Shown here one piece after another: positions 1 to 64,000 of a DNA stretch of 64,000 nucleotides. The notes under the pieces were generated by a model, which saw only the letters and a list, made by a program, of their open reading frames with translations, was not told the origin of the DNA and did not search any database. Source of the stretch: Cetorhinus maximus (lineage: Eukaryota); assembly GCF_964194155.1 (NCBI RefSeq), contig NC_135881.1, positions 16,368,001-16,432,000 on the forward strand. Reading direction: 5' to 3'. Both the position numbers and the translations under genes were made by a program. The first letter of the stretch is position 1. Each line of letters opens with the position of its first letter.

Positions 1-152
1 ACATGCACAAACAGATAATCACACACAGAGACACAGACACGTACAGACATAGAAATGCACACAGGCACATACAAACACATGCAATGCACTCGCACACACA
101 GACACACACACACACACACACATAAAATGCATCACACAATTTACACACAGAG
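1..152. repeat. Degenerate (CA)n microsatellite
   Basis: CA-rich run with a pure (CA)n core at about 103-122. Confidence 0.9.
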
Positions 153-220
153 TCACAGAATTTATATTCTGGAAATTCCTTAAGGGTTCAACTTAATGTA
201 AAACATGTTCTTCTCCCTAC

Positions 221-459
221 CAGGTTCCCCACATAGAGCATATTATCGAATTCCTTGGACATTGGCCGGTGCTCCAGTGCCATAAAGAGGGTGTTCAGTA
301 CGATACAGATGGTGATTGCTAGGTCCAGGAAGGGATCCATCACAATATATTTCAATATCTTCTTCACTCTGATCCACAACGGGCAGCAGGTCCAGATAAG
401 AAACGTTTGGGAAAAGTAGTACCAGCAGCGGGGATATTTCAAGTGAGATTCTTCAAGTT
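221..459 (-). CDS. SCN5A: Nav alpha exon: pre-DII, DII S1 to start of S2 ([13 protein letters not shown]...[24 protein letters not shown]...VGNL)
   Basis: [21 protein letters not shown] motif; acceptor tcctag|AA, donor CTG|gtaggg; 239 nt. Confidence 0.96.
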
Positions 460-732
460 CTAGGAGTGAGACCAGACAGGAGGGTTGGTGTTATACAGTT
501 AAATGAAAGCGTAATCGTTGAACTCTCACTATGGCTACCGTAGCTAAAAGGCACAGTGGTGTCCTGAGGCTGTGAAAGGCGCTACAGAAATGCAAATTCT
601 TGTCTTCAGGGCTTGTAGCTCAAAGTGTGATATTCTGCACAGCGTTAAAGCCAATACTCACCGATTTCCATTCCATGGAATGTCTAATGGCAGACTCTAC
701 CTGAACCCAAAATGGCAACTCTTTCCTCAGCT

Positions 733-918
733 AAAAGAAAGACTTGCGTTTATATCGCGCTTTTCACAACCACCGGGAGTCTCAAAGTGCTTTCTAGCTA
801 ATCAAATACTTTTGAAATGTAGCCACGGTTATAATGTAGGAAACGCAGCAGCTGACTTGCATATAGCCCGCTCCCAATAACAGCAATGTGACAATGACCA
901 GATAATCTGTGTTTTTGT
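733..918 (-). mobile_element. 3' part of a SINE with an L2-type tail (probably Deu-SINE/SacSINE-like)
   Basis: Reverse of ...gtgaaaagcgcgatataaacgcaagtctttcttt; the same tail type occurs at ~550-605 (+), 14925-14985 and 16655-16715. Confidence 0.55.
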
Positions 919-1360
919 ACAAGATAACTGGATAAACACTTGAAGAGGCAGAAAGTTGCAGGGATATGGAGAAAGGGCAGGGAAGTGGGACTAATTGGAC
1001 TGTGTTACAAAGGAGCCAGTGCAGGCTCTATGTCCTCCTCTGTGCGGTACCTTCCAGGATTCTATGTTTCCCGGCATTTCAACAACAGCTGTTTGGTGGT
1101 GTTAAAGCTGAGGCCTCCCTACTTTCCCTGGTACAGTTTCACAACAGGCAGTGAATACCCTTACCAGCAGGTATTGGGAACGCCAACATTGGCTCTACAT
1201 TCCTAATTTAATAGAGCTATTCATCTGGGAAATTTTCTAGGAGCTGATTTATACTTAGTCAGCGTTATTTTTTCCTTGGGCCACTAGCATGCCATCCTAC
1301 TCCTCGATTGTGAAGAAAATCATTGTTCCTTCTCCTGAAAACACAGCTTCTGTAATCCTG

Positions 1361-1646
1361 GGAGAGNNNNNNNNNNNNNNNNNNNNNNNNNNNNNNNNNN
1401 NNNNNNNNNNNNNNNNNNNNNNNNNNNNNNNNNNNNNNNNNNNNNNNNNNNNNNNNNNNNNNNNNNNNNNNNNNNNNNNNNNNNNNNNNNNNNNNNNNNN
1501 NNNNNNNNNNNNGGAGACAAAGGGAGAGAGAAAGGGAGTGAAAGAGAGGGGGAGAAAGGAAGAGAGAGTGAGAGAAAGAGGGGGGAAGAAAGGGAGAGAG
1601 AAAGAGCGAGAGAAAGAAAGGGGGGCAGAAAGGGTGAGAGAGAGAG
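1361..1646. repeat. GA-rich low-complexity tract with N run (1367-1512)
   Basis: Purine-only (GA)n-like sequence adjoins the Ns. Confidence 0.85.
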
Positions 1647-1789
1647 CCTTGATTTCTTTTGAAAAGAAGATTTCCACAGCTAGTGGTTCAAAAGCTTCCA
1701 ATTCTCCCACAAACAAGTTGTCTAAAGGTGGCTACCAGCTATTACTTAAACCTCCATATTTCACGGAAGTTACAGCACAGCAACATGGC

Positions 1790-2040
1790 TATTCAGTCTA
1801 ACTGGTCAATGCCAGTGTTGCTCCACACAAGCCTCCTCACCTTATTCCATCTAACCCTATCGCCATAACTGATTCCTTTCTCTCTCCTGTCATTTTTAAA
1901 CTCCTCCTTAAACATATAAGTGCTAATCACCTTAACCACTTTAAGTTGTAGCCAATTCCACATTCTAACCACTTTCAGAGTAAAGACATCGCTCCTGAAT
2001 TTATTATGCAATTTGTTAGTGGCTATCTTATATTTGACAC
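1790..2040 (-). mobile_element. CR1 LINE 3' fragment
   Basis: Degenerate FTxxVVRMWN motif typical of the CR1 ORF2 C-terminus, plus 3'UTR-like sequence. Confidence 0.6.
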
Positions 2041-3539
2041 CCAAGCTTCATCCCCTCCCATTTTTTCCCTGAAAAGTGCTTACTTCAGCTCCTTGTGCAT
2101 GGAAAGATCTCCACAGATCCAGGAGCCGTGGCTCAAATTCCTTCTGGAATCGCGGACTCTGTGCCCCCAGTCCTCCGCAACCCTAGCACCACCGACCCCC
2201 ACCTCACCCCCAGAAAGATAGCACCAATCTCATCTAGACACTTTTCCCATCCCATAACCAAACAAATAACCCCCCTTTAAATCTGACAGCATTAACTTTA
2301 CACACTTAGCCAGATGTTTAACAGGGAACATTGTGACATTACAGACAAGCATGAACGGGAACCTTCTCAGGTTTTGCCAGCCACGACTGTTTCTGTTGAT
2401 TCTGCGGCTGGGGCTAGAGACTAGGCAGTCTCTAAAATGCACACCAACCGCCACTGTGCACCCTCACTGCATTGGCTCCTGAGGTGTGAGATACACATAA
2501 TGTCGATGTCTTTATCTACCAATAGCTCAGCTTATAGAAGGCACTGGAGGAAACGTGAAAGCAGGGAACGATTACCGCCATGTTAGAATGACTATTGTGT
2601 TTATATATCAACACACTGCAAAACATTAGTTGGGGTTCGATTTCACTTCAGGTCACAACTGACCGTTCAGCTCCACAAGGGCAGTGCTTCACGAAACAGA
2701 AGAGTTGTGTTTGCGAATTAAACTACCAAGCTGGTTTTTGGTGACATTTGTTTAGTACTCTCTCTGTTAATTGAAATACATTGCATGTGCGGCACACAAA
2801 CAGACCATTCAGCCCAACTAGTCCACGCCAGTCTATAAGCTCCACACCAGCCTCCTCCCGCTTAATTACATTGCTAGTCAAGGGCATTCAAAGATGTGAA
2901 ACCAAAGCCGATGGATGGAGTTAGGATATGGATCAGTTAGCATCTCATTGAATGTTCGAACAGCCTCAAGTGCATTCCCAGTGTGTCCCGACTACAGGAA
3001 CACTGCCCAATTGTTGCCATTCATTCACACAAAACACATCAATGTGTGTAGAAGCCATTGGATAATGGAAGCCATGTAATATTTTCATTTCTTCCGAGTA
3101 GTGTTCATTTTTTAAAGAATTGTGAGCCATCAAACCATTAAAGGTGACAACACACGAGGAGGGCCCATTGTACCTGTGTTTGCCCTTCACTACAGTGGCC
3201 CAGAATAAATCCCATTGCCCTGCTCTCTCCACATCGCCCCTTAGCCCTTGGAACACGGAAGCAAACAATTGGAAAAGAGTAGGAGAGGAGATGAAAGAAA
3301 GTAGGAAATAGTCTTTAGAGGAGGTTGAGGTTGGGTTTTTAAAAGCCTGGTAGTCGGAAGAGGGAGGGGAAAGAAGAGATTGAGTGAGGTAAGGAGTTCC
3401 ACAGCATTGAGGTCTTGGATGGGTTAGAGGGGGAGACAATGTGACGAGCAGTGATTTCTACACAAGGGAGGATTCAGGGAGGAGTGTGTGCAGCATGTCC
3501 ATCATTACAGGACAGCAGGACTCACAGAACACAGTTCCG

Positions 3540-4215
3540 ATAATGACCACGGAATCTGGTTTTTGTGATGTTGATTGAGGATTATTGGTCAGGACACAGG
3601 AGAGAACTCCCCTACTCTTCTTAAAGTAGTGCCATGCGTTCTTTTACATTTAACCAAGTAGGCAGATGCGGCCCTCAGTTTAACATCTCATACAAAAGGC
3701 AGCACCTCCAATAGTGCTGCACTCCCTCAGTAATACAGCACCTCTGATAGTGCTGTACTCCCTCAGTACGACAGTACCTCTGATAGTGCTGCACTCCCTC
3801 AGTAATACAGCACCTCTGATAGTGCTGCACTCCCTCAGTAATACAGCACCTATGATAGTGCTGCACTCCCTCAGTAATACAGCACCTCTGATAGTGCTGT
3901 ACTCCCTCAGTAATACAGCACCTCTGATAGTGCTGTACTCCCTCAGTAATACAGCACCTCCAATAGTGCTGCACTCCCTCAGTACTACAGCACCTCTGAT
4001 AGTGCTGCACTCCCTCAGTACTACAGAACCTCTGATAGTGCTGCACTCCCTCAGTACTACAGCACCTCTGATAGTGCTTCACTCCCTCAGTAATACAGCA
4101 CCTCTGATAGTGCTGCACTCCCTCAGTAATACAGCACCTCCAATAGTGCTGCACTCCCTCAGTACTACACCAGGGTGTTGGTTTGATGTTTGTGCTCAAG
4201 CACTAGACTGGTCCT
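3540..4215 (-). mobile_element. Deu-domain SINE (SacSINE1/AmnSINE1-like) hosting an internal minisatellite
   Basis: cagtttaacatctcatacaaaaggcagcacctcc is the reverse of the Deu core GGAGGTGCCGTCTTTCGGATGAGACGTTAAAC (recalled consensus). Confidence 0.65.
3700..4168. repeat. 36-bp minisatellite, about 13 copies (cagcacctctgatagtgctgcactccctcagtaata)
   Basis: Direct tandem copies; 12-aa periodicity in the overlapping ORFs. Confidence 0.97.
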
Positions 4216-7200
4216 TTAACCTGGAACTCTGTAAGGCAGCGGCCAGCCTGCTCCCAGTGAAGCTACAGCCCACACTTCTTACATTTCGAGTAATTTCCGC
4301 TTAAGCCAAAAATTCTGGTCCATCCTTAAGCCCTCTGGGTCAAAAATACGATAAAATAATGGTACGTGATTCTCCCTAACCCGGCATTTCTGTGCTGTAG
4401 CTGGTTTGTCACTCTGTTTGCACAATATTCCCAGTCCCGGGGCAGTGGACTTGGAGGTGGGGTGTCCGGGAGGGGCAGGGGGTGTGGAGCGCAGAGTGTA
4501 GCAGGAAAATAGTGGGGAGTTGCATCCGGATGGCTTCCCAATGCATTCCCACTGCCGGGGGCGTTTCCCAGCGGTGAGCAGGGAATACAGACCCTGCGGC
4601 TTGCTGAAGCAGAGTGATAGCTAAGTGCCATATTTAAGGTCACTGCTCTGGGCGATCTAGATGGCCCATTATTGTTGTTCCTGTGATGCAGTGGCCCCGT
4701 GCGGCATGTGGAGGCTGCTAACACCATGCAGGCGGCCTCACTGCATCAGTCTGGGGTATCATCAGGGTTGGAGGCCCCGATCCCGAAAAGATGGGTCCGG
4801 GGGCAGGGATGGCAGCCCCCATGGCCCCAGCAAGGTGTCTGGAGGGGTTTCCCTTCTCACCGGTGGGGCCTGCCTGCTTGATCCCTCTGAGCTTTTGTTT
4901 TAAACCTACCTCTCAGGCACCCCCTCGGTCGCCAACCTGCCTCAGCGGCGTCAACCTTTCCGGTTGAGACTGCCGAAGCCTCAGATCGAGCTGCCAGCCA
5001 TCTGATTGGGCCGGCAGCATCGGAAGCCCGCCCACCTGCCATCCACGGGAGGTCACAAGAGATTGGAGCAGGAGTAGCCCATACGGTCTGTGGAACCTGG
5101 TCCTTAAATGGACAGGGAGTTTGGGAGTGGTCAGTTAGGATACTGGCTCCGGGAATATCCCTGTGCTGGTTCCACTGTTGGCAAGTGGGGACTCAGGACC
5201 CCCATTTAGTCACAGGTTGGGAGCCTGAAGCCCATGTGAAAATGTCCCCCTGCAGGTTTGGGGTGAGCTCCTGAGCTTTGAAATTGCAGTGACAAGGTTC
5301 CCAGCGCTGACCCCTGGATCACTTCTCCCACTTGGAGATTATTTCCCGAACATGTAGCACTTTCCAACACCTACATCAACATTGTGGACAGAGCACTCCC
5401 ATTAGCAGTAAAACACAGGCCAAAGGAGGCATTCAAATCTTCACCTTCAAACAAAGCGTGATGATATTTGAACTTCTTTCTCTGTTACTGCCTCTCCTGT
5501 CTCACGATTTAATTAAGATTTGCTCCCTTGTGCATTGCCTCTCTCTTGTTCACTGTAAGCTGAGTAGTCTCTCCCTCGCATTCTTCCTCCTCCTTGCATC
5601 ATTGTGTCGGTATAACATCATCTCTTACCCTTAATTCATTCTCTCGTTGGAAATCTAAACCGTGGAATGCCCTACTTTCGAAGGACGGTAGAAGTTTCGA
5701 ACTCTCTTCTGCAAAGGGTAATTGGTGCTGGATCAAATGTAAAGTTTGAAGCTGAGATTGACAGCTTCTTGTTATCCAAGTGTTAAGGGTTATAGTGCAA
5801 AGGCAGGTTAGGTTGGAGTTAGCCTGCAGATCAGCCAAGGTCTCACCAAATGGCAATGGACCAGGCTCGAGGGGTTAAAAGGCCCACTCCTCAATTCTTA
5901 CTTTCAATGCTGCTACTCCCCAACCTCACCCCCCCTCGGCTTTCCATCTCCTGCAGTCCAGAGATTTTTAAAAAAGCAAAGGAGTCATGTTCTTGCCGAC
6001 CCTTTTCAATATGGGTGGTGGCTTGGGCTATGAGCCTTGGACCCACCCGCTGTTCATTCGCTGAGGATAAGGGCGTTTGGTCCGCCTCAGCTTAAGAGAG
6101 AGAAAGGCTACACTCGCAGCAGCCGAGTGACTCCCGCGTGGCCCCAAGGTGGTGAACTTCCCTTGGAATTTCTGCTGGAACTCCGGCATAAACCCGGGGA
6201 GCCCTGAGGAATTCTCCGGCACCGGGCCCCCTTTCCACTGCTTCCCAATGGGGAAAAAAACCCGGTTAAAAACTGGGACATGAGAGCGCTGGTCCGAACT
6301 GGTCTTGTGACCCTAAAAATGAAACACAAGACCAGTTCGGGCCAGTACTCTCAGTCCCCAGTTTTTACTGTTTCTCCCAGTGGGTTAGAAGTTAATTCCA
6401 GCCCTTTTGTATGAAGGGCTCCCTGGCGACAACCTTCATTTCCCTGTTCACCAGTTTGCATTTCTGCTTTCTGGATCTGGTGATCCAGATTTAATTTTTC
6501 AGGATAGAAAAAGGCCAAGATAGGAGATAAAGACCAACACGCCGTTAGCCCCATGATTGCCTTTTGATATATGAAGTGTCAAGTAATGATATCCTGACAT
6601 CTTTTCCAGTCGCACCTTTCAGTGTTACTGCACCACGCACACACTCTCTGAAAGTCGCCTATCTTTCATTCTACGGCCACACTTGAGGCATATGGAGCAG
6701 GCTCTGTCAGTAGCTCCCAATATAGCTGCACTCTGTTATCTCCCAACCTTCATGCAAATCCTTTAGGAGCTGCTAACTCCTGGAGGTGTTGGCGTGACAC
6801 CCAGGCCCCTAAGTGACGGTTGAACCGTTCAGGAATGATACAGAGGCCAGGATAAGTCTGAGCGAGCGTAAGTGGCTGCTCACTGTATCTTTAAAGGCTG
6901 GGCAAATACTTTCAGGCCATTAACTCCATTGACCTGAAAATTAACCAAATCTATCGGAGCAGCAGCAATGTCGTGTGCTGCTTTTGCGTGCAAGGCTTTG
7001 CCAATTTTATAAATGCTGTCGTGCATCAGCATTATGAGATCAGCACATCCCCAATTAATCCCACCCGAGCAAATCTGCTCTATACTCTATTGACGTGACA
7101 ACATAGTCCAGCTGTTTGCTTTGCTGATTGCTGCTCCTTACTGACTTATCATCTGAAGTGTTAGGCTACAACACCCTGAGCTCTTGTCCTCTTCCCACAC

Positions 7201-7856
7201 CATTCAAGATCACGTAAGGCACCCAGCTTCTCTTCAATCAGGTCTGCATCAGTGCAGAGCTGTAGCTAGATGGCTGCAGAGCTCAAAGAGAGAAGTTCAC
7301 CAACACTTTTTTTTTAATATAAAAAAACAATCGCATCTAATTCGGGTGAAGTTAGGCACCGATCTAATGGATTTCTGTTTATTGTCGATCATTCATTTTT
7401 GACCATTTATGTCCATGATCATATTTCTCTGCCTTATATTTTCACGTTATATTAGTGACTCATTCTGGGTGCAGTTTGAAAGGTGACAGACATGCCCTGG
7501 TACCCAGTCACTCTCCAGTAAGGCAATCTGAGCACGTAGGGGGGTTGATTATAGTCAAGTCTAATTGCGCCCTCACCAAACAGGCATGTTCCAGCTACAG
7601 ATGAGGATTAACTCAGGGCCTGGGTCATTTCACAGAATCACACAGGGCAGGAGAGGCCCTTCGGTCCATCGAGTCTGTACCAACAGATTTCAGCTGGAAG
7701 TGAAGCACTCCGACTGGAGCACAAGTAAATCTGATTCAGCTTTACCTGCCCTGTAACCGGTGCAGGAACATGACATCTTCAATAAGGTTAACTCATACAA
7801 AGAGCCACGCTAACCCGCATTCAGGCAAGTTGTACTGAGTTAATCTGCGCTGTTAC

Positions 7857-8850
7857 CAATCTGAACCGGGTCAATCTGAATTGAGTCAATCTGAACTGAG
7901 TCAATTTGAACTGAGTCAATCTGAACTGAGTCAATCTGAATTGAGTCAGTCTGAATTTAGTCAATCTGAATTGAATCAATCTGAGTTGAGTCAATCTGAT
8001 CTGAGTCAGTCTGATCTGAGTCAATCTGAACTGAATCAATCTGAACTGAGTCAATCTGAACTGAGTCAATCTGAATTGAGTCAATCTGAACTGAGTCAAT
8101 CTAAATTGAGTCAATCTGAACAGTCTGAACTTAATCAATCTGAATTGAGCCAATCTGATCTGAGTCAATCTAAAATGAGTCAGTCTGAACTGAGTCAATC
8201 TGATCTGAGCCAATCTGAACTGAGTCAATCTGAACTGAGTCAATCTGAACTGAGTCAGTCTGAACTGAGTCAATCTGAACTGAGTCAATCTGATCTGAGC
8301 CAGTCTGATCTGAGTCAATCTGAACTGAGTCAATCTGATCTGAGCCAATCTGATCTGAGTCAATCTGATCTGAGTCAATCTGAACTGAGTCAATCTGAAC
8401 TGAGCCAATCTGATCTGAGTCAATCTGATCTGAGTCAATCTGAACTGAGTCAATCTGATCTGAGTCAATCTGAACTGAGTCAATCTGAACTGAGCCAATC
8501 TGATCTGAGTCAATCTGAACTGAGTCAATCTGATCTGAGCCAATCTGATCTGAGTCAATCTGATCTCAGTCAATCTGAACTGAGTCAATCTGAACTGAGT
8601 CAATCTGATCTGAGTCAATCTGAACTGAGTCAATCTGATCTGAGCCAATCTGAACTGAGTCAATCTGAACTGAGCCAATCTGAACTGAGCCAATCTGATC
8701 TGAGTCAGTCTGAACTGAGTCAATCTGAACTGAATCAATCTGAACTGAGCCAATCTAAACTGAGCCAATCTGATCTGAGTCAATCTGAACTGAGTCAATC
8801 TGATTTGAGTCAATCTGAACTGAGCCAGTCTGAACTGAATCAATCTGAGT
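7857..8850. repeat. 15-bp tandem repeat, about 65 copies (tctgaactgagtcaa, variants tctgatctgagYcaa)
   Basis: Direct tandem copies with a 5-bp sub-period; source of the (ELSQS)n and (QFRLT)n ORFs. Confidence 0.97.
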
Positions 8851-9285
8851 GCATGTTTCTGAGCTAAGATAGTGTTTGAAGGATTGCCAAACTGAACCAA
8901 ATATTTGTGCCTCCCATCAGCCGCTTGCTCCCAGTCTGAGTTGTGTAAGAGACAGATGGAGCTGTATATTTGTGATGATGCTTTTGTAATTATCAACAAA
9001 TAAACAGATTGAGTCCTTCTCCATAAGTAGCACAGACCTCCAGGGGGGTAGGAGGAGGTGCACAGGGTGTAACCAGCTTGGCCATGTTGTACAAAGTACA
9101 ATGCAAACGCACCACAGAATGGGTGCTATTAATTCAACTTGGGATCGAATGCCTTCTGCAGTGGGAAATGTAGTATAAGGAAAGGGGACTTAAGTGTAAC
9201 GCGCTTTGCAAAGCAGCCTTCTATTTCCCCCTGTACCTCAACCAATGCATTTGGATCTGATTCTAACCCCCACTGTGAGTCTTAC

Positions 9286-9421
9286 CTTCCATGGTGTTGG
9301 TAAGGACACTGGCTGCACTGACTGCCCGCTCCCTTTGATGTGTCTCCTCCAGGTAACCCACGGAGGCACGATGATCTGTCAGCAAGTGTTTCTTACTCAG
9401 TTCGTTCTCCGACGTGGATGA
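9286..9421 (-). CDS. SCN5A: Nav alpha exon: end of DI-DII loop (SSTSENELSKKHLLTDHRASVGYLEETHQRERAVSAASVLTNTME)
   Basis: RxRAxSxxSxLTNTxE motif; pyrimidine tract then gggcag|TCA, donor G|gtaaga; 136 nt, phase 0-1. Confidence 0.92.
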
Positions 9422-9679
9422 CTGCCCAGGAGAAAGAAAGAACAGTATCAAGCTTGGAGTACAGTACCACGCATCACATTCCCTGCTTAAGCCATTAGGA
9501 GAAGGATACTACACAACTGACTCCCTGGTATAACGTCTCCATCATTGATTCCATTTACCTTTCGCTCAGTCATCGATTGGGGAGAACGATTGCCTACATC
9601 GATCACTCATTTTCAACAACGTGGCGGCTTTTTAATGTTTGGGTGGTTTAAGAATGTGGCAATGACTCTCAGCATTCCG

Positions 9680-10502
9680 ACGGGAATGTTTCCTTCGCGA
9701 CATCCTGATCCACTCCTCAGTCACTCCTATCACCCCTTCTCCTTCCCATGGCAGCTCTCCATGCAAGTGCAGAATATGTAACACCTGCCCTTTTACATGT
9801 CTGAAGGCCCCAGACATTCCTTCCTGGTGAAGCAGCAATTTACGCGTATTTCTTTCAAGTTAGCCTATTGTATTTGTCGCTCACGATGTAGGACCCTCTA
9901 CATTAGGGAGACTCAACACAGACTGGGTGACCGCTTTGCCGTGCACCTCCATTCAGTCCCCAAGCTTCCAATCGCCTGTCATTTTAATTCTCTGTCGTGC
10001 GCCCACTCTGACCTTTCTGTCCTTGGCCTGCTGCAGTGTTCCAGTGAAGCTGAACGCAAACCCATCTTTCAACTGGGCACTTTGCAGCCTTCTTGGGCTC
10101 AAAAGTTTTGGTTTCCCATTTTGGTTCGTATTTCTCTGCTGGTTTGGTCTTTCTCTCATTTCTGTCTTGTTTCCTCCATTTTGCATTTGGACAGTTGCTA
10201 TCCAGCCATTTACACCTCCCCTGGACACACCTTTTGTCCCTTCACTTGTCCCATTACCACTCCCTTTGCACCACCAATTCTTTGATCATTTAACCTCTCC
10301 TGCCCTCCGCCCAATCACAGGCCTCCTCTTTTGTCTGCCTCCCATCTTTCACTTACTCGAAACCTATTATGCTTCTAACTTTTCCCAGTGCTAATGAAAG
10401 GTCACAGACTTGAAACCTCAATCCTGTTTCTCTCTCCTGACCTGTTGAGCATTTTCTGGTTTTATTTCAGATTTACAGCGTCCACAGTATTTTGCTTTTA
10501 TA
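9680..10502 (+). mobile_element. Penelope-like retroelement 3' relic: GIY-YIG endonuclease plus terminal repeat
   Basis: YCICRSRCRTLYIRETQHRLGDRFAVH...PIACHFN...LGTLQP is a decayed PLE GIY-YIG domain (YIGET/RLxxRFxEH/HFN); terminal repeat with a degenerate hammerhead at ~10385-10425. Confidence 0.85.
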
Positions 10503-10519
10503 TTTTATCTTTGGCTTTG

Positions 10520-11310
10520 CACACGAAAGCACAGAGTACAAAAGCTATACATTTCTGCTAAACAGTTATAAAAGTACTGGTTAGGTCCAAGCTGGAGTGT
10601 TGTGTACAGTTCCTGGCAGCACACTTTAAGAAAGGTGACAAGCCTTAGACAAGGCCTATTGAGGAGGTGGTGGCACAGTGGTATTGTCACTGGACTAGTA
10701 TTCCAGAGACCCAAGGTAATGATCGAATCCAGCTACAGCAGATGGTGAAATTTGAATTCAATAAAAATCTAGAATTAAAAGTCTGATGGTGACAACCATG
10801 ATGCCATTACCGATTGTAGCAAAAACCCATCTGGTTCCTTTAGAGAAGGAAATCTGCCGCCCTTACCTGGTCTGGCCTACATGTGACTCAAGATCCAAAG
10901 CAATGTGGTTGACTCTTAAATGGTCACTGAACGAAGGCAATTAGAGATGGGCAATAAATGCTGGCCTAGCCACGTCCCATGAACGAATATTAAAAAAAAA
11001 GAGGGGCCGAGGAGATCCATTAGAATGGTACCAGAGACTAAATTACTCAGTTATGTGGTGATATTAAAGAAGCTGGGGTTCTTCTCCTTGGAGCAGTGGT
11101 TTAATAGAGGTGCTCAAAATCATGAAGTGGTGATGAAGTAAATGGGGAAAAACTCTCCAGTGGCAGAGGGAAACCAATCAAGGGTTGATAACCAGAGGGC
11201 AGAGCTGTAAGGCAATTGGCAAAACCAACAGATATAAGGAGGAATTCTTTTCTGTAGCAAGTTGGAATGCACTGCCTGTAAGGGTGCAGACAGCAAATTC
11301 AATTACAGCT
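10520..11310 (+). mobile_element. CR1 LINE 3' fragment interrupted by an HE1-like SINE
   Basis: LVRSKLECCVQFL (LVRPHLEYCVQFW-like) before the SINE; gagaagctgggg...tggagcag-type sequence resumes after 11000. Confidence 0.7.
10660..11000 (+). mobile_element. HE1-like tRNA-derived shark SINE, near full length
   Basis: tRNA-like head (tggcacagtggta...gatcgaatcc), body ccttacctggtctggcctacatgtgactc, 3' tail gatgggcaataaatgctggcc shared with the LINE copies, A-rich end. Confidence 0.8.
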
Positions 11311-11327
11311 TACTAGAGCGATTTTTA

Positions 11328-12270
11328 AAATATTATTCATTCAAGGGATGTGGGCATCTCTGGCATTTATGTTCCATCCTTAATAGTCCTTGAGAAGGTG
11401 GTGGTGAGCTGCCTTCTTGAACCGCTGCAGTCCATGTGGTGTAGGTACACCCACAGTGCTGTTAGGGAGGGAGTTCCAGGATATTGACCCAGCGACAGAA
11501 ACAGCGATATATTTCCAAGTGAGGATGGTGATGGCTCGGAGGGGAACTTGCAGGTCCTTGTCCTTGTCCTTTTAGATGGTGGTGGTCGTGGGTTTGGAAG
11601 CGCTGTCTAAGGAGCCTTGGTGAATTCCTGCAGTGCATCTTGTAGATGGCACACACTGCTACTACTGTGCGTCGGTGGTGGAGGGAGTGAATGTTTGTGG
11701 TTGTGGTGCCAATCAAGCGGCTGCTTTGTCCTGGGATGGTGTGAAGCTTCTTGAGTGTTGTGGGAGCTGCACTCATCCAGGCAAGTGGGGAGTATTCCAT
11801 CACACTCCTGATTTGTGCCCTGTAGATGGTGGACAGGCTTTGGGGAGTCAGGAGGTGAGTTACTCATCGCAGGATTTCCAGCCTCTAACCTGCTGTTTTA
11901 GCCACAGTATTTATATGGCTAGTCCAGTTCAGTTTCTGGTCAATGATAACCCCCAAAGATGTTGATAGTGGGGGATTCAGTGATGGTAACGCCATTGAGC
12001 ATCAAGGGGCGATGGTTGGATTCTCTCTTGTTGGAGTTGGTCATTGCCTGACACTTTGTGTGGCGCGAATGTTACTTGTCACTTGTCAGGCCAAGCCTGG
12101 AGATTGTCTACGTCTTGCTGCATTTAGACATGGACTGCTTCAGTATCTGAGAAGTCACAAATGGTGCTGAACATTGTGCACTCATCAGCGAATACCTCCA
12201 CTTTTGACCTTATGATAGAGGAAAGTCCATTGATGAAGCAGCTGAAGATGGCTGGGCCGAGGACACTACC
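11328..12270 (-). mobile_element. HER1-like (CR1-group) LINE 3' fragment with RT C-terminus
   Basis: SVLGPAIFSCFIN...VFADEC (RT YADD box) and MMEYSPLAWMSAAPTTLKKL; frameshifted; same family as 27655-28237 and 41502-42468. Confidence 0.88.
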
Positions 12271-14129
12271 CTCCCCTCTTGGTAGTGCAGTTGTAGCTCG
12301 TGCTCGGCAGCACATCAGGTTAGCTGGCTCAGTGGGTCATGGAGTCTACTGGTTACTGTGCGTCACTCCAGGAAATGCACTTATCCGCTAAGCCCCAGCG
12401 AGCTCCAGCAGCATTTCCCCTGCTGAAATACATCACCGCACAGCGCTGCAACGTCCACCTCCCGTGAAGCAGCAAATCACGTCAAACTCAGTGAACTGCT
12501 GCCCAAATTCATCGGGCAGGGCATCAGATCAGAACCATGTCTAAATCTCCTCTTGCTCCATTAAGCGCGCCGAGCTGAAAAGAATTCATGTACGTGCTGT
12601 CTAACTGGTCAGTCCCACGGGGATGAAATGCTACTTGTATCTGGTATCACAGACATTCTTAATGAGCTATTTAAGCAATGAATCAATATCCCTTTTCACA
12701 GCCTGGAGCCAGAGAGCAAGCAATCTCACCAGTGGCTGGGCTTGTTTGTATGGATAGTTCCAGAAAAGAATAGGCCAGTGCTCGGTAACACGTACTCTAT
12801 AAACCAACTAACAACTAAGGGAATAGAATTAGTCAGAGCCAAATAGACATCGGTGGCAACAATAGGCACAGCACAGGGACAGTGGGCTGAATGGCCTCCT
12901 TCTGCGCTGTTTCATTCTATGACCTCCTGAGTTGTAACCCGCAACGCAAGACGGGTTTCACCTTAACTTGAGCTATTCCCCCAACCCAAAAATAAAACTC
13001 TCTGCTTTTAAATACCGTTTTCACAAAGGACCCCCTGAAGACGATGGGAGGCATTTTTGAGTTAAGAATATGTTTTTAAATAATCGCATCTTATTGTGTT
13101 TTGTTTGCTACCTTCATCTCGCCCTCTGAAATTCTGATGTGTGCCACTTGACTGAAGACTGTCGCGACATGAAATGAATTATCCCTTGAAAAGGAGTTGG
13201 TCATTTTTGATTCTGATTAAAGAGGTAAATATAGTCAGGGAATGCTCCATAGGCTACACCAGTCCCAACGCTGCTACAGCAGGAGCTGAAATGTCTGAAT
13301 GGTGAAGATATGAGAAGTGATAAATATTTTGGAGGGTTTTCTGCTCGATTACTTTCGGGTTTCGTGGAGTTCTTGCCCCAAACGCTCCATCGGAAGGTTA
13401 CATTAGCAGCGGAGCAGCTGAGATTGTACTCGGCCTGTGTTCTGGCCAAGTGATTGTTTTCCTTCTTTATTCTGGGGTTTTCCACATTCTAAATAAGACC
13501 GATTACAGGTCGGATTCCCTCATTACCACAGGCCCTGCAGAGAATACAGAATGCTTCCAACACTCATGCCGCTTAATTTGTTTATGTATTATTGCTGCAA
13601 TCCCTTGACACAGAGACAGGGAGGGACGGGATGCAGTTTTTTGCAGTCCTAATCCCCAGGCGGCAAGTTGCCAATCCCACCCAATGTAGAGGAATGCGGC
13701 AGCGGGATCGCTGGATGGGGTGAATCCAGTTCATGAGGTGATTTGCTTCTCGGGGAGAGTGTTTGTCTACCACAGGCAGGCAGGGTATTTCAATAAGGAA
13801 TTAATTAGGATTAGAACTCCAAAGATTTGAACATTTCTGATCCATGATAATCCCAGGACATAGAATCAGAGAATCATCTAGCACAAAACAAGGCCGTTCT
13901 ATCCATTATGTCACTTCCAGCTTCTGAAGGAGTATTTATCCAATTCCCTTTTGAAAGTTACTACTGAATATTCTTCCGCCACTATTTCAGGCAACGCATT
14001 CCAGAACATAATTCCTCACTGTGTAAAAAAGAATTCACGTCTCTGCACATTCTTATCTGCACCCACCACTACAACCCCAGATACACAGATGTTTAGGCAA
14101 CTACCTTAAATTAGTTCATGGCGCATGTG

Positions 14130-14985
14130 TTTGCCATCTCTAGGCTTGTCTATTCCAACGTTCTCCCGGACTTCCTCCCATCTCGCACCCTCCGTAAACT
14201 CATAAACTCATCCAACACTATGTTGCCCCAATCCTAATTTGAGCCAAGTCCTGTGCACTCATCACCTCTTGTGCCCACTAACATACATTGGTCCCCGCAA
14301 CCTCCCTCCCAGAAATGCTTTGCTTTTAAAATTCATATTCTTATTTTCAATTCCCTCCATGGCCTCGCCCCCTCCCTATCTCAGTCTCCCACCATCGCAG
14401 ATCTGGAATTAAAAGTCTAATGATGACCATGCAACCATTGTCGATTGATGTAAAAACCCATCTGGTTCACCAATTCCCCTTTAGGGAAGGAAATTTGCCG
14501 TCCTTACCCGGTCTGGCCTACGTGTAACTCCAGACACCACAGCAATGCGGTTGACTCTTAAATGCCCTCCAAAATGGCCTAGCAAGCCACTTAGTTTTCA
14601 GGGGCAATTAGGGATCGGCAATAAATGATGCCCCAGCCAGCAATGCCCTCATCCCATGAATGAGTTAAAATAAAGCTCCTCCTGACCCACAGCCTTCCGT
14701 GGTATCTGCACTCTTCCGATTCGAGCTTCTTGTCCAGCCCCGATTTTAATCACTCCACCTTTGACGGGCATACCTTCAACTGCCTGGGCCCTAATCTCTG
14801 CAATTCCCTCCCCAAAATTGCCCATCTCCTCATTTCAGATGCTTCTTAAAGCCTGCCTCTTTGACCAAGCTTTTGTCCTGATATGTCCTTACCTGGCTTG
14901 GTGTCAAATTTTGCTTCATAACGCCCTGTGAAGTGCCTTGGAACATTTTACTACATTGGAGGTGCTATGGAAATGCAAGTTTTAG
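14130..14985 (+). mobile_element. L2-type LINE 3' fragment with a nested HE1-like SINE (about 14388-14672)
   Basis: tttaaaattcatattcttattttcaattccctccatggcctcgcccctccctatctc breaks at the SINE and resumes at ~14675, ending in the ggtgctatggaaatgcaag tail. Confidence 0.72.
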
Positions 14986-15189
14986 TCGTTGACTGAAATC
15001 GAAAGTCATGCAGGCCAAGGGTTGCAGCTGATCCTGAGGCATACACTGGTGGCGCAATGATAGAGGCTGAGAAAGCCGACGTGGAACCTTTTGTTTCTGT
15101 TGTTTCTCTTGTCTGAGGATCTGCATCAGTAACAGTCTTGTCCACGGCAATTGCTGACATGCGTTAGATTTACGAGGTCTCTCTTGCAG

Positions 15190-15355
15190 TGTCAGCTATG
15201 GCTCAGCGGGTAACATTATCCCCTCTGAGTCAAAAGATCATGCATTCACAGTCTCACTCCAGAGACATGAGCACAACTCAGACTCCCAGCAGGGTATGGA
15301 AGGAGTGCTGCACTGTCAAAGGTGCCATCTGTCAGATGAGATGTTAAAGTGGGGT
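15190..15355 (+). mobile_element. Deu-domain SINE 5' fragment
   Basis: tRNA-like head tggctcagcgggta, then ggagtgctgcactgtcaaaggtgccatctgtcagatgagatgttaaa. Confidence 0.65.
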
Positions 15356-15409
15356 CATTTAATTTAAACCTAACATTTTTATTAATGTAGTGCATTGCAA
15401 TTAGTTTTC

Positions 15410-15972
15410 TAGGTCAACATGTCAAGGAACCAACTAGAGAGCAGGCTATTTTAGACCTGGTATTGTACAATGAGACTGGGTAATTAATAACCTGTTGCAA
15501 AGGAGTCACCAGGGAAGAGTGATCATAACATACTAGAACTTCATATTGAGTTTGAGAGTGATTTAGTTAAGTTTGAAACTAGGGTCTTAAATCTGAACAA
15601 ACCAAACTATGAGGGGTGAGTTGAATAAGAAAAATTGAGAAACTTGATTGAAAGATAGGATGGATGACGGTTAAGCGATGGCAAATGTTTAAAGAGTTAA
15701 CTAATAATTCACAATGAATATAAATTCCTTAAAGAATAAAAACCCAATGGGAAGAATGCGCCATTGTGACTAACTGGAGAATTTAAGACAGTACTAGATT
15801 AAAGGAAGAGGCTTATAATGTTGTCAGAAAGATCCTGAGGATTGGGAGGTTTTAGAATTCAGCAAAGGATGACCGAGAAATTCATGAAGAAAGAGTAAAC
15901 AGATATGTGGATAAACGAGCAACAGACTTAAAAACAGATCGTAGAAGCTTATTTAGGTATGCAAAAAAGGAA
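15410..15972 (+). mobile_element. CR1 LINE internal fragment (endonuclease C-terminal region), decayed
   Basis: Translates to QHVKEPTREQAILDLVLYNE...GKSDHNILE (PTR/LDL/SDH APE motifs) with stops. Confidence 0.75.
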
Positions 15973-16247
15973 GAGGTTCAATCGATTCAAACTTAGCTTG
16001 AGTTCCACACAAAAATTTGAGCTCATAATCTAGACTGTACCCCTGCACAGCTCTGAGAGAGTGATGCACTGTTGGGATTGCAACTGCTGGATTTGCTTTG
16101 AATGATCCCATGGACCAGCGGAAACATTCCCCCAATGTCCTGTCAACACTCCTCCCTTAATGAATACGACCTCAGCCAGATTAGCTTCCCATTTCTATTA
16201 CTGGTAATGACTACATACACTGCTCTTCAAAAGCTAACTGTGAATCA

Positions 16248-16310
16248 CTGTGTGTGTGTTTGTGTGTGTGTCTGTGTGTGCGTTTGTGTGTCTGTGTGTC
16301 TGTGTGTGTA
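16248..16310. repeat. (TG)n microsatellite
   Basis: Imperfect TG run. Confidence 0.9.
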
Positions 16311-16334
16311 TCGCTTTGAGGGTCATTTGTAGCT

Positions 16335-16715
16335 CTTTCCTGATTTTAAAATCCAGTTTGCAAACCCTTCGCTGGCCTTGCTCCCTCCCTATCTCTATAA
16401 CTTCTTCCAGCTCTACAACCCTCCACGATCTCTGTGTTCCTCCAATTCCCACCTCTTGCACATCCCCCACTTTCTTTGCCCCATCATTAGCTGCTGTGCC
16501 TTCAGCTACCTAAGCCCTAAGCTCTGGAATTCTCTCCCTAAACCCCTCCATTTTGCTCTCTCTCTCTTGTTTAAAACCCTCCTTAAAACCTACTGCTCAA
16601 CTGTCCCTGCTATCTCCTTGGGCGGCACAGTGTTAGATTTTGTTGCTAACACTCCTGTGAAGCACCTTGGAACGTTTCACAAAGTTAAAGGCGTCACATA
16701 AATGCAATTTTCCTT
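16335..16715 (+). mobile_element. L2-type LINE 3' fragment
   Basis: PPYLYNFFQLYNPPRSL...AFSYLSPKLWNSLP; similar fragments at 24350-24790 (+) and 38820-39190 (-). Confidence 0.7.
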
Positions 16716-19700
16716 TGTTGGCATCATTGTGCATGTTGCTATAAATTTTGTAGGAAGCTTATTGAAAAATAAACATAAAACAATACTTTGATAACTGCTA
16801 TCACTGGCACCGCCCCCACCACAGCACAAACCTCCCTAGATGGCCAATAGAAGCAGAGAATACATGTTCCAAATCATTCCAAGAACCCAGTCTACCAAAA
16901 AGCAGTAACATCTAACATATATGACTATGAGCGACATGATGGATGAGGTTTTATCCCTCTTTATTGCTAATGTGCTGTCAATGACTGCTGCATCCATATA
17001 GGTGTCAGCTGTGGTTTAGTAGGTAGCTCTCTAGCCTCTGGAACACAGAAGGTTGTCCCACCCCATGAGACTTGATTGCAAAAATGTAGGCTGACACGGT
17101 GATGTTTAACCGAGGGGCTTCCATTTACCACCCCCTCCCTCACCCCCACAAAGCGGACGTGAAAGATCTTAATGACACCAGGGTTCTGTATCTACTGCTC
17201 TGGCCAAAACCATCATCACCAAAGCAAAAAGTCCAAAGTATCTGGTCACCCTCACAGAGCTGCTCTGGGAACTTGGCTATTACCTTTGTCATTGGAGGGG
17301 GTGCAGTGGAGATTTACTGGAATGATACTTGGACTTGAACGGTTAAATGACAACGAGAGATTACACAAGCTAGAATCCTATCCTGAGAATGTAGAAGGTT
17401 AAGTGGTGATTGGATTGAAGTTTTCAAGGTATTCAAAAGAATAGCTAGAGTTGATAGAACAAAGAATCCAGCGGCTGGTTGTGAGCCTAGAACTAGGGGG
17501 CGTTGTTTCAATATTCAAGCCAACCTTCAGGAGTGAAATTAGGAAACGCCTTTTAAAAATTAATTTGTGGGTTGTGGGCGTCGCTGGCCAGGGCCAGCAT
17601 TTATTGTCCATCCCTAGTTGCCCTTGAGGAGGCGGTGGTGAGCTGCCTTCTTGAACCGCTGCAGTCCCTGTGGTGTAGGGACACCCATGCTCTGAATCCT
17701 CTGCTCCTGCAGGAGGCAGGAGGGCCTGAAAATTCGGTGGGTTGGCGTTGGGACCGATACCCGATGCCTTCCCACCTCCCCCGGTTGTAAGCTCTTGGGG
17801 GTGTGGGGGGTGTGGGAGGGGACGGCCCATGCTGGAGATCCTCGCCCCACCTCCACTTGAGACCCTTAAGTGGCCAATTAATAACCACTTAAGGGCCTCT
17901 TCTTGCCTCTGCTGCAGTCTCCCCAGCTCCAGACAGGCCTGCCGACATGCGGCCTGCATGATTGGTAAAACGGTGGGGGCTGCGTGTCCGCTGGAGGGGG
18001 AGGGGGGTGGTGGGGGTGGGGGGGTGGGTAAGGCCCCTCAGATCTGCACTAATCTGCGCATGACCGAGGGAATGGAGACGGGGCATGGGGGTGGCCCAAG
18101 GGGGCTAAATGGCCTAACCCTGCCCCTCGGCCCCACGTTACAACAGCGACTGCACTGAAAGAAAGCACTTTGGGGCTGCAGGGCACTTTGGGTCGCGCTT
18201 AGGTTTTAAAAGGCACTTAATAAACAAAGGCCTTTCTTTTCCATGTATCGTTATTGAAGTGGGACATAGGAGGGGTGGGGAGGGGGGGGTGGGGGGAGGC
18301 CCACGAATTCACAGCGCTGGGCTGCTTCTCACCCCGAGCGCCAGAGATCCTCCGGCCTGCCGATGTCGCCCTTGAGCTTCCCAGGATCGGCAGGGGGTTG
18401 GGGGGGTGGGGTGTGGGGGCAGGAGAAATGAGCCTTGACACCTGGGGCCACTCCAACCTTCATCGATGACTTGACTCCATTGCTTCCCCCCCGGAGCAAA
18501 GGCTTGCGGGTACTGAGCAGGTTCTTGGCACATCATCTCGGCCTGACACTGCCACTGGCTCTTTTCCTGCTCCCAATGGGCCTGACGTTCCACAGGGAAT
18601 TCATCCCGATCCTGCGGTATTCGGGATGCGCCCTGGGCCGGCTTCCCGATGACCCCATTTTTAATTTCCACCCGTAATTGTTCGGTTTCCACCCGCTCTC
18701 GAGTACCGATGTACGTTGGTCTTAATCGTTGTTTAAAACTCCGTGCGGTTTCTCAGAATCTTTCTCCTCGCAGCTGACCCTGTGTTCGCTTTTCTCTTTT
18801 TAAAAAACCTTCCATTACTTAGCAACGTGTTCGCCTTTTGGACCCCCCCGGATCAGTCCAGCAAAGCTGCACGCCACCGCACCCGCCTCCTCACCACACC
18901 TCCCCCCTCCCACCTCCCCCCTCCCCCCACCCCCACCTCCGAACCTGTACCAGGCAATGGAACATTCTACAGATGGCATTGTCAAGTGAGCAGCTGTTTC
19001 CATAGCATCAATACAGCATTACCTAGACAACCAGTCCCCAGTGCTGCTCCTCCTCTGTCCGTTTATTTTGAAGGTTATTTCGCTGATGGAGAAATGTTGT
19101 AGGTTTTTATTTTCGAAGAAAAAGTTAAGGAGGCCTGTCAAAATGATTCGGCAACTTAAGACGTCGAGCGAAACGCCTCGCTTCCCCCTTCCCTCGCCGC
19201 CCCGCATTTTTGCTTTTGCACAAAAAGTTATTTTCAATCTGCGCAACCTGACCGCCGACCCTTCTGCCAGCGAAACTGTTCCTTCTCCTCGTCAACTCTG
19301 ACGGGGCTCCTCGCGATCGAGGCAGGCCCGGACCACTGCTGCCCCTCTTTGTGTTGAACGCTCACCGACCGGGGTCACATAACAGCTACCGGGGTGGTGG
19401 GTTGCCCCTGGAATGGTGCCCCCCACCCCCGGTCAGGAGAACAGGAAAGAAAGGGAGGGGCGGAACGTGGCTGAAAAAAATGGCCTGGCAACTACCTCAG
19501 GCACAGGGACATGTCTGCGAGACTTGGCAACGTGTCTGAGAGGGGATAGTTTACCAGCTGCCCGGTTACCACCTTGTGACGGTTTACATTCTCCCCAAAC
19601 TGATTTTGCGCACAAAATTCCAGAGGACTTTACCATTCCCCATCTCTTTTTCCTTGGCTCACCCAATTTCCTTAAAATTATAAGTTCAACAAAGTGATTA

Positions 19701-19719
19701 ACTAGCCCCAGAAACCTAA

Positions 19720-20300
19720 AAACTTAAGAACTAGGAGCTTCTGTACACTCTTTGGCCCTTTGAGGCTGCTCTACCAATTAACAAAATCATGGCTGATCTT
19801 CTCCCTCAATTCCACCTTCCCACACTTTCCCCATATCCCTTAATTCCTGGAGTGCCCAAAAGTCTATTGATTGTTGTCTTGAATATGCTCAACAGCTGAG
19901 AATTCCACTGACTCACAACCCTCAGAGTGAAGAAATTTCTCCTCATCTCAGTCTTAAATGGCCTAAGCCTTGCTATGAGTGTCGCCTCGCTATGAGTGAT
20001 TCCCCAGTCAGGCGAAACATTTTCTCAGCATCTACCATGACAAGTCCCTTACAAGTTTTATATCTGTCAGTTAGGTCACCTCTCATTCTTCCAAACTCCA
20101 GGGAGTATAGGTCTCAGCTATTCACTGTCTTCTCATCCTCTCATCCCAGGAACCAGCCGAATGACCTTTTGTTGCACTCCCTCGAAGGCAAGTATGTCCA
20201 TCTTAGGGAAGGAGACTAAAACTGCACCCAGTACTCCGCACGTGGCCATGTATAATTGGACTGAGATGTCTTTACTCTTATAATCCAATCCCCTTGCTTT
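19720..20300 (-). mobile_element. CR1 LINE 3' fragment
   Basis: cacaaccctcagagtgaagaaattt (reverse of FFTxRVV), aactgcacccagtactcc (reverse of EYWVQF) and a CR1 3'UTR; a related piece lies at 20790-21050. Confidence 0.7.
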
Positions 20301-20343
20301 CAAGTTAAACAATAAACAGCTTTTAAGAGATGTCAGTTCTTAC

Positions 20344-20715
20344 ATTGTCTTCCGTGATTGGCTTGCCCACTGTCACTTGAGGGAGAAGGAGGCTGCTTGG
20401 CGAGATCGGAGGTCCCCCTACCACGGACACCACGCCGTTCTGGTCCACGGCACTGTGCAACTTCCTCCGTCCACTGAGCGGCACATTGGCGGTGCCTGGC
20501 ACCGATCGGTGGCTACCATGGCTCTGGTTGCTGTTGGTCCTGTACAGCTGAGGGAGGCACAAGGATTCCCGGATACTCTCGGTGTCGTCAAAGACGCTGA
20601 CCTCGTCATCCGAAAACATGTTCTCCATGGCAGCATCCGCGGAGTGAGTCCGGAAGCGGAATATGCTGCTCCGTCTGAGTGGATGGCGGTTTGAAAGTAT
20701 TGGCGTCATGAGAGG
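20344..20715 (-). CDS. SCN5A: Nav alpha exon: DI-DII loop (PLMTPILSNRHPLRRSSIFRFR...ENMFSDDEVSVF...HSAVDQNGVVSVVGG...LLPQVTVGKPITEDN)
   Basis: Matches the Nav cytoplasmic-loop motifs SIFxFR, ENxFxDDE and HSxVDxNGVVS; acceptor ccccag|CCT, donor AAT|gtaaga; 372 nt. Confidence 0.93.
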
Positions 20716-21054
20716 CTGGGGAAAGAATCCAAATTGTTCAAAGCTGATGCACACTAAACTGATTGATGGGCGAGAAAGTCAGTGATATAGAACATACACA
20801 ATAAATAGGAGCAGGAGTTGGCCATTTGGCCTCTTGTACCTGCTCCGCCATTCAATAAGATCATGGCTGACCTGAGTGAGGCCTTAAGCTCACTTTCTTG
20901 CCTGCCCCCCATGACCATTTGTAGGTTCCTTGTAGGTTAAAAATCTGTCCCACTCAGCCTTGAGTATATTCAATGACCCAGCCTCCACTGCTCTCCGGGG
21001 TAGAGGATCCTAAAGATTAATGAAAAGAAATTCCTCCTCATCTCCATTTAAATG

Positions 21055-22090
21055 GGAGTCCACCACCATTCACAACTGGACGTGCCGGGACTGCAGAACC
21101 TTGACCTGCTCCATTAGTTATGGAATCGTTTAGCTTTCCTGTATACTGCTCCCAATCTTTGGCATGTAAGTAATCCTGTGTTATAGTTTCACTAGGTTGA
21201 CATCTCATTTTTAGGTATGCTTGGTGCTGCTCCTGGCATGCACTCCTGCACTCTTTATTGAACCAGGGTTGATCCCCTGGCTTGATGGTAATGGTGGAGT
21301 GGGAGATATGCTGGGCCATGAGGTTACAGATTGTGTTCGAGTACAATTCTGCTCCTGCTGATGGCCCACAGCGCCTCATGGATGCCCAGCCTTGAGTTGC
21401 TAGATCTGTTCGCAATCTATCCCATTTAGCACGGTGGTAGTGCCACACAACACGATGGAGGGTACCCTCAATGTGAAGGTGGGATTTCGTCTCCACAATG
21501 ACTGTGTGGTGGTCACTCCTACTGACACTGTCATGGACAGATGTATCTGTGACAGGCAGGTTGGTGAGGATGAGGTCAAGTACGTTTTTCCCTCTTGTTG
21601 ATTCCCTCACCACCTGCCTCAGACCCAGTCTAGCAGCTATGTCCTTTAGGACTCAGCCAGCTCGGTCAGTAGGGGTGCTACTGAGCCACACTTGGTGATG
21701 GTCATTGAAGTCCCCCATCCAGGGTACATTCTGCGCCCTTGCCACCCTCAGTGCTTCCTCCAAGTGATGTTCAACATGGAGGAGCACTGATTCATCAGCT
21801 GAGGGAGGGCGGTACGTGGTAATCAGCAGGATGTTTCCTTGCCCGTGTTTGACCTGTTTCCATGAGAACTCACGGGGTTCAGAGTCAATGTAATGACTCT
21901 CGGGGCAACTCCCTCCCGACCCTATACCACTGTGCCACCACCTCTGCTGGGTCTATCCTGCCGGTGGGACAGGACATACCCAGGGATGGTGATGGTGGTG
22001 TCTGGGTCATTATCTGTAAGATATGATTCCGTGAGGATGACTATGTCAGGCTTGTTGTTTGGCTAGTCTGTGAGACAGCTCTCCCAATTT
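21055..22090 (-). mobile_element. HER1-like LINE internal fragment, AP-endonuclease domain
   Basis: GDFNDHH, STRGKNVLDLILTN, SRSDHHTV and KPGDQPWFN motifs. Confidence 0.88.
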
Positions 22091-23081
22091 TAAAAGCTTT
22101 ACCATTAACCGATCTTTTTGATCTAATATGAAGTTAGCTCTCCTTATTCTTATACTGTTGCTTGGCGCTCTTTCCTAATTCCTGCATTCCAGAAATTGCA
22201 AGTACTTTAACTCTAATTAAAAGCAACAGTCCAACAGGAGGTCACTTTCCAAACATTTGCGAAAAGCGAAATTCCTGGAGTTTTAAATGGCGAGGTGGGT
22301 GATGATGTGCAAGAATCAGACTTAGATGTTCAGCATCACTCCGAAACAAAGCAGATTCGGACAGATCAGTTTGTGATGCTCTCCCTTTGTGACGCTCCTC
22401 GAGACTTTATTTTATCTTAAAGGTGCTATTTAAAATGCAACTTGTCATTGTTATGGAGGGTCACTACCCTTCCTGTTCTAAGGAAGGAGGATTAGTCTGA
22501 CTCACCGCTTGCTGCAGGGAGTGACCTGACAGGAGGCCTTTCAAACTCTGAAAGGTTTTGAGAGAGTGGATACCAAGAGAACGTTCCCTCTTGCAGGGAG
22601 GAGGATAACTTAAGAGGCCATCAGTATCAGATCGTCACAAGGAAATCCAATGGGGAATTCAGAAGAAACCTCTTCACCCAAAGTGCGGTGAGAATGTGGA
22701 ATAAGTTACCACAGCGAGTGGTCGAGGTGAATGGCGTTGACGCGTTTAAGGGGGAGTGAAGCAAGTTTGCTGCAGGCAATGTGGCAAATGTCGGACAAGG
22801 CACCCAACACCTTGGTGCGCCATTTGGCCAGCCTCCCCACTTCCCAACCCATCCCCCAAAGGGCCGGTGGAACCCAGCCCAATGACTCTCAGCACCTCTT
22901 TTATTTAGTATGTGCTGCAGAATGGGATGGCCCTAACTCTGCTAAGGATTGTACTTTGCTTTATTTTATAATAAGGGGGGAGGGCAGCAGTTACCGCCGA
23001 CAAGGAATAAAACATAAAACAAGAGCAGGGGCATCATTCCATGCGTGGGACTGCGTCGCCTGCTCCGGGTAGATTCCTTAC

Positions 23082-23267
23082 CTTCCGCGGTAAGCCTTCT
23101 TCGGACGCCGACCTCAGCTCTTTATCCTCATCGATCCCCTCTTCTAACTTTCCCAGCTCTTTTCCATTCCTGGCCCTGTTGCTTCTTTCCCTGGTGCTCC
23201 TTGCACTTAAATGCGATCTCTCGGAGGAACTTCTCGACAAGGTCTCGTTCCCCAATCTGGTCAACTG
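23082..23267 (-). CDS. SCN5A: Nav alpha exon: DI-DII loop (QLTRLGNETLSRSSSERSHLSARSTRERSNRARNGKE...SASEEGLPRK)
   Basis: Aligns by eye to the Nav loop motif [20 protein letters not shown]...SESED; acceptor ttttcacag|CAG (NAGNAG), donor AAG|gtaagg; phase 0-0; expected position. Confidence 0.85.
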
Positions 23268-24807
23268 CTGTGAAAATAATTTATGAAAGAGCATGCTCCA
23301 TTTATTGGCACGAATGTCTTTTTTAAGGAACATTTTAGTTGTTAGCATCCGTCAAGCACCCTTGACGCGTTGCCAAACTCTGAAGGTATGGGAACTACTC
23401 CAATTAACATCTGGTATACACCCAAAACCTTCTTACTCCTGAAAGGCAATCGATCATTTTCTTATTTTCACACCTTCTTGTCTTGACTTGGCTCAATCGG
23501 TCTAAGTCTGAAGGCCACGAGACTGAGCCCACAGTGGGAGTATAAGCGAGGCTAACATTATTGAGGCTGTGCTCAAGTGGTCTATTGCCCTTCTTGCCAG
23601 ATGTTAATCCGACGTCTGGCGGGGCGGGTGAGTTTCCTTGGAGACGCAATGCCGCCCGGCCCAAGATGGCGTTGGGCACATTTCGGGCAGCCCTGGAACC
23701 CTGGGGGAAAACGCCGCGGAATTTGGTGTCACTCTTACAGATTCCACCTCTCAAAAACGAGCGCAGTGGGATCCAAATTCTACCCCCTCTGTTTCTATCC
23801 CTTCTATTCGAATTATCCGCCTCTCTCGCACTGGCTTCCAACCTCGCCGAGGCCCCGCCCAATGGGCCTGCTCTTGGGCGTATTAATTTAAAGACATAAA
23901 AAGATAACAAGGGGAAGGAGCTTCCCGGTTATTATAAAAGTTGGCGGCACTAGTGCGGTAAACAGGCCACCGCTGGTCTGAAGCACCTGCTGCCGGGAGG
24001 ATACACAGCAAAAGCCAAGCCTTTGGCCTAGTGCTGCTGGTGCTGGTGTCACCTCCAGTCCCCCTGCTTCCTTGCCACAGGCTCAGGCCTCCCTTTCATT
24101 CCTCACAGTGCCGAGACACTCTGGCACTTGGCTCCCATTATTTTTAGAAGGACTCAGCTGCTGGACACGGACACGTAAACACATATCACATAAAGGCATT
24201 TCAGCTCCTACTGTACTCCCAACTAAGAGTGACCCGGGAATGTAAAAGCTGGAAGATCACTGCAGAGAGTTAAGTTCCTCTGTTGGTCAGAGGTATGAAC
24301 CCGCCTACCCCAACACTTTCCTGGTCAGCCCCCCCCATCTCCCCACTCTCCATAAACGCCATAAGTCGTATGCTAACTCACACTGAGTCCCGTTCGCCCG
24401 CCATCTCCCCCCGACCTCCCCTGTTCGTTGAGCTAATTTGGTTCCCCTGGTACGCCAACAGCTCCCGTTTAAAATTCTCATCCTTGTGTCCCAGTCTCTC
24501 CCTGGCCTGGCTCCTCCAGCCCTGCAAACCTCTGAGGTTTCTGAGTTCCTCCACTGCAGCCTCCCATGCGTTCCCGCTTCCCTCCGCCCCCACCATTGCC
24601 AGCTAGGCCTTTGCCAATCGAGCCCCTAAAGCTCTGGAATTTCCTCCCTAAATCCTCCGCCCTCTTTCACCTCCTCGACTAAACTCTGGGCCACCTGTTT
24701 TAATGTCTCTTCACGTGGTTCGATGTAAAATTTTGTTTGACGGCGCCCTGTCTTCGGACATTTTTTTACCAGGCGTTATATAAATGCAGTACCTTGTCAG
24801 CAAGTAC

Positions 24808-25017
24808 CTGCTCTGCCTGTTCCTGCTGTTTCCGAAGCTGTTCCATCATCTGCTGAAACTCTTTCTCTTTCTGTGCGTTTTCTGCGATGGTAGCCTGGTT
24901 CTGCTCATCGTACGCCATGGCAACAACAGCCAGGATCAAGTTGACGAGATAGAAGGACCCCAGGAAGATGACGACGACGAAGAAGAGCATGTACGCCTTC
25001 CCGGCAGTTCGCAGAAT
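24808..25017 (-). CDS. SCN5A: Nav alpha exon: DI S6 and start of DI-DII loop ([46 protein letters not shown]...QQEQAEQ)
   Basis: Canonical S6 motif; acceptor ctgcag|ATT; donor CAG|gtactt, with an alternative in-frame donor AAG|gtactg that would end the exon at 24793. Confidence 0.93.
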
Positions 25018-25564
25018 CTGCAGTTTTGAAAAAAAGGAGCAAAACGAAAGGCGAGGGTTAGGAAACCGGAAATGCACAGCAACGGGATGAGTCAGGAGAA
25101 AGGGCAGGTCAATCTTTCAGCTTGTCTCTGGACAGAGTCACCAATTCTAGTTGGGGTGTATTCCTCAAGGGCTCATTGTCCTTTTTCTTTCAAATTCATT
25201 CGCGGGATGTGGGCGTCGCTGGCTCGGCCCAGCATTTATTGCCCATCCCTAGTTGCCCTTGAGAAGGTGGTGGTGAGCTGCCTTCTTGAACCGCTGCAGT
25301 CCATGTAGTGTAGGTACACCCACAGTGCTGTTAGGGAGGGAGTTCCAGGGTTTTAACCCTATAATGGCCTTGTCTCCATGCTCCTGCCATTAGTTACCCG
25401 ACCCATCCATGCTCCCCGTTCATCACCTTCCCGTGCCAACGAGAAAGGCTCCCAATGACCCGGTTGGATTGACAGTCAAAACAGCCTTTTCACCCTGCCT
25501 CCAATGTGTTTATTTATAACTAGCAAAATAAAGGGTTCAAAGGAAATGAATTTGGTTCATGCCC

Positions 25565-25750
25565 CACATACCCCAGAGACCCGAGCACATAATCAAGGCT
25601 GACATTCCAGTACAGTGCGAAGGGGGTGCTACACTGTTGCAGATGTCGCCTTTCACAAGAGATGTTAAATCGTGGCCCCCATTTGCCCTCTCAGGTGGAT
25701 GGAGAGACCCTATGGCGCTTTTTGAAGAGCAGGGGAGCTCTCCCCAGTGG
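25565..25750 (+). mobile_element. Deu-domain SINE fragment
   Basis: gagatgttaaatcgtggccccc...gccctctcaggtgga Deu core. Confidence 0.65.
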
Positions 25751-26722
25751 AAGTGGTTACTGTCCAATCCCTCAACCAAATTCAGCCATTCTTCTTAAAG
25801 GGTCTCCTCAAGGTCTTTGTAGGCTGGTTGGCATTTCCAGCTCGTGCCATCAGACAGGAAAGCATTCATATGCCAGCTGGAGAATATTTTTGGCTCGATT
25901 TCAGTAGTGGAGGCCTTATAAATCCTTTAAAGGATTATAGAGAGGGAAGCGCGGGGAGGATAGCATTTAAGAGGGCTGTGAAAAGTGAGCTCTCACTCAG
26001 CATCACGGTTAATGAAATGGCTGGAACCACGGGAAGACTTGAAAGAATAAAAAAAAAGGTAAACTCCAAGCTGCTATTGCTGTCAGTCCAAAGTCACTAG
26101 TTTGACATTGGCTGGAGAGGGGTTTGTTGCAACCTGGTAAGCATTCTAGGGCAAGCGAGGCTGTGGGGCGGGTATTTTGACAAGGTTTATTTTCATTTCC
26201 TTTTGGAATGCGGGCGTCAGTGGCTAGGCCAGCGTTTATTCCCCCTCCCTAATTCCCCCTTGAGAAGGTGGTGGTGGTGAGCTGCCTTCTTGAACCGCAG
26301 CAGTCCATCTGGTGCGGGTACGCCCACAGTGCTGTTATAGGGAGCTCCAGTAACGTTGAAAGAATGGAGTTCCAAGTCGGAATGACTTAGATAATAGCTC
26401 AGAGGTGATGGGGGATCCCGTGCGTCTGCTGCCCCTTGTCTTTCTAAATGGTTGAGGTGCAGCCTCTAAATATAGGCCCGCTCTCAGCCCCACATTGAAC
26501 AAACCTGGTTCTAGCTACGGAACCAACTGTGAGTCATTCCCCACCATCCACCCTGATGAAGAAGAGGTGGGTAAGGCAGGTAGAGAAAGTAGGCTGATGC
26601 AGGATTAAAATTACGCCCTCAAACAGCAGGAAATCAGGCCACGTACACCAGTCCTGCTGCGTAAGTCTTGGCTGCTGTGCTTTGGGGCATTTATTGCGCA
26701 GATTGGTAGCGCTGCCACTAAC

Positions 26723-26864
26723 CTGGTGATACAGATTCTCCCAGAAGTCCTGCGTCATTAGGCGAAAGAGGGAGAGGAAGGCCCAGCCAAAGTTATCAAA
26801 GCTTGTGTAATTGTAATCAGGGTTCCTTCCAGCCTTCAAACATATAAAATGCGTGGGGCACTTC
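26723..26864 (-). CDS. SCN5A: Nav alpha exon: DI pore loop ([47 protein letters not shown])
   Basis: Contains the DEKA-filter Asp (TQD); acceptor tcacag|G, donor CAG|gttagt; 142 nt. Confidence 0.96.
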
Positions 26865-27654
26865 CTGTGAAAGAGAGGGAAAGTAATCATACACTCAAAA
26901 AAACAAATTCCATCTATTTCTCACCGTGAGCAGAAAAGACAAGTCATTTCACAAAAGCCGAGTGTGAAAGGAGGTAATAAGCGGGGCAAAGGAGTGGACT
27001 CTAGCGCCGTGCTGTCCGATACGCTCGCCATCGGCCGCATGTGGTGAGTCGGCCACGGTGAAGGGGCAAATTGATGCTGTTCGTCAGGGGAGAGGTTTTA
27101 ATCAGGTGGACACCAGGACTCTGGGGCGGCCCATTCAGCTGAAGACACGGTTCCAGGAACCTGTGGCCCACGTCAAAATTAAGAAGAAAATCCTGCTGGT
27201 AAAACGATCGTTAGCATTAAAAAAGCCGTAGCACTGCTCCAATACGATATGTGGTAAAGGGGCTGCCATTGAAGGAAGTGTTGAAATATTTTGCCTGCTA
27301 CACCACAAGCTGTTCTTTGACTGAGTTGTTGTCTCAGTGCCGTGCACTACCTTTCACCTTTAGTCCTGTCCTAAATCCCACTTCACCGCTGAGGCTTGTT
27401 ACACCATTCAGCACATTCTTTGCATATATTTTGTATCGTGCAGCGAACATGGCGACCTGATCGCCACACGACTGGCAGGTTTCGAAATCCCAATGGGGAA
27501 CACTGGTCAAGTGTAAGATTCAAGAGAGGCAACTGAAAATGCAGGTCAGCGATGAGAGAATTAAGGGAGGTGTGTTCGTGAGAGATTGGGGGTGGGGGGC
27601 AGGGAAAGATACTTGAAATCTCTGAACCAATGTTAGGACAAGGGAGTGGGATTT

Positions 27655-28237
27655 TTCTTTTATTCATTCATGAACTAGGCCAGCATTTATTGCCCAGCCC
27701 TAATTGCCCTTGAGAAGATGGTGGTGAGCTGCCTTGAACCGCTGCAGTCCATGTGGTGTACTTACACCCACAGTGCTGTTAGGAAGGGAGTTCCAGGATT
27801 TTGACCCAGCGACAGTGAAGGAACGGTGATATATTTCCAAGTCAGGATGGTGGGTGTCTTGGAGGGGAACTTCCAGGTGGTGGTGTTCCCATCTATCTGC
27901 TGCCCCTTGTCCTTCTAGATGGTAGTGGTCATGGGTTTGGAAGGTGCTGTTGAAGGAGCCTTGAGGAGTTGCTGCGGTGCATCTTGTAGATGCTGCTACT
28001 GTGCGAGAATGGTGGAGGGAGTGAATGTTTGTGAATGTGGTGCCGATCAAGCGGGCTGCTTTGTCCTGGATGGTGCCAACCTTCCTGAGTGTTGTTGGAG
28101 CTGCACTCATCCAGGCAACTGGAGAGTATTTCATCACATTCCTGACCTGTGCCTTGTAGATGACGGACAGGCTTTGGGGAGTGAGGAGATGAGTTACTGG
28201 CTGAAGAATTCCCAGCCTGACCCTCTCCTGTAGCCAT
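27655..28237 (-). mobile_element. HER1-like LINE 3' fragment
   Basis: MMKYSPVAWMSAAPTTLRK...SWNSLPN plus 3' tail. Short tails of the same family lie at ~17560-17690, 25190-25360, 26190-26450, 28540-28685, 43875-43980 and 45045-45160. Confidence 0.88.
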
Positions 28238-28756
28238 TGCTCAATGGATCAGAACTAGAGGACTAAAGGATGCAGGAAGGGATGTAGAGTGTGAATTTGG
28301 TGGTAGTGTTCTTGCCTCTAAGGCAGAAAGGGTTTGAATCTCAATCTTTCGGATGACCTGCCTGCTGTGCAGGGAATACTAACTCATGCCATGGCACATT
28401 TGAAAAAGAGCAGGAAATTTTCCGGATGTCAAAACAGAGAATGCTGGAAATACTCAGTAGGTCTGGCAACATCTGCAGATAAAGAAGTAGAGTTAATGTT
28501 TCAAATTGGTCACCTTTCATCAGAACTGTTGAAATATTATCTTTATCTGTTCATGGGATGTGGGCGTCGCTGGCTGGGCCAGCATTTATTGCCCATCCCT
28601 AGTTACCCTTGAGAAGGTGATGGTGAGCTGCCTTCTTGAACCGCTGCAGTCCATGTGGTGTTGGTACACCCGCAGTGCCGTTAGAGCCTGCTGTGAGTTT
28701 GCTGTGTGAAAATTGGCTGCTACATTTCCTGAATGACAACAGTAACTACACTTCAA

Positions 28757-29420
28757 AAGAACAAAGAACAAAGAAAAGTACAGCACAGGAACAGGCCCTT
28801 CGGCCCTCCAAGCCTGCGCCGATCATATTGCCCGTCAAACTAAAACATTTTGCGGGGTCCGTATCCCTCTATTCCCATCCTATTCATGTATTTGTCAAGC
28901 TGCCCCTTAAACACCACTATCGTACCTGCTTCCACCACCTCCTCTGGCAGCGAATTCCAGACACTCACTACCCTCTGCGTAAAAAACTTGCCCCACACAT
29001 CTCCTCTAAAGTTTTCTCCTCTCACCTTAAATCAATGTCCCCTAGTAATTGACTCTTCCACCCTGGGAAAAAGCTTCTGACTATCTACTCTGTCCATGCC
29101 ACTCGTAATTTTGTAAACTTCTATCAAGTCACCCCTCAATCTCCGTCGCTCTAGAGAGAACAATCCGAGTTTCTCCAACCTCTCCTCATAGCTAATAACC
29201 TCCAGACCAGGCAGCATCCTGGTAAACCTCCTCTGCACCCTCTCCAACACCTCCATATCCTTCTGGTAATGTGGCGACCAGAATTGCACGCAATATTCCA
29301 AGTGTGGCCTAACCAAGGTTCTATACAGCTGCAGCATGACTTCCCAGCTTTTATACTCAATACCCCTGCAGATGAAGGCAAGCATGCCATATGCCTTCCT
29401 GACTACCTTATCCACCTGTG
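28757..29420 (-). mobile_element. Relatively young CR1 LINE 3' end
   Basis: LYRTLVRPHLEYCVQFWSPHY...LERRRLRGDLIEVYKI and FFTQRVVSVWNSLP well preserved; (ttctttg)n-type tail at ~28757-28777. Confidence 0.92.
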
Positions 29421-30486
29421 GACTGTACACCCAGATCCCTCTGCCGTTGATGCACTTAAGTGTTCTGCCATTTATTGTATAATTCCTGCCTGTATTAGAC
29501 CCTCCAAAAGTAACTTATGGCTCGACAGGGCTTTGGGATTGTGGTTGTGAATGGAGCTATATAATTTCTTTTTCCTTTAAAGGGAAATTGTTGCAATTTG
29601 AGAGGTTTTCTCATGGGGTTAAGGTTCAAATCAGCTATGCTCTAACTGAATGGCGGAGCAGGAGTCAACTATTTGGGGCAGCCGGTATTGAAAAGATGTT
29701 ATCTATCTCGACTCCTTAAAGCCCCAATGCACAAATCAAAACTCCAGTAACCGAAAGTCCTTTTCAACACAAAAAGGCAAACTGAGGTGGCCATGCTAAG
29801 AGTCTTGTCTATTTTTGCTTCTTTGCTGCAGACAGCTTAAGTAGCCCATAATCGTCACAGGGATGAAGGTAGCTGCCATCACCATAGCAACATGAGCTAA
29901 GGCGGTTGCTGCTGGTGAAAATTATTTCACGTGAGGCCTGCTCAGCCCTTTTCTGGTCAGATAAACAGGCCACATTCATGAGGAAAAAGCGCTACCGAGA
30001 GAGGGAGAGAGAGAGAGTGAGTGAGAGAGATCTGGAGAAACACATAACAAATGGTGAGAGGGCTGCAGCCACAAACTAGGCCTCAGTTGGAATTCTGAAC
30101 AAAGTGAATTTTGCACCTCTGTCTTCACGTCTTATGCTCAGTGTCTAAATTAAATTTGCACCATTACCCCTTTCTCGCCATTTCATCCCTCCGGCCTTCC
30201 ACCTTGTCACTCACCTTCCCTTCCATTCTCCCCGCCCCCCCCAACCCCGAAGAGGTATCCTTTGAAAAGTGTACTTTGGGGCAAAGTTCCTACTAGGATG
30301 AGCAGTGGTGTAGTCACCTGCTAGGTGCTCGCTCTGTGGTAAATGATATCGGCCTGCAGCCACGCAAAATAACTTAAAGGGACTGTGCTCTTAAAGGAAA
30401 CAATAATCGAATGTTAAAGGGAACACTGGGACCAGTGATGGTCTTGCTTATCATCTAGTCCATAAACAGATGATTGTTCTACTTAC

Positions 30487-30550
30487 CCAGCATCTGTGTT
30501 GTTTCCACAGAGTAAGGCGTCCTTTTTTCCCTCAATATAATAGTAGTTAT
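30487..30550 (-). CDS. SCN5A: Nav alpha exon: DI S5-P loop ((D)NYYYIEGKKDALLCGNNTDAG)
   Basis: Not in the ORF track; found by reading. DALLCGNxxDAG motif, acceptor tttag|AT, donor GG|gtaagt; 64 nt, the usual size of this SCN exon. Confidence 0.95.
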
Positions 30551-30699
30551 CTAAATGGTAACAAAATTAAAAATAGCATTAGTCTACAATAGTACTTGTT
30601 AGCTAGTGAGCAAAAAATGTCAAATAAACCTTTGGTTTGGTTTAAACTTTTGGTTGCAGCACTGAGGAGATTACAAAGATATGGAAGGTTGTAGGACTT

Positions 30700-30995
30700 T
30701 TTGCTCATTTGTTCATGGGATGTGGGCGTCGCTGGCTAGGCCAGCATTTATTGCCAATCCCTAGTTACCCTTGTTCAGAGGGCATTTTTAAGAGTCAACC
30801 ACATTGTTGTGGGTCTGGAGTCACATGTAGGCCAGACCAGGTAAGGACGGTAGATTTCCTTCCCTAAAGGACATTAATGAACCAGATGGGTTTTTACAAC
30901 AATCGACAACAGTTTCGTGGTCATCATCAGACTTTTAATCCCAGATTTTTATTGAATTCAAATTTCACCATCAGCCATGGTAGGATTTTAACCCG
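30700..30995 (-). mobile_element. HE1-like SINE
   Basis: Reverse complement of the element at 10660-11000. Confidence 0.82.
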
Positions 30996-31017
30996 GGGTG
31001 GGGGGATTGCAAAGAAT

Positions 31018-31753
31018 GGTTACAAAGACAGGGAGGGTTGTAGGGGCTGGAGGAGGTTACAGAGATAGGGAGGGTTGTAGGGCTGGAGGAGGTTACAAAG
31101 ACAGGGAAGGTTGTAGGGCTGGAGGAGGTTACAAAGACAGGGAGGGTTGTAGTACTGGAGGAGGTTACAGGGATAGGGAGGGTTGTAGGGCTGGAGTAGG
31201 TTACAAAGACAGGGAGGTTTGTAGGGCTGGAGGAGGTTACAGGGATAGGGAGGGTTGTAGGGTCTGGAGGAGGTTACAGAGATAGGGAGGGTTGTAGGGC
31301 TGGAGGAGGTTACAGGGATAGGGAGGGTTGTAGGGGCTGGAGGAGGTTACAGGGATAGGGAGGATTGTAGTGTTGGACGAGGTTACAGAGATAGGGAGGG
31401 TTGTAGGAGCTGGAGGAGGTTACAGAGATAGGGAGGGTTGTAGGGCTGGAGGAGGTTACAGAGATAGGGAGGATTGTAGTGCTGGAGGAGGTTACAGAGA
31501 TAGGGAGGGTTGTAGTGCTGGAGGAGGTTACAGAGACAGGGAGGGTTGTAGGAGCTGGAGGAGGTTACAGAGATAGGGAGGGTCGTAGGGCTGGAGGAGG
31601 TTACAGGGATAGGGAGGGTCATAGGGCTGGAGGAGGTTACAGGGATAGGGAGGGTTGTAGGGCTGGAGGAGGTTACAGAGAAAGGGAGGGTTGTAGGGCT
31701 GGAGGAGGTTACAGAGATAGGGAGGGTTGTAGGGCTGGAGGAGGTTACAAAGA
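31018..31753. repeat. 36-bp minisatellite, about 20 copies (ggttacagagatagggagggttgtagggctggagga)
   Basis: Direct tandem copies with occasional 37-bp units. Confidence 0.97.
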
Positions 31754-33078
31754 TTGAGACAGCAGTGGCTGTTTTCAACATGAAAGCAAGGTTGCTTAAT
31801 GAGTTCAGATATGATTCTTTCCCATTGCTGGTTTAAGAGAGGCTCTAACACTAATATGGTGGACAGAATGTCGTATACGGTCCCACTGGTATATAGTCCA
31901 TTCCCCATTAGTATCCTATTGTTTTTAAATTCTACTGCATCCCGAAATGAGATCAGCACGAGCGATGGGATTGGTGCGGAGTTTTCATTATAGACAAGAC
32001 AGTGGGTCTCCCTGAGCAGCATTAACTTTGATTTGAAACAGACTTGATTGCCTCGGAGTTTATAGCCGGATGATGCGTTTTGGAATACCAAATCCCAGCA
32101 CCAACCATAACGGAATGAGTGGGACTAGCTGAGTTGCTCTCGCAGTGAGCCAATGTCAACACAGAGAGCCAAATGGTCTCCTTCTATGTTGTAGCCATTC
32201 AATGATGCCAAAAGGCCATTGACCTGATCAAGCTTCCTCCACAGGCCTTGCACAATCTACCCTATCATGGTCTCTGCCCCATCTATTTACGGTCCTGTGG
32301 GCAAGTTCTGTCTGAGTACTCCCTGATCGCTAAAGGTAATCAATCTCCATCTCTTATTCAGCTCCATTAGACAAAAAAATCCAATGACTCACCTCCTCAC
32401 CCCAGGTAAAAGTTGCCTGTGGAGCCTCACTGGCTACGGTTAAAGACAGAACTTTAGTGTTGAAAGTAGTGGACTGCTCGCCCCTGGTTCATTACCCCAC
32501 TGAAGCAAGTGTGAACTGGGAAATGATAAGCTAGCGCTAGAAAATGAACACTAATGTTCCCAGGCTGGTCATTGTAAAAAATCCACCGGTTCACTAGTGC
32601 CCTTTGTGAGTGGCAGCCTGCCATACTCTGCCTGCATGTGACTCCAGACCCACACCATGTAGTTAACTCGAAATGTCCACAGGGATAGGCGGTAGACCCT
32701 GCCCTGCTATTGTTTTCCCACAGCCAAAGATCAAACTGTGAGAACACAGCCGACGTCTCGAGCTCCATTGGAAAGCGCCTGAAGATCTAAACCCCCTCAA
32801 TGTTACAAAAAACAGGAGAAAACTGTGGGCGAGGAGGGTCGTGGGGTCATAAGGTTACATTATTGACCTAGTAGAGATTCAATGATAGCAAACTTCACTC
32901 TTTACTACAATGGCTTCCTGAGGTATTCGAGGTACTTCACTAACTTGCTTCGTTACTACAAGAGGGTCTGGAGTGAGCTGTCCGACCACAATCCAGCCTG
33001 TAATTTTCATCTGTCTGTCAACCGGAACTATACTCCTGGTGGCTTCATATAATAGGAAACAAAACTGTTCAAACAAAC

Positions 33079-33428
33079 ATGAAGATGATGCACAATCGCT
33101 CTCGTGTCTCAATGAGCTGCTCGCAGCAGCGACCTGGGGGTTAGTCCTTCATCCCTGGCCACTCCAGGAGGGTTGGCCACCCTGATGGGCCTCCTATGAC
33201 GAGTGGCATCAATAGCGCAACTGCAGATGTGGCACGTCTAGACGCGTGGTAAGATAAAGAGTGCCGAGTGTTCAAGGGGCCGCCCAGCTCTCCCCTCAAC
33301 CTGCTCCCACACTGTCGAACAATCGTGGCAATGCTCGGATGCGAGGGGTGGGAGTCTTCACCCGCTACGCAAGGCTTGGCCATTTAACCACATTACCAGC
33401 GCCTATAGAACCCGATAAAGAGTCAACT
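33079..33428 (+). repeat. Left arm of long inverted repeat
   Basis: Reverse complement of 37439-37790; roughly 12-14 differences by manual comparison. Confidence 0.95.
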
Positions 33429-33514
33429 GTGGGTCAGTGAGTGTTGGGGGGTGGGGCGAGGTGGGGACAGGGGGCGGTGGAACAAGAGAAAGAGACTGGG
33501 GTAAGAAAAAGGTT

Positions 33515-33732
33515 CAAACAAAAACGGAAAATGCTGGAAAAACTCAGCAGGTCTGACAGCATCTGTGGAGAGAGAAACAGAGTTAACGTTTCGAGTCCGT
33601 ATAACTCTTCATTCAGAGCTCTGAAACACTGACTCTCTCTCTCTCACCACAGATGCTGTCAGACCTGCTGAGTTTTTCCAGCATTTTCTGTTTTTGTTTC
33701 AGATTTCCAGCATCTGCAGTATTTTGCTTTTA
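33515..33732. mobile_element. Palindromic pair of Penelope terminal repeats
   Basis: gaaaatgctggaaaaactcagcaggtctgacagcatctgtgg / ccacagatgctgtcagacctgctgagtttttccagcattttc; its end matches the Penelope terminus at 10430-10500. Confidence 0.8.
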
Positions 33733-33744
33733 AGACAAAGGTTG

Positions 33745-35335
33745 NNNNNNNNNNNNNNNNNNNNNNNNNNNNNNNNNNNNNNNNNNNNNNNNNNNNNNNN
33801 NNNNNNNNNNNNNNNNNNNNNNNNNNNNNNNNNNNNNNNNNNNNNNNNNNNNNNNNNNNNNNNNNNNNNNNNNNNNNNNNNNNNNNNNNNNNNNNNNNNN
33901 NNNNNNNNNNNNNGAGTGTGTGTCTGTCTGTNNNNNNNNNNNNNNNNNNNNNNNNNNNNNNNNNNNNNNNNNNNNNNNNNNNNNNNNNNNNNNNNNNNNN
34001 NNNNNNNNNNNNNNNNNNNNNNNNNNNNNNNNNNNNNNNNNNNNNNNNNNNNNNNNNNNNNNNNNNNNNNNNNNNNNNNNNNNNNNNNNNNNNNNNNNNN
34101 NNNNNNNNNNNNNNNNNNNNNNNNNNNNNNNNNNNNNNNNNNNNNNNNNNNNNNNNNNNNNNNNNNNNNNNNNNNNNNNNNNNNNNNNNNNNNNNNNNNN
34201 NNNNNNNNNNNNNNNNNNNNNGTGCCTGAGTGTGAGCATGTGTGAATGTATGCGAGTGTGTGTGTGAGTGTGTGTATGTATGTGAGTGTGTGTGTGTGTT
34301 TGTGTGTGGGTGCGAGTGTGTGCATGTATGTGTCTGTCTGTGTGTGAGCATGCGTGTTTGTGAGTGTCTGTGTGTGATTTTGTGTGTGTGTTTGTGTGTC
34401 TGTGTGTGTGTATGTGTGAGTGTGTGTTTGTGTTTNNNNNNNNNNNNNNNNNNNNNNNNNNNNNNNNNNNNNNNNNNNNNNNNNNNNNNNNNNNNNNNNN
34501 NNNNNNNNNNNNNNNNNNNNNNNNNNNNNNNNNNNNNNNNNNNNNNNNNNNNNNNNNNNNNNNNNNNNNNNNNNNNNNNNNNNNNNNNNNNNNNNNNNNN
34601 NNNNNNNNNNNNNNNNNNNNNNNNNNNNNNNNNNNNNNNNNNNNNNNNNNNNNNNNNNNNNNNNNNNNNNNNNNNNNNNNNNNNNNNNNNNNNNNNNNNN
34701 NNNNNNNNNNNNNNNNNNNNNNNNNNNNNNNNNNNNNNNNNNNNNNNNNNNNNNNNNNNNNNNNNNNNNNNNNNNNNNNNNNNNNNNNNNNNNNNNNNNN
34801 NNNNNNNNNNNNNNNNNNNNNNNNNNNNNNNNNNNNNNNNNNNNNNNNNNNNNNNNNNNNNNNNNNNNNNNNNNNNNNNNNNNNNNNNNNNNNNNNNNNN
34901 NNNNNNNNNNNNNNNNNNNNNNNNNNNNNNNNNNNNNNNNNNNNNNNNNNNNNNNNNNNNNNNNNNNNNNNNNNNNNNNNNNNNNNNNNNNNNNNNNNNN
35001 NNNNNNNNNNNNNNNNNNNNNNNNNNNNNNNNNNNNNNNNNNNNNNNNNNNNNNNNNNNNNNNNNNNNNNNNNNNNNNNNNNNNNNNNNNNNNNNNNNNN
35101 NNNNNNNNNNNNNNNNNNNNNNNNNNNNNNNNNNNNNNNNNNNNNNNNNNNNNNNNNNNNNNNNNNNNNNNNNNNNNNNNNNNNNNNNNNNNNNNNNNNN
35201 NNNNNNNNNNNNNNNNNNNNNNNNNNNNNNNNNNNNNNNNNNNNNNNNNNNNNNNNNNNNNNNNNNNNNNNNNNNNNNNNNNNNNNNNNNNNNNNNNNNN
35301 NNNNNNNNNNNNNNNNNNNNNNNNNNNNNNNNNNN
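33745..35335. repeat. Long degenerate (TG)n region, mostly N (33745-33913, 33932-34221, 34436-35335)
   Basis: All visible islands between the N runs are TG-rich. Confidence 0.75.
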
Positions 35336-35936
35336 GGCTTCAGTGTGTGTTGAACTGATAAGAAGCCACCTGTATTCTTCCGTCCACCATTTCAATAAAG
35401 AGAGGCCGATTAAGAAGGCCATAAGCATTTTGCCCTTGAACACAAAGACTTTTATTAAGGAAAATCCTGATGGGATTGACAGCATTTGACAATATTGGGA
35501 TAATCACAATATTGTGATATCTTTCCACAGGGAGCATGTAAGACACAATCAGCTTTGGAAACAGATTAGGAGCATTTTGATAAAGCTCAAGTTCAAGCGG
35601 TAATCCGTTTGATTTATCATACAGTTTTACTGATGGATGAGTAGGCATCATCTGATGCCAGTCCATGTGGATCAGTCCATTTATTTTTATACTCTGATTA
35701 AAGTTGCATTCTTCTGCAAGTATTCAGCTGAAATCAATGGTGTTTGGCAAGATGGACTGCTCTTTACAAAATGAAAAAAAAGATGTGATTGGATTTGCCT
35801 TTTAACGATCTGTACCGGGGAAGTTTGTTGAAGCAAATGTTGGCTTGTTAGAATTTCCATTTTTGCTGTTGTTACGTGTTGGGCTGTTAATCACAGTATT
35901 GCACTGGATCCAAATCAATTATTTGTTTTCTTTCTT

Positions 35937-36502
35937 CACACACACACAAACACGTACACATACACACACACACAGACACACACGCGTGTGCACACACACA
36001 GATGACACACACACGCNNNNNNNNNNNNNNNNNNNNNNNNNNNNNNNNNNNNNNNNNNNNNNNNNNNNNNNNNNNNNNNNNNNNNNNNNNNNNNNNNNNN
36101 NNNNNNNNNNNNNNNNNNNNNNNNNNNNNNNNNNNNNNNNNNNNNNNNNNNNNNNNNNNNNNNNNNNNNNNNNNNNNNNNNNNNNNNNNNNNNNNNNNNN
36201 NNNNNNNNNNNNNNNNNNNNNNNNNNNNNNNNNNNNNNNNNNNNNNNNNNNNNNNNNNNNNNNNNNNNNNNNNNNNNNNNNNNNNNNNNNNNNNNNNNNN
36301 NNNNNNNNNNNNNNNNNNNNNNNNNNNNNNNNNNNNNNNNNNNNNNNNNNNNNNNNNNNNNNNNNNNNNNNNNNNNNNNNNNNNNNNNNNNNNNNNNNNN
36401 NNNNNNNNNNNNNNNNNNNNNNNNNNNNNNNNNNNNNNNNNNNNNNNNNNNNNNNNNNNNNNNNNNNNNNNNNNNNNNNNNNNNNNNNNNNNNNNNNNNN
36501 NN
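35937..36502. repeat. (CA)n region running into N run 36017-36502
   Basis: Visible CA repeat at 35937-36016. Confidence 0.75.
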
Positions 36503-37438
36503 TGTGAACTCTGTTTTCAACAGTGATAACAGACAGGTAGACAGAGTGGACAGACATTTAAAAACAGTTGCAACTTCCAAAAGCATTTACTCCCCTTACA
36601 TAGGAAGATAGGAACAGGATATCCCAGAAGAAAAAACAGTTCAACATGTTCAAATGCTAGTAACAATCAGTAATACTGGCACCAGTAATACAGGAGTTCC
36701 ATTTTACAGTATACAAGACCAGTTCAGACAAGTTTTACAGGTACTATTCCATCCCACATTTTCCTGTGTTTTTCCTTCTGCGTAGGCCACTCAGCCCCTC
36801 AGGCACGTTACAGGCAGCTCTAAGCCAGAAAGGAAGAACCAGGAAAACTTGGGAAATGGCCGCTACTGCTCTGAACTGGAGTTCCATTTTTGGGGGTATA
36901 CAAGACCAGTTCAGACCAATACCAATCATTTCTCAAGTTTCCCTGTTTTTATTTCCTTCTTCTGGGTATGCAGGGTGTGGAAAATGATTCTTCCTATGTT
37001 GATTTTACTGGGGGTGCTGGGCGTGGTGGTGGGGGAGGTTAGGAGGGTTGGGCTATCCACATGGGGAGACATCTTAACACCCACCAGCAGTCAAAGCCAA
37101 TCCCTGGGTGAGTGCTTATGAAATGTCCCCTTTGCTTACAGTTGGAAAATCCTATCCTCGGCAACTTGCAGGCATTGTCCTCCGATCTTTGCAAGGAATG
37201 CAAATGCTTTGCTCTCACAGCGTTTGAAATGTCAATACAGGATGCCAAAGATCCTATTGTGTTGAGAGGGTGACCAGAAATAGCCCAGGCAATGGGAAGG
37301 AACTTCCAGCGGAGACAGAAACAAGCTAAATGCTTCTGTAAACAAGGCTTCTTTTTCAAATTTTGGTTCACCCTTTTTTTTAAACCCCCGATCGCTTTCT
37401 CTCGTCCCGCCCCTCACTCGCCGACCCACTCCAACGAG

Positions 37439-37790
37439 AGTTGACTCTTTATCGGGTTCTATAGGCGCTGGTAATGCGGTTAGATGGCCAAGCCTTGCGT
37501 AGCGGGTGAAGGCTCCTACCCCTCGCATCCGAGCATTGCCACGATTGTTCGACAGTGGGGCGGGGCAGGTTGAGGGGAGAGCTGAGCGGCCCCTTGAACA
37601 CTCAGTGCTCTTTATCTTTCCACGCGTCTAGACGTGCCATATCTGCAGTTGCGCTATTGATGCCACTTGTCATAGGAGGCCCATCAGGGTGGCCAACCCT
37701 CCTGGAGTGGCCAGGGATGAAGGACTAACCCCCAGGTCGCTGCTGCGAGCAGCTCATTGAGACACGAGAGCGATTGTGCATCATCTTCAT
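37439..37790 (-). repeat. Right arm of long inverted repeat
   Basis: Reverse complement of 33079-33428. Confidence 0.95.
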
Positions 37791-40573
37791 ATTCTTTGAG
37801 CAGTTTTATTACTTATTTATACAGGCCTTGAAGATGTGGAGGGTGGGTGGGTGGGTGGGGAATGCCTATTTTTTTCTGGGCAGGGTGCGAGGAGGTGGGA
37901 GGCCATGAGTCTCCAGGAATACCTCCAGCCATAGTTGGCAACCCCGTAGACATCTTCCCTCTGAAATCTATTCTCCATTGCTCACTTAAGTGAGCCTTTC
38001 AGGTTCGGAGATCTGATCCTAACAGCATTCTTGTCACCCTCCACTGAACTACCCCCGGAATCAATGGCCTTCTGAACATATGTGACCCAACGTTAAATAA
38101 TCGGAAAACATCGAAGGCAAGTGAAGGAATCGATAGATAGTCCATTGGAAAGGCCAGTCCAGTGGACAAACTGCCTTTGCTTGCACTATGATCTCTTGGA
38201 CTCTTGTGCTAGGAACGAGCATACGCACTTGAAAGATAACGGGGGAAGGGTACAGAGGGCAAGCCGAGCACAGAGCAGAAATGTCATTTATTGTTGCTTA
38301 GTTACCCTGTGATTGCTGCAAGCAAATCCTCTGTAAATATGAAATTTAATTTCAGTCAAGCATCCTGTTTGTTTTGGTAATATCAACATTTGGATGAAGT
38401 AAGCGTCTAACCCATATGCTGTGCATCCATTAGGAACAGGTTGGGGGTGGGGGTTGGGGTGGGAAGGGTAATCAGGATGTGGCAAATTATCCTTTGTGCA
38501 TTTGAGGCAAGAATTGATTGGGGAGAATTCTCAGGGCCTCCAAATTTGGCCTCACCTGTTTGTAAGATTGGGCACTTGTGACGCCTCCCTGTATCTATGG
38601 TTTTATTTGTGTTGGGGGGTTGGGGTGGGGGATAGGGTGGATTTGGAGCTCCACACAATTGGGGATTCCAGAGTCAACAGTGGCAATTTTTTTTCAACAA
38701 CTGGAGGGAAATTTTGTAAAACCCTCTCACCACCAATGCAGCCAGTGAGGGTCATGGTTCTGATGTCTGTGGTATTCTGGGCGTATGTGATGGAAGGTCA
38801 CAGGGATGATACTTAGGATTTTGCAATACGACATTTTAACACCTTTAACATAGTAAAATCTCCCAGAGCGTTATTAAGTGTAACCTGACACTGAGCCACA
38901 TAAGGGAATCTCAGGATGGGTGACCAAAAGTTGGGTTAGAGTTAGGTTTGTAAGGAGTGTCTCGAAGGAGGAGGGAGAGGGAGAGAGGAGGAGGTGGTAG
39001 GGTATGAATTGTGGAGCTTAGGTTCTAGGTAGTTGAAGGTACGGCTATGAATGGCAGAGTGAGGGAAATCAAGGGGCCGGAATTGGAGGAGTGCAGAGAT
39101 CTCGGAGGGGCTGTTGAGCTGGAGGAGGTTACAGAGACAGAGAGGGACAAGGCCAGGGAGGGGTTAGAAAACAAGGATGAGAGTTTTAAGTCCCCATCTG
39201 CTTTGTGTGAGACTCCACCAACAGTGCAGGATCTTACATTATTTCCTCCATGCAAGCAACACAAATCACTTCGAGTTCACAGTATCATCCATTAAAAAAG
39301 GACAACAGGCAGGTTAGGTCAAAAGGAAAGACGAGTGACAAACTGAACTTTGCTGAGTCAACAGGAGCTAAGCGAAGGATTAGACTTTCGAGCACTAGTT
39401 ATCAAAGTTAAAACTGCAGGTTGCAGGGGAATGGAGCCTGGGGATTCAGGGAAAAAGGTGCCTGAGATCATTCTTACCTTCCAGGTTGCCCTTACAATAT
39501 AGGAGAACGTGGCAGTGTAGAAGGAATAATATTATTGCTGGAGCTGGTCATGCTGGACAATAAATTATAAGCCCAGGCGGTGACCAAGGATAGTCTGCAG
39601 CCCACTGGTTTGAATCCTCAGAGACGAGTCTGCACATGGGAGGATAGTGGGGAATGGCAGAGGGTGAGGTCTGGTAGGCCCATCTTGGTCAAGGCATTGT
39701 GCAGCAGATTGACATGGGCTGCCGGAGAGGAACTTGGGAATTGAGGAGCAAGTTCATGAGGGTTGGACCTTTATTTCCAGGATGTGAGAGAACGAGAGGG
39801 GAATTAAAAAAAAAATTCTTGTTCTTTTCGTGGCCTCTCCTTGAAGAGTTTGGCTGAACAGCTAAGGTCATGCCAAGTGCAAGACATCACCGGGGCTGCA
39901 AAGAGTGGAACAGAATTGAAACCCCAACAGCAACATTTTGGCTGTCAGTTCCTCCCGCGCGAGTTTTCATCCAGCTCTCTTTTAAAATTATTGATGAAGT
40001 CAGCTTCCGCTGCCTGTTCAAATAGAACATTCCAGATGGTGACCGCTCTCTGGGTGAACAAGCAAAGCCGAAGTGAATAAGGACCTAGTGATTAGGTGAC
40101 ACTATTTTAAACACCTGTGGATTGTGGTAGACAGGGAAGACTGAGGTACCCTGCCATTTCAAAGCCTTGAGGAAGAAGAAATGAAGAATAGAACACTGTG
40201 TGATGAAGAGAAAAGGAGGAACTGTGTCTGCAACATAGGAGCTACAAGGGAGGAAGGGCCATAATAGTATTGATTAATAGAGACAATCAAAAAAATGGCT
40301 GTAACAGAGAGAGAGAGAGAGAGACAGAGAGACAAGAGTGATTACCCATCAGATCTGCACCCTGCTTGGGATTGTGAGATAGGTTTTCACTAGATAGGGG
40401 TATCAGGGGATATGGATATAAAGCGGATAAGAGGAGTCAAGGTACACATCAACCATGATATAATTGTATGGTGGAACTATCTCGGGGGTGGAACTTCCTC
40501 CTGTTTCTAATATCCCTGGAGATGTCAGAGGATTTTGAGTACACATTAATCAGTTAGGTGATCTGAGGCTTAC

Positions 40574-40810
40574 CTTTATCATTAATGAATTCTTCAAATG
40601 TAACGTTCCAAGGCCAGGTATAATTCTGTGTATCGTTCAGCATGACATCGCCAACGACACGCCAATCCCGCACACATTTCTGACGCAAGTTCCCCATGAA
40701 GAGCTGAAGCCCAATGAGTGCAAAGACACTTAAGCAGAACACAGTCAGGATCATGACGTCTGCTAGCTTCTTCACGGACTGTATCAGTGCACCCACAATG
40801 GTTTTCAGGC
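40574..40810 (-). CDS. SCN5A: Nav alpha exon: DI S4-S5 linker, S5 and start of extracellular loop ([48 protein letters not shown]...FINDK)
   Basis: Near-invariant Nav1 motif; acceptor ttgcag|GC, donor G|gtaagc; 237 nt, phase 1-1. Confidence 0.96.
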
Positions 40811-41501
40811 CTGCAAGTGAATAGTAAAAGGATTAGCTTGGTAGAGATAGAATGCAGTCAGTGCCATGGTATCAGGGCATCAGCTAAAGGTGACTGATTG
40901 TAGTGTTTCTTTTTTCTACTGTTTGATCATCCAGAGTTTAGACTTTGAGAAGGATAAGACTGAACAACTCTCGTTTTACTTACATAGAATTTAGAGTACA
41001 GATACAGGCCATTCAGCCCAAGTGGTCCGTGTTCAACACCCCCCCTCCCACCCTACTTCATCTAACCCGATCAACATCCCTTTCCATTCCTTTCTCCCTC
41101 ATACGTTTACATAGATTCCCCTGAAATGTATCAATGCCAGTCGCCTCATCCACTTCATGTGGTAGTGAGTTCCACATTCTCACCTTTCCCTGGCTAATGC
41201 TGGGAGGAGAGACTGACCAAAAAAAAGAGCAAATTGAAGTAGGAAATGCTGACTTCTTATAGATTCTCTCTCTAAGAATCTTTTCTTTCAAAAGAAGGAA
41301 AAGAGGGAAGATTCGTTTCGTGTGCCAAGTGTATCAAAACGTAACCCCATTTGGAAAGAAAGAGTTTACAATTGCACAATGCAACGCTTAAAGCGCCTTG
41401 CTAGGACCACTAGAAATAGAGCTGGGGCATGACAAGAATTGGAGACATCGAGATCAGCGAATTCAGGACAGGATGGATCTAAAGAGAAGAGGGAAGAGTT
41501 A

Positions 41502-42468
41502 AGGCCCAACCATCTTCAGCTGCTTCATCAATGACCTTCCTTTCATCATAAGGTCAGAAGTGGGGATGTTCGCTGATGATTGCACAATGTTCAGCACCAT
41601 TCGCGACTCCTCAGATACTGAAGCAGTCCATGTCCAAATGCAGCAAGACCTGGACAATATCCAGACTTGGGCTGACAAGTGGCAAGTAACATTCGTGCCA
41701 CACAAGTGTCAGGCAATGACCACCTCCAGCAAGATAGAATCCAACCATCATCCCTTGATGGTCAATGGTATTACCATCACTGACTCCCCCACTGTCAACA
41801 TATTGAGGGTTACCATTGACCAGAAACTGAACTGGACCAGCCATATAAATGCTGTGGCTACAAGAGCAGGTCAGAGGCTAGGAATCCTGTGAGGAGTACT
41901 CATCTCCTGACTCTCCAAAGCCTGTCCACCACCTACAAGGCACAAGTCAGGAGTGTGATGGAATACCCTCCACTTGCCTGGATGAGTGCAGCTCCAACAA
42001 TGCTCAGGAAGCTCAACACCATCCAGTACAAGGCAATCCGCTTGATCGGTGTCACATCCACCACCTTAAACGCTCACTCCCTCCACTATCGATGCATATT
42101 GGCAGTGTGTACCACCTACAAGATGCACTGCTGCAACTCACCAAGGCTCCTTCGACAGCACCTTCCAAATCTATGACCTCTACCATCTAGAAGGACAGGG
42201 GCAGCAGATACATGGGAACACCACCACCTGGAAGTTTCCCTCCAAGCCATACACCACCCTGATTTGGAAATATATCGCTGATCCTTCACTGTTGCTGGGT
42301 CAAAATCCTTGGACTGCCTCCCTAACAGCACTGTGGGTGTACCTACACCACATGGACTGCAGCAGTCAAAGAAGGCAGCTCACCACCACCTTGACAAGGG
42401 CAGTCCGGGATGGGCAATATATGTTAGCCTAGGCAGTGATGCCCAAATCACATGAAAGAATAAAAACA
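41502..42468 (+). mobile_element. HER1-like LINE 3' fragment with RT C-terminus
   Basis: GPTIFSCFINDLP...MFADDCT...WADKWQVTF, VMEYPPLAWMSAAP and the 3' tail. Confidence 0.9.
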
Positions 42469-44108
42469 TTTACATGATTACCAATCTCTTCAATGTAGGT
42501 TGTTAGCTACGTGCGACAAGCATTAGTGAGCTATAACTCCTGGACATTATATTGGAATTCAATGTAGAATTTAAAATGAGTCTATTTTGATCCTTTGAAC
42601 ATATGTCAGTTGACTTTCAGCATTATTGACCTATTTTCTGGGGTTTATCTGTCAGCACATTCCATTTTTCTTTGCTTACCCCATCCAGATTCCTGATTGA
42701 AAACTTGACCCGAAAAGACATGGATTACTGAGGACCTGCATGGCTAGGAATGCACACTCAGGGCTGAACCTTTGCTTGGGAGGCAGGAAACGGGAGTCAG
42801 AACTGTTCCCGAGTTCCCGAACCCAATCCCGGGGAGAAACGGTCACCGACCTGAGATTTTGCCCGGGGCGGGGGTCCCCCTTCATCGGCATTGGAGGCAG
42901 CTTTCCAGGCAGATGGGCTCTCAAAGCTGGGAGACTCCAGTACAGGGTGAATGGCGGAGAGGTTGCTTCAGCATGAAGGTGCCCTCTCACCAGCTTTTTC
43001 AAAAAATGATTTAGAATAGAGAAAAGGCAGTCGGGTGAGCACTGTGGGGGTAAGGAGCTGGTGGGGGGGTGGGGGATCCCACTTCAGGCCAACCTTTGTT
43101 GCCTCTGCACCCAGGCAGGCAGGGAAGGCCTACAGGCCTGTCCGTAGCACGGGTACCCCGGCCTGTTGCTGGGTGCCTGCCTCCGTGCAGTTAAATTACC
43201 CTCTGGGAAGACTGGAGAATCCCAGTTGACCTCCATTGTTGACCTTGAACCAGTCTCTTAGCGAGCTTACTGGACTGCCTGCCTTGTGGGGATGGGCACA
43301 GCCTTGCCGGGTACAGACCTGGCTCCTCCGAAATGGCTGGTGCCAGGAGCGGTGCTGGGAAAAACGGCACGGCAACCGGGCCTGTGTTTTCAGGCTCCAT
43401 CCGCCTCCCATCCTGACGTCAGCGGGGCCCCGATGGTCCTGCCCTCTCAGTTAAATTGTCGTCCTCACCGCCGAGGTGGCTGATGTGGGGTGCTGCTTAT
43501 TTCGTGTCCATTTTTTAGAAACGATCTGATTTTCATCGCATTAAATTCAGTCGGGCGGCAGTGGGTGGCTGGTTGTCGGTGTAGACGGGACATTATCCCA
43601 CACGTTAACACTCCAACATTGGATGACCTGACGGCCAGACTCAGGAGCAATAATGGGCAACAGCTTGGCCATTGCACTCAGGTTATGTCTTTCTTACATT
43701 CAAGGCACTTGGCTGAGAAAGGGGTGGGATTGACGCCGAGCCGTTTGAGAGCGTTGTGAGGTGACTGAGAATTCGGTGAAGCAAATACGGAGTAGCTTAA
43801 GAGGAAGGGTTTGAGAGCCTCACCAGGGCACAGCTGAAGAGCCTGCAAAATGGATGGAGTGCAGGACGGGTAGGTTTCTTTTATTCATTCACGAGGTGTG
43901 GGCCTCGCTGGCTGAGGCCTAGCATTTATTGCCCATCCCTAATTGCCCTTGAGGAGGTGGTGGTGAGCTGCCTTCTTGAAGTCAGAAGACCAGAGGAGCT
44001 GGGAGGAGACCACAAGACTTTCGAGGTAAGGGGGTGGGCAAAGGCAAGGGCGCAGTTGAACAGGTGATGAGATAAGATGGCACCATAAGGTGGCAATGTG
44101 AAGACCAG

Positions 44109-44225
44109 GGGCTGAATTTTCCGGCAGGGGGATCTTACGTTCCCGCTGTCGTCAATGAGGTTTAGAATGTCTCGCCGCAATTCACTGCCCCCTCCCCACC
44201 GAAACGGGGCCTTAAAATTCTGCCC
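44109..44225. mobile_element. 117-bp Harbinger/PIF-type MITE
   Basis: TIRs GGGCTGAATTTT / AAAATTCTGCCC flanked by a 3-bp direct repeat (cag). Confidence 0.65.
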
Positions 44226-45291
44226 CAGGCCTGTCCTTAAGCTGTGAGGCTGGTATGGACGGTGATGCTCCAGTGAGCTCAGTATCACACAGTGCCACAC
44301 CACACCTTCACCTATGGTCATCCAACCACCAAAAAGGTCAGCGGATTAACCCTTTAAAGCCTGAAGCAGCATGCTTTTGGAGTCAAGCCTGAAATACAGC
44401 AAGCTCGTAATAAGCAGATCAGAGGCTGGTGATGAGGTAACCACATCAAATGCTGTGTTTGAAGATGATTAAAGTTCCTGTGTTTGTAATGCCGCATACA
44501 ATATGTCCCTCTCATTATCCTTTATAACAAGAGTGCAGGATGGAATCAAAGCAAACCGCAGAAATCAGCCAAAGTAACATTGTTTTATTGAAATGTGATA
44601 CATCAGGTCAATGACTCTTTTCCTGGATTTAACATTATTTGGTTTCAGTTTTACAGGCCATGTTGATAGCAAGTGGCTGCAATTGCAGGGCTTAAATGAA
44701 GGTTCAGAATTAAAGGATTTAGCGTGCAGTTAGCAGCTGTTAACCCTTACAGGGCCCGAAAAATACATTGCTTCATCCCACACTAGATCGTACACTAAGG
44801 AAGGTCCTGTGGTCCTGTAAATTGCTTCAATTTACGACACCTGACCTGCGGTAAAATGAGTTTAATCGCTGATTTTTCTCTCCAGCCTTTCATTTAGATT
44901 TTTGTTCTGTCCTATTTCTTGCCTGAAGCGGCCTAGTGATTCCCTGACCATTCCCTGTTTCTGACTGCGAATGGGATGTGGATGGGGCATGTACATAGTG
45001 TGCTGTCCATTAGAACCTCCGTTTCTTACCCTGGATGAATCGTTTTTTTTTTTATTCATTCGCAGGGTGTGGGCGAGATCAGCATATTCCGGCCACCCCC
45101 ACCACCACCCCCCCCACCACCGGCCGATTGCCCTTGAGAGTGTGGTGGTGAGCTGCCTTTCTCAACTAGGCTCGCTAGACCTAGAAGCCCTTCTAAGCCG
45201 AATTGTTACTTTGACCGGTTTCTTCAATCCAACTCAGAAGACTTCATCGTCTAGCGATGCATGAGGCAGGCAAGGCACACGCTTACATCTG

Positions 45292-45545
45292 GATAAAAGC
45301 AAAATACTGCAGATGCTGGAAATCTGAAACGAGAACAAAAAATTGCTGGAAAGACTCAGCGGGTCCGACAGCAGCCGTGGGGAGAGAGGCAGAATTAACG
45401 TTTCGAGTCCGTATGACTCTTCTTCAGAAGACAAATGCTCTGTGTTCTGAAAAAACTTCTGCAGAGGACTCGAAACGTTGACTCTGTCCTTCTCTCCACG
45501 GATGCTGTCAGACCCGTTGAGTTTTTTCCAGCAATTTTTGTTTTA
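45292..45545. mobile_element. Palindromic pair of Penelope terminal repeats
   Basis: ataaaagcaaaatactgcagatgctggaaatctgaaa terminus; arms ~45335-45410 and ~45466-45543 are inverted. Confidence 0.8.
45391..45432 (-). ncRNA. Minimal type I hammerhead ribozyme-like motif (Penelope-associated)
   Basis: CUGAAGA-A-GAGUC-AUACG-GACUC-GAAAC-GUU: core boxes, 5-bp helix II and palindromic AACGUU helix III; helix I is poor in this copy. Confidence 0.55.
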
Positions 45546-45753
45546 TGTTACAGGCTTACACCTCGTTTCCGTTGCTGGAACAGGTCGCTAAGGGGAAGCC
45601 AGAGGCTGTAGCTCGAGGGATGCCACTCTGCATTAAACCAGGAGTTTCTCCCACTCTTACTCCCTGCCATAGGCGTCTTGGAAGGGTTTGCAGGTTGACA
45701 ATCAACCTGTTAGGCTGCGCTATGTCTGTGCCTTTCACGGCCATCAAGTCTCA

Positions 45754-47008
45754 GGGCAGAATGGTCCCAGGTTTACACCAAGTGTGGTAGTGGGCGGGAA
45801 AAAAATCGCTTTACCCGCACCTTATCGTCCCATTTCCGCCTCATGCAGTCACGGGAAACATGCCCATCCTGCTCGCGGGCGGCCTCCGAATTGCCTGCCA
45901 AGTTGTTACCCCACTGCTTCCTCACACGGGGCATCAGATTTAAACTGCAGCCATGCGCACATTTCTTAACGCTTGCAGCCCAGGGCTGCTCCGGTGAAGC
46001 CAGAAGCCAAGCAGAGAGCAGATCCCCGTTTCAGTCACACATCCCAGGCACGCGTTCTGGATGCCTTAGACACCCGCCGTGATGTCCCCCTACCCCCTGC
46101 TCGGGCCGCAGGAGGTCCGTCAGTGTCAGTGCTCCGGCTCGGGAGGCGCTGGCAGAGGTGGTCGGTTCCAAAGCTGCACACAAGAAGTCGGCCATCCAGT
46201 GCATAAAGAGGATGAATGATCTCATCAATGCTGCCAGGGTAAGGCCATCTCATCACTCTAATCTCACACACTCACAAGCCCATCACACATTCACTGGCAT
46301 CTCACTCACTGCCAGCTCAAGGGACATCACCACTCACTCTCTCACACATACCCTTACATGTCCATCTGGCCTCATCTCCCCTGGAGACTGCCTCCTCAAC
46401 CCTCACCATCATGGCGCTGCTTGCACAGATCAACATGTGTCCCACACACACACCCTGGGATACCCTCCTTCCCCAGTGCAGCCCTCACCCTGCAGCCTCT
46501 TCCCTTGCCTGAGGCCACTTCTCCCCCTTCCCTAAGGAAGCCCTTACCCTGCAGTCTTTGAAAAGTGGCTGCTCTGGTAGGTAGAGACCTGCCCTTGAGC
46601 CTCCCTAAAAGTGATGTGGTGCTGCCTGTGGAGCCTGGCACTGATGACTGCGAGTGCTGCCTGAAGCAAGGTGGGCAAACAAACCCTGAAGTCCCGAGTG
46701 AAGTGCAGCTCACCAGGTACACGTCGCTTATGTACAAGTTGTGATCGTGCCCGGCTGATATAGCGTGGGTGGGGTGGGGGGGGTGGGGCAGGGGAGATGA
46801 TTCCGGCGAGCAGGGCTTACAATCAGATGCTAAAGTATTGAAAATAAGTTCCTGAGGTGCGGTTGTAGGAAACGCAGCCTGCCGTTGATGGTGGGAGCGG
46901 ACGAACGCAAACTGGTTTCACGGCGACGTGAAGCTAATTTTTGGCTGTTTTGCCATATTGTCCCTCCCCCACCCGCCATGATGTCCATGGAGCCAGAAAA
47001 TTCCAGTC
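45754..47008 (+). mobile_element. Non-autonomous Harbinger-like DNA transposon with decayed Myb/SANT-like exon (about 46015-46238)
   Basis: Frameshifted ADPRFSHTSQARVLDALDTRRDV...EALAEVV...SAIQCIKRMNDLINAAR|gtaagg; degenerate ends gggcagaat / aaaattccagtc. Confidence 0.65.
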
Positions 47009-47227
47009 TTAGAGCGGGACTCAAGCCNNNNNNNNNNNNNNNNNNNNNNNNNNNNNNNNNNNNNNNNNNNNNNNNNNNNNNNNNNNNNNNNNNNNNNNNN
47101 NNNNNNNNNNNNNNNNNNNNNNNNNNNNNNNNNNNNNNNNNNNNNNNNNNNNNNNNNNNNNNNNNNNNNNNNNNNNNNNNNNNNNNNNNNNNNNNNNNNN
47201 NNNNNNNNNNNNNNNNNNNNNNNNNNN

Positions 47228-50200
47228 AATCAGAGCCCACTCTTTGAGTAATAGACGGCAATCTGACTCTGTGGCTGTTCTCTGAATTATAGCCCATACT
47301 CTAAATCAGAGTCCACTTCCTGAATTATAGCCTGCACTCTGAATATAGCCCACACATTGAATCAGAACCTGTTCTCTGAATTGTTGCCGGAACTCTGAAT
47401 TATAGCCCGCTCTCTGAATTAAAGCCTGCACACTGAATTGGAGCCCGCTCTCTGAATTATAGTCTGCACCTTCCATTGTAGCCCGTTCCCAGAATCAGAG
47501 CCCGCTCTCTGAATTATAGCCTGCACCCTGAATCAGAGCCCACTCTCTGAATTATAGCCTGCACCCTGAATCAGAGCCCACTCTCTGAATTATAGCCTGC
47601 ACCCTGAATCAGAGCCCACTCGCTAAATTTTAGCCCGCACTCTGAATTATAGCCTGCACTTTTAATTATAGCCTGCACACTGAATCAGAGCCCAATCTCT
47701 GAATTATACCCTGCACTTTGAATTAGAGCCGCACTCGGATTCAGAGTCTCTTCTCTGAATTATAGCCTGCACTTTGAATTATAGCCTGCACCTTCAATTG
47801 TAGCCCGTTCCCAGAATCAGAGCCCGCTCTCTGAATTATAGCCCGCTCTCTGAATTATAGCCTGCACCCTGAATCAGAGCCCGCTCTCTGAATTATAGCC
47901 CGCTCTCTGAATTATAGCCTACACCCTGAATCAGAGCCCGCTCTCTGAATTATTACCTGCACCTTCATTTGTAGCCCGCAGTCTAAATCAGAGCCCACTC
48001 TTTGAGTAATAGACGGCAATCTGACTCTGTGGCAGTTCTCTGAATTACAGCCCGCACTCTGAATTATAGCCTGCACTCTAAATCAGAGTCCACTTCCTGA
48101 ATTACAGCCTGCACTCTAAATCAGAGTCCATTTCCTGAATTATAGCCTGCACTCTGAATATAGCCCACACATTGAATCAGAGCCCACACTCAGAATTAGA
48201 GCCCGCACATTGAATCAGAGCCTGCTCTCTGAATTATTGCCGGAACTCTGAATTATAGCCCGCTCTCTGAATTATAGCCTGCACACTGAATTGGAGCCCG
48301 CTCTCTGAATTATAGCCTGCACCTTCAATTGTAGCCCGTTCCCAGAATCAGAGCCCGCTCTCTGAATTATAGCCTGCACCCTGAATCAGAGCCCACTCGC
48401 TAAATTTTAGCCCGCACTCTGAATTATAGCCTGCACTTTTAATTATAGCCTGCACACTGAATCAGAGCCCAATCTCTGAATTATACCCTGCACTTTGAAT
48501 TAGAGCCGCACTCGGATTCAGAGTCTCTTCTCTGAATTATAGCCTGCACCCTGAATCAGAGCCCGCTCTCTGAATTATAGCCTGCACCCTGAATCAGAGC
48601 CCACTGTCTGAATGATAACCCACACTCTGAATTAAAGCGTGCACCCTGAATCAGAGCCCTCTCTCTGAATTATAGCCTGCACCCTGAATCAGAGCCCTCT
48701 CTCTGAATTAAAGCCCGCACTCTGAATTATAGCCTGCACCCTGAATCAGAGCCCTCTCTCTGAATTATATCCTGCACCCTGAATCAGAGCCTGCTTTCTG
48801 AATCAGAGCCCTCTATCTGAATTTGGCCCGCAATCTGAATCTGAGCCCTCTCTCTGAATTATTGCCTGCACCCTGAATCAGAGCCCCATCTCTGAATTAT
48901 AGCCCACACTCTGAATTATAGCCTGCACCCTGAATCAGAGCCCGCTGTCTGAATTATAGCCTGCACTCTGAATTATAGCCTGCACCCTGAATCAGAGCTC
49001 GCTCTCTGAATGATAACCCACATTCTGAATTATAGCCTGCACCCTGAATCAGAGCCCTCTCTCTGAATTATAGCCTGCACCCTGAATCAGAGCCCAGTCT
49101 CTGAATCATAGCCCACACTCTGAATTATATCCTGCACCCTGAATCAGAGCCTGCACCCTGAATCAGAGCCCTCTATCTGAATTTGGCCCGCATTCTGAAT
49201 CAGAGCCCTCTCTCTGAATTATAGCCCGCAGCCTGAATCAGAGAACGCTCGCTGAATTATAGCCCGCACTCTGAATTATAGCCTGCACCATGAATCAGAG
49301 CCTGCTCCATGAATTATAGCCCGCACTCTGAATTATAGCCCGCAATCTGAATCAGCGCCCTCTCTCTGAATTATAGCCTGCACCCTGAATCAGAGCCTGC
49401 TCTCTGAATTATAGCCCGCACTCTGAATTATAACCTGCACCCAGAACCAGAGCCCTCTATCTGAATTATAGCCTGCACCCTGAATCAGAGCCCTCTCTCT
49501 GAATTATAGCCTGCACTCTGAATTATAGCCTGCACCCTGAATCAGAGCCCTCTCTCTGAAATATAGCCTGCACTTTGAATTATAACCTGCATCCTTAATC
49601 AGAGCCCGCTCTCTGAATTATAGTCTGCACCCTGAATCAGAGCTCACTCTCTGAATTATAGCCTGCACCTTGAATCAGAGCCCGCTCTCTGAATTATAGC
49701 CTGCACCTTCAATTGTAGCCCGCAGTCTAAATCAGAGCCCACTCTTTGAATAATTGTCGGCAATCTGACTCTGGCCGTTCTCTGATTTATATCCCGCACT
49801 CTGAATTATAGCCTGCACTCTGAATATAGCCCACACATTGAATCAGAGCCCACACTCAGAATTATAGCCCGCACATTGAATCATAGCCTGTTCTCTGAAT
49901 TATTGCCGGAACTCTGAATCAGAGCCCGCTTTCTGAATTAAAGCCTGCACTTTGAATTGTAGCACGCACACTGAATTGGAGCCCGCTCTCTGAATTATAG
50001 CCGGAACTCTGAATCAGAGCAAGCTCTCTGAATTATAGCAGGCAGTTTGAATTAAAGACCACACTCTAAATCAGAGCCCGATCTCTGGATCATAGCCTGC
50101 ACTTTTAATTATAGCCCGCACTCTGAATCAGAGCCCAATCTCTGAATTATAGCCTGCACCCTGAATCCGAGCCCTCTCTCTGAATTATAGCCCACACTCT

Positions 50201-53200
50201 GGATTATAGCCTGCACCCAGATTCAGAGCCCTCTCTCTGAATTATAGCCTGCACCCTGAATCAGAGCCCTCTCTCTTAATTATAGCCCTCTCTCTGAATT
50301 TTAGCCTGCACCATGAATCAGAGCCCTCTCTCTGAATTATAGCCCGCACTCTGAACTATACCCTGCACTCTGAATTATAGTCTGCACCCTGAATTAGAGC
50401 CCACTCTCTGAATCATAGCCTGCACCTTCAATTGTTGCCCGTAGCCTAAATTAGAGCCCATTCTTTGAATAATAGTCGGCAATCTGAATCAGTGCCCGTC
50501 CACTGAATTATAGCCTGCACCTGAATCAGAGCCCGCTCTCAGAATTATAGCCCGCACTCTGAATTATAGCCTACACCCTGAATCAGAGCCCGCTCTCTGA
50601 ATTATTGCCTGCACCCTGAATGAGAGCCCACTCTCTGAATTATAGCCCGCATTCTGAATTATAGCCTGCACCCTAAATCAGAGCCCTCTCTCTGAATTAT
50701 AGCCTGCAACCTGAATCAGAGACCTCTCTCTGAATTATAGCCGGCACTCTGAATTATAGTCCGCACTCTGAATTATAGCCTGCACCCTGAATCACAGTCC
50801 TCTCTCTGAATTATATCCCGCACTCTGAGTTATAGCCTGCACCCTGAATCAGAGCCCTCTCTCTGAATTATAGCCTGCAACCTGAATCAGAGCCCTCTCT
50901 CTGAATTATAGCCCGCACTCTGAATCAGAGCCCGCACTCTCAATTATAGCCCGCACTCTGAATCAGAGCCCTCTCTCTGAATTAAAGCCTGCACCCTGAA
51001 TCAAAGCCATCTCTCTGAATTATAGCCTGCACCCTGAATCAGAGACCTCTCTCTGAATTATAGCCTGCAACCTGAATCAGAGCCCTCTCTCTGAATTATA
51101 GCCCGCACTCTGAATCAGAGCCCGCACTCTCAATTATAGCCCGCACTCTGAATCAGAGCCCTCTCTCTGAATTATAGCCTGCACCCTGAATCAAAGCCAT
51201 CTCTCTGAATTATAGCCTGCACCCTGAATCAGAGACCTCTCTCTGAATTATAGCCCACACTCTGGATTATAGCCTGCACCCTGAATCAGAGCCCACTCTC
51301 TGAATTATAGCCCTCTCTCTGAATTTTAGCCTGCACCCTGAATCAGAGCCCGCTCTCTGAATTATAGCCCACACTCTGGATTATAGCCTGCACCCAGATT
51401 CAGAGCCCTCTCTCTGAATTATAGCCCGCACTCTGAATCAGAGCGCGCTCTCTGAACTATAGCCTGCACCCTTAATCAGACCGCGCTGTCTGAATTATAA
51501 CCTGCACCTTCATTTGTAGCCCGCAGTCTAAATCAGAGCCCACTCTTTGAGTAATAGACGGCAATCTGACTCTGTGGCTGTTCTCTGAATTATAGCCCAT
51601 ACTCTAAATCAGAGTCCACTTCCTGAATTATAGCCTGCACTCTGAATATAGCCCACACATTGAATCAGAACCTGTTCTCTGAATTGTTGCCGGAACTCTG
51701 AATTATAGCCCGCTCTCTGAATTAAAGCCTGCACACTGAATTGGAGCCCGCTCTCTGAATTATAGTCTGCACCTTCCATTGTAGCCCGTTCCCAGAATCA
51801 GAGCCCGCTCTCTGAATTATAGCCTGCACCCTGAATCAGAGCCCACTCTCTGAATTATAGCCTGCACCCTGAATCAGAGCCCACTCTCTGAATTATAGCC
51901 TGCACCCTGAATCAGAGCCCACTCTCTGAATTATAGCCTGCACCCTGAATCAGAGCCCACTCGCTAAATTTTAGCCCGCACTCTGAATTATAGCCTGCAC
52001 TTTTAATTATAGCCTGCACACTGAATCAGAGCCCAATCTCTGAATTATACCCTGCACTTTGAATTAGAGCCGCACTCGGATTCAGAGTCTCTTCTCTGAA
52101 TTATAGCCTGCACTTTGAATTATAGCCTGCACCTTCAATTGTAGCCCGTTCCCAGAATCAGAGCCCGCTCTCTGAATTATAGCCCGCTCTCTGAATTATA
52201 GCCTGCACCCTGAATCAGAGCCCGCTCTCTGAATTATAGCCCGCTCTCTGAATTATAGCCTGCACCCTGAATTATAGCCCGCTCTCTGAATCAGAGCCCG
52301 CTCTCTGAATTATAGCCTGCACCTTCAATTGTAGCCCGTTCCCAGAATCAGAGCCCGCTCTCTGAATTAAAGCCCGCACTCTGAATTATAGCCTGCACCC
52401 TGAATCAGAGCCCTCTCTCTGAATTATATCCTGCACCCTGAATCAGAGCCTGCTTTCTGAATCAGAGCCCTCTATCTGAATTTGGCCCGCAATCTGAATC
52501 TGAGCCCTCTCTCTGAATTATTGCCTGCACCCTGAATCAGAGCCCCATCTCTGAATTATAGCCCACACTCTGAATTATAGCCTGCACCCTGAATCAGAGC
52601 CCGCTGTCTGAATTATAGCCTGCACTCTGAATTATAGCCTGCACCCTGAATCAGAGCCCGCTCTCTGAATGATAACCCACATTCTGAATTATAGCCTGCA
52701 CCCTGAATCAGAGCCCAGTCTCTGAATCATAGCCCACACTCTGAATTATAGCCTGCACCCTGAATCAGAGCCCTCTCTCTGAATTATAGCCTGCACCCTG
52801 AATCAGAGCCGTCTCTCTGAATTATAGCCTGCACCCTGAATCAGAGCCCAGTCTCTGAATCATAGCCCACACTCTGAATTATAGCCTGCACCCTGAATCA
52901 GAGCCCTCTCTCTGAATTATATCCTGCACCCTGAATCAGAGCCTGCACCCTGAATCAGAGCCCTCTATCTGAATTTGGCCCGCATTCTGAATCAGAGCCC
53001 TCTCTCTGAATTATAGCCCTCTCTCTGAATTATAGCCCTCTCTCTGAATTATAGCCCGCAGCCTGAATCAGAGAACGCTCGCTGAATTATAGCCCGCACT
53101 CTGAATTATAGCCTGCACCATGAATCAGAGCCTGCTCCATGAATTATAGCCCGCACTCTGAATTATAGCCCGCAATCTGAATCAGCGCCCTCTCTCTGAA

Positions 53201-56200
53201 TTATAGCCTGCACCCTGAATCACAGCCCTCTCTCTGAATTATAGACTGCACCCTGAATCACAGCCCTCTCTCTGAATTATAGCCTGCACCCTGAATCAGA
53301 GCCCGCTCTCTGAATTATAGCCCGCACTCTGAATTATAACCTGCACCCAGAACCAGAGCCCTCTATCTGAATTATAGCCTGCACCCTGAATCAGAGCCCT
53401 CTCTCTGAATTATAGCCTGCACTCTGAATTATAGCCTGCACCCTGAATCAGAGCCCTCTCTCTGAAATATAGCCTGCACTTTGAATTATAACCTGCATCC
53501 TTAATCAGAGCCCGCTCTCTGAATTATAGTCTGCACCCTGAATCAGAGCTCACTCTCTGAATTATAGCCTGCACCCTGAATCAGAGCCCGCTCTCTGAAT
53601 TATAGCCTGCACCTTCAATTGTAGCCCGCAGTCTAAATCAGAGCCCACTCTTTGAATAATTGTCGGCAATCTGACTCTGGCCGTTCTCTGATTTATATCC
53701 CGCACTCTGAATTATAGCCTGCACTCTGAATATAGCCCACACATTGAATCAGAGCCCACACTCAGAATTATAGCCCGCACATTGAATCATAGCCTGTTCT
53801 CTGAATTATTGCCGGAACTCTGAATCAGAGCCCGCTTTCTGAATTAAAGCCTGCACTTTGAATTGTAGCACGCACACTGAATTGGAGCCTGCTCTCTGAA
53901 TTATAGCCGGAACTCTGAATCAGAGCAAGCTCTCTGAATTATAGCAGGCAGTTTGAATTAAAGACCACACTCTAAATCAGAGCCCGATCTCTGGATCATA
54001 GCCTGCACTTTTAATTATAGCCCGCACTCTGAATCAGAGCCCAATCTCTGAATTATAGCCTGCACCCTGAATCCGAGCCCTCTCTCTGAATTATAGCCCA
54101 CACTCTGGATTATAGCCTGCACCCAGATTCAGAGCCCTCTCTCTGAATTATAGCCTGCACCCTGAATCAGAGCCCTCTCTCTTAATTATAGCCCTCTCTC
54201 TGAATTTTAGCCTGCACCATGAATCAGAGCCCTCTCTCTGAATTATAGCCCGCACTCTGAACTATACCCTGCACTCTGAATTATAGTCTGCACCCTGAAT
54301 TAGAGCCCACTCTCTGAATCATAGCCTGCACCTTCAATTGTTGCCCGTAGCCTAAATTAGAGCCCATTCTTTGAATAATAGTCGGCAATCTGAATCAGTG
54401 CCCGTCCACTGAATTATAGCCTGCACCTGAATCAGAGCCCGCTCTCAGAATTATAGCCCGCACTCTGAATTATAGCCTACACCCTGAATCAGAGCCCGCT
54501 CTCTGAATTATTGCCTGCACCCTGAATGAGAGCCCACTCTCTGAATTATAGCCCGCATTCTGAATTATAGCCTGCACCCTAAATCAGAGCCCTCTCTCTG
54601 AATTATAGCCTGCAACCTGAATCAGAGCCCGCTCTCTGAATGATAACCCACATTCTGAATTATAGCCTGCACCCTGAATCAGAGCCCAGTCTCTGAATCA
54701 TAGCCCACACTCTGAATTATAGCCTGCACCCTGAATCAGAGCCCTCTCTCTGAATTATAGCCTGCACCCTGAATCAGAGCCGTCTCTCTGAATTATAGCC
54801 TGCACCCTGAATCAGAGCCCGCTCTCTGAATGATAACCCACATTCTGAATTATAGCCTGCACCCTGAATCAGAGCCCAGTCTCTGAATCATAGCCCACAC
54901 TCTGAATTATAGCCTGCACCCTGAATCAGAGCCCTCTCTCTGAATTATAGCCTGCACCCTGAATCAGAGCCGTCTCTCTGAATTATAGCCTGCACCCTGA
55001 ATCAGAGCCCAGTCTCTGAATCATAGCCCACACTCTGAATTATAGCCTGCACCCTGAATCAGAGCCCTCTCTCTGAATTATATCCTGCACCCTGAATCAG
55101 AGCCTGCACCCTGAATCAGAGCCCTCTATCTGAATTTGGCCCGCATTCTGAATCAGAGCCCTCTCTCTGAATTATAGCCCTCTCTCTGAATTATAGCCCT
55201 CTCTCTGAATTATAGCCCGCAGCCTGAATCAGAGAACGCTCGCTGAATTATAGCCCGCACTCTGAATTATAGCCTGCACCATGAATCAGAGCCTGCTCCA
55301 TGAATTATAGCCCGCACTCTGAATTATAGCCCGCAATCTGAATCAGCGCCCTCTCTCTGAATTATAGCCTGCACCCTGAATCACAGCCCTCTCTCTGAAT
55401 TATAGACTGCACCCTGAATCACAGCCCTCTCTCTGAATTATAGCCTGCACCCTGAATCAGAGCCCGCTCTCTGAATTATAGCCCGCACTCTGAATTATAA
55501 CCTGCACCCAGAACCAGAGCCCTCTATCTGAATTATAGCCTGCACCCTGAATCAGAGCCCTCTCTCTGAATTATAGCCTGCACTCTGAATTATAGCCTGC
55601 ACCCTGAATCAGAGCCCTCTCTCTGAAATATAGCCTGCACTTTGAATTATAACCTGCATCCTTAATCAGAGCCCGCTCTCTGAATTATAGTCTGCACCCT
55701 GAATCAGAGCTCACTCTCTGAATTATAGCCTGCACCCTGAATCAGAGCCCGCTCTCTGAATTATAGCCTGCACCTTCAATTGTAGCCCGCAGTCTAAATC
55801 AGAGCCCACTCTTTGAATAATTGTCGGCAATCTGACTCTGGCCGTTCTCTGATTTATATCCCGCACTCTGAATTATAGCCTGCACTCTGAATATAGCCCA
55901 CACATTGAATCAGAGCCCACACTCAGAATTATAGCCCGCACATTGAATCATAGCCTGTTCTCTGAATTATTGCCGGAACTCTGAATCAGAGCCCGCTTTC
56001 TGAATTAAAGCCTGCACTTTGAATTGTAGCACGCACACTGAATTGGAGCCTGCTCTCTGAATTATAGCCGGAACTCTGAATCAGAGCAAGCTCTCTGAAT
56101 TATAGCAGGCAGTTTGAATTAAAGACCACACTCTAAATCAGAGCCCGATCTCTGGATCATAGCCTGCACTTTTAATTATAGCCCGCACTCTGAATCAGAG

Positions 56201-59200
56201 CCCAATCTCTGAATTATAGCCTGCACCCTGAATCCGAGCCCTCTCTCTGAATTATAGCCCACACTCTGGATTATAGCCTGCACCCAGATTCAGAGCCCTC
56301 TCTCTGAATTATAGCCTGCACCCTGAATCAGAGCCCTCTCTCTTAATTATAGCCCTCTCTCTGAATTTTAGCCTGCACCATGAATCAGAGCCCTCTCTCT
56401 GAATTATAGCCCGCACTCTGAACTATACCCTGCACTCTGAATTATAGTCTGCACCCTGAATTAGAGCCCACTCTCTGAATCATAGCCTGCACCTTCAATT
56501 GTTGCCCGTAGCCTAAATTAGAGCCCATTCTTTGAATAATAGTCGGCAATCTGAATCAGTGCCCGTCCACTGAATTATAGCCTGCACCTGAATCAGAGCC
56601 CGCTCTCAGAATTATAGCCCGCACTCTGAATTATAGCCTACACCCTGAATCAGAGCCCGCTCTCTGAATTATTGCCTGCACCCTGAATGAGAGCCCACTC
56701 TCTGAATTATAGCCCGCATTCTGAATTATAGCCTGCACCCTAAATCAGAGCCCTCTCTCTGAATTATAGCCTGCAACCTGAATCAGAGACCTCTCTCTGA
56801 ATTATAGCCGGCACTCTGAATTATAGCCCGCACTCTGAATTATAGCCTGCACCCTGAATCACAGTCCTCTCTCTGAATTATATCCCGCACTCTGAGTTAT
56901 AGCCTGCACCCTGAATCAGAGCCCTCTCTCTGAATTATAGCCTGCAACCTGAATCAGAGCCCTCTCTCTGAATTATAGCCCGCACTCTGAATCAGAGCCC
57001 GCACTCTCAATTATAGCCCGCACTCTGAATTAGAGCCCGCACTCTGAATTATAGCCTGCACCCTGAATCACAGTCCTCTCTCTGAATTATAGCCTGCAAC
57101 CTGAATCAGAGACCTCTCTCTGAATTATAGCCGGCACTCTGAATAATAGCCCGCACTCTGAATTATAGCCTGCACCCTGAATCAGAGCCCTCTCTCTGAA
57201 TTATAGCCTGCAACCTGAATCAGAGCCTACTCTCTGAATTATAGCCCTCACCCTGAATTATAGCCTGCATCCTGAATCAGAGCCCTCTCTCTGAATTATA
57301 GCCCGCACTCTGAATCAGAGCCCGCACTCTAAATTATAGCCCGCACTCTGAATCAGAGCCCGCTCCCTGAATTATAGCCCACTCCCTGAATTAATGCCCG
57401 CACTCTGAATTATAGCCCGCACTCTGAATCAGAGCCCTCTCTCTGAATTATAGCCCGCAGTCTGAATTATAGCCTGCACCCTGAATCATAGCCCTCTCTC
57501 TGAATTATAGCCTGCACCCTGAATCAGAGCCCTCTCTCTGAATTATAGCCTGCACCCTGAATCAGAGCCCTCTCTCTGAATTATAGCATGCACCCTGAAT
57601 CAGAGCCCTTTCTCTGAATTATTGCCCGCACTCTGAATTATAGCCTGCACTTTGAATTGTAGCCTGCACTCTGAATTATAGCCTCCACCCTGAATTATAG
57701 CCTGCATTTGAATTATAGCCTGCACTTTGAATTATAGCCTGCACTCTGAATTATAGCCTGCACTCTGAATCAGAGCCCTCTCTCTGAATTATAGCCCGCA
57801 CTCTGAATTATACCCTGCACTCTGAATTATAGCCTGCACCCTAAATCAGAGCCCACTATCTGAATTATAGCCTGCACCCTGAATCAGAGTCCACTCTCTG
57901 AATTATAGCCTGCACCTTCAATTGTTGCCCGTAGCCTAAATCAGAGACCCTTCTTTGAATAAAGGTCGGCAATCTGAATCAGTGCCCGTCTATGAATTAT
58001 AGCCTGCACCTGAATGAGAGCCCGCTCTCTGAATTATAGCCTGCACCCTGAATCAGAGCCCACTCTCTGAATTATAGCCTGCACCCTGAATCAGAGCCCG
58101 CTCTCTGACTTAAAGCCCGCACTCTGAATTATAGCCTGCACCCTGAATCAGAGCCCGCTCTCTGAATTATAGCCTGCACCCTGAATCAAGCCCGCTCTCT
58201 GAATTATAACCTGCACCTTCATTTGTAGCCCGCATTCTAATCAGAGCCCACTCTTTGAGTAATAGACGGCAATCTGACTCTGCGGCCGTTCTCTGAATTA
58301 TAGCCAGCCCTCTGAATTATAGCCTGCACTCTAAATCAGAGTCCACATCCTGAATTATATCCTGCACACTGAATATAGCCCACTCATTGAATCAGAGCCC
58401 ACACCCAGAATTATAGCCCGCACATTGAATCAGAGCCTGTTCTCTGAAATGTTGCCGGAACTCTGAATTATAGCCCGCTCTCTGAATTAAAGCCTGCACT
58501 TTGAATTGTAGCACGCACACTGAATTGGAGCCCGCTCTCTGAATTATAGCCGGCACTTTGAATTATAGCCAGCACCCTGAATCAGAGCCCGCTCTCTGAA
58601 TTATAGCCTGCACTCTGAATCAGAGTCCACTCTCTAAATTATAGCCCGCACTCTGAATTATAGCCTGCACCCTGAATCAGAGCCCTCTCTCTGAATTATA
58701 GCCTGCACCCTGAATCAGAGCCCACTCTCTGAATTATAGCCCGCAGCCTGAATCAGAGCCCACTCTCTGAATTATCGCCTGCACTCTGAATTATAGCCTG
58801 CACCCTGATTCAGAGCCCACTCTCTGAATTATAACCCACTCTCTGAATTATAGCCTGCACTCTAAATCAGAGTCCACTTCCTGAATTATTGCCTGCACTC
58901 TGAATATAGCCCACACATTGAATCAGAGCCCACACTCAGAATTATAGACCGCGCATTGAATCAGAGCCTGTTCTCTGAATTGTTGCCGGAACTCTGAATT
59001 ATAGCCCGCTCTCTGAATTAAAGCCTGCACTTTGAACTATAGCCAGCACCCTGAATCAGAGCCCGCTCTTTGAATTATAACCTTCACCTTCAATTGTAGC
59101 CCGTTCCCAGAATCAGAGCCCTCTCTCTGAATTATAGCCCGCACTTTGAATTATAGCCTGCACCTTGAATCAGAGTCCACTCTCTGAATTATAGCCTGCA

Positions 59201-62200
59201 CCCTGAATCAGAGCCCACTGTCTAAATTATAGCCCGCACTTTGAATTATAGCCTGCACCTTGAATCAGAGTCCACTCTCTGAATTATAGCCTGCACCCTG
59301 AATCAGAGTCCACTCTCTGAATTATAGCCCGCACTCTGAATTATAGCCTGCACCATGAATCAGGGTCCACTCTCTGAATTATAGCCGGCAGTTTGAATTA
59401 TAGACCGCACTCTAAATCAGAGCCCGATCTCTGGATCATAGACTGCACTTTTATTATAGCCCGCACTCTGAATCAGAGCCCAATCTCTGAATTATACCCT
59501 GCACTTTGAATTAGAGCCGCACTTGGAATCAGAGTGTCTTCTCTGAATTATACCCTACACTTTGAATTGGAGCCGCACTCGGAATCACAGTTTGTTCTCT
59601 GAATTATAGCCTGGACTTTGAATTATAGCCTGCACCCTGAATCAGAGCCCGCTCTCTGAATTATAGGCCGCACTCTGAATTATTGCCTGCACCCTGAATC
59701 ATAACCCTCTCTCTGAATTATAACCTGCACCCTGAATCAGAGCCCGCTCTCTGAATTATAGCCCGCACTCTGAATTATAGCCGGCACCCTGAATCAGAGC
59801 CCTCTCTCTGAATTATAGCCCGCACTCTGAATTATACCCTGCACTCTGAATTATAGCCTGCACTCTGAATTATAGTCTGCTCCCTGAATCAGAGCCCACT
59901 CTCTGAATTATAGCCTGCGCCTTCAATTGTTGCCCGTAGCCTATATCAGAGCCCCTTCTTTGAATAATAGTCGGCAATCTGAATCAGAGCCCGCTCTCTG
60001 AATTATAGCGCGCACTCTGAATTATAGCCTACACCCTGAATCAGAGCCTGCTCTCTGACTTATAGCCCGCACTCTGAATTATAGCCTGCACCCTGAACCA
60101 GAGCCCACTCTCTGAATTATAGCCTGCACCCTGAATCAGAGCCCGCTCTCTGAATTATAGCCTACACCCTGAATCAGAGCCTGCTCTCTGACTTATAGCC
60201 CGCACTCTGAATTATAGCCTGCACCCTGAATCAGAGCCCGCTCTCTGAACTATAGCCTGCACCCTTAATCAGACCGCGCTGTCTGAATTATAACCTGCAC
60301 CTTCATTTGTAGCCCGCAGTCTAAATCAGAGCCCACTCTTTGAGTAATAGACGGCAATCTGACTCTGTGGCTGTTCTCTGAATTATAGCCCATACTCTAA
60401 ATCAGAGTCCACTTCCTGAATTATAGCCTGCACTCTGAATATAGCCCACACATTGAATCAGAACCTGTTCTCTGAATTGTTGCCGGAACTCTGAATTATA
60501 GCCCGCTCTCTGAATTAAAGCCTGCACACTGAATTGGAGCCCGCTCTCTGAATTATAGTCTGCACCTTCCATTGTAGCCCGTTCCCAGAATCAGAGCCCG
60601 CTCTCTGAATTATAGCCTGCACCCTGAATCAGAGCCCACTCTCTGAATTATAGCCTGCACCCTGAATCAGAGCCCACTCTCTGAATTATAGCCTGCACCC
60701 TGAATCAGAGCCCACTCTCTGAATTATAGCCTGCACCCTGAATCAGAGCCCACTCTCTGAATTATAGCCTGCACCCTGAATCAGAGCCCACTCTCTGAAT
60801 TATAGCCTGCACTCTGAATTATAGCCTCCACCCTGAATCAGAGCCTGCTCTCTGAAGTATAGCCTGCACCCTGAATCATAGCCCACTCTCTGAATTATAG
60901 CACGCACATTGAATCATAGCCTGTTCTCTGAATTGTTGCCGGAGCTCGGAATTATAGCCCGCTCTCTGAATTAAAGCCTGCACCTTCAATTGTAGCCCGT
61001 TCCCAGAATCAGAGCCCGCTCTCTGAATTATAGCCTGCACCCTGAATCAGAGCCCACTCTCTGAATTATAGCCCACACTCTGAGTTATAGCCCGCACCCT
61101 GAATCAGAGCCCACTCTCTGAATTATCGCCCGCACTCTGAATTATAGCCTGCACCCTGAATCAGAGCCCACTCTCTGAATTATCGCCCGCACTCTGAATT
61201 ATAGCCTGCACCCTGAATCAAAGCCCGCTGTCTGAATTATAGCCTTCACCCTAAATCAGATGCCAATCTCTGAATTATAGCCCGCACTCTGAATTATAGC
61301 CTGCACCCTGAATCAGAGCCCTCTCTCTGAATTATAGCCCGCACTCTGAATCAGAGCCCTCTCTCTGAATTATAGCCCGCACCCTGAATCAAAGCCCTCT
61401 CTCTGAATTATAGCCTGCACCCTAAATCAGAGCCCGCTCTCTGAATTATAGCCCGCACTCTGAATTATAGCCCGCACCCTGAATCAAAGCCCTCTCTCTG
61501 AATTATAGCCTGCACCCTAAATCAGAGCCCGCTCTCTGAATTATAGCCTGCACTCTGAATCAGAGCCCTCTCTCTGAATTACAGCCCGCTCTCTGAATTA
61601 TAGCCTGCACACTGAATCAGAGCCCTCTCTCTGAATTAAAGCCTGCACTTTGAATTGTAGCACGCACACTGAATTGGAGCCTGCTCTCTGAATTATTGCC
61701 GGAACTCTGAATCAGAGCAAGCTCTCTGAATTATAGCCGGCACTTTGGATTATAGACCGCACTCTAAATCAGAGCCCGATCTCTGAATTATACCCTGCGC
61801 TTTGAATTAGAGCCGCACTCGGAATCAGATTCTCTTCTCTGAATTATACCCTGCACTTTGAATTAGAACCGCACTCGGAATCAGAGTCTGTTCTCTGAAT
61901 TATAGCCTGCTCTTTGAATTATAGCCTGCACCCTGAATCAGAGCCCACTCTCTGAATTATAGACGGCACTCTGAATTATAGCCTGCACCCTGAATCAGAG
62001 CCCACTCTCTGAATTATAGCCCGCACTCTGAATTATAGCCTGCACCCTGAATCAGAGCCCGCTCTCTGAATTATAGCCTGCACCCTGAATCAGAGCCCAC
62101 TCTCTGAATGATATCCCACACTCTGAATTATAGCCTGCACCCTGAATCAGAGCCCTCTCTCTGAATTATAGCCTGCACCCTGAATCAGAGCCCTCTCTCT

Positions 62201-64000
62201 GAATTTGGCCCGCACTCTGAATCAGAGCCCTCTCTCTGAATTATAGCCTGCACCATGAATCATAGCCCACTCTCTGTATTATAGCCCGCACTCTGAATTA
62301 TAGGCTGCACCCTGAATCAGAGCCCGCTCTCTGAATTATAGCCCTCTCTCTGAATTATAGCCTGCACTTTGAATTATAGCTTGCACCCTGAATCAGTGCC
62401 CGCTCGCTGAATTATGTCCCACACTCTGAATTATAGCCTGCACCCTGAATCAGAGTCTGCTCCATGAATTATAGCCTGCACTCTGAATTATAGCCCGCTC
62501 TCTGAATCAGAGCCCTCTCTCTGAATTATAGCCCGCACTCTGACTTATAGCCCGCTCTCTGAATGAGAGCCCTCTCTCTGAATTATAGCCTGCAGCCTGA
62601 ATCAGAGCCCACTCTCTGAATTATAGCCCGCACTCTGAATTATAACCTGCACCCTGAATCAGAGCCCTCTCTCTGAATTATCGCCCGCACTCTGAATCAG
62701 AGCCCTCTCTCTGAAATATAGCCTGCACTCTGAATTATAGTCTGCACCTATATCAGGGCCCGCTTTCTGATTTATAGCCTGCACCCTGAATCAGAGCCTG
62801 CTCTCTGAATTATAGCCCGCACTCTGAATTATAGCCTGCACTCTGAATTATAGCCTGCACCTTCAATTGTTGCCCGCGGCCTAAATCAGAGCCCGCTCTT
62901 TGAATAATAGTCGGCAATCTGAATCAGTGCCCGTCCTCTGAATTATAGCCCGCTCTCTGAATTATAGCCTGAACTCAGATCCGGAGCCCGCAATCTGAAT
63001 TATAGCCTGCACCTTCAATTGTAGCCCGCAATCTAAATCAGAGCCCACTCTTTGAATAATCGTCGGCACTCTGACTCTGTGGCCTATCTCTGATTTTGAG
63101 CCCGCACTCTGAATCAGAGCCAGTTCCTTGAATTATAGCCCGTACTCTGAATTATAGCCCAAACTCTGAATTATAGCCCGCACTCTGAAACGGAGCCAGC
63201 ACTCTGAATTATAGCCCGCACTCTGAATTATAGCCCACACTCTGAATCAGAACCTACACTCTGAATTATAGCCTGCCCTCTGAATCAGAGCCAACACTCT
63301 CAATTAAAGCCCTCAATCTGAATTAGAGTACGCACTCTGAATCATAGTCCACAGTCTCATTTAAAGCCCGCACACTGAATCGGATCCCACACTCTGGACC
63401 GGACCAGCACTCTGAATCCTAGCCCGTACTCTGAATCGGAGCCCGCACTCTGAATTATAGCCTGCACTCTGAACTATAGCCTGCACTTTAACTTATAGCC
63501 TGCACTTTGAATTATAGCCTGCACACTGAATTGCAGCCTGCTCTCTGAATTATTGCCTGCACCTTGAATTATAGTCCGCCCTCTCTCTGAATTATAGCCC
63601 GCACTCTGAATCAGTGCTCGTTCTCTGAATTACAGTCTGCACTTTGAATTACAACCCACACTCTGAATTTCAGCCCGCACTCTGAATCCGAGCACGGTCT
63701 CTGAATTATAGCCTGCACTCTGAGTCAGACCCCTTTCTCTGAATTATTGCCTGCACCTTGAATTATAGTCCACACCCTGAATTATAACCCACACCCTGAA
63801 TCAGAGCCCGCTCTCTGAATTATAACCTGCACCTTCATTTGTAGCCCGCAGTCTAAATCAGAGCCCACGCTTTGAATAATAGACGGCAATCTGACTCTGT
63901 GGCCATTCTCTGAATTATAGCCCGCACTCTGAATCAGAGTGCACTTCCTGAATTATAGCCCACACTCTGAATCAGAGTGCACTTCCTGAATTATAGCCCA
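47228..64000. repeat. Large satellite: 19-bp monomers (tctgaattatagcctgcac and cctgaatcagagcccNctc) often alternating as a 38-bp dimer, with kb-scale higher-order duplications
   Basis: Continuous tandem array of >=16.8 kb to the window end, preceded by N run 47028-47227. Confidence 0.98.

Follow-up and report, generated by a model that had tools for sequence, protein, structure and literature searches.

The 64,000-nt stretch of Cetorhinus maximus DNA analysed here (the window) contains, inside a single intron, two mirror-image arms of about 350 nt that lie about 4 kb apart and form a fold-back of about 4.8 kb. The question raised by this locus is how the cores of two inverted copies come to be nearly identical when their edges are far less alike. 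In our assessment it is highly probable that the fold-back is an inverted duplication, present in two copies within one intron, that predates the split of three species, and that its core has been homogenised in each lineage, most likely by arm-to-arm conversion, with no constraint on the sequence.

Gene context

An SCN5A-like gene holds the whole fold-back in a single intron of 10 kb. The Nav DI S5 exon (40574..40810, minus strand; best solved-structure match Nav1.5) lies upstream of this intron and a 64-nt Nav DI loop exon (30487..30550, minus strand) downstream, and these positions confirm the location given in the first-pass annotation. Searches with the three adjacent channel exons found no copy of them between the arms or elsewhere in the intron (best E 0.09); a novel cryptic exon may lie inside the intron. 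Microsatellites excepted, the inside of the fold-back shows only short ORFs. A search of 30000-41000 against Rfam gave no match on the arms and seven weak matches elsewhere, none of them close to its cut-off.

Structure and repeats

The left core arm (33079..33428, plus strand) comprises 350 nt with a GC content of 56% and 19 CpG, and the right core arm (37439..37790, minus strand; 352 nt) is its reverse complement. When aligned, the two are 95.7% complementary, with 15 differences in 352 columns (13 substitutions and one 2-nt gap), and exactly identical over 122 nt at the outer end of the core (33079-33200), in agreement with the roughly 96% and 120 bp first reported. The weaker homology described outward and for about 90 bp inward was also recovered: the left outer edge (33040..33078, plus strand) matches the right outer edge (37791..37826, minus strand) in 27 of 36 columns, and the left inner edge (33429..33520, plus strand) matches the right inner edge (37364..37438, minus strand) in 59 of 83. 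Neither score was reached in 300 shuffles, compared with 37 of 300 for a control stretch. Similarity between the arms is thus 71-75% at the edges versus 95.7% in the core; in the far outer stretch (32850-33040) it is not significant (score reached by 26 of 300 shuffles). A background of 1,047,000 bases (713,189 after tandem-repeat masking) was sampled non-randomly and gained nothing from one all-satellite block of 100 kb or from the upstream 200 kb (183 kb masked). In this sample the fold-back showed the highest identity among 65 inverted pairs (at least 150 nt, within 10 kb), and among the 37 pairs within 5 kb it alone had an exact run of at least 60 nt. The similarity of the arms is not of chance origin.

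The right side holds an old, dispersed, MITE-like repeat (37685..37944) that has short inverted termini and is complete there only; on the left no more than its last 120 nt or so can be recognised (33051-33168). It is 58-85% similar to dispersed copies, among them L015 (65% over 37701-37942) and L090 (58%), and both of its ends match L003 and L012. The outer 90 nt or so of the core are part of this repeat, and the core then runs on into 260 nt of two-copy DNA. The earlier statement that the arm matches none of the other repeats recognised in the sequence needs correcting for the outer part, where the segment from 33051 to about 33168 forms the terminus of the MITE-like repeat. A very high-copy palindromic repeat unrelated to the arms (33516..33732; contig depth 1e4-1e7 in four runs) is inserted in the left inner edge.

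Between the arms, a degenerate (TG)n tract of about 1.6 kb (33745..35335, plus strand) faces a degenerate (CA)n tract of about 0.58 kb (35937..36502, plus strand), so that the opposed blocks described earlier are real. Runs of N had been taken as assembly gaps; since the genome's own copy of the stretch contains zero N, the tracts are not gaps. The central spacer (35336..35936) is single-copy, with one match in the genome, and a copy of a second dispersed repeat (36620..36960; 1157 candidates, the best 39 others at 79-88%) is present on the right inside only. The spacer ends beside the tracts show a weak inverted similarity, noted post hoc (60 nt: score reached by 6 of 1000 shuffles; 100 nt: by 39 of 874 real segments). 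A reading of the whole spacer as a decayed palindrome found no support (over 309 nt, score reached by 485 of 1000 shuffles), nor did a specific kinship of the (CA)n and (TG)n tracts: their share of variant 12-mers was 0.30 versus 0.07-0.26 for seven other tracts and their local score 82 versus up to 118.

Copy number and raw-data support

The copy-number check proposed in the first-pass annotation was carried out on the 4-Gb genome. A DNA search with the arm returned both arms and one 55-nt match at 82%, the inner 350 nt used as query gave two matches, and an arm 25-mer with up to 2 mismatches allowed also gave 2, whereas a true repeat 600 nt away, serving as positive control, returned 1157 candidates. 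The arm is thus present in two copies genome-wide.

Could the arms be the long terminal inverted repeats (TIRs) of a DNA transposon 4.7 kb in length, or did members of a single repeat family insert twice in opposite orientation, as had been offered as alternatives? Size and layout fit, and a dispersed repeat does account for the outermost 90 nt of the core. However, the core has no further genomic copies, the similarity extends past both core ends, and the core crosses from the end of the MITE-like repeat into the 260 nt of two-copy DNA, a stretch that two separate insertions would not have in common. There is no direct target duplication at 33078/37791, and what lies inside is microsatellite sequence, a single-copy spacer of 600 nt and repeats of other kinds. 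Both versions are rejected on the two-copy count, the lack of a target duplication and the similarity past the core ends, and we regard them as very improbable.

In contigs from raw data of the same species, the flanks have a depth of 8.7-13.4 and the identical 122 nt a depth of 23.5 (2.2x); a bubble holds both arm versions at depths of 14.7 and 10, and all four flank junctions are present. (The run used, X1, is possibly the sample from which the assembly was made.) Either a recent duplication or an artefact of assembly would fit the near-identity of the arms and the long internal microsatellites, which are hard to assemble, but has next to no probability in view of these contigs, the gap-free genome copy and, provided that the relatives' contigs are correctly assigned, the presence of both arms in two further species that are about 7% diverged. 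With two genomic copies and both versions at two-copy depth, the arm is neither a young high-copy repeat nor an artefact, the two outcomes that had been named as fatal to the original interpretation.

Comparison with two related species

In short-read contigs of two relatives, C and D, both arms are found at the same flanks as here. Relative C has separate contigs for both outer flanks and the right inner flank and one merged arm contig (depth 28.1) with the same outer edge (33079/37793), in which the inner part of the arm is uncovered. In relative D, contig X10 links the left outer flank with the arm, and contig X12 links the right inner flank, the arm and 28 nt of the right outer flank. Contigs of a further organism, B (X5), do not reach the arm and carry no information on it. 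These merged contigs lose variants, as did the own-species run, in which a 4-SNP bubble was dropped, and they cannot phase the arms; the variants considered were those listed for the relatives (40 of 119 and 40 of 69).

Seven substitutions (33109, 33116, 33122, 33147, 33178, 33225 and 33264) are shared by both arms here, with another state in C and D, and the same applies to two 1-nt insertions; the lineage that gained each change is unpolarised. Among the rows listed (40 of 69), the right-linked contig of D also shows the other state at six of the seven substitutions and both insertions. Its arm contig is not elevated in depth (3.91 versus 4.1-5), so that the merger in D rests on shared alleles and not on depth. 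Regarding relative C, a depth model with nine sites private to one arm leaves 22% of 31-mers common, compared with about 57% implied by the depth. Four alleles found in C only (33193, 33246, 33269 and 33280) were not counted as homogenised because the depth of C fits their being private to one arm (55% versus 57%).

The divergence between species is 7.5% in the arm (18 of 241) and 7.7% in the flank (39 of 509; p=1.0), and a second arm-versus-flank comparison gave 14 of 231 versus 14 of 205 (p=0.85). The GC direction of changes was 6:1 in the arm versus 17:19 in the flanks (p=0.10, among the rows listed and unpolarised). Lineage-specific states common to both arms, together with divergence at the flank rate, amount to concerted evolution without sequence constraint. 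The duplication is older than speciation, both copies occupying orthologous places in the relatives; lineage-specific changes are common to the paralogues, as read from unphased contigs; orthologous divergence is not reduced, and paralogous divergence is higher at the edges. The main proposal of the first-pass annotation, that gene conversion between the arms has kept an old inverted duplication homogeneous, gains support from these cross-species contigs.

Selection for RNA pairing

Alternatively, complementarity of the arms might be maintained because a long pre-mRNA duplex is selected for, as a splicing aid or ADAR target, with conversion merely the tool. Both arms are contained in a single intron, on the strand that is transcribed, their duplex is predicted at -736 kcal/mol (a value without shuffle control), a second UG/CA stem could form inside, and the inverted pair persists across three species. 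Functional intronic RNA pairings are reported for SCN genes (ISRE1/ISRE2, 10.1101/2025.08.16.670673), and long near-perfect intronic duplexes are described as generally depleted (PMC7006430), so that persistence runs counter to the trend. Nevertheless, the arm evolves no slower than its flanks, and the 11 transition mismatches on the pre-mRNA comprise 3 G-U and 8 A-C (p=0.23). The distances from the arms to the splice sites are 2.5 and 2.8 kb, and no channel exon falls between the arms. The three paralogous Nav blocks contain no inverted pair of more than 85% identity within 12 kb, and the known SCN elements sit in another intron and are conserved across vertebrates. Selection for pairing is therefore unsupported, given the flank-rate arm and the lack of G-U enrichment, and we consider it improbable. 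Selection favouring fixed conversions may nevertheless act at the arms. From the original interpretation as a whole, the old duplication under conversion and the position in the gene were retained, selection for pairing found no support, TIRs and opposed insertions were rejected, and ADAR editing and intron looping stand as putative effects.

Proposed origin and upkeep

Under the preferred reading of an old duplication under conversion, the right-hand locus, holding the whole MITE-like repeat, would have been duplicated in inverted orientation 4 kb away, the extent copied being at least 33040-33520 and perhaps reaching the (TG)n tract. The arms would then pair as the 4-kb inside loops out, and a break in one arm would be repaired with the other as template. 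Edges would be converted less often and drift apart, and the block that is alike would narrow; a high core with diverged edges is the pattern published for old duplicates under conversion (PMC2588116). At 122 nt, the longest stretch of perfect identity falls short of the 200-456 nt cited for efficient recombination (PMC3966225). The only mutation rate available, 7e-10 per generation (PMC10587355), comes from another species. As by-products, the pre-mRNA could form a long duplex, a potential ADAR substrate, and a crossover in place of conversion would flip the inside and leave the exons untouched.

Such crossovers could also be the main route of homogenisation, by recurrent flipping of the 4-kb inside and a flip/flop polymorphism. 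Recurrent inversions driven by such repeats are reported for humans (PMC3961182) and for yeast, whose arms are homogenised within species (PMC9731477), and the exons here would stay intact; yet the published cases considered have arms of kilobase length, and in the present data there is no direct sign of flipping, no joint being reported on the right arm in contigs that cannot phase orientation across identical arms. We give this reading very little credence, although it is not exclusive of the conversion account; conversion and crossover-driven homogenisation cannot be told apart from the present contigs.

On the present evidence the fold-back is a clean case of a known process, gene conversion in junk DNA, with cross-species support and no function attributed to it. 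It also shows that near-identical inverted arms in these genomes are no guide to the age of an event and no proof of function. In a partial coverage of the literature, no work was found that deals with this locus or with short inverted repeats undergoing conversion in sharks. A broader proposal, which we put forward tentatively and hold to be rather unlikely, is that a 350-nt non-coding pair, whose size and run length are at or under the level taken as necessary for efficient recombination, is kept converting across several species by the slow mutation rate of these fishes or by the stem of nested (TG)n/(CA)n tracts. Such fold-backs would then be general in shark genomes and would sustain long, edited dsRNA stems as well as intron segments able to flip, the cardiac sodium channel being one of the genes concerned. 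Should short inverted pairs that keep converting for a long time prove widespread, they would allow the lower size limit of ectopic conversion to be measured in a slowly mutating vertebrate, and would allow a test of whether opposed (TG)n/(CA)n tracts help.

Comparison with known systems

Arm-to-arm conversion in the X/Y palindromes is GC-biased and acts on longer arms, which are more than 99% alike, compared with 95.7% in the fold-back. Gamma-globin is reportedly an example of (TG)n conversion, and FLNA-EMD is said to be one of inversion.

ISRE1/ISRE2 (10.1101/2025.08.16.670673) resemble the arms in being complementary elements in a sodium-channel intron. ADAR substrates of the inverted-Alu type (PMC7006430) are likewise inverted pairs of about 300-350 nt, a few kb apart, with a long predicted duplex; in contrast, the fold-back is not two insertions of a mobile family and is more alike than most pairs. 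In human inverted-repeat inversions (PMC3961182) exchange between arms also keeps the copies similar, but the arms are longer. The flip/flop inverted repeats of Saccharomyces chromosome XIV (PMC9731477) share with the fold-back two copies, homogenisation within species and divergence between them, whereas their arms are 4 kb long and gene-bearing, with inversion demonstrated, and those of the fold-back are about one tenth of that length. Duplicated blocks of Drosophila under interlocus conversion (PMC2588116) are alike in that the duplication is older than speciation, the paralogues are closer within than between species, and an identical middle is bounded by divergent edges; unlike them, the fold-back is non-coding, 350 nt in size, inverted and confined to an intron, with no gene duplicated.

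Structure and frequency of the inverted repeat

The left arm (33079-33428, forward strand) and the right arm (37439-37790, reverse strand) are 95.7% identical, differing in a 352-column alignment by 13 substitutions and a single 2-nt gap, and their outermost 122 nt are without a difference, much as the first-pass annotation had described them (about 96% identity, identical outer 120 bp or so). The lower-identity homology that it placed beyond the arms was recovered over about 36 columns outward (27 alike) and about 83 columns inward (59 alike), scores reached in 0 of 300 shuffles each (37 of 300 for a control stretch); farther outward, beyond the edge at about 36 columns, arm similarity was not significant (26 of 300 shuffles). 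The opposed blocks inside the fold-back were also confirmed, as degenerate tracts of (TG)n (about 1.6 kb) and (CA)n (about 0.58 kb) separated by 0.6 kb. The spacer ends adjoining them show a weak inverted likeness; in this post hoc comparison the score was matched by 6 of 1000 shuffles for 60 nt and by 39 of 874 real segments for 100 nt. There is a hint that the tracts might stem from the same old duplication as the arms; shared variant words did not confirm this common origin.

The background sample comprised 1,047,000 bases (713,189 unmasked) from the window neighbours, paralogues of the voltage-gated sodium channel (Nav) and four arbitrary blocks. Among the 65 inverted pairs that it contains at spacings of up to 10 kb, the arms have the highest identity. 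Eight pairs reached at least 85%, five of them from multi-copy families whose distant copies are just as close; the arms were the sole pair above 90% without another partner. Neighbouring long TG/CA tract pairs at most 5 kb apart occurred 9 times in 1,007,000 bases, that of the fold-back being the only opposed one. An entire 100-kb block with a 426-bp satellite (G000:C1:50000001-50100000, L078-L087, in the genome searched) is masked as tandem repeat.

Copy number and origin

Searched with the arm, the 3.99-Gb genome returned both arms and one 55-nt match. The inner part of the arm gave two matches, as did a 25-mer with up to 2 mismatches allowed. Because the search passes over frequent words, a neighbouring dispersed repeat served as positive control and gave 1157 candidates. 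In raw-data contigs of the same organism the flanks have a depth of 8.7-13.4 and the identical 122 nt one of 23.5, a bubble holds both arm versions, and a palindromic repeat adjoining the left arm reaches a depth of about 1e7. A young high-copy repeat is excluded by the two genome copies and the two-copy contig depth, and an assembly artefact at N runs by the bubble and by the genome's copy of the fold-back, which contains 0 N.

The annotation's statement that the arm matches no other repeat holds for 260 nt, which are two-copy DNA, and fails for the outer part, where the sequence is one terminus of an old dispersed repeat, complete on the right (about 37685-37944) and truncated on the left. 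Two opposed insertions of one repeat are ruled out because independent insertions would not have the 260-nt flank in common; the arms therefore arose by duplication within the locus, the right one probably being the template for the left.

The palindromic repeat next to the left arm (33516-33732) has 77-nt arms at 91% and more copies in the window near 45294-45553, 28431 and 10448; its copy number is very high in each of the four runs compared. At 36624-36960 lies a dispersed repeat, part of which is duplicated internally; its unit also forms a tandem array in L031:7970-8305.

Comparison with related species

In organisms C and D, two related species seen as short-read contigs, the locus is present at about 7% divergence from the window. 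At 33109, 33116, 33122, 33147, 33178, 33225 and 33264 and at two 1-nt insertions the window arms agree and C and D differ (among the differences listed, 40 of the 119 rows in one table and 40 of the 69 in the other), a comparison limited, like all those of the C and D arms, by contigs that lose bubbles and cannot phase the arms. In D, one contig of run X10 joins the left outer flank to the arm, and one of run X12 extends from the right inner flank through the arm and 28 nt into the right outer flank; among the differences listed, this right-linked contig carries at least 6 of the 7 substitutions and both insertions. The depth of the X12 arm contig is not raised, and X10 appears one inserted base longer than X12.

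The single arm contig of C, which does not cover the inner arm part, starts at the same outer edge as the window arms and has a depth of 28.1 (left outer flank, 16.3; right outer and inner flanks, 17.8-20.6). Nine sites private to one arm would leave 22% of 31-mers shared, whereas the depth implies about 57%; with only the four C-only alleles (33193, 33246, 33269, 33280) private, 55% would be shared. Because this one-arm state fits the depth, the four are not counted as homogenised. At the sequence level, lineage changes common to both arms show homogenisation of the core, as expected from the annotation's old inverted duplication with arm-to-arm gene conversion. In D, two inner contigs are alike about 16 nt farther inward than the window arms, which fits edge erosion in the window lineage.

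Selection for pairing, the annotation's other suggestion, is not borne out. Against C, the left arm differs at 18 of 241 sites (flanks 39 of 509, p=1.0) and the right at 14 of 231 (flanks 14 of 205, p=0.85); judged by divergence, there is no constraint on arm sequence. On the pre-mRNA, 11 transition mismatches are 3 G-U and 8 A-C (p=0.23). Unpolarised changes hint at a GC bias, with 6:1 in the arm vs 17:19 in the flanks (p=0.10). In the three paralogous Nav blocks, no inverted pairs spaced up to 12 kb apart exceeded 85% identity. The arms are predicted to form a long pre-mRNA duplex (-736 kcal/mol), which would incidentally provide ADAR with a substrate.

Host gene and intron

The host is a Nav gene on the minus strand. 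Its domain I (DI) S5 exon (40574-40810, minus strand) scores best against Nav1.5 and the next exon, of 64 nt, lies at 30487-30550 (minus strand); both arms therefore share a single intron of 10 kb, between the DI S5 and DI loop exons as annotated, with 2.8 and 2.5 kb separating them from its ends. No copies of neighbouring channel exons were found within this intron. Three further Nav loci exist (C11, C26, C40). The gene is likely SCN5A-like by that score, synteny not proving it. Its first exons were not found on the host contig, C3, so transcription through the intron is presumed.

The S3-S4 exon has 7 matches in the genome, 0 of them on C3. Contig C74 (971 kb) carries, close to its end, an orphan 5' Nav exon set (G000:C74:947496-950753, L122) with a second, decayed S3-S4 copy bearing 2 TGA; the last 25.8 kb of the contig lack the three following exons. 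This set may be the missing 5' part, separated by satellite, or the gene may be rearranged. Upstream of the S5 exon, at a distance of 6.4 kb, begins a 19-bp satellite with shifting unit variants (window 47228-64000; G000:C3:16432001 to at least 17010000). It takes up 183 kb of the 200 kb that follow and four more tiles of 10 kb as far as 17.01 Mb, and probably spans at least 600 kb within or across the preceding intron. Other introns hold minisatellites at 3700-4169 (36 bp), 7857-8848 (15 bp) and 31018-31754 (36 bp). In the C40 and C11 paralogues the S3-S4 exon is duplicated in tandem, with about 190 nt between the copies (L070:6685-7004, L072:422-721); only a single S3-S4 exon was found in the C26 paralogue. 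Downstream of the gene, 6.09-kb units of 98.3% identity (G000:C3:16202537-16220789, L021-L023) take the first and third places in an apparent three-unit tandem array.

Mechanism and comparison with known systems

Very probably the fold-back is an inverted duplication of long standing, in which gene conversion between the arms rewrites the core while the edges decay. The arms would pair by looping, conversion being the putative route of homogenisation, and the (TG)n and (CA)n tracts may assist; the available part of PMC3966225 mentions alternating purine-pyrimidine tracts close to conversion events. Against the figures quoted there for recombination (about 92% identity and 200-456 nt), the core is short (350 nt at 95.7%, perfect run 122 nt). 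By analogy with the accessible part of PMC3961182, it is possible that the inside of the fold-back flips. No paper on this locus was found in the literature searched, of which coverage was partial. The process of core conversion is itself already known: in the portions available, Drosophila duplicates (PMC2588116) likewise have a converted core and decaying edges, and a yeast inverted repeat (PMC9731477) is likewise described as converted arm to arm.
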